A stretch of 64,000 nt of DNA, from NCBI GenBank assembly GCA_024400875.1, contig JAKSMB010000003.1, positions 83,381-147,380 of the forward strand, given 5' to 3'. The stretch is from Bacteroidales bacterium (GTDB lineage Bacteria; Bacteroidota; Bacteroidia; Bacteroidales; WCHB1-69). The notes under the pieces are model-generated. The model was not told the DNA's origin. It saw nothing but the letters and a program-made list of their open reading frames with translations, and ran no database searches. Position 1 is the first letter of the stretch; every line of letters begins with the position of its first letter. Shown here in pieces: positions 1 to 64,000 of the stretch. The translations under genes and the position numbers were made by a program.

Positions 1-7853: not shown

Positions 7854-8631
7854 TGATAAATGTTTTGCTTGTTATACGTCCAGAAGGGTCAAGATAAAAT
7901 AGTTGACTTTTCCCTATCCGAAATTGAGATGTTTTTTGATTGATGTCGATTCTTTGCAGTTCCATCGATGGAAATGTGTAGGCGAAGAGTTCATTTTCCT
8001 TCAGAAGAAGGAGCGTGTTGCCGTAGTATTGCATCTGGGAGATGTTTGGCATTGCGATTCTCTTATCGTATGTGCCATATTTGTCAAAAAGGAATATCCC
8101 ACAGGATGAATCTGCAAGAAGTATACTTTTGTCAAGCTGTGTTTCAATTACCGTGGGCCTGAATTCGGGCCCGAAATCACAAAATGTTTTGGTAAGAATG
8201 TTTAAATTTAGATCTGTGATGATCAGATTTTGGTTTACTTCGTCATATAAAGCCAATTGATTGGTGCCGGTCATGGCAACAAGAGAGATGGTGAATAAAT
8301 TGTGCTCAAAAAGATTTAAAGGATTGCCAATTGGAGCCAACTTGTTGTCAAGTAGTAGGATTATTCCAGATTCTTTGTAGAAAACGACAGTTTTTGAGGC
8401 GATGGATGCGCAAACAGAGGTGATTTCCCCATACTGCAATTGACTGAAGTGATAGGCAAGCTTGCCTGCGTTTGAATATTTGTCGAGTGATGATCCTTTC
8501 CAGCAGTATAGGTTTTCTTGAACGTCAGTGGTGAAATGATCGTAGGTGGTGCTATTAAAAGAAGGTCGCTCTTGTGCGGAAACCGTACAAAGAGCGACAA
8601 TACTTATGAATAACAGTAGGTGCTTCTTCAT
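7846..8631 (-). CDS. Exported hypothetical protein (261 aa, possibly beta-rich repeats)
   Basis: Signal peptide MKKHLLLFISIVALCTVSAQ. I recognise no motif. It is tightly coupled to both neighbours, with a 6-nt gap upstream and an 8-nt overlap downstream. Confidence 0.6.
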   Translation of the reverse strand: MKKHLLLFISIVALCTVSAQERPSFNSTTYDHFTTDVQENLYCWKGSSLDKYSNAGKLAYHFSQLQYGEITSVCASIASKTVVFYKESGIILLLDNKLAPIGNPLNLFEHNLFTISLVAMTGTNQLALYDEVNQNLIITDLNLNILTKTFCDFGPEFRPTVIETQLDKSILLADSSCGIFLFDKYGTYDKRIAMPNISQMQYYGNTLLLLKENELFAYTFPSMELQRIDINQKTSQFRIGKSQLFYLDPSGRITSKTFIID

Positions 8632-8637
8632 TGATTA

Positions 8638-10098
8638 TTAGAACTTACAACCAATGGTGGCAGCTACACGATGTGTTTCGTTTTTGATCATGTATGGATA
8701 ACTTCCTTGATATAAGGTGTAGTTATCAGAGGAGAATCTTAAAGCGTATGCCAGGTTGCAGAAGAAATATTTGCTTCTATAACCTATGCCAACGGAGGCT
8801 GTATGCGCAGAGGCATTGTATTCGTTGTCAACTAATTTATAAGGAGATGTTCTATAGTTGTAACCTAAGCGTACAAGGAATTTAGGATTTAGTGCAATTT
8901 CACCTCCTATCTTGATGGTGTGACAAGCAGCAAAAGTGTTCACAACATCTTGGTTGGCTTCATCAAAATAGAGCCAGTTGTTGTCGTTTATGTCGTTATT
9001 TGAGGCAATCAAGCGTGACATTCTATAGTCAATGAAATCATATTCAACAGCGATGAATGCACGTTGTTTGATGATAAATGAGGATGCAAGGTTGAATCTC
9101 AATGGAGTGCTCAGTCCGAATCGGTTGTAATTGATGTATTCATCGCTTGCATCGCTGCCAATGACCCATTGAGAAGCCATGTATCGATTGTAGGTGTCTT
9201 TGATTCTGAAGAAGTAAGATGGGGTTTGCAGTGAAGCACCTAGACGTAAGAAATTGACTGGCTGATAAATGATGCCTAACTTGGCGTTGATACCAGCACC
9301 GCTGTTCTTTTGAATGGTCTGAACTGTGTATGAGGTGCATCCTTGTATGTTGTTGTCATAGGTAGGAGATTCTTTGTAGCTCGTTTTTTCTGTGTAGTCA
9401 AGCACAGGAACTCCGATGCTACCACCAATGTAGAGTTGGTCGTTATAATTACCACCAAAGGTAAATGACATCTCGTCCATAGCTCCAGAAGTGGTGATAA
9501 TTGCATTTTGATCAAGCCATTCGCCACTCAATGGTGAGAAATATTGATTTGTAGTGCCTGGGATAGTGTCAATTAACCAGGTTTCCCAAGCCAAGTAAGC
9601 ATCACCTTGCAAGTTGGTGAAAGGTGTGCCATTTGCTCTATCTAAAATAGGGTCAATCATGGATATGGTACCAGACGTTGCCGCACGGAAAGAGTTGTTA
9701 TAGTCCATGATACGGTTGTACCCGAATCCAAATTGCCAGGTTTTCCAAGAGGAGTTGTTGATAGGTGTTGCAATGACTAATCCACATTCAGGAACAGTGT
9801 ATTTAGGAGAATGGCTACCTGTAAGAGTCCCATTGCTGCCCAGTGTTGTGTTGTTTGAAAATGAAAGGGCAAGGGGTGTGAATGTCACCTCGCTTCTTTT
9901 AAAAAGGCCGATGGCAGCCGGGTTTATACTTAGTGCGGAGAACTCGCCACCTGTGGCGCTGAAAGCACCGCCGGCACCCAAAAAACGTGCGGTACCTTGA
10001 TAATCAATCTGTGAGAATCGAAATGCTTCGTATGAACCTTGTCCAAACGCAAGGCAGATTGCAATGGTCAATATGATGGTTGATAGTATCTTTTTCAT
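8638..10098 (-). CDS. Outer-membrane beta-barrel protein, FadL/OmpP1-like
   Basis: Signal peptide ending AFGQ. GTARFLGAGGAFSATGGEFSALSINPAAIG resembles the G.GGA..A..D.sA...NPAgl N-terminal motif of FadL-family barrels. The sequence shows alternating beta-strand patterning and a C-terminal aromatic residue (...ATIGCKF). Confidence 0.65.
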   Translation of the reverse strand: MKKILSTIILTIAICLAFGQGSYEAFRFSQIDYQGTARFLGAGGAFSATGGEFSALSINPAAIGLFKRSEVTFTPLALSFSNNTTLGSNGTLTGSHSPKYTVPECGLVIATPINNSSWKTWQFGFGYNRIMDYNNSFRAATSGTISMIDPILDRANGTPFTNLQGDAYLAWETWLIDTIPGTTNQYFSPLSGEWLDQNAIITTSGAMDEMSFTFGGNYNDQLYIGGSIGVPVLDYTEKTSYKESPTYDNNIQGCTSYTVQTIQKNSGAGINAKLGIIYQPVNFLRLGASLQTPSYFFRIKDTYNRYMASQWVIGSDASDEYINYNRFGLSTPLRFNLASSFIIKQRAFIAVEYDFIDYRMSRLIASNNDINDNNWLYFDEANQDVVNTFAACHTIKIGGEIALNPKFLVRLGYNYRTSPYKLVDNEYNASAHTASVGIGYRSKYFFCNLAYALRFSSDNYTLYQGSYPYMIKNETHRVAATIGCKF

Positions 10099-10139
10099 TG
10101 TATTTTTTTTTATTTTATGATTTGTTATTCAAAGGTTTA

Positions 10140-11858
10140 CTATCTTCTGCTGTTGCCTCCGCTATGAGAGGAGGAACTGCTGTGTGAGTATGAGCTAGAG
10201 CCAGAATGAGAAGAACTAGAAGAACTTGGTCTTGAGTAAGAACTTGAACTGGAAGAACTCGGTCTAGAGTAAGAGCTTGAACTAGAAGAGCTTGGTCTTG
10301 AATATGAACTACTTGAAGAACTCGGTCTGGAATAAGAGCTTGAACTGGAAGAGCTTGGTCTTGAATAAGAGCTTGAACTGGACTGAGATGAACTTGTAGA
10401 ACTTGGTCTAGAATAGCTGCTTGAATTTGAGCTTGAAGAAGTTGGTCTATTGTAGTTGTTTGAATTGGTTCTTGCTGGAGTGGTTGTCGTCGTCGTTGGA
10501 CGGCTTGTTGTCGTTGTAGGACGATTGGCGTTAGTGTTGGCAGTAGGACGAGTTGTTGTCGTAGTTGTTGTAGGACGTGTGGTACTGTTTCCGTTTGTCG
10601 GACGAACCACGGTCGTCGTTGTAGCTGGACGGGTTGCCGTTGATGGATTTGTTGTTACTTGACGAGAAATTACAGTAGGCGTGTTGTTCTCTCGTGAAGT
10701 TGTGGTTATTGGCTTTGTCGTTGTCGTTGTGCTCGTTTGTCTCTGAGCCTGAGATGTTTGTCCGTTGACAAGTGTTGTGTTTGTTGGTTTTACAGTGGTA
10801 CTTGTCGGAGGAACGGAAGAACTTGTGGTGAGATTTCCCGTTTGTGGTTTATGGTTCTCAATTTTATTCATTGGCTTTGAGGTTTGCGCATTGGTGGCGG
10901 TAGCGGAGGTGGTATGATTTGTTACACCCGTGCTGGTTCCTGCATAGTTTGAAGCTAATGAATTGTATTGTTGATTGAATGAACTTGCAGCGGAAGATGT
11001 TGAAACAGAGTAACGGTTGTTGTTTTCGTTGTTTCCGTAGGTGTTGTTGCTATAGTCAACTGGACGATCTGCACGACCACCGTTTGTGGCATTTCCTACA
11101 GATGGTCCTAAGTTGTTTCTGTGACCATAATAGTAGGTGGAGTTGTGGTCATAGTTGTTGTGATAATAGTGTGCGGCATAGTCGTAGTCATGCCAGTGGT
11201 GATGATGGCCGTATGGATAGTCCCAACCATATCCGTAATGCCAATGATGTGGGTGGTGGTATGCCCAACCCCAGCCATAATGGAAACCATAGTCGTAGTA
11301 ACCACATCCATAATAATATGGACGATAATAGTAGCTTGGCCACATCCAGTTGTATCCCATGTAAATACTTAAACCCCAGGAGTTTGGATTGTAATCATAC
11401 CAGTACATGTTGGTGTAGTATGGGTCGTAGTAACTCCATCCTGTATAGTAGTTGGTGTGAAAACGACGCAAACGTGAGGTGTAATAGTAGTCGTAATAAT
11501 CGTCGTTGTCATAGTAGTTATTATAGTTGATGACGGTGGAACCTTCTCCATTAACCACCTCGTTTGAGTTGTAGTTGGAAGCGTTTGCATATTCGATAAC
11601 GGGTTCGCTAACGCCTGGATAATATGTTTTCGTGTCAATTAAATTGCCAGATTCGTCATATTCGTATACGATTGAGTCTGCCTGAAGTTGAGCTTGGTTG
11701 TTGCTGGAATTGCTGGCTTTGACTTGGTTGTTTGGTCTGGAATATTGTGCGCTTTGAGAAGACACGTAAATGTCATCATAATAAGCAAATGAGCCGGTGG
11801 AACAAGCGGCGAATAACAAGCTGGTTGCGGCTAAAAGGATTGGAAATAGTTTTTTCAT
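10140..11858 (-). CDS. Lipoprotein of extreme composition, with a Tyr/His/Trp-rich core and a Thr/Ser-rich tail carrying tandem YSRPSSSSSSS repeats (function unknown)
   Basis: MKKLFPILLAATSLLFAAC is a lipobox. The core includes YYDNDDYYDYYYTSRL...YYYRPYYYGCGYYDYGFHYGWGWAYHHPHHWHYGYGWDYPYGHHHHWHDYDYAAHYYHNNYDH. RPTTTT-type repeats follow, then six YSRPS(n) units. ATG 11858 is preferred over the upstream TTG at 11903 because the lipoprotein signal begins there. Confidence 0.7.
   Translation of the reverse strand: MKKLFPILLAATSLLFAACSTGSFAYYDDIYVSSQSAQYSRPNNQVKASNSSNNQAQLQADSIVYEYDESGNLIDTKTYYPGVSEPVIEYANASNYNSNEVVNGEGSTVINYNNYYDNDDYYDYYYTSRLRRFHTNYYTGWSYYDPYYTNMYWYDYNPNSWGLSIYMGYNWMWPSYYYRPYYYGCGYYDYGFHYGWGWAYHHPHHWHYGYGWDYPYGHHHHWHDYDYAAHYYHNNYDHNSTYYYGHRNNLGPSVGNATNGGRADRPVDYSNNTYGNNENNNRYSVSTSSAASSFNQQYNSLASNYAGTSTGVTNHTTSATATNAQTSKPMNKIENHKPQTGNLTTSSSVPPTSTTVKPTNTTLVNGQTSQAQRQTSTTTTTKPITTTSRENNTPTVISRQVTTNPSTATRPATTTTVVRPTNGNSTTRPTTTTTTTRPTANTNANRPTTTTSRPTTTTTTPARTNSNNYNRPTSSSSNSSSYSRPSSTSSSQSSSSSYSRPSSSSSSSYSRPSSSSSSYSRPSSSSSSSYSRPSSSSSSSYSRPSSSSSSHSGSSSYSHSSSSSHSGGNSRR
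10196..10440 (-). repeat. In-frame tandem repeat of 30-33 nt (about 6-7 units) encoding YSRPSSSSSSS
   Basis: The plus-strand motif ggtct(n)ga(r)ta recurs at 10228, 10261, 10294, 10324, 10357 and 10405, with spacings of 33, 33, 30, 33 and 48 nt. Intervening aagagcttgaactggaagagctt units are near-identical. Confidence 0.85.
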
Positions 11859-11979
11859 AATAAACCTCCTTATATCTTTTATTTTCGTACTTTTGCAAAA
11901 CAATTTAATGACGGCAAAAATAGTAAAAAGTTAAGTCTTTCAAGTAAAAAAAAGTTAATAATAAAATATAATAGAAACA

Positions 11980-13455
11980 ATGGCTAAGAATTTTACTACT
12001 CGTGAAGAGAGTTACTCCCAATGGTACAATGATATTGTAAAGAAGGCTGACCTTGCTGAAAATTCTTCAGTAAGAGGTTGTATGGTGATCAAACCCTACG
12101 GCTATGCGATCTGGGAAAAGGTGCAATCAACTTTGGATAAGATGTTTAAGGATACGGGACACGTTAATGCGTACTTCCCGATTTTTATCCCAAAATCATT
12201 CTTCAGTAGAGAAGCAAGTCACGTAGAGGGTTTTGCTAAGGAATGTGCTGTTGTTACTCACTATAGATTAAAGAATGATCCTAATGGTGGCGGCGTCGTT
12301 GTTGATCCAGAAGCTAAATTGGAAGAAGAACTGATTGTTCGTCCTACTTCTGAAACCATTATTTGGGATACCTATAAGAAATGGATCCAATCTTATCGCG
12401 ATCTTCCTATCCTTTGTAATCAATGGGCAAACGTGGTAAGATGGGAAATGCGTACACGTTTGTTCCTCCGTACTGCTGAGTTCTTGTGGCAAGAAGGTCA
12501 CACGGCTCACGCTACCAGAGAAGAGGCTGTCGCAGAAACAGAAAGAATGTTGCACGTATATGCAGACTTCGTAGAAAACTTCATGGCAATACCTGTTGTT
12601 CAAGGTGTTAAGTCTCCAAATGAACGCTTTGCTGGTGCTTTGGATACCTATTGTATTGAAGCATTGATGCAAGACGGTAAGGCTCTTCAAGCTGGTACAT
12701 CCCACTTCTTAGGTCAGAACTTTGCAAAAGCTTTTGACGTGAAGTTCTTGAACAAGGAAAATCAACAGGAGTATGTTTGGGCTACTTCATGGGGCGTTTC
12801 TACACGTTTGATTGGTGCGCTCATTATGACGCATTCAGATGATAATGGTTTGGTCCTTCCTCCAAATCTTGCTCCTATTCAAGTAGTTATCGTTCCTATT
12901 TACAAGAGCGAAGAACAACGTCAAGCTATTGCTGAAAAGGTTCAGCCTCTCGTTGAGCAATTGAAGGCAATGAATATCTCAGTTAAGTTTGATGATGATG
13001 ATAGCAAACGTTCTGGTTGGAAATTTAATGAATATGAATTGAAGGGCGTTCCTGTTCGCGTGGCTATTGGTCCTCGCGATTTGGAAAACAATAACGCAGA
13101 GGTTGCTCGCCGAGATACCCTTGAAAAAGAGGTGGTTTCATTCGACGGTATTGCTGAATACATTCAAAATCTTTTGAAAGATATTCAACAAAATCTGTTT
13201 AATAAAGCATTGAAATTCAGAGAAGAAAACACTCGTAAAGCGGACACTTGGGAGGAATTTGTTGACTTGCTTGATAACCATCCTGGTTTCGTTTATGCGC
13301 ACTGGGACGGCACTGCTGAAACGGAAGACAAGATTAAAGAGCTGACAAAAGCAACTATTCGTTGTATTCCTTTTAATAATCCGTTAGAAGAAGGTAAATG
13401 TATTTTGACAGGCAAACCTTCTAAACAACGTGTTCTCTTTGCAAGAGCTTATTAA
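11980..13455 (+). CDS. proS: Proline--tRNA ligase (archaeal/eukaryote-like type without an editing insertion)
   Basis: [15 protein letters not shown]...[49 protein letters not shown], and a C-terminal ...RVLFARAY ending in the conserved Tyr. Confidence 0.92.
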
Positions 13456-13464
13456 TATATAACT

Positions 13465-14229
13465 ATGGATTCTCGTTTAGTAGCGTTCCAGCGCCTTCTG
13501 GATATCATGGACGAATTGCGTGCAAAGTGTCCATGGGATAGTGTGCAAACCTTTGAAACCCTCCGTTGTTTGACGATAGAGGAGACCTTTGAGTTGTCGG
13601 AAGCAATAGTTGAAAAGGATTATCAAGATATGTGTAAAGAGCTGGGTGACATTATGTTGCACCTTGTCTTCTATTCAAAGATTGCATCAGAACAGAAGCT
13701 CTTCGACATAGAGGAGGTCCTTAATCAGATATGTGAAAAACTGATTCGTCGTCATCCTCACATCTATGGGGAGTGTGAAGCACAGAATGCGCAGGAAGTT
13801 CATGAGAATTGGGAAAAGATAAAATTACAGAAGGAGGGCAATAGATCTGTACTGGGCGGCGTTCCTAAAAGCGCACCATCTATGATAAAGGCTTTCCGTA
13901 TTCAGGAAAAGGCTAACGGTGTTGGTTTTGATTGGGCAAATGCGGAGGATGTATGGGCTAAGGTGCAGGAGGAAATCGCAGAACTGAAGGCAGAGGTTGA
14001 TCAAAAGTCGGATAAGGTTGAAGATGAATTCGGTGATGTTCTTTTCTCATTAATAAACTATGCAAGATTTGTAAATGTGAATCCGGATGATGCTCTTGAG
14101 AAAACGAATAAGAAGTTCATCAAACGTTTTCAATATATTGAGGAAAAGGCTAAGATGTCTGGTCGTAAGTTGACAGATTTATCTTTAGACGAAATGGAAC
14201 AGTACTGGCAAGAAGCAAAAGGGTTGTAA
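13465..14229 (+). CDS. mazG: Nucleoside triphosphate pyrophosphohydrolase MazG
   Basis: LLDIMDELRAKCPWDSVQTFETLRCLTIEETFELSEAI, ELGDIMLHLVFY, RRHPHIYG, and a second MazG repeat EEFGDVLFSLINYARF. Confidence 0.9.
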   Translation: MDSRLVAFQRLLDIMDELRAKCPWDSVQTFETLRCLTIEETFELSEAIVEKDYQDMCKELGDIMLHLVFYSKIASEQKLFDIEEVLNQICEKLIRRHPHIYGECEAQNAQEVHENWEKIKLQKEGNRSVLGGVPKSAPSMIKAFRIQEKANGVGFDWANAEDVWAKVQEEIAELKAEVDQKSDKVEDEFGDVLFSLINYARFVNVNPDDALEKTNKKFIKRFQYIEEKAKMSGRKLTDLSLDEMEQYWQEAKGL

Positions 14230-14253
14230 GCAGAGTGAAAATTGAATAATAAT

Positions 14254-16176
14254 ATGTATAATTATAAAATAGTATATATAATATTAATGTCAATATTTAT
14301 CTCCTTTACGGGGATGGCTCAGAAATCTTCAAAAGCTGCTGCTATTTGTCAGAAAGCAGAGCAATGTATCAATGCCCGCGACTTTGATAAGGCATTAACT
14401 CTGCTTCGTCAAGCTAAGTTGAAAGACCCTTCTTATGCAGATACCTATGTTTTGATGGGCGATGTCTTCAATTTCACTTTGATGTCTGACTCTGCGTTGA
14501 AATGTTATAATCGTGCAATTGATTTGATAGGAAATCCTGATCCAATGCTCTATTTTATAGCTGCAGGAGAGGGAGTGAAATGTGGGCAATATGAAAATGC
14601 ACTGAAAAACTACGAGAATTTCATGCTTAAGGGTTTACAGTATACGGATGTTTTGGCCGATGCACAAAAGGCAATTGCGAATTGTAAATTCGCAATTGAG
14701 GCAATGAAACATCCCGTTACATTCCAGATGGAGAACTTAGGCCCGAATGTCAATTCAGAGTGGGATGAATCATTAGCAGCTATCACTGCCGATGACGAAC
14801 AACTGGTTTTCACGGTGAATCGTCCCAAAGACAATAAAACCATTTGCGCATTCTGCCTCAATGAGGAAGATTTGTATTACTCTACAAAGAAAAATGGTGA
14901 ATGGATGAGTCGACAAGCCATAGGCTCTCCTATTAAAACCGGCTATAACGAGGGTGCTCAATGTCTGTCTCCTGATGGCACCTACTTGCTTTATACTATG
15001 TGCAATGCTGATTTTGGAATGGGTAGTTGCGATCTTTATTGGTCAAAACGAATGGGTGACAAGTGGTCCCGACCACGAAATTTTGGCGCACCAGTTAATA
15101 CTGCAGCCTGGGAATCTCAACCTACAATGGCAGCTGATGGCAAAACTATCTATTTTGTTTCTTCTCGCCCGGGTGGGTTTGGAGGAATGGATATTTGGAA
15201 AACGACGATGACTGCAGAGGGTGCATTTACGGCCCCTGAAAATCTGGGTGCATCAATCAATACTCCAGGTGATGATGCGGCTCCGTTTATTCATAGCGAT
15301 GGTCGTACCTTGTATTTTGCTTCCAATGGACGCGTAGGAATGGGAGGTTATGATCTCTACTATGCTACATTGCAAGATGATGGAACTTGGAGCGAACCAA
15401 AGAATCTGGGTTATCCAATAAACACCTCTGCTGATGAAATTAACATTTTTATTAATGCAGCTGGTACCACGGCCTATATGGCATCCGATAAGTCTGGGGG
15501 CTATGGTGGCTTGGATTTGTATAGCTTTGAATTGGCAGAAGAACTTAGACCAAACCCTGTTACGTATATTAAGGGTAGAGTGGTGGATGCCGAAAGTGGT
15601 TTGCCATTGGCCTCAACAATAGAGATGCTCGATCTTGAAAGTAAAGAATTACTTACCAAGACCAATTCAGATGCAACTACAGGTGAGTACTTGGCGTGCA
15701 TACATACAGGTAGTAATGTTATGCTTAACGTATCTAATCCTGGATACCCGTTCTACTCGGAGAATTTCCAATTAGAGAAATCATACACAGAACTATCCCC
15801 GTATCGTAAAGATATTCGATTGAAGCCAGCGGAGGTTGGAACAGCTTTCATCTTGAAGAATATCTTCTTCGATTTCAATCAAAGCCAGTTGAAAGAAGAG
15901 TCCTTCTTGGAGTTGGACCGTCTTGTTGAATATCTGAAGCACAACAATGTGAAGATTGAGATCGGAGGACATACCGATGATCAGGGTACGGACGATTATA
16001 ATGATAAGTTGTCACATAATCGTGCGAAGGCAGTTTACGATTACATTATCCAGAAAGGTATCCCAGTTGATCGACTGAGTTATAAAGGTTATGGAAAACG
16101 CAAGCCTATTGCCGATAATTCAACAGAGGTTGGACGAGCCGCTAACCGCCGGACTGAATTTATAATAGTAAAGTAA
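14254..16176 (+). CDS. OmpA-family protein with the PorE domain order (TPR, PD40/TolB-like beta-propeller, carboxypeptidase-regulatory-like domain, OmpA_C)
   Basis: N-terminal TPR-like helices. Repeated PD40-type motifs follow (LSPDGTYLLYT, MAADGKTIYFVSSRPGGFGGMDIW, HSDGRTLYFASNGRVGMGGYDLY, GTTAYMASDKSGGYGGLDLY). Then IKGRVVDAESGLPLASTIE (CarboxypepD_reg-like) and OmpA_C (NIFFDFNQSQL...IGGHTDDQGTDDYNDKLSHNRAKAV...NRRTEFIIV). An alternative TTG start lies at 14242. Confidence 0.8.
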   Translation: MYNYKIVYIILMSIFISFTGMAQKSSKAAAICQKAEQCINARDFDKALTLLRQAKLKDPSYADTYVLMGDVFNFTLMSDSALKCYNRAIDLIGNPDPMLYFIAAGEGVKCGQYENALKNYENFMLKGLQYTDVLADAQKAIANCKFAIEAMKHPVTFQMENLGPNVNSEWDESLAAITADDEQLVFTVNRPKDNKTICAFCLNEEDLYYSTKKNGEWMSRQAIGSPIKTGYNEGAQCLSPDGTYLLYTMCNADFGMGSCDLYWSKRMGDKWSRPRNFGAPVNTAAWESQPTMAADGKTIYFVSSRPGGFGGMDIWKTTMTAEGAFTAPENLGASINTPGDDAAPFIHSDGRTLYFASNGRVGMGGYDLYYATLQDDGTWSEPKNLGYPINTSADEINIFINAAGTTAYMASDKSGGYGGLDLYSFELAEELRPNPVTYIKGRVVDAESGLPLASTIEMLDLESKELLTKTNSDATTGEYLACIHTGSNVMLNVSNPGYPFYSENFQLEKSYTELSPYRKDIRLKPAEVGTAFILKNIFFDFNQSQLKEESFLELDRLVEYLKHNNVKIEIGGHTDDQGTDDYNDKLSHNRAKAVYDYIIQKGIPVDRLSYKGYGKRKPIADNSTEVGRAANRRTEFIIVK

Positions 16177-16183
16177 TAATAAA

Positions 16184-16210
16184 ATCCCTTCGTTTCGAAG
16201 GGATTTTTTG
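16184..16210 (+). terminator. Rho-independent terminator
   Basis: Hairpin atcccttcg-ttt-cgaagggat followed by T6. Confidence 0.8.
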
Positions 16211-16419
16211 TTATAAAAGAATTAGGTGTTTTTTTAAGACTATTTTGTTGATAAAGTAGACGACCATATATAATATAACGTGCTGATTTAAAATAATATG
16301 AAATAAAGTTTCACACCGATAAAGCGAAGAAAATGAAAGAAATCCGCTGATTTGAAGGTCTGTTGGTTGAAAAAAAACCAAAAAAAAGTAAAATGGGAAA
16401 TAATTGTAAAAAAAAAATG

Positions 16420-16427
16420 TATTTTTG
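16420..16427 (+). promoter_or_regulatory. -7 promoter box TATTTTTG upstream of the giant gene
   Basis: Matches TAnnTTTG. It is preceded by an A10 tract (16408-16417) and leaves a ~100-nt AT-rich leader before the ATG at 16533. Confidence 0.5.
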
Positions 16428-16532
16428 CAAGTTGTTTATTTAGTATAGTGTATTATAATGTATAATCTTAAAAAACAAACTGTTATAGGAAAAAACGAAT
16501 AAAATAATTTATAACAAACTAAAAATTAAAGT

Positions 16533-19500
16533 ATGAAAAAACTATTATCAATTTGCTTGCTCAGCATGTTGATGCTCTTTGCGGCGTTTAGCGCGTCTGC
16601 ACAGGCAACAACAAAATGCTGCTTCTGGCTGGAAAACATGCAGCCAGATCAGGTGACTGATGTGGCCAACATCCCTGGTGGAGGCCCTGCTGCAACCGTT
16701 GGCAATGGTGGCTCCATGTACTTGAATAACTCCCTTAACTGGGTTGGTGGTCCAAGTACGTATGGCGTGAATACTGCTGCCTACGGTATTGTATCAAGTA
16801 CTGCTTATCCTTTCAGTGCTACTGAGGGACAGACAGACTGGTACAGAATCCATTTTACTAACAATTGCAACCTTCCTGAAGGAACACAAGTTGCTTTGGA
16901 ATGGAAATTGTACCGTGATGGTCAACGTATTCCTGATGATCAAATCAGCCAATATGCTGACATCTATTTCTACACTAAGTTTGACGAGTTGTCAAATACA
17001 AACAATGTGAACTCTACTTGCGGTCATATTGGTTGGTTAGGTGGTAGAGTGTATGGTCCTGGCGTATGTCAAGATCTTCACAATGATTGTGTAGGTGGTT
17101 ATCCTGGCGCCGCTGAAGTTGATGGTTCAGAACAACTCCCTTATGCTGCATTCGGTTGGAGCGCTCAAGGTTATGTTAACTTGGCTGCTTCTTATCATTA
17201 TGATTACTTCAATTTGCCTTTCTTCTCAACAACAGAACATAGAATGGCTATCCACTGGAAACAAATTGGTAACTATTCTGTAGTAGTTGGTCTTCGTGCT
17301 CGTACCGGTGGTACAGATTTCGACATCGCTCAAGTTGGTAACATTGGTGGTCACCAAAGTTGCTGTGGAGATCTCCTCGCTCAAGACTCATTGCATTATC
17401 CAGTACTCACTGAACACTATCATGGTGTTTGTGAAAATGCTCCTCATACTCTCTATGGTCAACCTGAAGCTGACTTCTCAGTTGAAGGCGACTATCGCGT
17501 AGTATTCGGTTATGATGACTGCGGTCATTTCGTATTGAACAATCTTGATTACTATCACTATCGTGTACGTATCAATCCTGATATCGTAGGTACTGATCTT
17601 TCTCTCTGCAAAAACGAAGCTTTCACTCAAGCTCAAATGTTGGCTCTCGCTCCTGCAGTAAATACAAATGCTCCTGGTATTACAGGTTATCAAGTTTATT
17701 GGTGCAAGGTTGGTACTACCAACTGGACAACCAACCCTACAGTTCAAAGCACTGCTGTTCCTGGCACTTACAAATGGGCTGTTAAACAAGTAAACAATTA
17801 TGACTCTGAAACTGGTGAAACTTTCGATTGCGAAGGTGACATTGATACCTTGACAATTACTATCCTCCCAGTTATCGATCCTTCTTTGGATGGAACTAAT
17901 CCTTCTTACGAATTCTGTAATGAAACTATCGATGCAAACTCTAGCTTATTAATTAAGGCTAAGTTGAACAACACTGCTGAAAACGACTGCGCTGATGAGA
18001 TTCATTGGTTTAGAGGTACAACTCACAATGGTACTCCTGCATTCGTAGGTGCTGGTTATACTCTCAACTTGCATGATTTGTATGATAACAATAATAATAA
18101 AGATGTAACATTCACTGCATGGTCATATGATGTTCACACTAATACTTATTCTGATAATGGTGTTAGCGTTAATCTTCATTTCTATGCAACACCAGAGTTG
18201 ACAGCTAACGCAACTACTGAAAGCTTCGTTAAGTGTCCTCACACTCCTGGTATTGAATTGAAGAGTAACTTTGCTGTTACCAACGGTTCAAAAGTTAACC
18301 CTGTAACTTGGGCATACTCTTGGAAGAAGAACAATGTTGCAATGACAGCTACAACAAACAATATTACTGTTGTTGCTCCTGGTTGTGACCAAACAGATAC
18401 ATACGTAGTTACTGCTACTGTTACTTCAAACCATGGTTGTGTTGCTACGATTACTCGTACTTTCACTGTAAAGGGCGAAGATCTTGCTGCTCCTTCCATC
18501 GCTTGGAGAAATGCTGCAACTGCTAATGTTACTATCCACGGTTGTGATACGACATCCGCAGAATGGACTGCTCCTTATACAATGAGCGACGTTGCTTATG
18601 CAACTGGTACTTCTGTTATCAAGGCTACGGATGGTTGTAGCAATGTTGATAGAATTTATTACTATGCTGAAATCGTTTCTTCTACTCCTTGTACAACTGT
18701 AGTAAGAAGAAATTACTATGTAAAAGATGAATGTGGTAACCAATCCAACACTATTTCTCAAACTGTTACCATCATTAACAACGCTCTTCCAGTAGTTACT
18801 CCGAGCGTTCTTGATGTAACTGTTTCTAACACTCAAGATACTGCTATCCACAATGATCCTTTCAACAACTGGTACAGATATTCTTGGAACCAAGATATCT
18901 TCACAGCTTCTGAAATCGGTGGCGCCGGCGTTATCAACTCAGTTTCTTATAACTGTGTCAATGTTGGTACTGGTGTTAACATGACGGATGTAAGAATTTA
19001 TGTTGCTGAAACTACTAACGATCTTCATACATCAAATACACAATGGATCCCAGCTGATCAATTGACTCTTGTTTATGAAGGTTCTCGTAATATCAGACAA
19101 ACTGGTGAAATCAAGTTTGATTTCAACCAACCTTATCTCTATGATGGTACAAAGAATTTGGTTGTAGTTGTTGCTAAGAAAACTGCAAATTACAATTCTG
19201 CTGTTCGTTTCGCTGCTACACACTTAGCAAAAGCAAGTTTGTATCGCGTTTCCGATTCTTATGATACATATGCAAATCATCCTGGTACAACTACAGGTAC
19301 ATATGGTGTTAATCGTGCTAATGCAAGATTTGTCATCAGCAACCCTGTTACTGTTGCTCCAGTTTGGTCTAACACAAACGATTGTACTCTGGATGCTCCT
19401 GCATACAGCGTTTTCAAAACCGCTTTCGATGCAAACTACAATGTATCCACATCTTGCAATGCTGAAGTAGAACACGTTTATTTCTACAATCATGGTACTC

Positions 19501-22500
19501 AAGTTTCTGCAGCAAACTTCCACAATTTGTTTGCTACAAACGATGATTTCTATGTAGATGCTGTTGTTGTTGACCAATGTGGTAACACTACTACTGTTCC
19601 TAGCGCTTTCGTTCTTCATCGTCCAGAAAGAATGTCTATCGATCACAATGCATACGCAGTTCCTACAGAAATCTGTTTGAACGAAACTTCTATGTTGCAT
19701 TTCGACTATACAAAGGTTAACAATGCACAACTTCCTTACACATTCAGCTGGACAGGTGATCCTAACAATGGTCACATCCTTCGTAACCACGATGCTGATG
19801 GTGCTGAGGCTATTCCTTACTTGCCAAATACTGATTATAGATATTACATCACTGTAACTGACGCTTACGGTTGTCAAGCAGTTGACTCAACAGGTCTTGT
19901 ACACGTTAACGGTCTCCCAGCTGCTTACATTACTGAAAATCCTATCAATGATGACTATGCACACGCTGGTACTATCCCTACCGTATGTCCTAACTTCGGT
20001 AACTTCTTGGTAGAAGCTGTTGCAGTTAACGGTTTAGGTGACGCTACTCCAGTTTCTTATAAGTGGACTGGTGAATCTTGCGATACCAACTCTACAAACC
20101 AATACTCTTCAATCCACGTTATTCCTACTGAATGTAACCGCGATTATACTATCCGTTTGCATGTGACTAACGTTAAGGGTTGTTCTGTAGATACTCTCTA
20201 CACAATTCACGCTGAAGATACTCAGGCTCCAGTAATCACTGGCGTAATCACTTCTGAAGTTCTCCCAGTTTCAACTGGTAGCAGCTGCGAAACTTACGTT
20301 CCTGATTATACTACTCTCTTGAACAACACTAATACATCTGATAACTGCTGGAGCTTTGGTACCCTCCAAATTACTCAATCACCTGTTCCAGGTACAGTAG
20401 TTGATGCAGACTCTATGGTTGTTTCCCTTTATGTAAAAGACGTTTGTGGTAATCAAGCCATTCACAACATTATGGTTCGCCGTCCAGGTAACTTGCTTCA
20501 AGTTGCTCTTACTACAGATAATAACAATTTCTGCTACGGTGAAACTGCTCATATCACTTCTACTGTTGCTAACAATGTAGGTACTGTAGTTTATACTTGG
20601 ACTCCTGCATTCGGTAACGTTGCTGCTATTGATTACACCCCAGCTATTGTAAATGTTGATTCTATGATTTATCCTGTAACCGTTAATGTACTTGATCAAG
20701 CTAACGGTTGTACTGCATCTTCAACATTGAACTTGGTAGTTTACCACGTTCCTACAGCTGCTGACGTTAATATCACAACTACTCCAAACAATTACTGTGA
20801 CAATGCTTCTAACATTAGCAATGGTACTATTTCAGTTTCTGTTCTTCAAAATAACATTACTGAATACAAACTTTCTACCGACGCTACTTGGCATCCAATT
20901 GATTATGTTTACACTGGTTTACACCAAGGTACATATTATATTGATTTGAAAACTGCTCACGGTTGTGTTGAATACGGTTTCCGTACCAATGTATTGTTCG
21001 ACACATTGCCAGACACTTTCACATTGTTAACATCTGCTAACTCTTATTGTACTGCTCCTTTCGATGGTACAATTACTGTTGAAAATGGTAAAGCTAATTA
21101 TTCTTACTCACTTGAACGTACAGCTTATACTCCTCTCAGAGTTATCAACCCAACAACTGCTGGTCCTGTATTGTTCGACGAATTAGAAAATGGTCTTTAC
21201 ACAATGCACATCACAACTGACAAATTCTGTGTTTACGAAATGAGAGACATCGAAGTTGCTGACGCTCGCGTATTCCCAGTTTTGGCTGCTGCTGATTATA
21301 CTACAACTCCACGTACAATCTGTGGTAACAACAATGGTACTATCACCATTAACAATATCAATCCTGATTATACTTACACTCTTGGTGCTGTTTCATTCGA
21401 CGGTGCTACTGCATCTACAATCTCATTCGTAGGTTTGGCTGCTGGTACACAAAACTTGACCATCACAACTAACAAGGGTTGTTCTATGACCTTCGGTTTG
21501 ATCGTTGACGATGCTACTGAAGCTCCTGTTGCTCCACGTACAAACATCGTAGCTAACACAAATTGTACAGGAACACCTAACGGTAGCATTACTGTTATTG
21601 CTCCTATCATGGGTTACACCTATACAATCGGTACTGAAACTATCGTTTATGACGGCACAAACGCTGTTGTATTCAACAACCTTGCTGCTGGTACATATAC
21701 AATGACAGTTATTTCAGATCTGAACTGCGATAACGTATTCGTTTTTGAAGTTACAAACAACTTCACAAACCCACAAATCCCTGCATCTTCAATCAACATT
21801 ACTCATCGTACAGACTGTATCAATCCTAACGGTGCTATCACTTTGAGCGCAGTTGGTCTTGAACCTTCATTCACATACGATGTTGTAAGCGCTACTGGCG
21901 TTAATGCTAACACTGGTCTCGCTGAAGGTACTTACACCATCACTAAGACTTATGTTGCTACAGGTTGTTCTTCTACAGCTACTGCAACAGTAGAAATGGT
22001 TGCTCCTGCATACAGAATGAACATCACTGCTACTCCTGATGAGGATTGTTCTACTATCGGTACAGGTTCTCTTACTGTAACAAATAGCGATGCTGCTGAC
22101 TACACCTTCATTTTGAACCACGGTTCTGCTGATGCTGTAACTGCTGCTGCTAATACTTTCACAGGTCTTGAACCAGGTACTTATACAATTCGTGCTATCA
22201 ACAATGCTACTCATTGTTATACAGATAAGACTGTTGAAGTTGGTAATCACTATACAATGCCAGCTCTTACCGTTGTTTCTACATCTGCTAATAACAACTG
22301 TTCTGAAAATAAGGACGGTCGCGTAGTTGTTGCTACTACAAACATTACTTCTGGTATGACTTACACTCTCGGTTCTGTAACTAATACTACTGGTTTCTTC
22401 ACCAACTTGAATAGCGGTAATTATACAATCGAAGCAATCTCTGCTCTCCATTGTGCTGCTACTATCAATGTTACAGTTGCTGATAACGCTTTCATTCCAT

Positions 22501-25500
22501 GCTTAGCTGTTACAACAAATCCTAACACTGCATGTATTGAAACTCCTTCTAAACCAGGTAATGGTCAAATTATCGTAAACTGCCCACGTGGTGATCAATA
22601 TGATTACTCATTCTACTATGCAAACACTGGTTCTACAACAGATGAAGCTATTCCTCACTTCGAACCAATCGCTTACATGAAGTATACATTGCATGATGGT
22701 GACTATCGTGTACACATCACTGACCAAATCACTGGTTGTGTTAAGGATACTATCGTTCACGTTGACTTCGCTCCTGCTACTTTGAATATTACTACTTCAG
22801 CTGTTGCTAACACTGCTTGTGCTGCTCCATATAATGGCACACTTACAGTTAACGCTGCTTACGGTGTTTATTCATTAGACGCTGACGCTGTATTCACATA
22901 CAGTATTGATAATGGTCTTCACTTCACATTAGACAACGTATTTACTGGTTTGAATGCTGGCAACTATGATGTTATCGTTAAAGATACTGTAACAGGTTGT
23001 ACATACAATCTCGCTGCTGCTAATGTTCCTGCAGGTTCTAATGATATTACTATTATCCAACCTCGCGACACTGTATTCTGTTTGCATTCTGAAGCTATCT
23101 TGACAGCTGCTGCTATCAGTACAATCCCTGGTGATACTAATTTCATCTACACTTGGAATAGCATTTGCCAAGGTCAATATGTTGGCAACCCATATCGTTG
23201 GAACACTAACAACCCTGATACTTGTGATGTTTATTTGACCGCTACCAGCACATTGACTGGCTGTTCAGAATCTATCATCTTCAAGGTAATGGTTAAGGCT
23301 GATCCTACCGTTAAGTTCTTCGCTGATGGTATTGAAACTGGTCATGAATTCGCTGCTTGTGGTAACACATTCCCTCACACTATTTCTGCTACTGGTGCTG
23401 ATGTAGTATCTCACAGCTGGTCAAATGGTGTTACAGAAGCTTCCTTCGTACTTGATACCATGGCTGAAGGTTATACCTGTATGTTCGTTGACAACTTCGT
23501 TGACAAATACGGTTGTGCTTCTTCTGACTCTATCCGCGTAAGATCATTGCCACGTCCTCGTACAACTGTTGAATTGAACATCTGTGCTTCTATTCCTGTT
23601 GATACACTTGGTACAACTTTGACTTACATCGCTGGTGATGACGCTAACAACAATCAAACTATCGTAAGAACATACGCTAATGCTGCTGTTAACGGTTGCG
23701 ATAGCATCGTTACTTACAATGTACATTTGATGGCTAAACCAGAAGTTACTATCAACGCTGACTTCACTACTGAATACTGTGCCGGTAATGCTTTGGCTCC
23801 AGCTCCAGTGATGAACATTAACTGGAACAACAATACTGGTTCTTATCGTTGGATGAATGGTACTACACTCGTAAGCAATGCTTCTATTAACGCTCTTCCA
23901 TTCTCATTGGATGGCGCTGATCTCTATGTTATTGCTCAAAACGCTTGTGGTACTACTGAAAGCGCTCACAATACAATTAAGGTTAACGACAAACCTGCTG
24001 TTGCTGATCTCGCTTCAGCATTGACCGTTTGCGTTGGCGATTGTGTTGCTGATAAGATTGGTGCTCCTGCTCATACATGTAATCATCATAATGGTTGTAC
24101 AACTCAATGGATGATGAACGGTGTTGAAATGGCTGCAACTACTCTTGCTACCAACGACATGAATGGTGCACAAATCACCTACGTTGTAACAAATGATTGT
24201 GGTTCTACAACAGTTGGTCCTTTGACCCTCACTGTTAAGGATTCTGCAATGTTGGCATTCACAACTCCTGCTGTTGATACACTTTGCGCTGGCAATACTC
24301 TTACAATCAATGTAACGACTAAGGCTACCAACGTATTCACAGCTACTGCTGACAATGATAACTTCACTATCAACACTACAGGTTCTAATGGCAACTATGT
24401 TGTTAAGTTGACTCCTCGCAGCATTGCTACTGCTGGTGCAACAACATTCACCTTCACATCCGCTTCTGATTGTGGTTCTAAGGATAGAACATTCGCTATC
24501 GTTGCTGCTTACCCAGCAAATGTTGGCAATGTTGAAGCAATTGCTCCTGTATGTTACAATGATGTTCTTTCATTGACAACTCCTTCTGTACAAAATAACA
24601 ATTCTGCTATCTATGCTGAAGGTTGGGAAATCAATATGCCTGGTACTACTACTTGGACTTCATTTGATCCAGCTACACACATGACAATGGCTCACAATGG
24701 TGCATCTATCCGTTATTTCGTAACTACAAGATGTCAAACCAGCTATTCTCCTGCACGTACTGTTGTAGTGGATACTCTCCCAGTTGCTACTCTTACCAAC
24801 TCTGTAGCTGAATACTGCGCTGGTGATGTTCTCTCTGCTAGCACATTCACATACACTCAAACGAATGCTACTGCTACTCAAGGTACTGTTACCGCTGAAT
24901 TCTACTTCGATGGTGCTGCTTATACAAACGCTCCACTCGCAGTTACTGACAACGGTAAGGAAGCATATTACATGCTCACCAACAGATGTGGTTCAAACGC
25001 TTCTGAAAAGGTTGCTATCGTAGTTAACGATACCGCTATCATTTCTTACAATGCTGCTGACCTTACTGTTAAGGTTTGTTCAGGTTCTTCTATCGAAATC
25101 CCATTCACATCTAATAAGCCTGTTGTATTCACACCGAATAACTTCAATTTCGAATATGATGCAACTGCTCACAAGATCGTTTCTGGTGCTATCACAGGTG
25201 CTGCTTGCAACAACTTCTCAGTTGTAGCTACTGCTACTGATGGTAAGTGTACTGACAAAGATAAGAGCGTAACACTCAACATTACTGTTAAGACTGCTCC
25301 TTTCGTTGCTCTTACAGTTGATTCAATCTGTGAAGGTAACACATTCGCAAGTGTTAAACATGTAACAATTCAAAATCAATGTTCAGATGGTATTAGTTCT
25401 ACTATCTCATTGAGACGAGTTGATAACTCAGTAGAAGCTCCTCTTGCTGATGCATACGTATTCACAGCTGCTGATACCAATGCTATCATCACGTTGTCTG

Positions 25501-27320
25501 CTTCTAATGATTGTGGTGTTTCTAACATTTCAGCTGTTGCTCTTGTTTCACTTCCTGTACAAGTTGCTGACATCGCTACTGTTGATACATGTAAGGGTCA
25601 ACCTCTCGCTGACTTCGTAACCGTTCCTGCTCTCACTGTTAAGGGTAACACCACAGTAACTGCTCAAGGTTGGCAAGTTAAGAATGGTTCTGAATGGACC
25701 AACGTTGAAGATTCTTACGTTGTAAACGCTGACGCAACTGTTCGTTACTATGCTACTACACGTTGCAACAGCTACTACTCTGCTGAAGCTACTATCCGCA
25801 TCCACGAAGCTCCTACATTCAATGCTGAAATCGCTAACATTGAAATCTGCTCTAACGAAGCTATTACTGAGCCTACTATCGATGTTAATATGCATGGTGC
25901 TACTCCAGTTGATACAACTTGGACAATCCAAAGAACTTCTGATGCTACTGCACAACCATTCACATTCGGTCAAATCGACCTCTATGATGTAACTTACAAC
26001 AACGCTACTATCACCTGTACGGTTAAGAATACTTGTGGCGAAGCTTCTTCTACTGCAAGATTGATCGTTGACACATTGCCTGTTCCTACAATTACGAAGG
26101 ATACAGTAGTATGTCAAGGTGGTGTTGCTAACTTGTCTGCTACTGCAGGTTATGCTTCATATCAATGGTCTATGGATGGCGCTGAAATCGCTGGTGCTAC
26201 TGCTGCTACTTATGCTTACCCAGCTCCTACAACGGATGGTTTCCATACCTTCACAGTAGAAGTTGTTGATGGCAATGGTTGTAAGTCTGTAACCAACATC
26301 AATGGTACATTCGATCCTATCGCTGATGATGCTGTAACTGTTGAAGTAACTAACAAACCTCGTTTCATCTTTACAGATGCTGATGGTAATGTAACACGTC
26401 ATACAACTGCTACTACTGCAGATCCTATGAATGTTCACACTTGGATGATCAATAATCCATGTTACAACCCAGATACTTTGGTTTACGTTGAAATGAGATA
26501 CTTCTACAATGGTGAACTCATCCCAGAAGATAGCATCACATCTTACCTCACCGAAATGACAACATCTCAAAACGGTGCTAATGTTCAATACACAACATCT
26601 GAGTACATGTCTTGGTTGTCAGGTGATAACAGTAACCGTGATTATACGAACTACTACTTCTCAGCTGCTCCAGCTAATGGTACATCTATTGAAGGTACAC
26701 ACTTCCCACACAACGGTCTTGGCTTAGGTGGTACTACATATGTATATGACTGCTTGTACCTCCACTTCTTGGGTAACAGACCTGTAACTGAAACTATCAA
26801 CCAGTTCCGTCGTCCAGGTAAGTACACTGTAGAATATAAGCTCTATTCTGTAAGTGGTGCTGCTATCAATGGTCAGTTGTATTATAATGAAGAAGATACA
26901 ACAACCTATAAACTTGGTGGTCAGGATGCTTTGATTTCTACATACTCTCGTGCCCTCCTCGCTACTGATACCTTCGTAATTGAAGTTTCTGGTAATGCTC
27001 TTGCTAATCCAGTAGCTGATGTGGTCGTTCCTGAATTGGCTCCTGTAGCAACAAATACTGCTTCTGCATCTATGAACGTTTATCCTAACCCAGCTACTGA
27101 TAACATCAACGTTAACATTAGCGGTATCACAGGTGAAACTACTATCAGAATTGCTAACCTTGCTGGTGTAACAGTTGTTGCTCCTGTAACAGTTAACATT
27201 CCTGCTGATGCAGAATACATCTACAGAACTTCTATCAACGGTCTTGCTTCTGGTATCTACTTCATCCACGTTCAAGGTGAAAATGCTACCCTCTCAAGAA
27301 AACTCGTTGTAACGAAATAA
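16533..27320 (+). CDS. Giant (3595 aa) T9SS-secreted multi-repeat surface protein (adhesin-like)
   Basis: A single uninterrupted ORF with signal peptide MKKLLSICLLSMLMLFAAFSASAQA. Several HYR/Ig-like modules end in the (T/K)D.CGN....Q.V.I motif (VKDECGNQSNTISQTVTI, VVDQCGNTT, VKDVCGNQA). There are nine ~85-aa SprB-like Cys-bracketed modules, about ten further Cys-bracketed Ig-like modules, and a C-terminal YPNP sorting domain. Confidence 0.9.
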   Translation: MKKLLSICLLSMLMLFAAFSASAQATTKCCFWLENMQPDQVTDVANIPGGGPAATVGNGGSMYLNNSLNWVGGPSTYGVNTAAYGIVSSTAYPFSATEGQTDWYRIHFTNNCNLPEGTQVALEWKLYRDGQRIPDDQISQYADIYFYTKFDELSNTNNVNSTCGHIGWLGGRVYGPGVCQDLHNDCVGGYPGAAEVDGSEQLPYAAFGWSAQGYVNLAASYHYDYFNLPFFSTTEHRMAIHWKQIGNYSVVVGLRARTGGTDFDIAQVGNIGGHQSCCGDLLAQDSLHYPVLTEHYHGVCENAPHTLYGQPEADFSVEGDYRVVFGYDDCGHFVLNNLDYYHYRVRINPDIVGTDLSLCKNEAFTQAQMLALAPAVNTNAPGITGYQVYWCKVGTTNWTTNPTVQSTAVPGTYKWAVKQVNNYDSETGETFDCEGDIDTLTITILPVIDPSLDGTNPSYEFCNETIDANSSLLIKAKLNNTAENDCADEIHWFRGTTHNGTPAFVGAGYTLNLHDLYDNNNNKDVTFTAWSYDVHTNTYSDNGVSVNLHFYATPELTANATTESFVKCPHTPGIELKSNFAVTNGSKVNPVTWAYSWKKNNVAMTATTNNITVVAPGCDQTDTYVVTATVTSNHGCVATITRTFTVKGEDLAAPSIAWRNAATANVTIHGCDTTSAEWTAPYTMSDVAYATGTSVIKATDGCSNVDRIYYYAEIVSSTPCTTVVRRNYYVKDECGNQSNTISQTVTIINNALPVVTPSVLDVTVSNTQDTAIHNDPFNNWYRYSWNQDIFTASEIGGAGVINSVSYNCVNVGTGVNMTDVRIYVAETTNDLHTSNTQWIPADQLTLVYEGSRNIRQTGEIKFDFNQPYLYDGTKNLVVVVAKKTANYNSAVRFAATHLAKASLYRVSDSYDTYANHPGTTTGTYGVNRANARFVISNPVTVAPVWSNTNDCTLDAPAYSVFKTAFDANYNVSTSCNAEVEHVYFYNHGTQVSAANFHNLFATNDDFYVDAVVVDQCGNTTTVPSAFVLHRPERMSIDHNAYAVPTEICLNETSMLHFDYTKVNNAQLPYTFSWTGDPNNGHILRNHDADGAEAIPYLPNTDYRYYITVTDAYGCQAVDSTGLVHVNGLPAAYITENPINDDYAHAGTIPTVCPNFGNFLVEAVAVNGLGDATPVSYKWTGESCDTNSTNQYSSIHVIPTECNRDYTIRLHVTNVKGCSVDTLYTIHAEDTQAPVITGVITSEVLPVSTGSSCETYVPDYTTLLNNTNTSDNCWSFGTLQITQSPVPGTVVDADSMVVSLYVKDVCGNQAIHNIMVRRPGNLLQVALTTDNNNFCYGETAHITSTVANNVGTVVYTWTPAFGNVAAIDYTPAIVNVDSMIYPVTVNVLDQANGCTASSTLNLVVYHVPTAADVNITTTPNNYCDNASNISNGTISVSVLQNNITEYKLSTDATWHPIDYVYTGLHQGTYYIDLKTAHGCVEYGFRTNVLFDTLPDTFTLLTSANSYCTAPFDGTITVENGKANYSYSLERTAYTPLRVINPTTAGPVLFDELENGLYTMHITTDKFCVYEMRDIEVADARVFPVLAAADYTTTPRTICGNNNGTITINNINPDYTYTLGAVSFDGATASTISFVGLAAGTQNLTITTNKGCSMTFGLIVDDATEAPVAPRTNIVANTNCTGTPNGSITVIAPIMGYTYTIGTETIVYDGTNAVVFNNLAAGTYTMTVISDLNCDNVFVFEVTNNFTNPQIPASSINITHRTDCINPNGAITLSAVGLEPSFTYDVVSATGVNANTGLAEGTYTITKTYVATGCSSTATATVEMVAPAYRMNITATPDEDCSTIGTGSLTVTNSDAADYTFILNHGSADAVTAAANTFTGLEPGTYTIRAINNATHCYTDKTVEVGNHYTMPALTVVSTSANNNCSENKDGRVVVATTNITSGMTYTLGSVTNTTGFFTNLNSGNYTIEAISALHCAATINVTVADNAFIPCLAVTTNPNTACIETPSKPGNGQIIVNCPRGDQYDYSFYYANTGSTTDEAIPHFEPIAYMKYTLHDGDYRVHITDQITGCVKDTIVHVDFAPATLNITTSAVANTACAAPYNGTLTVNAAYGVYSLDADAVFTYSIDNGLHFTLDNVFTGLNAGNYDVIVKDTVTGCTYNLAAANVPAGSNDITIIQPRDTVFCLHSEAILTAAAISTIPGDTNFIYTWNSICQGQYVGNPYRWNTNNPDTCDVYLTATSTLTGCSESIIFKVMVKADPTVKFFADGIETGHEFAACGNTFPHTISATGADVVSHSWSNGVTEASFVLDTMAEGYTCMFVDNFVDKYGCASSDSIRVRSLPRPRTTVELNICASIPVDTLGTTLTYIAGDDANNNQTIVRTYANAAVNGCDSIVTYNVHLMAKPEVTINADFTTEYCAGNALAPAPVMNINWNNNTGSYRWMNGTTLVSNASINALPFSLDGADLYVIAQNACGTTESAHNTIKVNDKPAVADLASALTVCVGDCVADKIGAPAHTCNHHNGCTTQWMMNGVEMAATTLATNDMNGAQITYVVTNDCGSTTVGPLTLTVKDSAMLAFTTPAVDTLCAGNTLTINVTTKATNVFTATADNDNFTINTTGSNGNYVVKLTPRSIATAGATTFTFTSASDCGSKDRTFAIVAAYPANVGNVEAIAPVCYNDVLSLTTPSVQNNNSAIYAEGWEINMPGTTTWTSFDPATHMTMAHNGASIRYFVTTRCQTSYSPARTVVVDTLPVATLTNSVAEYCAGDVLSASTFTYTQTNATATQGTVTAEFYFDGAAYTNAPLAVTDNGKEAYYMLTNRCGSNASEKVAIVVNDTAIISYNAADLTVKVCSGSSIEIPFTSNKPVVFTPNNFNFEYDATAHKIVSGAITGAACNNFSVVATATDGKCTDKDKSVTLNITVKTAPFVALTVDSICEGNTFASVKHVTIQNQCSDGISSTISLRRVDNSVEAPLADAYVFTAADTNAIITLSASNDCGVSNISAVALVSLPVQVADIATVDTCKGQPLADFVTVPALTVKGNTTVTAQGWQVKNGSEWTNVEDSYVVNADATVRYYATTRCNSYYSAEATIRIHEAPTFNAEIANIEICSNEAITEPTIDVNMHGATPVDTTWTIQRTSDATAQPFTFGQIDLYDVTYNNATITCTVKNTCGEASSTARLIVDTLPVPTITKDTVVCQGGVANLSATAGYASYQWSMDGAEIAGATAATYAYPAPTTDGFHTFTVEVVDGNGCKSVTNINGTFDPIADDAVTVEVTNKPRFIFTDADGNVTRHTTATTADPMNVHTWMINNPCYNPDTLVYVEMRYFYNGELIPEDSITSYLTEMTTSQNGANVQYTTSEYMSWLSGDNSNRDYTNYYFSAAPANGTSIEGTHFPHNGLGLGGTTYVYDCLYLHFLGNRPVTETINQFRRPGKYTVEYKLYSVSGAAINGQLYYNEEDTTTYKLGGQDALISTYSRALLATDTFVIEVSGNALANPVADVVVPELAPVATNTASASMNVYPNPATDNINVNISGITGETTIRIANLAGVTVVAPVTVNIPADAEYIYRTSINGLASGIYFIHVQGENATLSRKLVVTK
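20767..23055 (+). repeat. Array of nine diverged ~85-aa protein modules (SprB-repeat-like) inside the giant gene
   Basis: Each unit reads roughly T.(T/S)....C.....NG.I.V......Y(T/S)Y.L......F.GL..G.Y.......... .C. Examples are TTTPRTICGNNNGTITINNINPDYTYTLG...GLAAGTQNLTITTNKGC and VANTNCTGTPNGSITVIAPIMGYTYTIG...NLAAGTYTMTVISDLNC. The units are diverged at the DNA level. Confidence 0.75.
23764..26315 (+). repeat. Second array of about 10 diverged ~80-95-aa Cys-bracketed Ig-like modules inside the giant gene
   Basis: Units begin with (Y/V/I)C.G(N/D) and end with a second Cys about 65-75 aa later. Examples are EYCAGNALAP...IAQNACGTTES, EYCAGDVLSA...LTNRCGSNAS, DSICEGNTFA...SASNDCGVSN, VDTCKGQPLA...ATTRCNSYYS and IEICSNEAIT...VKNTCGEASS. 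Confidence 0.7.
27072..27317 (+). other. T9SS C-terminal sorting domain (type A) of the giant protein
   Basis: MNVYPNPATDNINVNISGITGETTIRIANLAGVTVVAPVTVNIPADAEYIYRTSINGLASGIYFIHVQGENATLSRKLVVTK. Confidence 0.85.
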
Positions 27321-27342
27321 TTCTAAACTACGATAAACTCAA

Positions 27343-27372
27343 GGGAGTTGTGGACTCACAACTCCCTTTTTT
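27343..27372 (+). terminator. Rho-independent terminator after the giant gene
   Basis: Hairpin gggagttgtg-gact-cacaactccc followed by T6. Confidence 0.85.
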
Positions 27373-27381
27373 ATTATTAAA

Positions 27382-29172
27382 ATGAAAAGTCACAAAATCT
27401 CACATCTGGTTTTTAAGCGCTATGTAGGTAAACTTAGTTTAGTTTTCCTACTGAATATGTGTTCAGTGCTTCTTACCATTTCTGTTTTTGTGATGATTGA
27501 ACCGTTTTGCAAATTGCTCTTCCGTGGTTCACTGGATGAATTGAGCCCTATATCTTCGTTCATCATTTCTTTCATTGAGCCAGTAATAGACCTTCGCACC
27601 ACTCAGATCTCTATTGTTGTCTTACTCGTGGTGGCCTTGGTGTTGTATTTCCTTAAATCGCTTTTTGCCTATGCCTCACAATGGGTAATGGCCTCCATGC
27701 GAAGCGACCTGCTATATAAGCTGCGAAATGATTTGTATCGTAAGATACTTGTTCTCCCTATTGGCTATTTCAGTGGACAAAAGAGAGGTGATGTTATCTC
27801 ACGTGCCGTTGCCGACACTCAGGAGGTACAGAATACTATTCTAAGCGCAATCCGTTCTTTCCTGACTGAACCTATTACGGTGGTCTTTTACGTTTTCTTC
27901 CTCTTTTATCTTAATGTAAAACTTTCTCTGTATGCCATCTTAATCTTCCCAGTAACCTTCTTGGTGATCGGACGTCTTTCCAATGTCTTAAAAAAGGATG
28001 TCCGTACTTCAAAGAAACGTTTGGGTTCTCTACTTGCTCACGTAGAAGAATGCATTTCTGGTGTTAGGGTGGTGAAGGGACTGAATGCACAAGTTCCCGC
28101 GGAAACAACGTTCAGACGCTTGAACGACGAGTTTACCAGATCACAGACGATAATTTACCGTAGAGCGGATCTTGCCTCGCCATTGAGTGAGTTTCTTGGA
28201 GTCTCTATAGTAATGGTGATTTTAGTGATTGGTGGTACGATGACCTTTAAATCACCTGGGCAATTTCCCGCTGAAATATTCATTACCTATATTGCTCTTT
28301 TTTCTCAGTTGATAACACCATTGAAAAACATCTCTACGGCTATTGCCGGTTATAAACGCGGCGTTGCTGCCATGGACCGCATTAATGAAATAATGGATGC
28401 AGAAGAGGTGATACTTCAGCCTCAACATCCAGTTCTGTTGTCAGATTTCACTGATAAAATCTCGTTCAACCATATAGATTTCTCATATACAACGACACCA
28501 GTACTTACCGACTTTAATCTTGAAATACATAAAGGACAAATGGTGGCACTGGTTGGCCCATCCGGTTCGGGAAAAACCACCGTCATGGACATGGTAGAAC
28601 GGTTTTATGATCCAATAAAAGGTACGATCACTTTAGATGGAACAGATATCCGCGATTTTGATATTCCGTCATACCGTTCGCTCTTTTCTTTGGTTTCACA
28701 GGATATCGTTCTTTTCAACGATACATTATATAACAATATAACTATGGGTAAAGATGCCTCTGAGGAAGAGGTGCTGGAAGCTATTCGTATTGCTAATCTC
28801 GAAAATTTTGTTGCTACACTTGAGAATGGGGTGTATCATCAGCTCAGTGATCGAGGATTGAATTTGTCGGGTGGACAGCGTCAGCGTATCAGTATTGCGC
28901 GAGCCGTATTGCGCAATTCTCCCATTCTATTATTGGATGAGGCAACATCTGCCATGGATACGCAATCGGAACGTTTTGTTCAGATGGCCCTCGATAATGT
29001 TATGAAAAACCGTACGGTGATTGTGGTTGCACACCGTTTGTCCACTATTCAACATGCCGATAATATCGTCGTTTTGGAAAATGGAAAGATAGTAGAACAA
29101 GGCTCCCATAATGAACTCCTGGCTATTGAGGGGGCATATAAAAAATTAGTAAACATACAACAATTTAATTAA
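27382..29172 (+). CDS. ABC transporter permease/ATP-binding fusion protein (MsbA-like exporter)
   Basis: N-terminal six-helix TMD, then an NBD with GPSGSGKTT (Walker A), LSGGQRQRISIARA (signature) and ILLLDEATSAMD (Walker B). Confidence 0.85.
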   Translation: MKSHKISHLVFKRYVGKLSLVFLLNMCSVLLTISVFVMIEPFCKLLFRGSLDELSPISSFIISFIEPVIDLRTTQISIVVLLVVALVLYFLKSLFAYASQWVMASMRSDLLYKLRNDLYRKILVLPIGYFSGQKRGDVISRAVADTQEVQNTILSAIRSFLTEPITVVFYVFFLFYLNVKLSLYAILIFPVTFLVIGRLSNVLKKDVRTSKKRLGSLLAHVEECISGVRVVKGLNAQVPAETTFRRLNDEFTRSQTIIYRRADLASPLSEFLGVSIVMVILVIGGTMTFKSPGQFPAEIFITYIALFSQLITPLKNISTAIAGYKRGVAAMDRINEIMDAEEVILQPQHPVLLSDFTDKISFNHIDFSYTTTPVLTDFNLEIHKGQMVALVGPSGSGKTTVMDMVERFYDPIKGTITLDGTDIRDFDIPSYRSLFSLVSQDIVLFNDTLYNNITMGKDASEEEVLEAIRIANLENFVATLENGVYHQLSDRGLNLSGGQRQRISIARAVLRNSPILLLDEATSAMDTQSERFVQMALDNVMKNRTVIVVAHRLSTIQHADNIVVLENGKIVEQGSHNELLAIEGAYKKLVNIQQFN

Positions 29173-29834
29173 TGGCTAAACATAAATTACAAAGATTTGC
29201 TGAGAACGAAACCTTTAAGAATCTGTTTCAACGTTCTCATTTTGACTGTCAGAATGAACCTTTCCCGTTGAGAGGTCGTTGGCACCAAGATTATTTCAAG
29301 AATGATAATCCAATAGTTTTGGAGCTTGGTTGCGGCAAAGGTGAATACACAATAGCAATGGCGCAACGCAATCCGAACAAGAACTTTATTGGCATCGACC
29401 GTAAAGGTGCACGCCTGTGGAGAGGATGTAAGGATGCGCTGGAACAAGAGATGGACAATGTGGCATTTTTGCGTATAACCATTGACAAGATCGCCTATTA
29501 TTTCGCACCCGGAGAGGTTTCGGAGATATGGGTTACATTCCCGGATCCTCAGTTGAGTTCTGAACGCAAAAGACTCGTTTCCCCTCGCTTTGTAGGATAC
29601 TATAGAAATGTGTTGCCAGAAACGGGCGGCGTGCTGAATCTGAAGACGGATAGTGAAGAGCTGTACGAATACGTGTTGGAGGTAGCGCCTGAGTATGGAT
29701 GGGGGATGTTGGAAAACGTAAAGGATGTTTATGCACAGGATTGTGATCCGATTTTAAAAGAGGTGCAGACCTTTTATGAGAAGATGTGGTTGGCACAAGG
29801 GAAGACCATATCATACGTGAAAATCAAAATTTAA
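29172..29834 (+). CDS. trmB: tRNA (guanine-N7)-methyltransferase
   Basis: KHKLQRFAENETF..., the SAM motif VLELGCGKGEYT, and WVTFPDPQ. The start overlaps the upstream stop by 1 nt. Confidence 0.88.
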   Translation: MAKHKLQRFAENETFKNLFQRSHFDCQNEPFPLRGRWHQDYFKNDNPIVLELGCGKGEYTIAMAQRNPNKNFIGIDRKGARLWRGCKDALEQEMDNVAFLRITIDKIAYYFAPGEVSEIWVTFPDPQLSSERKRLVSPRFVGYYRNVLPETGGVLNLKTDSEELYEYVLEVAPEYGWGMLENVKDVYAQDCDPILKEVQTFYEKMWLAQGKTISYVKIKI

Positions 29835-29918
29835 AGGTGCGAAAGAGGCCTGCAGTAACAAAAATTGTGCCTAAAAACTTTTTTTTGAGGGGCAATGTGT
29901 TTCGTATGAAAAAAATAC

Positions 29919-29926
29919 TATATTTG
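29919..29926 (+). promoter_or_regulatory. -7 promoter box TATATTTG for the secE-nusG-rpl operon
   Basis: Matches TAnnTTTG. It leaves a ~185-nt AT-rich leader before secE. Confidence 0.45.
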
Positions 29927-30113
29927 CCAACTTGTAAAAAAATCGGGAAAAAGTGTGCGGTTTAGTGATGCGGATTTTTTGTAAAAAACTGATTTACAAA
30001 TGATTGATCTCGATATTTTTTAACAATGTTGGGTTTGTATTGTGGGTTGAATTTTGTAAAAACAAACGAAAAAGTTTCGGAAAAGTAATAAAGAATAAAT
30101 AAAATACAAGAAA

Positions 30114-30302
30114 ATGAAGATAGTTAATTATTTTAAAGAAATGTATGAAGAGTTGGTTCGTAAGACGAGCTGGCCAACCATGCAGGAACTTGGAAATAGT
30201 GTTGTGGTAGTATCCATTGCTTCCCTAATTATCGCGCTTATCGTGTTTTTGATGGATGCTATTTTCAATCTGGGAATGGATTTAGTGTTCCCTGCTATTT
30301 AG
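30114..30302 (+). CDS. secE: Preprotein translocase subunit SecE
   Basis: A 62-aa protein, VNYFKEMYEELVRKTSWPTMQELGNSVVVVSIASLIIALIVFLMD, with a single TM helix. It sits directly upstream of nusG. Confidence 0.88.
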   Translation: MKIVNYFKEMYEELVRKTSWPTMQELGNSVVVVSIASLIIALIVFLMDAIFNLGMDLVFPAI

Positions 30303-30341
30303 TTTTCTTAATCGTTGTTGTTATATCGAAAATAACAGATC

Positions 30342-30896
30342 ATGGCAGAAGTCGAACGCAAGTGGTATGTGATCAAGGCGGTTACGGGAACTGAAAAGAA
30401 GGTTAAGCTCAATATCGAGAATGAGATTGAGATGTCTAGCTTGAAGGATTCCATAACAAAGGTTTTGATTCCAACCGAAAAAGTTTTCCATAGTACAAAA
30501 AGTGGAAAGAAGGTGGTGACCGAGCGCAATTATTTCCCTAGTTACATCTTTGTTGAGGCAGTGATGAACGGTGAAGTGCAAGGTACGTTGCTGGAAGTTC
30601 CTGGTGTGCTTGGATTTGTAGGATGTAAGCACAAAAGTGATCCTCCGGTGCCGTTGCGTCCGGCTGAAGTTGCTCGCTTATTGGGTAAGGTTGACGAATT
30701 GCTCACACAAGATGAGTCGTTGTTGCAACCATACGTAGTAGGGGAGGAGATCAAAGTTATCGACGGTCCTTTCAACACATTCAATGGTATTATCGAAGAG
30801 ATTGATACTGAGAAGAAGAAGTTGAAGATTATGGTGAAAATCTTCGGCCGTAAGACTCCGCTCGAGTTGGGTTTTATGCAAGTTGAAAAAATATAA
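30342..30896 (+). CDS. nusG: Transcription termination/antitermination factor NusG
   Basis: KWYVIKAVTGTEKKV..., with a KOW region GEEIKVIDGPFNTFNGIIEEID. Confidence 0.93.
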   Translation: MAEVERKWYVIKAVTGTEKKVKLNIENEIEMSSLKDSITKVLIPTEKVFHSTKSGKKVVTERNYFPSYIFVEAVMNGEVQGTLLEVPGVLGFVGCKHKSDPPVPLRPAEVARLLGKVDELLTQDESLLQPYVVGEEIKVIDGPFNTFNGIIEEIDTEKKKLKIMVKIFGRKTPLELGFMQVEKI

Positions 30897-30933
30897 CGCA
30901 ACATAGTTACAAACACTAAAATTAATTTAAAAA

Positions 30934-31383
30934 ATGGCAAAAGAAGTAGCTGGATTAATTAAGTTACAAATTAAGGGAGGTGCCGCCAATCCGTCACCGC
31001 CAGTAGGACCTGCGTTGGGTTCAAAGGGCGTGAACATCATGGAGTTCTGCAAGCAGTTCAATTCTCGTACACAAGATCTTGCTGGCAAGGTTATTCCTGT
31101 AGTGATTACTGTCTATAAGGATAAATCTTTTGACTTCATCACCAAGACGCCACCTGTAGCTGTACAAATTAGAGAAGCAGCAAAACTTCAAAAAGGTTCC
31201 GGCGAACCTAACCGTGCAAAGGTTGGTACCATTACTTGGGACCAAGTACGTAGCATTGCCGAAATTAAGTTGCCAGACTTGAACTGTTTCGAAATCGAAT
31301 CAGCTATGTCAATGGTAGCAGGCACAGCACGTAGTATGGGTGTCAATGTAAAAGGTGGTCAGAATCCTTTTGAACAGAATTAA
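30934..31383 (+). CDS. rplK: 50S ribosomal protein L11
   Basis: [35 protein letters not shown]. Confidence 0.97.
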
Positions 31384-31410
31384 TTAACAAGTAAAATTTA
31401 AAACAATCAC

Positions 31411-32106
31411 ATGGCTAAAATATCAAAAAAACGCAAAGAGGCCCTTGCTAAATTTGATAAGAGTAAAGTATACGCTTTGCCAGAAGCTATCCAAGTGGTG
31501 AAAGATCTTACATATACCAAGTTTGATGCATCTTTCGACATCGACGTTCGTTTGGGCGTTGACCCTCGTAAGGCTAATCAAATGGTACGTGGTATTGTAA
31601 CCTTGCCACACGGTACAGGTAAAGTCGTTCGCGTACTCGCTCTTTGTACTCCAGACAAAGAGGAAGAAGCAAAAGCAGCAGGCGCTGATTATGTTGGCTT
31701 GGATGAATATGTTGACAAGATCAAACAAGGTTGGACCGACGTTGACGTTATCATCACTATGCCGAGCGTGATGCCAAAGATCGGTGCCCTTGGTCGTATC
31801 CTCGGTCCCCGTGGCTTGATGCCGAACCCTAAATCTGGCACTGTGACTATGGAAGTTGGCAAAGCCGTTTCCGAAGTTAAGGCTGGTAAGATCGACTTCA
31901 AGGTTGACAAGTATGGTATCATCCATACCTCAGTTGGCAAAAACCGTTTCTCAGCAGAACAGTTGGCAGACAATGTTCGTGAAATGATGGGTACCATTCT
32001 TAAGTTGAAACCAACATCAGCAAAAGGTACATACGTTAAGAGCATTTATCTTTCAACAACAATGAGCCCTGGCGTACAAGTTGATCCAAAGACCGTTACA
32101 TTATAA
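31411..32106 (+). CDS. rplA: 50S ribosomal protein L1
   Basis: [34 protein letters not shown]...[16 protein letters not shown]. Confidence 0.97.
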
Positions 32107-32124
32107 TCATAAAGTTTAGTTAGT

Positions 32125-32643
32125 ATGAATAAAGAACAAAAAAGTCAAATCATTGAAGAAATTTCACAAGACTTAGCTAACTATGCCCACGTATATGTAA
32201 CAGATATCTCTGGCTTCAAAGTTAGTACAGTCAACCAGTTGCGCAGACTCTGTTTCAAACGCGACGTTAAGTTGAAAGTGGTTAAGAACACTTTGCTGAA
32301 ACGCGCTATGGATCAAGCTGAAGCAGATTATTCCGAATTGTATCCAGTACTCAATGGCGCTACCGCTATCATGTTTAGCAACACCGGTAACGTTCCAGCT
32401 AAAATGATCAAGGAATTCCGTGCTAAGAACGCAAAACCTATCGTTAAGGCTGCCTTCATTGAGGAAACCGCATACATCGGAGATGAAAATCTCGACGCAT
32501 TGTGCAACATTAAGTCTCGCGAAGAATTGATTGGCGATATCGTAGCATTACTTCAATCACCTGCTAAGAATGTGGTATCCGCATTGCAATCCGGTGGTGG
32601 TAAGTTGGCTGGTATTGTTAAGACATTATCTGAAAGAGCATAA
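32125..32643 (+). CDS. rplJ: 50S ribosomal protein L10
   Basis: Its position between rplA and rplL fits L10. VNQLRRLCFKRDVKLKVVKNTLLKRA also matches the L10 pattern. Confidence 0.93.
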   Translation: MNKEQKSQIIEEISQDLANYAHVYVTDISGFKVSTVNQLRRLCFKRDVKLKVVKNTLLKRAMDQAEADYSELYPVLNGATAIMFSNTGNVPAKMIKEFRAKNAKPIVKAAFIEETAYIGDENLDALCNIKSREELIGDIVALLQSPAKNVVSALQSGGGKLAGIVKTLSERA

Positions 32644-32697
32644 CAAAACAATTTTAGTAAAAAATAAACAAGTAAAAACATTTAAAAAAATACAATT

Positions 32698-33075
32698 ATG
32701 GCAGATTTGAAAGCATTTGCAGAACAATTAGTTAATTTGACCGTTAAAGAAGTTAACGAATTAGCTCAAATTTTGAAAGATGAATACGGTATTGAACCAG
32801 CTGCTGCAGCTGTTGCAGTTGCTGCTGGTCCTGCAGCTGGTGGTGCAGCCGCTGCTGAAGAAAAGACCGAATTCGACGTTATCCTCAAATCAGCTGGCGC
32901 TCAAAAACTTCAAGTTGTAAAGACTGTTAAAGAACAAACTGGTCTCGGCTTGAAAGAAGCTAAGGAATTAGTTGACGGTGCTCCTAAGGCTGTTAAGGAA
33001 GGCGTTTCTAAAGAAGAAGCTGAATCTTTGAAGAAAACTCTCGAAGAAGCTGGTGCTGAAGTAGAAATTAAATAA
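32698..33075 (+). CDS. rplL: 50S ribosomal protein L7/L12
   Basis: [40 protein letters not shown]...[40 protein letters not shown]. Confidence 0.97.
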
Positions 33076-33097
33076 TTTTCTTCATAACCTTTTCAAT

Positions 33098-33133
33098 AGT
33101 ACAACACTTCCACTACGGTGGAAGTATTGTACT
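33098..33133 (+). terminator. rplL-rpoB intergenic hairpin (probable partial terminator or attenuator)
   Basis: agtacaacacttccac-tacg-gtggaagtattgtact forms a 16-bp stem with one mismatch. A T-rich but interrupted tail follows (tattgttgtattt). Confidence 0.55.
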
Positions 33134-33207
33134 TATTGTTGTATTTAATACCCACTGATTGGTATTCATTTAGTCAGTAAATTTTTATTCAATAAAAAAT
33201 CAAAGCC

Positions 33208-36200
33208 TTGGCAACCAATAACAATCAAAGAATAAGTTTTGCATCCACAAGACCAGTTCCATATCCAGACTTCTTGGATATCCAACTTAAGTCTTTTCAG
33301 GAGTTCTTCCAAATCGATACTGATGCTGAAAACCGCCACAACGAAGGCCTTTATAAAGCATTCTCAGAGAACTTCCCTATTACGGATCAGAGAGGCAACT
33401 TTATCCTGGAGTTTTTAGATTACTACATCGACGCACCGCGTTACTCTATGGATGAATGTCTTGAAAGAGGTTTGACTTATAGCGTCCCATTGAGAGCTAA
33501 GTTGAAACTCTCTTGCAATGATGTTGAACACGAAGATTTTGAAACTGTAATCCAAGACGTATACTTGGGCATGATTCCTTACATGACCCCAAGCGGTACC
33601 TTTATCATCAATGGTGCTGAACGTGTTGTTGTATCACAGTTGCACCGTTCTCCTGGTGTGTTCTTCGGATTCTCATACCATACGAATGGTACTCCATTGT
33701 ACTCTGCTCGTATCATTCCTTTCAAGGGATCATGGATGGAATTCACTACCGATATCAACAACATCATGTATGCTTATATCGATAGAAAGAAGAAATTGCC
33801 TGTTACTACATTGCTCCGCGCTATTGGTTACGAAAACGATAGCGATATCTTGAGTATCTTCGACATCACTCAAGAAGTAAAGGCAACCAAGGCTAACTTG
33901 AAGAGATATCTCGGTCAGAAACTCGCCGCTTCAGTTACAAAATCTAGATATGAGGATTTCGTAGATAGCGAAACCGGTGAGGTTGTGAACCTTGAACGTA
34001 CCGAGATCATTATCGATCGTGAGACCGTTTTGGAAAAAGCTCATATCGATAAGATTACTGAAGCGAACATCAAGACTGTTCTCTTCCACAAACAAGACGA
34101 TAAACAGATCGACCACTCTGTTATCTTCAACACCTTGCAGAAAGACCCAACGCACTCCGGTAAAGAGGCTATCGAATATATCTATCTGCAACTCAAGAGT
34201 ACTGCAGCTCCTGATGAAGAAACTGCACGTGCTACCTTGGATAAACTGTTTTTCTCAGACAAACGTTACGATCTCGGCGAAGTAGGCCGTTATCGTATCA
34301 ACAAGAAATTGAATCTTAACATCCCGATGGAAACGGGTGTGCTGACCAAGGATGACATCATCTCCATTATCCGTTATTTGATTGAGCTTATCAACTCAAA
34401 GACCGAAGTGGATGATATCGACCACTTGAGCAACCGTCGTATCCGTACCGTCGGCGAGCAATTATATAACCAATTCAGTTTAGGTTTGAACCGTATGGCA
34501 CGCACGATGCGTGAAAAGATGAACGTTCGCGACCACGAATTGTTCTCACCTACAGATTTGATCAATGCCAAGACGCTCTCTTCTGTAGTGAACTCTTTCT
34601 TCGGTACAAACCAACTGTCACAGTTCATGGATCAAACCAACCCATTGTCAGAGATTACGCATAAGCGTAGAATTTCTGCTCTTGGTCCTGGTGGTTTGTC
34701 CCGTGACCGTGCAGGTTTCGAAGTACGTGACGTACACTATACCCACTATGGCCGTCTGTGTACGATCGAGACCCCTGAAGGTCCGAACATCGGTTTGATT
34801 TCATCTTTGTGTGTATTCGCAAAGATCAACCGCCTTGGTTTCATCTCTACTCCATATCGTCGAGTTGTGGATGGCCAAGTACAATTCAATGAAGAACCGG
34901 TATTCTTGACCGCAGAAGAAGAAGATAATATGCGTATTGCTCAAGCCAATACCCCAATGGATGAAAACGGCGTTCTCGGTGAGAAGGTTAAAGCTCGTCG
35001 TTTGGCCGACTACCCAATTCTTCCAAAAGAAGATATTGACTTGATCGACATCGCTCCTAACCAGATTGCATCTATCGCTGCATCTTTGATTCCATTCTTG
35101 GAAAACGACGATGCTAACCGTGCCTTGATGGGTTCTAACATGATGCGTCAGGCCGTACCATTGTTACGTCCTGAAGCTCCTGTCGTTGGTACTGGTTTGG
35201 AACACCAGGTTGCTGTTGACTCCCGCGTGGTTCTCGTTGCTGAAGGTACTGGTGTTGTGAAGTCAGTAGATGCTCTCCATATTGAAATCGAATACGAACG
35301 TACTGATACAGAAGCGTTGGTAAGCTTCGACTCCAATGTTAAGAATTACCAGTTGCTCAAGTTCAGAAGAACGAACCAAAGTTCTTGCTTCAACCAACGT
35401 CCAATCGTTGTGAAAGGACAACACGTGAAGAAAGGCGATGTACTTACCGAAGGTTATGCAACCGAAAACGGTGAACTTGCACTTGGTCGTAACTTGATGG
35501 TAGCATTCATGCCTTGGAAGGGTTACAACTTCGAGGATGCTGTCGTTATTTCTGAAAAGGCTGTAACAGACGACTTATATACTTCTATCCACATCGAATC
35601 ATTCACAATGGATGTTCGTGACACAAAACGTGGATTCGAAGAATTTACCAATGATATTCCAAACGTATCAGCTGAAACCACCAAGGATTTGAATTCAGAC
35701 GGTTTGATCCGCGTTGGTGCAGAGGTTAACGAAGGCGACATTCTGATTGGTAAGATCACTCCTAAGGGTGAGACTTATCCTACTCCAGAAGAGAAGTTGC
35801 TTCGTGCCATCTTCGGTGACAAGGCAGGCGACGTTAAGGACGCTTCCCTCAAGGCACCTCCATCCATGAAGGGTGTTGTTATCGGCTCTAAGTTGATGTC
35901 TCGTTTGGTTAAGGATAGAAAATCCAAAGCTAAAGATAAGGATATTGTAAAAGAAATCGAAGACAGATATGCAGTTGAATACAACAAGTTGCATGATGTT
36001 GCCGTTTCTAAGCTCTATAAGATCTTGGAAGGTAAGATTGCCCACAATATCCACGACAACGCAAAGAACATCGTTATCGCTAAGGGTGCTAAGTTCTCCC
36101 AGAAGTTGTTGAACACTGTAGATTTCACTTCTATCGCAGTTTCAAAATGGACAAACGATGCTAAGATTAATGCGTTGGTGTCTGAAATTATTCGCAATTA

Positions 36201-37008
36201 TCTTGTCAAAGAGCGTGATATTACAGCACGTAAGACTCGTGAAATCTTTGACGCTACCATTGGTACCGAGTTGCCTTCTGGCATTGTTCAAATGGCAAAG
36301 GTTTACATTGCTAACAAGCGTAAACTCCGCATCGGTGATAAGATGGCAGGTCGTCATGGTAACAAGGGTTGTGTGGCTAAGATTGTTAAGCAAGAAGACT
36401 TACCATTCTTGGCAGACGGTCGTCCTGTAGACGTGGTATTGAACCCGCTGGGTGTGCCTTCACGTATGAACTTGGGCCAGATCTATGAAACCATCTTGGC
36501 TTGGGCTGGTAAGAAACAGGGTTGTAAGTTTGCAACGCCTATCTTCGATGGCGCATCTCTCGATCAAATCAATGAGTACCTCCGTGAAGCAGGTCTTCCT
36601 GAAAACGGTAGCACTCAGTTGTATGATGGTGAAACTGGTGAACCATTCCACCAAAAAGCAACCGTGGGTTACATCTACTATCTGAAGTTGCACCACATGG
36701 TTGACGATAAGATGCACGCACGTTCAATCGGACCTTATTCAATGATTACGCAACAACCGCTTGGTGGTAAGGCACAATTCGGTGGTCAGCGTTTCGGTGA
36801 AATGGAGGTCTGGGCAATTGAAGCATACGGTGCTTCTAATGTGCTCCAAGAAATCCTTACCGTTAAGTCTGATGACGTGGTAGGTAGAGCTAAGGCTTAT
36901 GAAGCCATTGTCAAGGGTGACAATATGCCGGTAGCCGGTATCCCTGAATCCTTCAATGTGCTTGTTAACGAGCTCCGTGGCCTCGCATTGGATATTAAAT
37001 TTGAATAA
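33208..37008 (+). CDS. rpoB: DNA-directed RNA polymerase subunit beta
   Basis: [28 protein letters not shown]..., [24 protein letters not shown], and [14 protein letters not shown]...[12 protein letters not shown]. The ORF begins with TTG at 33208, and no in-frame ATG lies near the conserved N-terminus. Confidence 0.97.
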
Positions 37009-37037
37009 GAAGACAATTAAAAATCATATTGTACATT

Positions 37038-40000
37038 ATGGCTCTTAGAAAAGACAATAATACAAGAAAGGAATTTCAAAGAATTACCATCAGCTTGGCT
37101 TCTCCTGAAACCATTCTGGACCAGTCCCACGGTGAGGTTATCAAACCGGAAACCATCAACTATAGGACCTACAAACCAGAACGTGATGGTCTTTTCTGTG
37201 AAAAGATTTTCGGACCAACCAAAGACTGGGAATGCCATTGCGGTAAGTATAAGAGAATCCGCTACAAAGGCGTTACTTGCGACCGTTGCGGTGTAGAAGT
37301 TACAGAACGCAAGGTTCGTCGCGAAAGAATGGGACACATCCAATTGGTGGTTCCAGTTGCCCACATTTGGTTCTTCAAATCTTTGCCTAATAAGATTGGC
37401 GCATTGCTCGGTTTGGCATCCAAAGAAATTGATGCAATCGTCTATTATGAAAAATATGTAGTCATCCAACCGGGTGTTGCAGAAAGCGACAAGATTAAAT
37501 ATAAAACGCTGTTGACAGAGGAAGAATATTTCCAAGTTGTGGACAATCTTGCTCCTGACAATAGATTGTTGGATGATACCGATCCTAACAAGTTCATCGC
37601 AAAGATGGGTGCTGAAGCATTGTATGACCTTCTTTGCAAGGTTGACTTGGATGGTGAATCATACGAGTTGCGTGCTAAAGCAAATGTTGAAACTTCTCAA
37701 CAACGTAAGAAAGATCTTCTCAAACGCTTGCGCGTATTTGAAGCTTTCCGCGACAGCCGCAAACGTGCGGAGAACAGACCAGAATGGATGATCGTGAAGA
37801 TCGTTCCTGTTACTCCTCCAGAACTTCGTCCTTTGGTTCCATTGGATGGTGGACGTTTCGCTACGTCCGACTTGAATGACCTCTATCGTAGAGTTATCAT
37901 TCGTAACAATCGTCTGAAACGACTCATCGAAATCAAGGCTCCAGATGTGATTATGCGTAATGAAAAACGTATGTTGCAAGAGGCTGTTGACTCATTGTTC
38001 GACAACTCTAAGAAGTCTGGCGCTCAAAAGAATGACTCTAATCGTCCTTTGAAATCCCTTTCTGATAGTTTGAAAGGTAAACAAGGTCGTTTCCGTCAAA
38101 ACTTGTTGGGTAAGCGTGTTGACTATTCAGGCCGTTCCGTAATCGTTGTAGGTCCAGATTTGCACCTCAATGAATGCGGTCTGCCAAAAGATATGGCAGC
38201 TGAGCTGTTCAAACCATTTATCATTCGCAAGATTCTCGAAAGAGGTATCGTAAAGACTGTTAAATCTGCTAAGAAGATTGTTGATCGTAAGGATCCTGTT
38301 GTATGGGAAATCCTCGAAAACATCATGAAGGGTCACCCAGTTATGCTGAACCGTGCTCCGACTTTGCACCGTCTGGGTATCCAGGCATTCCAACCAAGAT
38401 TGGTTGAAGGTAAGGCTATCCGTTTGCACCCTCTCTGTTGTACCGCTTTCAACGCCGACTTTGACGGTGACCAGATGGCTGTACACGTACCTCTTGGCAA
38501 TGCTGCCGTTATGGAAGCTCAGATGCTGATGATGGCATCCCATAACATTTTGAACCCAGCCAACGGTGCTCCTGTAACCGTACCTTCTCAGGATATGGTC
38601 TTGGGTTTGTACTACATCACTAAAGAATTACCATCTACACCAGATCACCACGTTAAGGGTGAGGGCGGTATCTTCTATGGTCCAGAAGAAGTAATGATTG
38701 CTTACAATGAGAAGAAGGTACACCTCAATGCTAAAATCAAATGTCGTGTAGACCTCAAGGGTGATGGTGAAATGAAGATCATCGATACTACAGTAGGTCG
38801 TGTTATGTTCAACCAGGTTGTTCCGAAAGGCTATGGCTTTATCAATATGTTGTTGACAAAGAAAGCCTTGAGAGATATCATTGGTGAAGTATTGAACAAA
38901 TGTGGTAACAAAGTTTGTACCGACTTCCTTGATAACATCATGACCTTGGGTTATCGCATGGCTTACGAAGGTGGTCTTTCATTTAACTTGGGTGATGTTA
39001 TCATTCCTGATGCTAAGCCAGAATTGATTGCTGAAGCTAATGCACAGGTTGATGAAATTACGATGAACTATAATATGGGTTTCATCACAAATACAGAACG
39101 TTACAACCAGGTCGTTGACGTGTGGTCACAGTGCAATGCTCGTTTGTCTAAGATTTTGATGAAGGAAATTGAAGAAGACCGTCAAGGTTTCAACCCTGTA
39201 CACATGATGCGTGACTCTGGTGCCCGTGGTTCTGCTGAACAGATCCGTCAGTTGTCTGGTATGCGTGGTTTGATGGCAAAACCTTCTAAGGCTGGTTCTT
39301 CCGGTGGTGAAATTATCGAAAACCCGATTTTGTCAAACTTCAAGGAAGGTTTGTCAGTACAAGAGTACTTTATTTCTACTCACGGTGCTCGTAAGGGTTT
39401 GGCTGATACCGCTTTGAAAACTGCCGACGCTGGTTACCTTACCCGTCGTTTGGTTGACGTTTCTCACGATGTGATTATCAATGAGGAAGACTGCGGTACA
39501 CTTCGTGGTATGACCGTTGGTGCAATGAAGAAAAATGATGAAGTTGTTGAAACTTTGTACGACCGTCTGTTAGGTCGTGTTACCTTGCACGATGTATATC
39601 ATCCACAAACAGGTGAACTTATTGTTAAAGCAGGTGAACTGCTTACTGAAGAATATTGTCAAGCTATTGAAGATTCTCCAATCGAAGAAGTTGAAATCCG
39701 TTCAGTACCAACTTGCGAATCTAAACACGGTATCTGTCAGAAGTGTTACGGTCGCAACTTGGCAACCGGCAAGATGGTTCAAATCGGTGAGGCTGTCGGC
39801 GTAATCGCTGCTCAATCTATCGGTGAACCTGGTACACAGTTGACATTGCGTACATTCCACGTCGGTGGTGTTGCTGGTAACGTGGCTTCCAACAGCTCTA
39901 TCCAAGCTGCATACGATGGTGTCTTGAGTATCGATGAACTCCGTGCTCTTGAAAAGACTGATGCTCTTGGCAAGACTTATTATAAGGTTATTGGTCGTAC

Positions 40001-41336
40001 CGCTGAAATTAAGATTATTGATGTGAAGACCGGTATCGCATTGGCAACCGCTAACGTACCTTACGGTTCTAACCTCTATTTCAAACACGGCGACTCTTTG
40101 AAGAAGGGTGATTTGATTGCTGATTGGGATCCATTCAACGCTGTAATTCTTACTGACGTAGCTGGTAAGGTTAAATTCAACGATATCTTGGAAGGTATTA
40201 CATACCGCGTAGAAACCGATGAACAAACCAATATCCACGATAAGGTGATTATCGAAAGCCGTCAGAAGACAAAGAACCCAAGTATCTCTATCGTTGACGA
40301 ATACGATAACGAATTGAAGAGATTTGACGTTCCTGTAGGTGCTCGTTTGGCAGTTGAAGAAGGCGATGAAATTGATTCAGGTGAAATCCTCGTTAAGATC
40401 CTTCGCTCATTCGGTAAGTCAGGCGATATTACCGGTGGTCTTCCACGTGTAACCGAGCTCTTTGAAGCACGTAACCCGTCAGACCCTGCAGTCGTTTCTG
40501 AAATCGATGGTGTTGTATCATTCGAACCTAAACTCAAACGTGGTAACCGTGTTGTAAAAGTTACTCCACGTAACGATGATGGTACTGGCGTTAAGACATA
40601 TCTCATCCCAACTTCTAAACAAGTTTTGGCTCAGGCAAATGACTTTGTAAAGGCTGGTACTCCACTTTCTGAAGGTTCTCTTACTCCAGTTGACATCTTG
40701 AACATCAAGGGTGCTCAAAAGGTACAAGAATATATCATCAATGAAATCCAGGAAGTATACCGTCTCCAAGGTGTAAAGATCAGCGACAAACACTTCGAGG
40801 TTATCGTACGTCAAATGATGCGTAAGATGGAAATCGAAGATCCAGGTGATACCAAGTTCCTCCAAGGTGAGTTGATTAACAAGATCGACTTCCAAGAAGA
40901 AAATGATCAAATCTGGGATAAGAAGGTTGTTGAAGATCCAGGTGATTCTGATGAAGTTAGAACTGGCCAGATCATTACAGCTAAGAAGTTGCGTGACGTT
41001 AACTCAATCTTGAAACGTCGTGATCAGAAGTTGGTAACTGTACGCGATGCTAACCCTGCAACCGGTAAGCCAATCCTTCAAGGTATCACACGTGCTTCCT
41101 TGCAAACCCGCAGCTTTATCTCTGCTGCTTCCTTCCAGGAAACGACGAAGGTGCTTACAGAAGCTGCTATCAATGCAAAGAGCGACGATTTGATGGGTAT
41201 GAAGGAAAATGTTATCGTAGGCCAAAAGATCCCTGCAGGTACGGGTATCCGCGCTTATCAACACACTATCGTGGGCTCAAGAGAAGAGTACGAGTCTATG
41301 ATGGCTGCAAGAGAAGCTATTGAATTAAACGATTAA
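37038..41336 (+). CDS. rpoC: DNA-directed RNA polymerase subunit beta'
   Basis: [12 protein letters not shown], the Zn finger [20 protein letters not shown], the catalytic motif [14 protein letters not shown], and the trigger-loop region. ATG 37038 is preferred over the TTG at 37029. Confidence 0.97.
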
Positions 41337-41346
41337 AACATAGAAT

Positions 41347-41649
41347 ATGCCAGAACAGAAAATTGACATAAACTTGAATGAAGAGGTGGCTCAGGGTATC
41401 TATTCAAACCTGGCGATCATCTCCCACTCCAATACTGAGTTCGTTCTTGATTTCGTATCGATACTCCCAGGTATGCAAAAGGGTAATGTACGTTCTCGTA
41501 TCATTATGACTCCTCAAAATGCAAAACGCTTGCTCCAAGCATTGGCTGACAATGTTACCAAGTTTGAGCAACAAAGTGGTGTCATCGAAGACAATCAACA
41601 ACGCGGAGGCGAAATCCCTCCAATCATTAATGGCGGTGGATTTGCTTAA
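41347..41649 (+). CDS. DUF3467-family small protein, 10 nt downstream of rpoC
   Basis: INLNEEVAQGIYSNLAIISHSNTEFVLDFVSILPGMQKGNVRSRIIMTPQNAKRLLQAL matches my recollection of the DUF3467 consensus (EL.eevaeGvYsNlaii.hs..EFv.DF). Confidence 0.75.
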   Translation: MPEQKIDINLNEEVAQGIYSNLAIISHSNTEFVLDFVSILPGMQKGNVRSRIIMTPQNAKRLLQALADNVTKFEQQSGVIEDNQQRGGEIPPIINGGGFA

Positions 41650-41684
41650 TAGAACGTTCAAATTTAGCTATAACAAATGATGCT

Positions 41685-41713
41685 GGGGCGGCTTTCGAGT
41701 CGCCCCTTTTTTT
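41685..41713 (+). terminator. Rho-independent terminator ending the rpoBC operon
   Basis: Hairpin ggggcg-gctttcgagt-cgcccc followed by T7. Confidence 0.8.
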
Positions 41714-41715
41714 CG

Positions 41716-41723
41716 TATTTTTG
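41716..41723 (+). promoter_or_regulatory. -7 promoter box TATTTTTG upstream of the ABC-F gene
   Basis: Matches TAnnTTTG, 24 nt upstream of the ATG at 41747. Confidence 0.5.
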
Positions 41724-41746
41724 CGCCTCAATTTCGAAATAGATAA

Positions 41747-43672
41747 ATGATTCAACTCAATAAACTCTCTGTAAATTTTACTGGCGACTTCTTGTTTCAC
41801 GATATCTCCTTTGTGGCAGGTGACCGCGACCGAATCGGTCTGGTTGGCCATAACGGAGCCGGAAAGTCCACCTTGCTGAAGATTATCCATAAGGATATGG
41901 AGCCAACCTCTGGAACAATGGTGGTAACAACGGGCTACAAGATCGGCTATCTGCCTCAGGAACTGGCCGAAACATCTTACAAAACCGTATGGGAAGAGAC
42001 TATGTCTGCTTTCGTAGAAGTGAAACAACTGGAAGCGAAGATGCAGCGTCTCACCAATGAACTTTCGGAACGTACCGACTACGAAACGGAAGAGTATGCC
42101 TTGCTCGCGCAACAACTGTCGGATACGAACGACCGTTACAACCATTTGGGAGGTAATATGATAGAAGGCGAAGCCGAAAAGGTGCTGGCCGGTATGGGTT
42201 TCAAACGTACCGACTTTGCTCGCCCGATGGCTGAGTTTAGCAATGGCTGGCAAATGCGTGTCTGCTTGTCGAAAATCCTGCTGCAAAAACCGGAAATTAT
42301 TCTCTTGGATGAGCCCACCAACCATCTGGATATTGAGTCTATTCAATGGTTGGAGGACTACCTTGCCAATTATGACGGATGCGTTATCTTGGTGTCACAC
42401 GACCGTGCTTTTCTGGATAGAGTGACCAACCGTACGGTGGAGATTACTTGTGGAACCATCCAAGACTATAAGTGTAGCTATTCGCAATATGTAGAACAAC
42501 GCTTGGAACGCATTGAACATCAGCAGGCAGCATACGAAAATCAACAACAGCAGATTGCCCAGATTGAGCGTTTCATTGAGCGTTTTAGATATAAGGCAAC
42601 CAAGGCCCGTCAGGTGCAGAGTCGATTGAAGATGCTGGAGAAGATGGATAGGGTGGAGATCGATGAATACGATAGCTCTTCCATTACGTTTAAGTTCCCG
42701 CCTGCCCCGCATTCGGGACGCGCCGTGGTGGATGCCAAGAATCTGACACTGGCCTACGAACCTACCACGAATGTGTTGGACAGCATTGACTTCCATATCG
42801 AGCGCGGCGAACGTGTCGCCTTCGTGGGGAGAAATGGTGAGGGTAAGTCCACAATGGTGAAGGCTATCGTGGGCGAACTTGCCCCGATGTCGGGTGCCTT
42901 GGAATTGGGGCATCAGGTGGTCATTGGCTACTATGCCCAAAACCAGGCGAAATTGTTGGATCCCGAAAAGACCGTTTTCGAAACCATCGACGACGTGGCA
43001 GTAGGTGACATCAGACCGAAGATACGCACGATCTTAGGTAGCTTCCTTTTTGATACGGAGGCTACGGAGAAGAAGGTAAAGGTGCTGTCGGGTGGCGAGA
43101 AGGCTCGATTGGCATTGGCAAAACTGCTGCTTTCTCCATTCAACTTGCTGATACTGGACGAGCCAACCAACCACTTGGATATGCCGTCCAAGGATGTGCT
43201 GAAGAATGCACTGCTGCAATACGAGGGAAGCTTGATCTTGGTATCGCACGATCGTGATTTCTTGCAGGGGCTTTCTACAAAAACATACGAATTTAAGGAT
43301 AAGCAACTGCGTGGCTATACGGGCGATGTGTATGATTTCTTGAATCAGCGTAAGCTTGAAACACTGAATGAGTTGCAGCGTGCGACAGCAACGGCGACGG
43401 CGACAGGTGGTAAGCCGGTTTCTTCCAATAAGGAAAACTACGAACGCCGCAAAGAGCAGGAGGCCGCCGACCGTAAGAAGAAAAACCGTATGCGTAAACT
43501 CGAGGACGAAATGGAACAACTGAAACAGCAGATTGCTGAAATCGAAGATAAACTCTCTCAGCCGGATAAGTACGCTGCAGAAATCAATTCGGGTGAGCTG
43601 TACAAGGCATACGAAGCAACGAAGGAACAACTGGAGGAGAAAGAGTTGGAATGGCTGGAGTTGAGCGAATAG
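41747..43672 (+). CDS. ABC-F family ATPase (two NBDs, no TMD, C-terminal coiled-coil extension)
   Basis: NBD1 has GHNGAGKST, the signature FSNGWQMRVCLSKIL and ILLLDEPTNHLD. An interdomain linker follows. NBD2 has GRNGEGKST, LSGGEKARLALAKLL and LLILDEPTNHLD. The charged C-terminal helix reads KKNRMRKLEDEMEQLKQQIAEIEDKL. Confidence 0.9.
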   Translation: MIQLNKLSVNFTGDFLFHDISFVAGDRDRIGLVGHNGAGKSTLLKIIHKDMEPTSGTMVVTTGYKIGYLPQELAETSYKTVWEETMSAFVEVKQLEAKMQRLTNELSERTDYETEEYALLAQQLSDTNDRYNHLGGNMIEGEAEKVLAGMGFKRTDFARPMAEFSNGWQMRVCLSKILLQKPEIILLDEPTNHLDIESIQWLEDYLANYDGCVILVSHDRAFLDRVTNRTVEITCGTIQDYKCSYSQYVEQRLERIEHQQAAYENQQQQIAQIERFIERFRYKATKARQVQSRLKMLEKMDRVEIDEYDSSSITFKFPPAPHSGRAVVDAKNLTLAYEPTTNVLDSIDFHIERGERVAFVGRNGEGKSTMVKAIVGELAPMSGALELGHQVVIGYYAQNQAKLLDPEKTVFETIDDVAVGDIRPKIRTILGSFLFDTEATEKKVKVLSGGEKARLALAKLLLSPFNLLILDEPTNHLDMPSKDVLKNALLQYEGSLILVSHDRDFLQGLSTKTYEFKDKQLRGYTGDVYDFLNQRKLETLNELQRATATATATGGKPVSSNKENYERRKEQEAADRKKKNRMRKLEDEMEQLKQQIAEIEDKLSQPDKYAAEINSGELYKAYEATKEQLEEKELEWLELSE

Positions 43673-43700
43673 TTTAGGTTAGAGTAATAGAAGAAGATAT

Positions 43701-44891
43701 ATGGCGCAAAAATTAGAAGAAGTTCCACAAGAACAAGCCGTACTTTTGGCGGTATCAACGCCTTCGGTGACAGAAGAGAAGACGAAAGAGTATCTGGATG
43801 AGTTGGCGTTCCTGGTGGATACGGCAGGTGGTCAGGCGGTGAAGTATTTCACCCAGAATCTGCAGCACCCGGACTCCAGAACATATATGGGCTCTGGAAA
43901 AATCAAGGAAGTGGCAGAGTATGTACACGAAAATGGCATCGACTTGGTGGTGGTGGACGACGAATTGTCACCATCTCAGCAACGTAATGTTGAGGCTATC
44001 TTAGGATGCAAGGTGATGGACCGCACACACCTTATCTTGGATATCTTTGCCAAAAGAGCACAAACGGCGCACGCAAAAGTGCAAGTGGAGCTGGCTCAGT
44101 ATAAGTACTTGTTGCCACGCTTGACCGGTATGTGGACGCACTTGGAGAAACAACGCGGTGGTATTGGTATGCGTGGTCCTGGTGAAAAGGAAATCGAAAC
44201 CGACCGCCGTATCATCCGCAACCGTATCTCTTTGTTGGAACAAAAGTTGAGAGATATCGATCGACAGAAACAGACGCAACGCGGACATCGCGACAAGTTC
44301 GTGCGTGTGGCGCTGGTGGGCTATACCAATGTGGGAAAGTCAACCATAATGAATATGCTCTCCAATGCGGAGGTGTTTGCGGAAAACAAACTTTTCGCCA
44401 CCTTGGATACAACCGTGCGCAAGGTCGTTTTCGGCAACCTGCCGTTCTTGCTTTCCGATACGGTCGGCTTTATCCGTAAGCTGCCCCATAGCTTGGTGGA
44501 GTCTTTCAAATCTACGCTCGATGAGATTCGTGAAACGGACCTGCTGCTACACGTGGTGGATATTAGCCACCCTGATTTTGAAGAACAGATCGCCGTGGTG
44601 AACCAAACCCTCTCCGAAATCAATGCGGGCAGTAAACCGATGATCATCATTTTCAACAAGATAGATCAATACACCTGGGTGGAAAAGGAAGAAGATGACT
44701 TGACTCCTAAAACGAAGGAGAACATTACCTTGGAGGAACTGAAGGCTACCTGGATGGCAAAAAGCAATCACAAAACGTTCTTCATCTCTGCTAAAACAAA
44801 GGAGAATGTGAACGAAATGAAGGAAATGTTGTATGAAGAAATAAAGAAACTGCACATCCAAATCTATCCGTATAACAACTTCTTATACTAA
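43701..44891 (+). CDS. hflX: GTPase HflX
   Basis: N-terminal HflX domain (ELAFLVDTAGG...SGKIKEV...VVVDDELSPSQQRNVE), GGIGMRGPGEKEIETDRR, and G-domain motifs GYTNVGKST, DTVGF and NKID. Confidence 0.92.
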   Translation: MAQKLEEVPQEQAVLLAVSTPSVTEEKTKEYLDELAFLVDTAGGQAVKYFTQNLQHPDSRTYMGSGKIKEVAEYVHENGIDLVVVDDELSPSQQRNVEAILGCKVMDRTHLILDIFAKRAQTAHAKVQVELAQYKYLLPRLTGMWTHLEKQRGGIGMRGPGEKEIETDRRIIRNRISLLEQKLRDIDRQKQTQRGHRDKFVRVALVGYTNVGKSTIMNMLSNAEVFAENKLFATLDTTVRKVVFGNLPFLLSDTVGFIRKLPHSLVESFKSTLDEIRETDLLLHVVDISHPDFEEQIAVVNQTLSEINAGSKPMIIIFNKIDQYTWVEKEEDDLTPKTKENITLEELKATWMAKSNHKTFFISAKTKENVNEMKEMLYEEIKKLHIQIYPYNNFLY

Positions 44892-44992
44892 GAAGTTGCC
44901 CCGATGGAAATCTATTGAAAGGATATGTCTTTCGTTAATGAAAAACTTATTAACAATGATATCCTAAAATCGTTCCAAGTGGACTAATATTA

Positions 44993-45042
44993 GCATCTTT
45001 GTGTGTGGATAACTAATACCGTAAAGATGCCTTCTTTTTTTG
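44993..45042 (+). terminator. Possible terminator after hflX
   Basis: gcatcttt (44993-45000) pairs with aaagatgc (45023-45030), followed by cttcttttttt. The 22-nt loop is large, so confidence is modest. Confidence 0.4.
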
Positions 45043-45051
45043 TAGAAATTC

Positions 45052-45059
45052 TATATTTG
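45052..45059 (+). promoter_or_regulatory. -7 promoter box TATATTTG upstream of the riboswitch and nrdD
   Basis: Matches TAnnTTTG and lies immediately upstream of the riboswitch aptamer. Confidence 0.55.
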
Positions 45060-45065
45060 CAACCG

Positions 45066-45226
45066 GATTCAGGTTCCGAGGAAAAATAGGGAATCCTGTG
45101 AAAATCAGGAGCTATGCCCGTAGCTGTGAGTTTCAAAAAAAGGTGCAAGCAGTACGCCACTGACAAACGTTGGGAAGGCGCTTGCACTGAAACAAGCCAG
45201 AAGACCTGCCTGGGTTCAGATGATGT
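45066..45226 (+). promoter_or_regulatory. Cobalamin (B12) riboswitch (RF00174 class) in the nrdDG leader
   Basis: Conserved core elements appear in the correct order. They are ggttccgaggaaaaatAGGGAAtcctGTGAAAATCaggagc, tatGCCCGtaGCTGT, cGCCACTG, tGGGAAGGCg, and the B12 box AGCCAGAAGACCTGCC at 45195-45210. Confidence 0.85.
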
Positions 45227-45311
45227 AGCTTTCGGGAATAAAAGCAGAATGTCTTAGGATATGCTTCTTCTCCTATAAGTTACCTGTTTATTAACCATTA
45301 ACAACCAACTT

Positions 45312-47420
45312 ATGATTGAAGATCTATACATTATCAAACGAAACGGAAAGCGCGAACCTTTCTCAATGGATAAGATTCGCACGGCTATTACAAAGGCCTT
45401 TGTGTCGGTAGGTTTGTTTCCGTCTCACGAGAATTTAGTGAACATCTTGGGCCGCTTGTCCATATTTGACGGCATTGCGGTGGAAGATGTGCAAAACCAG
45501 GTGGAGAAGTCACTGATGGCTGAACGCTATTATGATGTTGCCAAGGCTTACATCCTTTACCGTCAACGCCATTATGAAGATCGTGAGGTGAAGGATAAAC
45601 TGGACTTCCTCATCAACTATTGCAACGCATCCAATGCGGCTACCGGCAGTAAGTATGATGCTAACGCTAACGTGGAACGCAAGAATGTGGCTACCCTGAT
45701 TGGTGAACTTCCCAAATCAAACTTCATACGTCTCAATCGCCGTATGTTGTGCGACCGTATCAAGGAGATGTATGGCAAGGAATTGGCAGACAAATATACG
45801 TACTTGCTGAACCACCATTTCATCTATAAGAACGATGAAACAAGCATCGCCAACTATTGCGCCAGCATTACGATGTATCCTTGGCTATTGAACGGTACCA
45901 AGAGCATCGGTGGCAACGCCACACAACCTACCAACTTGAAGTCTTTCTGCGGTGGGTTTATTAATATGGTGTTTATGGTCTCCAGTATGCTGAGCGGCGC
46001 GTGCGCTACTCCGGAGTTCCTGATGTACCTCGACCATTTCTTGGCATTGGAATACGGCGCCGACTACTATGAAAACTATAGCAAAGTGGTGGATCTGTCG
46101 GCAAAACAACGTACCATCGACAAAGTGGTGACGGATTGCTTCCAACAGGTGGTCTATTCCATCAACCAACCATCAGGCGCTCGTAACTTCCAATCTGTAT
46201 TCTGGAATATCTCTTATTACGATAAATATTATTTCCAAAGCCTTTTCGGCGAATTCTACTTCCCAGATGGCACACAACCGAATTGGGATTCAGTGAATTG
46301 GTTGCAAAAACGCTTTATGCGCTGGTTCAACCAAGAACGTACCAAGGCTGTTCTTACCTTCCCGGTGGAGACAATGGCATTGCTTTCCAACGATGAGGGT
46401 GAGTTTATGGATGAAGAATACGCCGACTTCACCGCAGAGATGTACGCAGCCGGACATTCATTCTTTACCTACGTGAGCGATAATGCCGACTCTTTGAGTA
46501 GCTGCTGCCGCTTGCGTAACGAGATTCAAGACAATGGCTTCAGCTATACCTTGGGCGCAGGTGGGGTTTCCACGGGCTCTAAGAGTGTGCTTACTATCAA
46601 CTTGAATCGTTGTGTCCAGCAGGCACGCCGCGAAAATCGTCCATATATGGAATACTTAGCTGAGGTGGTGGATCTTACCCACAAGGTGCAGACTGCCTAC
46701 AACGAAAACCTCAAGTATTTGATGGAGAAAGGTATGCTTCCACTGTTCGATGCTGGATTTATCGCCATCAATCGCCAATATCTCACCATCGGTATCAACG
46801 GTTTGGTAGAGGCTGCAGAATTTATGGGCATTGAAATCAATGACAATCCAAGATATCAAGCTTTTGTAGAAGAAATTCTTGGCCTGATTGAAAAATATAA
46901 CAAACAATACCGCACGAAGGAACTGATGTTCAACTGTGAAATGATTCCTGCTGAAAATGTGGGCGTAAAACACGCAAAATGGGATTCTGAAGATGGATAC
47001 GAGGTTCCTCGCGACTGTTACAACAGCTATTTCTACATCGTGGAAGATGAGTCGCTGAATGTGTTGGACAAGTTCAAGTTGCACGGCAGAAGATATATCA
47101 CACATCTTACAGGTGGCTCGGCACTGCATATGAATTTGGAAGAACATTTGAGCAAGGCACAATATCGTCAACTCTTGCGTACGGCGGCAATAGAAGGATG
47201 TAACTACTTTACATTCAATATTCCTAATACGATCTGTAACGATTGCGGTCATATTGATAAACGTTATCTGAAAACTTGTCCACATTGCCAGAGTACGAAT
47301 GTGGACTACCTCACCCGCGTGATTGGCTATATGAAACGTATCAGCAACTTCTCCGCTCCACGCCAGGAAGAAGCTGCCCGTCGTCACTATAACAAGGTGA
47401 ACAAGGATGAAGTATTATAA
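45312..47420 (+). CDS. nrdD: Anaerobic ribonucleoside-triphosphate reductase (class III)
   Basis: N-terminal ATP-cone (IIKRNGKREPFSMDKIRTAITKA). C-terminal Zn site CNDCGHIDKRYLKTCPHCQS followed by the glycyl-radical segment LTRVIGYMKRISNF. The length of 702 aa also fits. Confidence 0.9.
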   Translation: MIEDLYIIKRNGKREPFSMDKIRTAITKAFVSVGLFPSHENLVNILGRLSIFDGIAVEDVQNQVEKSLMAERYYDVAKAYILYRQRHYEDREVKDKLDFLINYCNASNAATGSKYDANANVERKNVATLIGELPKSNFIRLNRRMLCDRIKEMYGKELADKYTYLLNHHFIYKNDETSIANYCASITMYPWLLNGTKSIGGNATQPTNLKSFCGGFINMVFMVSSMLSGACATPEFLMYLDHFLALEYGADYYENYSKVVDLSAKQRTIDKVVTDCFQQVVYSINQPSGARNFQSVFWNISYYDKYYFQSLFGEFYFPDGTQPNWDSVNWLQKRFMRWFNQERTKAVLTFPVETMALLSNDEGEFMDEEYADFTAEMYAAGHSFFTYVSDNADSLSSCCRLRNEIQDNGFSYTLGAGGVSTGSKSVLTINLNRCVQQARRENRPYMEYLAEVVDLTHKVQTAYNENLKYLMEKGMLPLFDAGFIAINRQYLTIGINGLVEAAEFMGIEINDNPRYQAFVEEILGLIEKYNKQYRTKELMFNCEMIPAENVGVKHAKWDSEDGYEVPRDCYNSYFYIVEDESLNVLDKFKLHGRRYITHLTGGSALHMNLEEHLSKAQYRQLLRTAAIEGCNYFTFNIPNTICNDCGHIDKRYLKTCPHCQSTNVDYLTRVIGYMKRISNFSAPRQEEAARRHYNKVNKDEVL

Positions 47421-47859
47421 TTACGACATTGTCTTTCAGGAGATTCCTGATGAGGTAACGTTGGCTATCAACTTGACGGGTTGTCCGAATCGTTGTGTGG
47501 GTTGTCATAGCCCGCATCTTCGTGAGGATATCGGAGTGGAACTTACCCCTTCGATAATGGATGACTTGCTGGCAAAATACAAATCTTCCGTCTCCTGTGT
47601 GTGCTTTATGGGTGGCGATGCTCATAGGGTTGACTTGTCGCAGATGGCACAACACCTGCGGGCGCACTCAAAGGTGAAGATTGGATGGTATTCGGGACAA
47701 AATCAAATGCCACAGCATAGCGACCTGTTCGACTACGTGAAGTTAGGCCCATATATCCCGGAGAAGGGCAGCTTGAAATCCAATACCACCAACCAGCGAC
47801 TCTATCGCAACCAGCAGGGTAGGTGGGAGGACATTACCCACAGATTTTGGAAACACTAA
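47407..47859 (+). CDS. nrdG: Anaerobic ribonucleotide reductase activating protein (radical SAM)
   Basis: INLTGCPNRCVGCHSPHL (a CxxxCxxC-type cluster motif), 150 aa, with a 14-nt overlap with nrdD. Confidence 0.85.
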   Translation: MKYYNYDIVFQEIPDEVTLAINLTGCPNRCVGCHSPHLREDIGVELTPSIMDDLLAKYKSSVSCVCFMGGDAHRVDLSQMAQHLRAHSKVKIGWYSGQNQMPQHSDLFDYVKLGPYIPEKGSLKSNTTNQRLYRNQQGRWEDITHRFWKH

Positions 47860-47871
47860 ACCATAGATAAA

Positions 47872-47900
47872 AAGGCGATCCTCAAGGGTCGCCTTAATTT
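47872..47900 (+). terminator. Rho-independent terminator after nrdG
   Basis: Hairpin aaggcgatcc-tcaa-gggtcgcctt followed by aattttat. Confidence 0.65.
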
Positions 47901-48250
47901 TATCTATATCTCAGTTCACTCTACTTTCAATTTAAGTTTTTGTTTTTGTACAACTAGGGCGGCCCGGCTCCTTACGTCGCCGTCGGGCTATCCGCACTAA
48001 CTTCGGGCTCTATTCTGCTTCGTCTCCTCCTGCTTTCTACCTTCCGCCTACTGCCTCTTAGCTTACTGCATACCAACTTTCGCCGCCCTCGTAAATGTGC
48101 TACTATCCCTGCCGCAACGCTCGCGGGGCTGCTCCGTCCGATCGTCGGCGAGGACGTTATCACCGCCGTGGCACACCTCTACCGCGCCGCCGTTTGGGAA
48201 TGGAAACACGCCATCCGCGCTACAAAATTCAACCCCTAACGGGGTTTGTA

Positions 48251-48306
48251 GACCATTAACCTTGACCATTGGCCATTGACCTTGCTTGCGCACGAAAACA
48301 TAAACT
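48251..48306 (+). repeat. Direct repeat copy A flanking the Rpn-family gene
   Basis: gaccattaaccttGACCATTGGCCATTGaccttgCTTgCGCACgAAAACATAAACT. It shares a 15-nt identical core and flanking similarity with copy B at 49588-49649. Confidence 0.75.
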
Positions 48307-48439
48307 ATCCATTAAGGTACAGGCGAAATCCTGCGCACACACTTAATCCCCTTCTACTAGAAGGGGTGGCCGTAGCCGGGGTAGTGAACAACGCGACGAT
48401 CAAATACGAATAATCTCCCTCCCTCCACCTTTCGTTCTT

Positions 48440-49360
48440 TCAACCTTTCGTCCTTAGAATCTCCTCCTCACTCAATCCCGTAACGGCGACGATGGTGGGG
48501 ATGTCTATGCCCAAGGAAAGAAGTTTTTGAGCAGTCTGGATTTTTTCTTCCTCTCTGCCTTTTTCAATGCCTTCGTTTATGCCTTCAGCAAGCCCCTGGT
48601 TATAGCCGTTCTCTTGCCCCTTTTCGCGGGCGTATTCGATGGCGTCCTTGATGCCTGCGTATTCCAGAATCTCCTTGTTGTAAGTCTCTTGTTCCATACT
48701 GTTGAGTTTTGAATAGGTACATTGTTCCAGCAACTGCCTGAAGATGGGATCCTGCTCGTCGCGAAAGTCCTGCTCGTCCATATTCTGCAGGTTCTTCAAA
48801 TAGTAGAACCACTTCTCCATCTGGTTTTTAAAGGATTTCCGTTTCTCAGGCGATTGCGCCGCAAAATTAGACAATTTGAAGAAATACAGGACGATCTTGT
48901 TTGAAAAAATCCTGTTGTCATCATCTTTCAGCATCATCTTCCACATATATTTATCCTTCTCAGGAAACATGTCGGGCTGAAAGTCCAACAGGTTGACGGA
49001 ATAGACCGTAGGAATATCGTAGATTGGGTCGCCGCGACGCAAGCTGCTGCTGACAGCCCTACTCACGTATGCGATGGTGCGGTTGGCGAAGAAATGCTGC
49101 ATGCTACGCTGCATCTCTATGATGAAGCGGTCGCCGTTCTTGTTGGTGCAGAAGATGTCGAAGATCACGTTCTTTTCGTTTTCAAATATGCCGACTTGTT
49201 CCTGTGGTAGATACTGGAGGTCGGTGATGATGCCGGTATCGTCGGAGATGGTGGTGTTGAGGAAGGCCATCAGGAGGTTCTTATTGTTTTCGGTTCCGAA
49301 GAGACGCTTGAACGTGAAGTCCACGAGCGGACAGATGAAATAAGTATTTTGTCTTGCCAT
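48440..49360 (-). CDS. Rpn-family recombination-promoting nuclease / putative transposase (PD-(D/E)XK, YhgA-like)
   Basis: MARQNTYFICPLVDFTFKRLFGTENNKNLLMAFLN...VIFDIFCTNKNGDRFIIEMQ is the typical N-terminal D...FK.lFg and D..c....g....IEmQ nuclease core. The C-terminal part has repeated helical segments. ATG 49360 is preferred over 49411 because a -7 box lies at 49388-49395. Confidence 0.8.
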   Translation of the reverse strand: MARQNTYFICPLVDFTFKRLFGTENNKNLLMAFLNTTISDDTGIITDLQYLPQEQVGIFENEKNVIFDIFCTNKNGDRFIIEMQRSMQHFFANRTIAYVSRAVSSSLRRGDPIYDIPTVYSVNLLDFQPDMFPEKDKYMWKMMLKDDDNRIFSNKIVLYFFKLSNFAAQSPEKRKSFKNQMEKWFYYLKNLQNMDEQDFRDEQDPIFRQLLEQCTYSKLNSMEQETYNKEILEYAGIKDAIEYAREKGQENGYNQGLAEGINEGIEKGREEEKIQTAQKLLSLGIDIPTIVAVTGLSEEEILRTKG

Positions 49361-49387
49361 ATTAATTTTGTTTAAAGATTTACAGGG

Positions 49388-49395
49388 CAAATTTA
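49388..49395 (-). promoter_or_regulatory. -7 promoter box (TAAATTTG on the minus strand) for the Rpn-family gene
   Basis: Plus-strand caaattta is the reverse complement of TAAATTTG, 28 nt upstream of the ATG at 49360. Confidence 0.5.
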
Positions 49396-49587
49396 CGACA
49401 CCGGAACTCAAAAATCAATAGCCAAAAAGTGAAAAATTGAAGTGCAACAAAGTTATCGAAAAATGCAGTTTTCTGATCAAAACTGGTAAAAAACATAGCA
49501 GAAGACGCATTTTTTTATTTTGGCATTTTTTGGCCCGAAAAGGAATTCGGTGTTGAATTTCGGAGAAAATCAGGATGCCAATCACAA

Positions 49588-49649
49588 AACCATTAATCTA
49601 GACCATTGGCCATTGCTTACGCACAAAAACTTAAACAAAAACATAAACT
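49588..49649 (+). repeat. Direct repeat copy B flanking the Rpn-family gene
   Basis: aaccattaatctaGACCATTGGCCATTGCTTaCGCACaAAAACttaaacaaaaACATAAACT. Confidence 0.75.
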
Positions 49650-49660
49650 TTGACAAACAG

Positions 49661-49688
49661 ATTATCAATTATCAATTGTCAATTATCA
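49661..49688 (+). repeat. Four tandem heptamers, ATTATCA ATTATCA ATTGTCA ATTATCA
   Basis: Read directly from the sequence. Period 7, with one substitution. Confidence 0.85.
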
Positions 49689-49722
49689 ATTCTTTCGCCC
49701 ATGCCTACCATCAGAAAAGTGC

Positions 49723-49760
49723 AAAAAAAAAGGACGATCCTATAGGGTCGTCCTTTTTCT
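49723..49760 (-). terminator. Bidirectional-type terminator, functional for the minus-strand operon ending at 49780
   Basis: Plus strand: A8, then aggacgatcc-tata-gggtcgtcct, then T5. On the minus strand the hairpin is followed by a T8 run. Confidence 0.8.
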
Positions 49761-49779
49761 ACATCATTACGAAAGATTG

Positions 49780-50199
49780 TTATTTAGATTCGTGGAGGTC
49801 GATGGTATAGTCTTCTTGTTTGATTGTGATTTGTTTGTTTTTCTTGTCGTAGGTGAAGGGGATGGAGAATTGTTCATCTTCTTCCAGATCAAGGTTGTAG
49901 AGAGAACCGGAACTTTCGCCGTCAAAGGTGTAGGAGAAAGATTCGTCGAAAGAGTGATTCATGTAGGGGGTGCCATCGATGGCAATCATGTTTGCAGCCG
50001 AGAGGCGGCCGGTGGCGTCGGTGGTGAAGTCAACCGTCATTGTCATGCTGAATTCAGCAGGGGTACCGTCAATCATCACGGTATCTTTTTTAATGCTTCC
50101 TTCCCATGTGGTGCCGGTGAGGTCAACGTTTTTGTTGCAGGATGCCAGTGTGAAGACACTGAGGATGGCTACGAAAGCCAAAACGATTGTTTTTTTCAT
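49780..50199 (-). CDS. Small lipoprotein, possibly lipocalin-like (function unknown)
   Basis: MKKTIVLAFVAILSVFTLASC is a lipobox. NKNVDLTGTTWEGS... is followed by beta-rich sequence. Total length 139 aa. Confidence 0.6.
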   Translation of the reverse strand: MKKTIVLAFVAILSVFTLASCNKNVDLTGTTWEGSIKKDTVMIDGTPAEFSMTMTVDFTTDATGRLSAANMIAIDGTPYMNHSFDESFSYTFDGESSGSLYNLDLEEDEQFSIPFTYDKKNKQITIKQEDYTIDLHESK

Positions 50200-50220
50200 A
50201 GTAGGTATGTTTTAATAAGT

Positions 50221-51162
50221 TTATAGTGTACTAAGAGCGGCGGCGCCCAAGATGGCGGCATCATTGCCGTTGAGTTTGGATAGCTGAACGTTGATTTTAT
50301 CTTTGTATAGGAACAGCAGATGTTGGTCGAAATACTGACGAAGGGGAGCCATAAGGGCTTCTCCAGCGCGGGTAGGCCCACCCATCAGGAAGATGGCTTC
50401 CGGTTCGGAGAAGGCCGCTGCATTGGCTAATGCCAATCCCACCCAGTAGGCTGTGCGTTGATAGGTGCGGATGGCTATCTCATCGCCTTGGTTGGCGCCT
50501 TCACCCACAAACTTGCAGGTGAGGTTGGCGCGTTCCTCGTCGCTCAGCGGCTTCCCGGCGAGGGCGGCTTCTTCTATGTAGGTTTGACAGATGCCTCGTG
50601 CGGAAGCGTAGGTTTCGATGCAACCTTTGCGACCGCAACTGCAAGCGCGCCCGTTGGGCTCAACGATGGCGTGGCCAATCTCGCCGGCAGCACCATGCGC
50701 TCCGTGCAACAATCGACCGTCGATGACGATACCGCTGCCCACACCCGTGCCTAAGGTGAGCATAATGAAGTGCTTCATTCCTTTGGCGCCACCGTAAACC
50801 AATTCACCTAACGCGGCAGCATTGGCATCGTTGTCCAACTTCACGGGCACGTTGAATTGCTCACTCAACATTTGTCCTAATGGAATTTGTGTCTTGATAC
50901 GCAGGTTGGCGGTGTTCTCCTCAATGCATCCTGTTTGGTAATTGCCGTTAGGAGCACCAATGCCGATGCCTGTGATACTTTCTATATTGTTATCGGACAT
51001 TAACTTACGAATGCCGTTGGCGATGTCCGTCATATACGGTGCTGCCTGATCATAACTTTGAGAAGATAGGATGACGTGGCTGAGAACTTGTCCGTCGCTG
51101 CGTACGAGTCCGATGTCTGTGTTGGTAGCACCAATGTCGATTCCGATAGCGTAGGTTTGCAT
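50221..51162 (-). CDS. ROK-family sugar kinase (glucokinase-like)
   Basis: MQTYAIGIDIGATNTDIGLV (N-terminal ATP motif), GIGAPNGN, LDNDANAAALGE, GTGVGSGIVIDGRLLHGAHGAAGEIGH, and the Zn motif CSCGRKGCIETYAS. Start 51162 is preferred over 51318, because 51318 would overlap mltG by 113 nt and add a non-homologous extension. Confidence 0.85.
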   Translation of the reverse strand: MQTYAIGIDIGATNTDIGLVRSDGQVLSHVILSSQSYDQAAPYMTDIANGIRKLMSDNNIESITGIGIGAPNGNYQTGCIEENTANLRIKTQIPLGQMLSEQFNVPVKLDNDANAAALGELVYGGAKGMKHFIMLTLGTGVGSGIVIDGRLLHGAHGAAGEIGHAIVEPNGRACSCGRKGCIETYASARGICQTYIEEAALAGKPLSDEERANLTCKFVGEGANQGDEIAIRTYQRTAYWVGLALANAAAFSEPEAIFLMGGPTRAGEALMAPLRQYFDQHLLFLYKDKINVQLSKLNGNDAAILGAAALSTL

Positions 51163-51205
51163 ATATGTTGAAAATTTAGAGGTTAAAGGGACTAAAGGTA
51201 AGTGT

Positions 51206-52228
51206 CTAGTGTTTGATATTGCGTTTGTTGAGGGCGGCTCGGTAGCGGGCAGCGTTTTGTGCGTGCTGTCCGGCACTTGCCGTGAAGTTGTGATAACCAG
51301 AGAAGTCTTCTTTGGCACACATAAAGAGGTAGTCGTGATGTGTATAGTTCAAGACAGCATCTAAGGTTGAACCATCCGGAATACGGATAGGGCCCGGCGG
51401 CAGTCCTGGATATTTGTAGGTATTGTACGGAGAGTCGATCTGCAAATCGCTATTCAGGATGCGCTTGCGGGCGAAGTCTCCAATGGCGAATTTTACGGTC
51501 GGGTCGGCTTGCAAAAGCATACCCTTGTGCAGACGGTTGATGTAGAGGCCTGCAATGATGGGCTTTTCATCACTACGGAAGTTTTCCTCCTCCACGATGG
51601 AGGCAAGCGTGGCAACTTCGATAGGAGAGAGTCCGATCTCCTGAGCCTTGGCTTTGCGCTTTTCATTCCAGAAGTTTTGATAGATGCTGTACATCTTATC
51701 CAGAAACCCTTCGGCGGAAATATCATAGTAGAACTCGTAACTGTTGGGGATGAACATGGCTGGGATGGTAGCGGCATTGAAGCCGTATTTCGCCATTACG
51801 GTTGAATCGCTCAACAATGTACGTAGCTCTTCGGGTTCAAAGAAGAAGTGGTGGCCGACTTTGCTAACAAACTGGTCGATGGTGCGGGCGTTGTTGAAAG
51901 CGAACTTGACGGGATAGTGTTGCCCGGCACGCAAGAGACGCACCAAGTCAAAATTGCTCATCTTGGGCGAGATCGTGTAGTGGCCACAACGCATAGTCTT
52001 GAACTTCATAGCTTTGACCACGGCATCAAAAGTTTTTCCGTTTTGGAGCAGGTCGTGCGCACGAAGGGTGTCTTTAACTTGCGCGTAGGTAGCATCACGT
52101 GGAACGGTGATCTGCACTTCTTTCGTATTCTTGGTGTTAGGACCAAAAATAGAAAAAGCTGCCACACCAAGGATTGCCAAGGCGATGGCAACGATGGCGG
52201 CAGCGATGAGGAGTGTTTTTTTCTTCAT
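51206..52228 (-). CDS. mltG: Endolytic peptidoglycan transglycosylase MltG (YceG-like)
   Basis: N-terminal TM anchor, LASIVEEENFRSDEKPIIAGLYINRLHKGMLLQADPTVKFA, and SPYNTYKYPGLPPGPIRIPDGSTLDAVLN. Confidence 0.9.
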   Translation of the reverse strand: MKKKTLLIAAAIVAIALAILGVAAFSIFGPNTKNTKEVQITVPRDATYAQVKDTLRAHDLLQNGKTFDAVVKAMKFKTMRCGHYTISPKMSNFDLVRLLRAGQHYPVKFAFNNARTIDQFVSKVGHHFFFEPEELRTLLSDSTVMAKYGFNAATIPAMFIPNSYEFYYDISAEGFLDKMYSIYQNFWNEKRKAKAQEIGLSPIEVATLASIVEEENFRSDEKPIIAGLYINRLHKGMLLQADPTVKFAIGDFARKRILNSDLQIDSPYNTYKYPGLPPGPIRIPDGSTLDAVLNYTHHDYLFMCAKEDFSGYHNFTASAGQHAQNAARYRAALNKRNIKH

Positions 52229-52231
52229 AAT

Positions 52232-53029
52232 CTACAATATCCGTTTGATGATGCGGAGTTTGTGAGTGTATTTCTTCGTGTATTGGTTGAAGATGCCTGT
52301 GTCGTCGAGTACATTCACTTGCACATGGCCGGAGGCGTGGATGATTTGTCGTTCGCCGCAAACCATGCCAACGTGTACGACGCGACCTTCTTCATTCTCG
52401 AAGAAGGCGAGATCACCTACGCGGGCTTCATCTACGAAGTCAACATTCTCGCCAAGCTCAACCTGTTGGGAGGCGTCGCGGGGTAGGGTGATGCCAATGT
52501 TCTTGAACAATAGTTGCACGAAGCCGGAGCAATCGATGCCGGCAGGCGTGCGTCCACCCCACAAATACGGCGTGTTCAGCAGCTGAAATCCGCAGTGTAG
52601 CAGTGCGTCCTGTTTGTCGGCAGGATTTAAAGTGTTAAGGGGAGTGAGGATGTCGCGATCTTCCACGGAGTACTCTATGCCGGCCAGGACGAAGTTGCCG
52701 TCCGCATCTGGCGTCGGGAATTGTGATCCGATAAAGATCGGAAATGCAGCATAGTCGGTGGTGTTGTATGTGCGGGTGATAAGGTTGTGTACGACAACCT
52801 TGTCGGTCGCAACATATGCCTCAAACTCTTCATCGGATAACGGCGTGTGCTGTTTGCTGCTAATCCATCCCTCGTATTGGCAATCGGTGGTACAAATCTT
52901 TGTCCACTCGGTTGCAGATTCTAATACGGAATAGGTTTCTCCAAACAGAAGTTGAGAAACCATTTCGGAGCAGTGGCTGGCCTCAGCGCGTAGAGCAACC
53001 GAAGACCAAAGGCAAATCCCCTGGTTCAT
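52232..53029 (-). CDS. NlpC/P60 (C40) family peptidoglycan peptidase with an N-terminal SH3-like region
   Basis: LLNTPYLWGGRTPAGIDCSGFVQLLF (catalytic Cys), with VVHVGMV...IIHASG (His) further on. Confidence 0.88.
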   Translation of the reverse strand: MNQGICLWSSVALRAEASHCSEMVSQLLFGETYSVLESATEWTKICTTDCQYEGWISSKQHTPLSDEEFEAYVATDKVVVHNLITRTYNTTDYAAFPIFIGSQFPTPDADGNFVLAGIEYSVEDRDILTPLNTLNPADKQDALLHCGFQLLNTPYLWGGRTPAGIDCSGFVQLLFKNIGITLPRDASQQVELGENVDFVDEARVGDLAFFENEEGRVVHVGMVCGERQIIHASGHVQVNVLDDTGIFNQYTKKYTHKLRIIKRIL

Positions 53030-53057
53030 AGCAAGAATTGTTTAAGATTGATGTTAA

Positions 53058-53498
53058 TTAGAAGGGCAGGTCGCTGCTATCGTCGTTGGAAAAGGTATCC
53101 ATTGGCGTACTTGCAGGATACTCCGGCATTGTTTGTGCGGCAGGAGCTGTGTAGGCGGTGTGCTGAGGTTGAACGGCTGCAGGATTGAAGGTTGCGGGAC
53201 CTGGAACAGGTGTGCCGCCAGCAGGTGCAGCTTCGATTCTCCAAGCTCTTACGTCGGTATACCATTTTCCATTGAACTCTCTTGAACTCAGATCGAAGGA
53301 TACTTTGATGAGATCGCCAATGTTGAACTGGTTGAGCTGGTCGGTTTTGTCACCCCAAAGGTTACTGCATATCTTTTGTGGATATTGATCCAATGTTTCG
53401 ATGACAAATTCCTGTTTTTGCCAGTTGTTGCCGGTTTTGCTGGTGCCGGATTGCATATCTAATTTAGCGATGAGTTTACCTGTGATTTCTAAAGCCAT
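53058..53498 (-). CDS. DUF3127-family protein (OB-fold-like)
   Basis: MALEITGKLIAKLDMQSGTSKTGNNWQKQEFVIETLDQYPQKICSNLWGDKTDQL...FDLSSREFNGKWYTDVRAWRIE, followed by a Pro/Ala-rich acidic tail ending DDSSDLPF. Confidence 0.75.
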   Translation of the reverse strand: MALEITGKLIAKLDMQSGTSKTGNNWQKQEFVIETLDQYPQKICSNLWGDKTDQLNQFNIGDLIKVSFDLSSREFNGKWYTDVRAWRIEAAPAGGTPVPGPATFNPAAVQPQHTAYTAPAAQTMPEYPASTPMDTFSNDDSSDLPF

Positions 53499-53513
53499 AG
53501 TTGTTTTGTATAG

Positions 53514-54515
53514 TTAGTTTTTATTTTTTTTACCAAAGACTGTTACGTTGATATATTTGGATGGATTAGCTTTCAAATCTTTAAGTAGATTGTCTAAGCT
53601 TTCCACCGTTTTGTTAACATTGGAATAGAGAGAATCGTTCTTCATCAGCAGACCGGCACTACCTTCGCCACGTTCGATGCTGGCGGTAAGACTGTTGATG
53701 TTGGCAACGGCTTCTTGAGCGTCGGTAACCAAAGTGCGAATATTGCTTTGAGCTACGGAGTCGGAGATGTTGTTGATGTTGCTGATGATGGCTTCCAGTT
53801 GAGGAGCTGCATTGCTCAAGGTTGAACTCAACTTGTCGAGCTTGTGAACAATATTACCTACGCTTTGCTCATTGTTGGCGAGCATCTTGTTGAGATGTTG
53901 AGTGGAAGCCTCCAAGTTGATAAGTGTGTTCTTCAGCATGAGTGCTCCATTGTTAGGATCATTCAGAAGGAAGGCACTCTTAATAGACATGCCAATGGTG
54001 TCTACCGATGCCAATACACTGGATAATTGCGCTTTGAGGTCGTCGATGCCGTCAAACATGCCGGGTTGCAAACCGCAGGCGAGCGTGTCTTTACTGTGGG
54101 CCATACGGGAAGATTTACCCATAATGACATTGACGATCATTCCTCCGAGAACGTCTTTTTGAGCAACCTCAAAGTAACTGTCTTCGGGGATATCTACCTT
54201 TTCGGTAACCAATATTTCAGCACAAATGCGCACGGGGTCGCTGCTGAGCATGGATATCTTGCTTACTTTGCCGATAGGAAAACCGTTGATGGCCACTGTT
54301 GTGCTTTCGTGAAGTGCACCAACGTCGTCAAAGACTGCATAATAGTATGTTTTCTTTCCAAAAATGTTTAATCCTTTGAGAAAACTACATCCAAAATAAA
54401 AGATCACGATGGCAGCGATGCAAAAGATCGCTACCTTCATGCTTTTGATGTTTTTTTCGGAGTATTGTTTTTTATCTTTTTCTGTTGACATCCGCTTGGT
54501 TCTTGAAGGTTGCAA
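53514..54515 (-). CDS. MlaD/MCE-family protein
   Basis: TM anchor, then the MCE domain YYAVFDDVGALHESTTVAINGFPIGKVSKISML..., then a long helical C-terminal region. The exact start is uncertain; in-frame ATGs also lie at 54491 and 54440. Confidence 0.8.
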   Translation of the reverse strand: MQPSRTKRMSTEKDKKQYSEKNIKSMKVAIFCIAAIVIFYFGCSFLKGLNIFGKKTYYYAVFDDVGALHESTTVAINGFPIGKVSKISMLSSDPVRICAEILVTEKVDIPEDSYFEVAQKDVLGGMIVNVIMGKSSRMAHSKDTLACGLQPGMFDGIDDLKAQLSSVLASVDTIGMSIKSAFLLNDPNNGALMLKNTLINLEASTQHLNKMLANNEQSVGNIVHKLDKLSSTLSNAAPQLEAIISNINNISDSVAQSNIRTLVTDAQEAVANINSLTASIERGEGSAGLLMKNDSLYSNVNKTVESLDNLLKDLKANPSKYINVTVFGKKNKN

Positions 54516-54520
54516 AAGTA

Positions 54521-55771
54521 TTATTTTTTGAGCATTTTTCGAGCCTCTGGAACAGATATTTTTTCAGATCCGTTGAAAGCAATAAGGAATGCATCAGGGT
54601 GTTTCTCTTTCACAGCACTAAGTGTTTCAAGAGCAGCGCTGTAGTCCGTTTCAATGCCGGCGGTGTATTTCCATAACCCGTTTTCCTGATAAAAGTCGAC
54701 TTTGGGAAGACCTTGCAAACGCTTGTCGTTGGATGCTAACTTTACAGGAGAGGCAAGAAATTGAACTTTGAAGCAAACAGAAGATTGAATAACAGTGTTT
54801 GCGATGGCGGCTAGGGTCGTGTCGTTGCTGCGATGAATGGTGGGTGCCGCGGTGGTGTCTGTTTTTGCGGCGACTGCGGGCTGTACCGTTTCTTGAGGAG
54901 CAGCTTTCCCAACAGGAATGTGCTTGTGCGTGGAACCATTAACAACGGTCAGGTAATCCACGAAGGCATTGTAGATGGCGATGGCTTCACGATCTTGGTT
55001 GGCCAATTTGGCCAAATATTCCTCGTCTTTGGGGTTGGATAGAAAGCCCAATTCCACTAAAATACTCGGCATCGCTACTTTGTAAAGCACCCAGTAGCCA
55101 GCCTGCTTCACGCCGCGGTCGGTGAGGTTGGAGGCTGCAAGTAGGTTCTTCTGAACCTTCTCGGCCAAAGTGATAGATTTGCTAAGATATGCGGAAGAGT
55201 AGAGTGAAAATATGATGTTGGATTCGGGAGAAGTAGGGTTGAAACCATCATAGTTGTTCTGATAGTTCTTCTCCATCAACATCGCAGCATTTTCTTTACG
55301 GGCAACTGCCTGGTTGGCTTCGCTCTTTGCCAAACCCATCACGAAGGTTTCTACTCCGTTGCCAGCGTGGTTCTCCGACGCATTGCAGTGTATGGATATG
55401 AAAAGGTTGGCGTGGTTGCTGTTCGCAATCTCAGCACGTCGGTATAACTCTACAAAAACGTCGGTCTTTCGAGTGTAAATGACCTGCACTTCTGGACAAT
55501 TCTCACTGATCAGCTTGCCTAATTTCAAAGCAGTGTAGAGGTTGACGTCCTTCTCCTTTGTGATCGAACCTAAACATCCAGAGTCGCCACCACCGTGACC
55601 GGCGTCAATCACTACTTTGAAGGTCTTTGCATCGTTTTGGCCAATGACCGAAAAGCCGAAGAAGACCATCGTAATACACAATAATATATGTTTTTTCAAG
55701 TTCATAAATACCAAACTTTTTTTATATTTTTGCCGTTTTATTAAATCTGCAAAGGTAAAGTTATTGTTCAT
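54521..55771 (-). CDS. N-acetylmuramoyl-L-alanine amidase (Amidase_3) with a C-terminal SPOR domain
   Basis: VVIDAGHGGGDSGCLG...EKDVNL, ISIHCNA, and ILVELGFLSNPKDEEYL. The C-terminal part reads FKVQFLASPVKL...WKYTAGIETDYSAALETLSAVKEK (SPOR-like). ATG 55705 (MNLKKHILL...) is a plausible alternative start. Confidence 0.88.
   Translation of the reverse strand: MNNNFTFADLIKRQKYKKSLVFMNLKKHILLCITMVFFGFSVIGQNDAKTFKVVIDAGHGGGDSGCLGSITKEKDVNLYTALKLGKLISENCPEVQVIYTRKTDVFVELYRRAEIANSNHANLFISIHCNASENHAGNGVETFVMGLAKSEANQAVARKENAAMLMEKNYQNNYDGFNPTSPESNIIFSLYSSAYLSKSITLAEKVQKNLLAASNLTDRGVKQAGYWVLYKVAMPSILVELGFLSNPKDEEYLAKLANQDREAIAIYNAFVDYLTVVNGSTHKHIPVGKAAPQETVQPAVAAKTDTTAAPTIHRSNDTTLAAIANTVIQSSVCFKVQFLASPVKLASNDKRLQGLPKVDFYQENGLWKYTAGIETDYSAALETLSAVKEKHPDAFLIAFNGSEKISVPEARKMLKK
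55725..55732 (+). promoter_or_regulatory. -7 promoter box TATTTTTG for the lptD-like gene
   Basis: Matches TAnnTTTG, 43 nt upstream of the TTG at 55775. Confidence 0.45.
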
Positions 55772-55774
55772 ACT

Positions 55775-58429
55775 TTGATAGTGTTGTTAAAAAACTTATA
55801 CACAACTCGTTTTTCATATTTTCAGAGACTGAATTTGATATTGTTCTTCAGCCTCGTTGCCGTTGTGTGTAATGCTCAGCGACCGTGGAATGGTAAAACC
55901 GTCAATGCGCAGGGCGACACAGTGTCGATACCTATGCCAGTACAAGTGCCCGACTCCCTTCGAAACAATCCACTGTTGGAAGATTCTCTTTCCAATAACG
56001 AAAAGAAAGGTAAGGTTATTTCACCCAACGCCATTACATCTATCGTTACTTATAGCGCCAAGGATTCTACCGTTAACGATATGGAACACCGTCTGACCTA
56101 TCTTTTTGGTGACGCAGTCGTTCATTACGAAGATATGGAGTTGCACGCAGACTATATCGTTATCGATTTTAAAAACAATGAGTTGTATGCCTCTGGTGTG
56201 GCCGACTCCAATGGTCGTGTTCATGGAGACCCTGTGTTTGTGCAGGGCGAGGATAACTATCGCGCCCAAGAGATAAAGTATAACTTTACAACGCAGAAGG
56301 GGAAGATTACAAACGTGATCACAACGCAGGACGAAGGCTTTATTCATGGTGAACAGGTGAAGAAGATGGGCGATAACGTGGCTTTCCTGAAAAACGGTAA
56401 ATATACTACGTGCGAACTGGATGATCCTCATTATCAGATCTCTTTTACAAAAGCAAAACTCATTCAACACGATAAGATTGTGATTGGTCCGGCGTGCTTG
56501 AGTTTCTCCGGCGTACCTACACCGCTGGTGCTGCCCTTTGGCTTCTTCCCGCTGGAAAAGGGTAGGACGTCTGGATTGGTGATGCCCTCTTTTGGCGAAA
56601 ACTCACGCTTAGGTTTCTATTTCCAAGACTTTGGATACTATTTCGCAATCAACGATAACCTCGATCTGCTGCTGGGCGCTGATCTCTACACCCGTGGCAG
56701 CTGGGCGGTGAAGGCGAAGTCCAACTACGTCTATCGATATAAATGCAAGGGTAATGTTGAACTGGGCTTCCATCAGACGAGAATGGGCGAACGCCTCGAC
56801 TCATCTTACCGAGTGACAAACGATTATAAGATCTTCTGGGACCATAAGCAGGATATGAAATCACATCCTACTACACGCTTCAATGCACACGTCGACATTG
56901 TGAGTGCCAACTATTCTCGCAATAACCTTACCAATGCAAATGATTACCTCTCCAATCAGTTTACATCCACGGTGAATGTGTCGACCTCGGCTAAAGATTT
57001 CTTTTATGTAGATGCAACTTTGTCATATTCTCAAAACACTGGTTTGCACACCGTTGACTTTAAGTTGCCAGATGTGAGTATGTCCGTCATTCAGTTCTAT
57101 CCTTTCAGAAAGAAAAACAAGGTAGGACGCCTGAGGTGGTATGATAATATCTCGATGAAATGGAGTTCGCAGCTGACCGGTCGTGTCAGCACGATGGACT
57201 CTTTATTCCTGAAACCACAAACCTGGGAAAACATCGATTATGGTATGATGCATACTATCCCGTTGACGATCCCTATAAAGATTGCAAAGCTAATCAACTG
57301 GAATACAGCAGTTACATTGGTGGAGAAATGGTACTTGCAATCCTATACCCGCGATATGACTATTCCGGATCCGGAGGCGGGAACTGCGCAGCTGAATCAA
57401 TATTTCCATCGGGGATTTAATGCTCTGCACGATTTGAGCCTGTCCTCCTCCTTGACAACTAAGGTGTATGTGATGTATGCGTTCAAAAAAGGCGGTCTGC
57501 AGGCTTTGCGTCACGTAATAACTCCCAATTTGAATTTTACCTATCGTCCTAATATATCGGGTGTTACAAGAGATACATATTTCAATCCGATTACAGGACA
57601 GGAAGTGGAATATTCTAGATATGATAATGCTATCTTTGGTACGGTTTCCTCGAATACGCAGGCGTTGGCGCAGTTGACGTTCGGCAACAATGTGGAAATC
57701 AAGGTGCGCTCAAAAAGAGATACACTGACGGGTGTTAAGAAGATACCCATCATTGATAATCTTAATGTGTCAATGAATTACAACTTTGCCGCCGATTCGT
57801 TGAATCTTTCTAAACTTACTTTGTCGGGTAGAAGTACGCTGTTTAAACAACTTTACATTACATATAATTTTGCGTTCGATCCTTACGTGATAGGACCGTC
57901 GGGTAAGTCTATCAATAAGTTTGAATGGAACGAAAATCATCGCCTCTTCCGTTTGTCATCCACAGGAGTGAGTCTGGCTTTGAACCTGCGCCTGGATCAG
58001 AACACTTTCAAGAATATGAAGAAGAATGTAGGTAGGACAGAGGAAAGGAAGTCGAAGGAAACACAGCCGTGGTCGGTTACGTTGAACTACACGTTCTCTT
58101 ATGGTATAAATGATAATATATACTATTATATGTTACTAGATACTGCAAAGTATACCAACAATATGGTGCATACGGTCAATTTCATAGGAGATGTGTATGT
58201 GACGAAGAAGTGGAAAGTGGGCGTTACAACAGGTTATGACTTTGTACAGAAAGACTTTTCTTACACCTCTATAGATATCTATAGAGATATGCACTGCTGG
58301 GAAATGAGTTTCAATTGGATACCGTTTGGGTATCGTAAAGGCTGGAGTTTCACCATCAATGTGAAGGCAAGTGTGCTCAAGGATGTGCTCAAGTATAACA
58401 AGATAAACGATTACCGTGATAATTGGTAA
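55775..58429 (+). CDS. lptD: Putative LPS-assembly protein LptD (OstA-like N-terminal domain plus a large beta-barrel)
   Basis: OstA-like VTYSAKDSTVNDMEHRLTYLFGDAVVHYEDMELHADYIVIDFKNNELYASG, GKYTTCELDDPHY, and a long beta-rich C-terminal region. No in-frame ATG lies near the N-terminus, so the start is a TTG (55775 or a downstream TTG) and is uncertain. Confidence 0.7.
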   Translation: MIVLLKNLYTTRFSYFQRLNLILFFSLVAVVCNAQRPWNGKTVNAQGDTVSIPMPVQVPDSLRNNPLLEDSLSNNEKKGKVISPNAITSIVTYSAKDSTVNDMEHRLTYLFGDAVVHYEDMELHADYIVIDFKNNELYASGVADSNGRVHGDPVFVQGEDNYRAQEIKYNFTTQKGKITNVITTQDEGFIHGEQVKKMGDNVAFLKNGKYTTCELDDPHYQISFTKAKLIQHDKIVIGPACLSFSGVPTPLVLPFGFFPLEKGRTSGLVMPSFGENSRLGFYFQDFGYYFAINDNLDLLLGADLYTRGSWAVKAKSNYVYRYKCKGNVELGFHQTRMGERLDSSYRVTNDYKIFWDHKQDMKSHPTTRFNAHVDIVSANYSRNNLTNANDYLSNQFTSTVNVSTSAKDFFYVDATLSYSQNTGLHTVDFKLPDVSMSVIQFYPFRKKNKVGRLRWYDNISMKWSSQLTGRVSTMDSLFLKPQTWENIDYGMMHTIPLTIPIKIAKLINWNTAVTLVEKWYLQSYTRDMTIPDPEAGTAQLNQYFHRGFNALHDLSLSSSLTTKVYVMYAFKKGGLQALRHVITPNLNFTYRPNISGVTRDTYFNPITGQEVEYSRYDNAIFGTVSSNTQALAQLTFGNNVEIKVRSKRDTLTGVKKIPIIDNLNVSMNYNFAADSLNLSKLTLSGRSTLFKQLYITYNFAFDPYVIGPSGKSINKFEWNENHRLFRLSSTGVSLALNLRLDQNTFKNMKKNVGRTEERKSKETQPWSVTLNYTFSYGINDNIYYYMLLDTAKYTNNMVHTVNFIGDVYVTKKWKVGVTTGYDFVQKDFSYTSIDIYRDMHCWEMSFNWIPFGYRKGWSFTINVKASVLKDVLKYNKINDYRDNW

Positions 58430-58514
58430 ACGTTGCTGAATTATATGTATGGGCGTCAAAAACGACTGTTAGAAAAAAACTTACATTTGTTTTTGCGTCA
58501 TACGACAATTTTTT

Positions 58515-58522
58515 TATATTTG
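58515..58522 (+). promoter_or_regulatory. -7 promoter box TATATTTG upstream of secDF
   Basis: Matches TAnnTTTG, about 60 nt upstream of the ATG at 58584. Confidence 0.5.
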
Positions 58523-58583
58523 CAACCTTGAAATTTTTATGCAGAAAATTATATAAATATTTAAAAATCAAATAATTAAAAAG

Positions 58584-61500
58584 ATGAAAAACAAAGGACT
58601 TATTTTATTTTTCACCGTACTCTTAGCATTGGTGTGCCTTTATTGTTTGTCTTTTTCATTCGCTACTTGGCGTGTGGAGAAAAAGGCTGCACAATTTGCT
58701 AATGATCCAACCGCTTTGGAAGAGGTGAGAAAAGAAGCTCACGGTGACGTTATGTTGGAGAAGCATCTTGTTGATTCAATGATTGATGCAAGAACGCTTC
58801 AATATCTTACCAACATGAATGACTCCACAGTTTTCTTGGGTAGCACTTACAAGAAATGTAAGTACAAAGAATTGAACTTAGGTTTGGACTTGAAGGGTGG
58901 TATGAACGTAACCCTCGAAATCTCAATGCCTGATGTTGTTCAAAGTTTGGCTACCAACAAGGAAGATAACTTGTTCAAGACTACATTCGAAAAATCAGAA
59001 AAAGAATATGCGAATGCCACTAATGGCGATTTCATTGATATTTTCGTAAAGAACTTCAACAGCCAAAAGAGCGCTTTGAAGTTGAACAACGCAAACTTGC
59101 GTACTTATTTCGGCGAACGTTCCGGTATCAAGAATGCTTCTGATCAACAAATCATCTCTTGGATGAAGAAAGAATCTGGCGAGATCGTTGATCGTACTTT
59201 CAAGATTCTCCGTACTCGTATCGACCGTTTCGGCGTTGCTCAACCTAACTTGCAAATGTTGCAAGGTGGTCGTATCCTCGTTGAACTTCCTGGTATTAAG
59301 GAACCAGAACGTGTTACTGACCTTTTGAAGAGCACTGCTAAATTGGAATTCTGGGAAGTATACGGTGATGTTGTAGGTGGTAAATTCATCCAACAACGTT
59401 TCATCGAAGCTGATGCACAATTGGCTGAACAATTGAAGAATAAGAAAACTGTTGAAGAAACTGAAGCTCCTAAGGCTGATTCTACTTTGGTAACTAACGA
59501 CAGCACTGCAGTTGACGCTTTGGCTGCTGCTGATGCAAAGGCTGCCATCGATGAAGATGAAGACGAAGAAGAAGCAGAAGTTGATGCTACTGCTGGCGCT
59601 ATTATGAGCAAGGCTGTAGCTATCCCTGGCGGTTATGTGATCGGTTACTTTAAAGAAGCTGACATGCCAGCCATCAACAAGATGCTCCCTGAACTTCAAC
59701 GCATCTTGGGTGACAATAGCGTAGTATTCTATTGGGGTGCTGCTGAAAAAGAATTCGGCAACGCTTTCCCATTGTATCCATTGAAAAAGAAAAATGATCG
59801 CATTGGACCATTGTTGAGCTCTGAAACAATCGGTGGCGCACGCGTTGTACGTAGCGCACGTCAAGACGTTGACCAAAACAACCGCGTTGTTGTTAACATG
59901 TCAATGGAAGACCAAGCTGCTGATGAATGGCGTAAACTTACCAAGGAAGCTGCAGAAAAGGGTGCCGCTAACGGCCGTCCTACTTGCGTTGCTATCGTTC
60001 TTGATGAATTCGTTTACTCAGCTCCTACAGTTAAAAATGAAATCCCTAACGGTAACTCCGAAATTTCTGGTAGCTTCACTATCGAAGAAGCTAAGGACTT
60101 GGCAACCGTTTTGAACTCTGGTAACCTCGAAGCTCGCGTGAATATCGTTCAATCTGAAGTTGTAGGTCCTACATTGGGTAAGGAATCTATTCGTTCAGGT
60201 TTGCTTTCATTCCTCGCTGCGTTCATCATCGTTATCCTTTATATGTTCTTCTACTACAGCCGTGCTGGTCTCGTTGCTGACCTCGCATTGTTGTCAAACG
60301 TATTCTTCATCGTAGGTGTTCTTTCATCTATGGGCGCAGTTCTTACATTGCCTGGTATCGCTGGTATCGTACTTACATTGGGTATGGCTGTCGATGCTAA
60401 CGTAATTATTTACGAACGTGTTCGCGAAGAAGTTCGCGCAGGTAAAGGTATCCGCGTGGCTATCGACGAAGGTTTCAAACATTCTTACTCCGCTATCATC
60501 GACGGTAACGTAACTACTTTGATTACCGCTATCGTTCTTTATATCTTCGGTTCCGGTCCTATCCAAGGTTTCGCTACTACATTGATCATCGGTATTCTTT
60601 CTTCTCTCTTTACTGCTATTCTTCTCTCTCGTCTTATCATTGAAAGACGTCTTAAGAAAGGTAAAACTATCGAAGTCGGTACCGCTGTTACTCTTCACGC
60701 TTTCGAAAACACTGCTATCAACTTCCTCGGAAAGAGAAAAGTGTTCTATACCATCTCTTGCGCTTTGATCGTTATCTCTGCAATTTCTTTCTGCACATTG
60801 AAACTGCAACCAGGTATCGACTTTACAGGTGGTCGTTGCTATGTAGTACGTTTCGATAAGGATGTTACAACTAAGGAAGTTCGTTCTGCTGTTGCTAAAG
60901 AATTCGGTGGCAACCCTGAAGTAAAGACCTTCGGTGGTAACGACCAAATCCGTATCATCACCAACTATAAGATCGACAGCAATGATCCTGCTGATGATGC
61001 AGAATGTCAAGCTAAGTTGTACAAATCCTTGAAGGGATTCTACAACAAACAAGACCTCTCTGAATACGACTTTACTCATTTGACCAACGATGTTCGTGGT
61101 ATCCAATCATCACAAAAGATTCAACCTACCATCGCAAGAGAATTGCTCAGAAATGCTGTATGGGCTGTACTCGCTTCCTTGGTATTGATCTTCATCTACA
61201 TCGCTCTCCGATTCAGAAACTGGCAATTCGGTATCGCTGGTGTTGCTGCTTTGTTCCACGACTCCTTCTTGACAATCGGTATGTTCTCCTTGTTCTACAA
61301 GTTTATGCCGTTCTCAATGGAAATCGACCAGAACTTCATCGCAGCTATCCTGACGGTGATCGGTTACTCTATCAACAACGTTGTGGTTATTATGGACCGT
61401 GTTCGTGAGAACTTGGCTCTCTATCCAAAACGCGACAATTACGAAAACTTCAATACCGCTATCAATAGCACAATGGGTCGTAGCGTTAACACCGCCTTGA

Positions 61501-61691
61501 CCACCATCGTTACCTTGTTGGTGATCTTCATCTTCGGTGGCGAAGTTATCCGCGGTTTCGTATTCGCAATGTTGATCGGTATCATCTTCGGTACTTACTC
61601 CGGTATCTTGGTTGCTAACCCATTGGCATACGACCTCTTCCGCATCAGAGGTGGTAAAGTTACCCGCGTAAAAACTGACGTTAAGAAATAG
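58584..61691 (+). CDS. secDF: Protein translocase subunit SecDF (fused)
   Basis: The SecD part includes LGLDLKGGMNVTLE, RIDRFGVAQPNLQ and VGPTLGKESI, plus a TM bundle. The SecF part includes GIDFTGG...FGGNDQIRI and a second TM bundle. Total length 1035 aa. Confidence 0.93.
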   Translation: MKNKGLILFFTVLLALVCLYCLSFSFATWRVEKKAAQFANDPTALEEVRKEAHGDVMLEKHLVDSMIDARTLQYLTNMNDSTVFLGSTYKKCKYKELNLGLDLKGGMNVTLEISMPDVVQSLATNKEDNLFKTTFEKSEKEYANATNGDFIDIFVKNFNSQKSALKLNNANLRTYFGERSGIKNASDQQIISWMKKESGEIVDRTFKILRTRIDRFGVAQPNLQMLQGGRILVELPGIKEPERVTDLLKSTAKLEFWEVYGDVVGGKFIQQRFIEADAQLAEQLKNKKTVEETEAPKADSTLVTNDSTAVDALAAADAKAAIDEDEDEEEAEVDATAGAIMSKAVAIPGGYVIGYFKEADMPAINKMLPELQRILGDNSVVFYWGAAEKEFGNAFPLYPLKKKNDRIGPLLSSETIGGARVVRSARQDVDQNNRVVVNMSMEDQAADEWRKLTKEAAEKGAANGRPTCVAIVLDEFVYSAPTVKNEIPNGNSEISGSFTIEEAKDLATVLNSGNLEARVNIVQSEVVGPTLGKESIRSGLLSFLAAFIIVILYMFFYYSRAGLVADLALLSNVFFIVGVLSSMGAVLTLPGIAGIVLTLGMAVDANVIIYERVREEVRAGKGIRVAIDEGFKHSYSAIIDGNVTTLITAIVLYIFGSGPIQGFATTLIIGILSSLFTAILLSRLIIERRLKKGKTIEVGTAVTLHAFENTAINFLGKRKVFYTISCALIVISAISFCTLKLQPGIDFTGGRCYVVRFDKDVTTKEVRSAVAKEFGGNPEVKTFGGNDQIRIITNYKIDSNDPADDAECQAKLYKSLKGFYNKQDLSEYDFTHLTNDVRGIQSSQKIQPTIARELLRNAVWAVLASLVLIFIYIALRFRNWQFGIAGVAALFHDSFLTIGMFSLFYKFMPFSMEIDQNFIAAILTVIGYSINNVVVIMDRVRENLALYPKRDNYENFNTAINSTMGRSVNTALTTIVTLLVIFIFGGEVIRGFVFAMLIGIIFGTYSGILVANPLAYDLFRIRGGKVTRVKTDVKK

Positions 61692-61715
61692 TTATCAACA
61701 CTATATAAAAAATGA

Positions 61716-61747
61716 AATGGGGTAGTGAAAACTATCCCATTTTTTTA
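61716..61747 (+). terminator. Probable terminator after secDF
   Basis: Imperfect hairpin aatggggtag-tgaaaa-ctatcccat followed by T6. Confidence 0.55.
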
Positions 61748-61791
61748 TTATTTTAGCGCTCTCGTTTTTATAAGGTAAAATATTTCTAATT

Positions 61792-64000
61792 ATGAAGTTA
61801 TATAAACTAGTTTTAGTTCTTGTATCTGTTTTAATTACAGCATCTTATAGCTTGAATGCACAGATATTGCGCGAAGCTGACAACCTTTTTAGAGATTGCC
61901 AATATGAGAAAGCTTTGGATGCGTATAAGAAAGGTATCAAGAAACTTTCTTCAAACCGTGTTGAAATTCAACGTGCCACATTCCAAATCGCAGAGTGCTA
62001 TCGTATTATGGGCGACCTTAAGAAGGCTGAACAACAATACCTGCGTTTGGAAAAGAAAAACTACCAAAAGGATAACCCTATGATCCTTTTCCATTTGGGT
62101 AGCATCTATAACTTGCGTGGTGATTATGATTTGGCTTTGAAGTATTATCAAAACTTCAAAAAACGTGCCCCAGAAGATTCTCGTGCTGATGTGCGCATCG
62201 AGGGCTGTAAGAACTCAAAAATGTGGACGGAAAACCCTACTCGCTATGAGGTAGAGAACTTGAAAAAGTTCAATACCCGCGATGATGAATGGGCTCCACG
62301 TTGGGGTAACGACGAAAAAAGAAACTCCATTATCTTCACTTCTAACCGTGAAGGTTCAACGGGTAAAGGTACCGACCAATGGACCGGTGTTGCCTTCTCC
62401 GATATTTACATCTCCAACAAACCTAAAAGTAAAAATACAGAGTGGCCGGGTGAATGGTCTCCTGTTACTACACTTGACGAAGGTGGTGTCCTTAACTCTG
62501 GCGTGAATGAAGGTGAAGCATCCTCTAATAGAAAAGGTACGGTATACTACTTCACAAAATGTCCTCAAGATAAAAAGAAAGTTCAAGGTTGTTATATCTA
62601 CAAATCCATGAAGAAAGGTAAAGCTTGGGGCGAACCAGAATTGGTAGTCCTTGGCGACTCTTCCTTCAACTACGTACACCCAATCATCTCTGGTGATGAA
62701 TTGACAATCTACTTTGCTTCAAATATGGCAGGCGGTTTCGGTGGCTATGATATCTATATGGCTACCCGCGCAAAGAAATCTGGCAAGTTTACAAATGTTA
62801 CCAACTTGGGTCCGAACGTGAATACTGCCGGTCAGGAAGTATTCCCAGCTTTGCGTAACGACGAAGAGCTCTATTTCTCTTCCGATGGTTGGCCAGGTAT
62901 GGGTGGCCTCGACCTCTTCGTAAGCCATAAGAAAAATGGCGAATGGCAAACTCCAGAAAATTTGATGGTACCTATCAACTCCTCTTACGATGAAATTGGT
63001 ATCATCTTTGATGAAAATGAAGCTATCGATCCTAAATCCAAATCTCCATATTTGTCAAAAGGTTATTTCTCCTCCAACCGTCCTGGCGGTCGTGGCGGCG
63101 ACGATATCTATTACTTCCTCCTTCGTCCGTTGGTATATACCCTCTCTGGTTATATCCGCGACAAAAACAATGGTCAATATATGGACGGCGTAGAAGTTGA
63201 AATCGTTGGCTCTGATGGTACTTCTTATAAAACAACTACGGATGTTAAGGGTTACTATCACTTCGACAAAACTAAGATCTTAGGTGCTACTACTTATGAT
63301 ATCAAGGTTGCTAAGAAGGGCTATTGGGAAAATGGTAATACTGCTAAGGCTACAACCGTTGGCTTGGAAGAAAATACTGATCTCAAACAAGACTTCGCAT
63401 TGGAACCAATCCCAAAGGATCCTATCGTATTGCCTGAAATCCTTTACGATCTGGCAAAATGGGACCTCAAACCTCAGTATGAAGACTCTTTGATGTACCT
63501 CTATAACATTATGGTAAAGAACCCAACCATCGTAGTTGAGTTGCGTTCCCACACTGATGCTCGTGACACCGAAGAAAAGAACGAAGTCTTGTCACAAAAG
63601 CGTGCTCAATCTTGCGTCGACTTCCTCGTAAACAGAAAGGGTATTGCTGCTGATCGTATCGTTCCTAAAGGTTATGGTGAATATCGTCCACGTCGCCTTG
63701 AAAAAGATATGTACTCTTTCTATAAAGGTAAGAAGTTCTTCTTCGCAAAAGGTACTTATTTGACGGAAGACTATATCGCTACGTTGTCATCTAAAGATGA
63801 ACAGGAAGCTGCTCACGCTTTGAACCGTCGTACCGAGTTCATCATCTTGCGCGATGACTATGTTCCTTCCAATGATAAGATTGATAGCGTACGTCCAGGT
63901 GCTGGCATCGCCGTTATCCAACAAAGAACATTGCCTGTTACTATCGTAGGTGACGATGTTAAGGGTGCTTGCTTCGCTAATTCAAAATCTATGGAATTCA
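61792..64000 (+). CDS. Second OmpA-family protein with the PorE domain order (TPR, PD40 propeller, CarboxypepD_reg-like, OmpA_C). Its 3' end lies beyond the window.
   Basis: Hand translation from ATG 61792 gives MKLYKLVLVLVSVLITASYSLNAQ..., followed by TPR helices. PD40-like repeats are present (IIFTSNREGSTGKG, TVYYFTKC, ELTIYFASNMAGGFGGYDIY, EELYFSSDGWPGMGGLDLF, GYFSSNRPGGRGGDDIY). Then come LSGYIRDKNNGQYMDGVEVEIVGSDG and OmpA_C (ELRSHTDARDTEEKNEVLSQKRAQSCVDFL...NRRTEFIIL). There is no stop before 64000, which is why it is absent from the ORF track. Confidence 0.8.
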   Translation, partial: MKLYKLVLVLVSVLITASYSLNAQILREADNLFRDCQYEKALDAYKKGIKKLSSNRVEIQRATFQIAECYRIMGDLKKAEQQYLRLEKKNYQKDNPMILFHLGSIYNLRGDYDLALKYYQNFKKRAPEDSRADVRIEGCKNSKMWTENPTRYEVENLKKFNTRDDEWAPRWGNDEKRNSIIFTSNREGSTGKGTDQWTGVAFSDIYISNKPKSKNTEWPGEWSPVTTLDEGGVLNSGVNEGEASSNRKGTVYYFTKCPQDKKKVQGCYIYKSMKKGKAWGEPELVVLGDSSFNYVHPIISGDELTIYFASNMAGGFGGYDIYMATRAKKSGKFTNVTNLGPNVNTAGQEVFPALRNDEELYFSSDGWPGMGGLDLFVSHKKNGEWQTPENLMVPINSSYDEIGIIFDENEAIDPKSKSPYLSKGYFSSNRPGGRGGDDIYYFLLRPLVYTLSGYIRDKNNGQYMDGVEVEIVGSDGTSYKTTTDVKGYYHFDKTKILGATTYDIKVAKKGYWENGNTAKATTVGLEENTDLKQDFALEPIPKDPIVLPEILYDLAKWDLKPQYEDSLMYLYNIMVKNPTIVVELRSHTDARDTEEKNEVLSQKRAQSCVDFLVNRKGIAADRIVPKGYGEYRPRRLEKDMYSFYKGKKFFFAKGTYLTEDYIATLSSKDEQEAAHALNRRTEFIILRDDYVPSNDKIDSVRPGAGIAVIQQRTLPVTIVGDDVKGACFANSKSMEF

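Follow-up and report, generated by a model that had tools for sequence, protein, structure and literature searches.

In many Bacteroidota, contact with surfaces is made mainly through giant T9SS cargo proteins, of which, to our knowledge, only SprB, RemA and GhpA have been studied so far. SprB of Flavobacterium johnsoniae is a repeat-rich surface protein of 6,497 aa. It carries a type-B C-terminal sorting domain (CTD) and requires SprF, which is encoded directly downstream, while RemA of the same organism is an adhesin with a type-A CTD and a lectin domain (PMC12618676). Cargo of type A is carried by the PorV shuttle and is then either anchored to the cell or released into the medium (PMC12618676); according to two further sources, its processing involves PorU and linkage to A-LPS (PMC9143113, PMC4804311). 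GhpA of Aureispira sp. CCB-QB1 is a T9SS substrate of 5,898 aa in which disulfides brace 52 Ig-like repeats and the N-terminal region makes up the distal hook; homologs of PorP and PorE are encoded alongside (bioRxiv 10.1101/2024.01.29.577165).

In the window, as we call the whole 64-kb stretch of DNA analyzed here, a single 10.8-kb reading frame starts with ATG and encodes 3595 aa with zero internal stops (Table 1). Near-identical intact frames of 3596, 3595, 3586, 3585 and 3597 aa were identified in independent assemblies, so the uninterrupted frame reported in the initial annotation is not an assembly accident. The gene, which comes from a rumen-type, uncultured member of the Bacteroidales, is genuine and unbroken and encodes a secreted surface protein. 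At least 227 homologs of 3,300-4,700 aa share its domain combination, that is, an N-terminal domain with CCFW...IGGHQSCCG motifs, a repeat stalk, a second copy of the N-terminal domain and a type-A CTD. All of them are from uncultured Bacteroidales, and the sources of the relatives are rumen and gut anaerobes. The protein belongs to a conserved, unnamed family of giant T9SS cargo and is not a new system. The combination, which had not been recognized initially, is thus not unique, but none of the homologs found is a characterized or functionally named near-full-length one, and a literature search for the family in rumen Bacteroidales returned nothing relevant. PF23237 is carried by some of the distant relatives.

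Table 1. Coordinates of the giant gene, its predicted signals and domains, and its upstream neighbor in the window.
Feature	Positions	Strand	Remarks
PorE-like or CHU_0125-like neighbor: TPR + PD40 beta-propeller + OmpA_C	14242-16176	+	Pfam; syntenic
Promoter block with Bacteroidetes-type -7 box TATTTTTG (16420-16427)	16410-16433	+	conserved across orthologous loci
A/U-rich leader, about 100 nt, 5' part conserved	16434-16532	+	predicted transcription start
Giant protein	16533-27320	+	384 kDa minus signal peptide, pI about 4.5, 13.4% Thr, 95 Cys
Sec signal peptide, aa 1-23	16533-16601	+	predicted SPase I cleavage between ASA and Q24; read from sequence
N-terminal "bookend" domain, aa 24-345	16602-17567	+	motifs CCFW, WKLYRDG, GYPGA, IGGHQSCCG
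Cys-containing beta-sandwich (Ig-like) modules, aa 346-754, ending ...KDECGNQSNTISQTVTIIN	17568-18794	+	no Pfam match
Facultative jelly-roll module, aa 755-934	18795-19334	+	member of very large uncurated domain family
Middle block, PKD-like or Ig-like modules, aa 935-1409	19335-20759	+	two D.CGN motifs; sub-threshold PKD
Array A, 9 repeats of about 84 aa, aa 1410-2170	20760-23042	+	each bracketed by two Cys
Cys-rich Ig-like linker block, aa 2171-2403	23043-23741	+	between arrays A and B
Array B, 10 repeats of about 86 aa, aa 2404-3250	23742-26282	+	C.G..L ... W ... N.CG, PKD/Ig_7-like
Second bookend copy, aa 3251-3515, directly before CTD	26283-27077	+	hhalign vs N-terminal domain
T9SS type-A C-terminal sorting domain, aa 3516-3595	27078-27317	+	YPNPA, GIYF, KLVVTK motifs
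Intrinsic terminator: 12-bp stem, 4-nt loop, T-run	27341-27378	+	best in region

The initial annotation had described a giant multi-domain T9SS surface protein with its own transcription unit, and the CTD, signal peptide, promoter and terminator all support this description. TATTTTTG is the sole TAnnTTTG motif on the + strand of the 356-bp intergenic region, while in the whole window the motif occurs 67 times versus 55.5 +/- 8.3 expected, which is not above chance. The surrounding block AAAAAAAATGTATTTTTGCARGTT is identical in 10 of the 11 orthologous loci, reads TACTTTTG in the remaining one and sits -104 to -121 from the ATG. Since it is kept across loci whose giant proteins are approximately 30-100% identical, its conservation gives good support to both an authentic promoter and the leader of about 100 nt that had been proposed. 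The 5' part of the leader contains a conserved block, TAGTATAGTGTA..TA.TGTATA. A regulatory RNA at this position was considered and rejected, since the leader matches no Rfam family and has no stable fold (z = +1.25, less stable than shuffled sequences). The strong terminator seen earlier is present downstream, its stem and T-run lying at 27341-27368, and the PorE-like gene upstream ends in a separate one at 16181-16207. Phase variation by slipped strands or an invertible promoter was rejected as well because there are no tandem or direct repeats at the DNA level and no convincing inverted repeats flanking the promoter.

Both export signals of the initial annotation were confirmed. The signal peptide, MKKLLSICLLSMLMLFAAFSASA followed by Q, consists of MKK, a hydrophobic core and ASA before the cleavage site; it hardly varies within the family, and +1 is invariably occupied by Gln, which conforms to the Bacteroidetes Q-rule of Gln after SPase I cleavage (PMC5837995, PMC10653852). 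An alternative lipoprotein signal at LSIC (aa 5-8) was rejected, since the segment before it is too short and the ASA-Q site is conserved. The CTD was detected by PF18962 at aa 3516-3593 (41.4 bits in the whole protein, 50.9 bits in the slice scan, cutoff 27) and by TIGR04183 (37 bits, cutoff 23). The slice-wise HMM searches that had been suggested earlier were run against Pfam and NCBIfam with the full-length protein and with ten slices cut with regard to its domains; nothing but the CTD passed the threshold. These searches gave no catalytic domain.

The N-terminal bookend domain is the best-conserved part of the family by alignment. It is rich in aromatic residues as initially noted (14.0% FWY versus 9.6% overall), but Cys is not enriched in it relative to the remainder of the protein (3.1% versus 2.6%). 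The AF2 model of this domain is beta-rich with moderate confidence (pLDDT 71). Its profile found nothing significant among PDB sequences, and Foldseek comparison of the model to the PDB found no relative (best E 0.013, TM 0.15). The domain is homologous to aa ~3299-3490 of the same protein (hhalign 98.2%, E 5.9e-14, 178 columns), which places related domains at both ends. Together with the Ig-like modules that follow, it forms an N-terminal stretch of ~755 aa that is conserved as one block and is up to 55% identical in relatives.

Between these ends lie blocks of Cys-containing modules. The HYR modules named in the initial annotation were not recovered, as PF02494 has no match in the whole protein at E<=1 nor in the slices at E<=5, while the D.CGN motif it listed occurs three times (aa 732, 1014 and 1303). 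The two different Cys-bracketed arrays it described are indeed present, with 9 and 10 repeats and no homology between the two arrays (hhalign probability 0.9%); the repeats of array B, like those of array A, each lie between two Cys. Matches of the repeat modules to PKD, Ig_7, SprB, Y_Y_Y and prealbumin-like families are all sub-threshold. They include a K319L-like PKD match in the middle block (16.8 bits), Ig_7 in array B (20.6 bits, cutoff 27.3) with PKD_4 on its last repeat, and SprB (PF13573; 13.7 bits, E 0.051, cutoff 28), Y_Y_Y, SdrD_B and SpaA in array A. The profile of array A weakly matched NOMO2 (E 7e-4) and GhpA 9flp (E 0.033, 17.6 bits, 30 residues), while its single-sequence search against the PDB gave nothing significant, GhpA included. 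The profile of array B matched 9c2d, a protein of a phage tail, at E 2.7e-5, and also the PKD domain of PrtV (4l9d). From these sub-threshold HMM matches we infer a beta-sandwich fold for the stalk; structure models cover the N-terminal domain and the jelly-roll module, two of about ten regions.

The likeness to SprB, another giant repeat-rich T9SS cargo at the cell surface, raises the possibility of an adhesin for gliding motility, akin to SprB or RemA, that is propelled along the surface. The array A consensus is T..N..C....NG.ITV....Y.....F.GL..G.YT.....GC....V, and we take its first half (C....NG.ITV....Y.Y) to resemble the SprB repeat, the 13.7-bit Pfam match being the only backing. RemA offers a precedent for a gliding adhesin with a type-A CTD and a lectin domain (PMC12618676). 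However, the SprB cutoff is not reached in array A and no SprB repeat appears in the whole-protein Pfam scan at E<=1; the CTD is of type A, with TIGR04183 alone and no type-B TIGR04131 in NCBIfam at E<=1; and the gene downstream encodes an MsbA-like ABC transporter instead of an SprF-like protein. SprB itself becomes static or is released when a type-A CTD is swapped in (PMC12618676). No gliding genes were seen, and the related bacteria live as anaerobes in rumen and gut. We consider propulsion of this protein along the cell very unlikely.

The protein is closer in its export signal to RemA and to the type-A adhesins of P. gingivalis and T. forsythia, with which it shares a CTD of the PorV-shuttled kind, leading to surface anchoring or release, and a module of sugar-binding type, here by predicted fold, borne on a repeat protein. 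RemA differs in being much smaller and in carrying a lectin domain, and the Cleaved_Adhesin domains (PF07675) of the gingipain and Hag adhesins were not detected here. A further difference is that the head, bookend and jelly-roll domains of the giant family are uncurated.

The initial annotation had placed a distinct module of ~170 aa that fits no family at 18840-19330. With the refined boundaries of Table 1 this description stands for curated families: sequence and profile searches of Pfam, NCBIfam and PDB sequences gave no significant match, and the only weak HMM match was SdrG_C_C (15.5 bits, cutoff 24.4). The AF2 model is all-beta (pLDDT 89), and the module is confidently predicted to be a beta jelly roll. 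An exhaustive profile search at E<=1e-3 returned 13,514 cluster representatives, and in other proteins the module co-occurs with T9SS CTD, fn3, MAM and cadherin-like domains. Conserved residues in the alignment are QQIY, E40, W84, YD..NL and R174. Assignment of the module to Cleaved_Adhesin (PF07675) or choice-of-anchor J was rejected since there is no HMM match in Pfam or NCBIfam. PF07675 is present in three relatives, which is where this idea originated.

By fold, the module resembles the distal domains of phage tail-fibre-type proteins, represented by the phage protein A0A6J5NL19 in BFVD (TM 0.82, E 2.8e-11). Within the PDB it comes closest to jelly rolls of CBM and lectin-like type, namely the CBM of the acetylxylan esterases AcXE (7toj/7tok), the lectin-like domain of Cwp84 (4ci7) and CBM32, at a weak TM of ~0.48 and 8-14% identity. 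Sequence identity to CBM, lectin and phage jelly rolls is only 8-19%, with no curated HMM match. Such neighbors, in a protein of rumen-type source, could point to a released CBM-bearing scaffold acting on plant fibre. This is highly improbable: neither the whole protein nor its slices contain a glycoside hydrolase, esterase or lyase domain in Pfam or NCBIfam, the CBM similarity is weak, and the module is dispensable, an 11-aa linker replacing it in the close alleles P0003, P0005 and P0006.

The gene was called the largest accessory element of the window in the initial annotation. This view did not hold, as it is a positional ortholog in all 14 related loci examined, some only ~30% identical, and its GC% equals that of its flanks. 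It lies between PorE-like and MsbA-like genes in a housekeeping block of the order ProRS, MazG, PorE-like, giant gene, MsbA-like ABC exporter and TrmB. Horizontal acquisition was rejected on the grounds of the same GC% and the conserved synteny. A second type-A cargo with Peptidase_C10, CUB and CTD is encoded at 2407-4512. This cargo and the PorE-like neighbor indicate that the organism probably possesses a T9SS; the 64-kb window itself contains no SprA, PorV, PorU or PorKLMN.

The PorE-like gene adjoins the giant gene in all 13 related loci that extend upstream. Its product matches T9SS_PorE at 340 bits (cutoff 600), CHU_0125_OmpA at 326 bits and the C-terminal domain of PorE, PDB 6top, at E 4e-20, and it has no lipobox. 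This neighborhood recalls ghpA, which adjoins PorP and PorE homologs, and the likeness extends to the giant Sec/T9SS substrate with a distal functional region at the N-terminus, the long disulfide-braced Ig-like stem, the likely O-glycosylation at Thr/Ser and the T9SS CTD. The protein might thus form an oligomeric appendage anchored in the outer membrane, in which chains lie side by side as a rigid fibre, assembled through the two bookend domains and held by the PorE-like protein in the periplasm. The weak profile match of array A to GhpA fits this picture, and a duplicated terminal domain would suit head-to-tail or lateral contacts. We nevertheless regard such an appendage as unlikely. GhpA is a heptamer of 5,898-aa chains with 52 repeats compared to 3595 aa here, and the sequence match to it is not significant. 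No PorP/SprF-like gene was found near the giant gene, either among its upstream neighbors or downstream, and the CTD is of type A, while anchoring by PorP and PorE is proposed for type-B cargo (PMC9143113). The PorE-like gene is far below the PorE cutoff, equally CHU_0125-like and devoid of a lipobox, and its adjacency may just reflect a stable housekeeping neighborhood. One may go further and conjecture, at equally low probability, a GhpA-like multi-chain appendage that is anchored in the outer membrane and defines a clade of Bacteroidales, uncultured so far, from rumen and gut, with the bookends (aa ~100-300 and ~3300-3490) driving assembly, the PorE-like protein as peptidoglycan anchor despite the type-A CTD, and exchangeable cassettes (jelly roll and array-B repeats 3-7) providing population-level surface variation. 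If true, anaerobic bacteria of the gut would possess an appendage of a new class, built by T9SS.

Comparison of nine more distant loci, close alleles left out, gave identities of 87-92% for ProRS and 70-75% for the PorE-like protein versus 29-52% for the giant protein. By these values the giant gene evolves much faster than its neighbors; it is a vertically inherited core locus that diverges faster than its surroundings. Among close alleles, segment-wise identity matrices are incongruent, and within one gene the DNA identity goes from 100% upstream to 66-69% and back to 95-97% downstream. Array-B repeats 3-7 are a hypervariable cassette between alleles (56-57% protein and 66-69% DNA identity), and the exchanged blocks comprise the module, these repeats and the pre-CTD domain. 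Identity changes abruptly at about 18800, 23500-24000, 25500 and 26500-27000. This pattern was read from contigs of metagenomes, among which chimeras can occur; three of the mosaic ones (L007, L010 and L011) were each recovered from two samples. The close alleles are best read as block mosaics of a gene under diversifying recombination. Such fast divergence with block exchange is to be expected where diversifying selection acts on a structure exposed at the surface.

Variability might also be the main point of the protein, with ligand binding incidental, if it served as a protective coat or decoy such as an S-layer-like canopy or a shield against phages or protozoa. A core gene at one fixed locus in every relative, the strongly conserved promoter, the hypervariable cassettes, the optional module with a fold common to a phage protein and the 27 candidate O-glycosylation motifs (18.3 +/- 3.9 expected) would all be in line with such a role. 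Lattice-forming features are, however, not known for the protein, and conservation of the N-terminal head speaks for a specific role of the tip. Sequence data alone cannot separate a coat from an adhesin, and we consider the coat rather unlikely.

Beyond a T9SS type-A cargo, everything said of this protein is what we infer, and a surface-anchored fibrillar adhesin, exported by Sec and T9SS and subject to diversifying recombination, is the probable reading. The stalk of 9 + 10 Cys-bracketed repeats with additional Ig-like blocks is consistent with a fibre. So are the weak profile matches to beta-sandwich repeats, with NOMO2, GhpA, the PrtV PKD domain and a phage tail protein among them, as well as the lack of catalytic domains in the HMM searches and the precedent set by GhpA. 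For a binding head speak the best-conserved N-terminal ~755 aa and the confidently predicted jelly roll with CBM, lectin and phage-fibre types of fold; the head is an argument from position and conservation, since the N-terminal domain has no structural relative and a pLDDT of only 71. Counting against this adhesin, a type-A CTD is compatible with release too (PMC12618676), and the matches of the module to solved structures are weak (TM ~0.48).

A fibrillar adhesin of this kind would be transcribed as a monocistronic unit from the conserved -7 promoter, with a predicted start site at the head of the leader. After Sec export, SPase I would cut behind ASA23 and Gln24 would be converted to pyroglutamate, as the Q-rule suggests. 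In the periplasm 30 or more beta-sandwich modules of ~85 aa may fold, with a Cys pair to close or brace every one of them. As a member of the type-A family, the CTD would be recognized by the PorV shuttle at the SprA/Sov translocon. The PorU sortase would then cut it off, and the C-terminus so formed would be joined to anionic LPS or the protein released. Arrays A and B could then form a stalk, very roughly 100 nm long if judged by the number of modules, that holds the N-terminal head and the optional jelly roll away from the cell. There, head and jelly roll would bind a ligand, for example another cell, plant fibre or a glycan.

This protein leaves the general view of T9SS adhesins unchanged. 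What the locus defines is a conserved family, so far only in uncultured Bacteroidales, of which about 97% of the length lacks a curated model. Two annotation gaps stand out: the terminal domain present at both ends of the protein and the jelly-roll domain, which is common to a phage protein and missing from curated libraries in spite of more than 13,000 cluster representatives. With its fixed position, invariant promoter and block-wise allele exchange the locus is a convenient marker and a test case for the diversification of exposed surface fibres in rumen and gut communities.

The 3,595-residue giant protein starts with the signal peptide MKKLLSICLLSMLMLFAAFSASA followed by Q, which is near-invariant across the family with Gln always at +1, in agreement with the Bacteroidetes Q-rule of a Gln after signal-peptide cleavage (PMC5837995, PMC10653852). 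At 16533-16601, MKKLLSICFLS is almost invariant at the DNA and protein levels, while the mature protein drops to ~30% identity. Pfam and NCBIfam scans of the whole protein and of ten domain-aware slices, a check proposed at the outset, gave one above-threshold match, the C-terminal sorting domain (CTD; aa 3516-3593), with 41-51 bits for PF18962 (cutoff 27) and 37 bits for TIGR04183 (cutoff 23). The signal peptide and type-A CTD of the initial annotation are both confirmed, and by all features open to test the protein is established, at the level of sequence, as a T9SS type-A cargo. From this status it follows that the protein would be exported by Sec with cleavage before Gln24, its CTD would be recognized by the PorV shuttle, and after passage via the SprA/Sov translocon PorU would remove the CTD, the protein then being either linked to anionic LPS or released, as outlined for type-A CTDs in PMC12618676, PMC9143113 and PMC4804311.

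No HYR model matched the whole protein at E<=1 or the slices even at E<=5, so the HYR modules proposed initially must be dropped; a Cleaved_Adhesin assignment fails as well. The D.CGN motif noted with them is present three times (aa 732, 1014 and 1303). Matches below threshold to the repeats were SprB repeat (13.7 bits, cutoff 28), Y_Y_Y (22.8 bits, cutoff 26.6), Ig_7 (20.6 bits, cutoff 27.3), the prealbumin-like beta-sandwich families SdrD_B, SpaA and DUF2141, and PKD_4 on the last repeat; K319L-like PKD also scored below threshold. The SprB repeat model, a type-B CTD and an sprF neighbor were each tested for and each was lacking. This makes a gliding adhesin very unlikely in spite of the trace of SprB similarity, and SprB family membership was rejected on the same grounds.

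Features of the giant protein and its locus, with DNA identity of segments to the related locus L009
Feature	Nucleotides (strand)	Residues	Details
Second T9SS type-A cargo	2407-4512 (+)		Spi inhibitor I69 propeptide, Peptidase_C10 (streptopain-like), two CUB, Por_Secre_tail
Four consecutive genes	6576-11903 (-)		none with an above-threshold Pfam family
PorQ/PorV/FadL-like gene (weak)	8638-10098 (-)		E 2e-7, far below cutoff
Upstream neighbor	14242-16176 (+)		TPR, PD40 beta-propeller, OmpA_C
Hairpin terminator of upstream neighbor	16181-16207
-7 box	16420-16427		TATTTTTG
Giant ORF	16533-27320 (+)		ATG start, 3,595 codons, no internal stop
Signal peptide		1-23
N-terminal domain		24-345
Ig-like block		346-754
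Jelly-roll module		755-934
PKD/Ig-like block		935-1409
Array A		1410-2170	9 repeats of ~84 aa
Cys-rich block		2171-2403
Array B		2404-3250	10 repeats of ~86 aa
Pre-CTD domain		3251-3515
Type-A CTD		3516-3595
Terminator of giant gene	27341-27368		12-bp stem and T-run
MsbA-like ABC exporter	27382-29172 (+)
LptD-like (PF19838) and SecDF genes	55775-61691 (+)
Segment against L009	16001-23500		99-100%
Segment against L009	24001-25500		66-69%
Segment against L009	25501-26500		95-96%
Segment against L009	26501-27000		80%
Segment against L009 (ABC gene)	27501-28500		80-84%
Segment against L009	29001 onwards		100%

The anatomy was derived from self-comparison and Cys spacing. Each repeat of arrays A and B has two near-invariant Cys, and there is no homology between the two arrays (hhalign probability 0.9%), in line with the two different Cys-bracketed arrays described before. 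Weak matches of the array A profile were to beta-sandwich repeats of NOMO2 (E 7e-4) and to the grappling hook protein GhpA of Aureispira sp. CCB-QB1 (E 0.033); for the array B profile a phage tail protein scored best (E 2.7e-5), ahead of the PrtV PKD domain (E 0.022). Neither tandem nor long direct repeats were found in the DNA of the gene, which marks the repeats as old and makes slipped-strand variation unlikely. Minus its signal peptide the protein has a mass of 384 kDa (375 kDa minus the CTD too) and a pI of ~4.5, with 94 Cys and a Thr content of 13.4%. For O-glycosylation, the Bacteroidota motif D(S/T)(A/I/L/V/M/T) gives 27 candidate sites versus 18.3 +/- 3.9 expected. The N-terminal domain is indeed aromatic (FWY 14.0% versus 9.6% overall), but the Cys richness once ascribed to it is not there, its Cys content being ordinary. 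Alignments of this domain (20 sequences) and of the pre-CTD domain (18 sequences) match each other with an hhalign probability of 98.2% (E 5.9e-14, 178 columns), so one kind of domain opens the protein and recurs at its other end, just N-terminal to the CTD. For the N-terminal copy, AF2 gave a beta-rich model of only moderate confidence (pLDDT 71) with long low-confidence loops; neither sequence nor fold searches found a relative in PDB (best fold match E 0.013, TM 0.15).

The jelly-roll module has sharp limits (TIINNALPVV/TPSVLD and NPVT/VAPVWSNTNDC), with an 11-residue linker, SAKTGVTMPVV, in its place in three close alleles (P0003, P0005 and P0006) that are 88-93% identical to the window protein elsewhere. 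Family members at a greater distance have between one and three copies of it. The confident AF2 model (pLDDT 89, pTM 0.87) is an all-beta jelly roll whose nearest solved folds, all at a TM of only ~0.48, are acetylxylan esterase CBMs, the Cwp84 lectin-like domain, CBM32, PHR domains and Eph ligand-binding domains. CBMs are thus among its neighbors, at this low similarity, and we consider it extremely unlikely that the protein is a released CBM scaffold. Among predicted viral structures, the uncultured Caudovirales protein A0A6J5NL19 is close to the module (E 2.8e-11, TM 0.82, rmsd 2.9), and the next matches, collagen-repeat tail-fibre-like and minor tail proteins, have a TM of ~0.5. A0A6J5NL19 (BFVD) and window 18795-19352 have the module fold in common at 19% identity. 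These models suggest a domain that is exchanged or common between phage receptor-binding and bacterial surface proteins.

By sequence, the module has no match in Pfam, NCBIfam or PDB. A word-indexed search with its alignment returned 0 matches at E<=1e-5, and an exhaustive profile search, run against 1.84 billion cluster representatives, returned 13,514 proteins at E<=1e-3 (2,732 at E<=1e-30), the best 148 with 3-14 copies per protein. Domains found alongside are T9SS CTD, fn3, MAM, cadherin-like and Flg_new_2, and the source names are 'fibronectin type III', 'cadherin-like' and 'hypothetical', from Prevotella and Bacteroidales MAGs. The initial annotation was right that the module is real and outside described families, but it is not unique to this gene; it appears to be a common, uncurated domain of putative binding type.

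The domain combination, previously regarded as unfamiliar, recurs in at least 227 homologues found by protein search. The best 120 of these all have a T9SS CTD and lengths of 3,314-4,718 aa; no functional name is attached to any, leaving no characterized near-full-length homologue among them, and the few named ones are from Bacteroidales MAGs. Matches in genome collections come from, among others, rumen MAGs of cattle, water buffalo and yak. The protein belongs to an unnamed family of uncultured Bacteroidales, from rumen and other host-associated MAGs, with two uncurated domain families.

All 14 related loci retrieved have the giant gene in the same slot, including those with N-terminal domains only 30-34% identical, in the order FadL/PorQ-like barrel, unknown, ProRS, MazG, TPR/PD40/OmpA, giant, MsbA-like ABC, TrmB (then SecE, NusG, ribosomal proteins, rpoBC). 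In L001-L006 and L012-L014, the nine loci at greater distance, ProRS is 87-92%, the OmpA-family neighbor 70-75% and the ABC gene 52-62% identical, and the giant protein 30-52% in its N-terminal block and 29-47% in its C-terminal part. Given the fixed slot and a GC% equal to that of the flanks, the 'largest accessory element' of the initial annotation is wrong; the gene is a fast-evolving core gene, inherited vertically. Only GC skew differs (-0.08 to -0.15 over the ORF versus +0.12 to +0.27 in both flanks, within 16001-28000), probably reflecting a Thr/Ala/Asn/Val-rich codon composition.

Independent assemblies contain intact ORFs of 3,596, 3,595, 3,586, 3,585 and 3,597 aa (72-98% identical), so the uninterrupted 10.8-kb frame is not an assembly accident. 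The terminator of the upstream gene and the one after the giant gene, the strongest of the region, make the gene its own transcription unit. The Bacteroidetes-type -7 motif occurs in the window at chance level (67 versus 55.5 +/- 8.3). When the 200 bp before the start codon were aligned for 11 orthologous loci, AAAAAAAATGTATTTTTGCARGTT proved invariant in ten, 104-121 nt 5' of the ATG, while the neighboring intergenic DNA has diverged; its conservation extends to loci whose giant protein is only ~30% identical. This is good phylogenetic evidence for the predicted promoter and ~100-nt leader, so that box and strong terminator stand as first described and the leader probably does too. The leader is A/U-rich, with structure below that of shuffled controls (z = +1.25), and matched no Rfam family. 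Two A-tracts 5' of the box (GAAAAAAAA.CAAAAAAAA, within 16340-16470) and the first ~30 nt of the unstructured leader (TAGTATAGTGTA..TA.TGTATA) are kept across loci and may represent a protein-binding or UP-like element.

Comparison of the window protein with its eight closest alleles showed identity flipping between ~100% and 50-60% in domain-sized blocks, with groupings that change by segment. Over aa 1-2250, P0002 is the same as the window protein; over array-B repeats 3-7 it is 57% identical to it and 99% identical to P0007, and the N-terminal blocks of P0002 and P0007 differ. In its pre-CTD domain the window allele shares 80-82% identity with every other close allele, and the module of P0008 is 43% identical, versus 66-81% in most other blocks. 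In the DNA, identity to L007, which has a module-less allele, is 83.9% left of the module and 94.8% right of it, and L009 is also a mosaic (Table). Length is kept across the cassette that diverges (3,595 aa in both), which marks these as homologous replacements. These data come from metagenome contigs; L007, L010 and L011 each turned up in two samples, making random chimeras less likely without excluding them. The MsbA-like exporter is mosaic too: over 27501-28500, where it diverges from L009, it is 98-100% identical to L007 and 100% to L011 where that contig covers it, so recombination tracts reach beyond the giant gene.

Fast divergence, cassette exchange and the optional module agree with diversifying selection on an exposed structure, for which phages, protozoa or host antibodies could be the source. 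A protective coat or decoy would also be exposed in this way, and we regard it as rather unlikely.

The upstream neighbor directly precedes the giant gene in every relative whose locus extends that far. Its best NCBIfam match is T9SS PorE (340 bits, near full length, cutoff 600), nearly equaled by the CHU_0125 OmpA-like family (326 bits), and the PorE C-terminal domain 6top is its second-best PDB match (E 4e-20). PorE is a lipoprotein (PMC7192894), whereas the PorE-like protein of the window has no lipobox Cys. In Aureispira, ghpA is followed by PorP and PorE homologues proposed as an anchor (bioRxiv 10.1101/2024.01.29.577165), and the similar adjacency of a PorE-like gene here is noteworthy; no PorP/SprF homologue was found near the giant gene. 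A GhpA-like oligomeric anchored appendage would suit this neighborhood but is distinctly unlikely, the similarity to GhpA being below significance and giving no placement with it. The window has a second T9SS type-A cargo (Table), and distant relative L013 likewise has a gene with both C10 and CTD near its giant gene. Most of the related loci examined have the genes at 8638-10098 and 10140-11903, which are fast-evolving (40-56% identity in more distant relatives). The window is rich in envelope biogenesis genes (MsbA-like, LptD, SecDF), and SecE lies at the matching position in related loci.

No catalytic domain was found in the remaining ~3,490 residues, which are predicted to form some 30 or more beta-sandwich modules; arrays A and B are on this basis read as a stalk, by rough estimate of the order of 100 nm. 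A distal binding head would be formed by the best-conserved part, the N-terminal ~755 aa, whether or not the jelly-roll module is present, comparable to SprB and RemA of F. johnsoniae and especially to GhpA. Beyond cargo status, we consider this stalked surface fibre with a distal binding head moderately probable; so read, the protein works like known giant T9SS adhesins. The features of the locus are not very surprising for an exposed surface protein. The giant protein would be a further case of giant T9SS-secreted repeat fibres, and its fixed core locus, invariant promoter, duplicated terminal domain and allele mosaics may be of interest to T9SS specialists.
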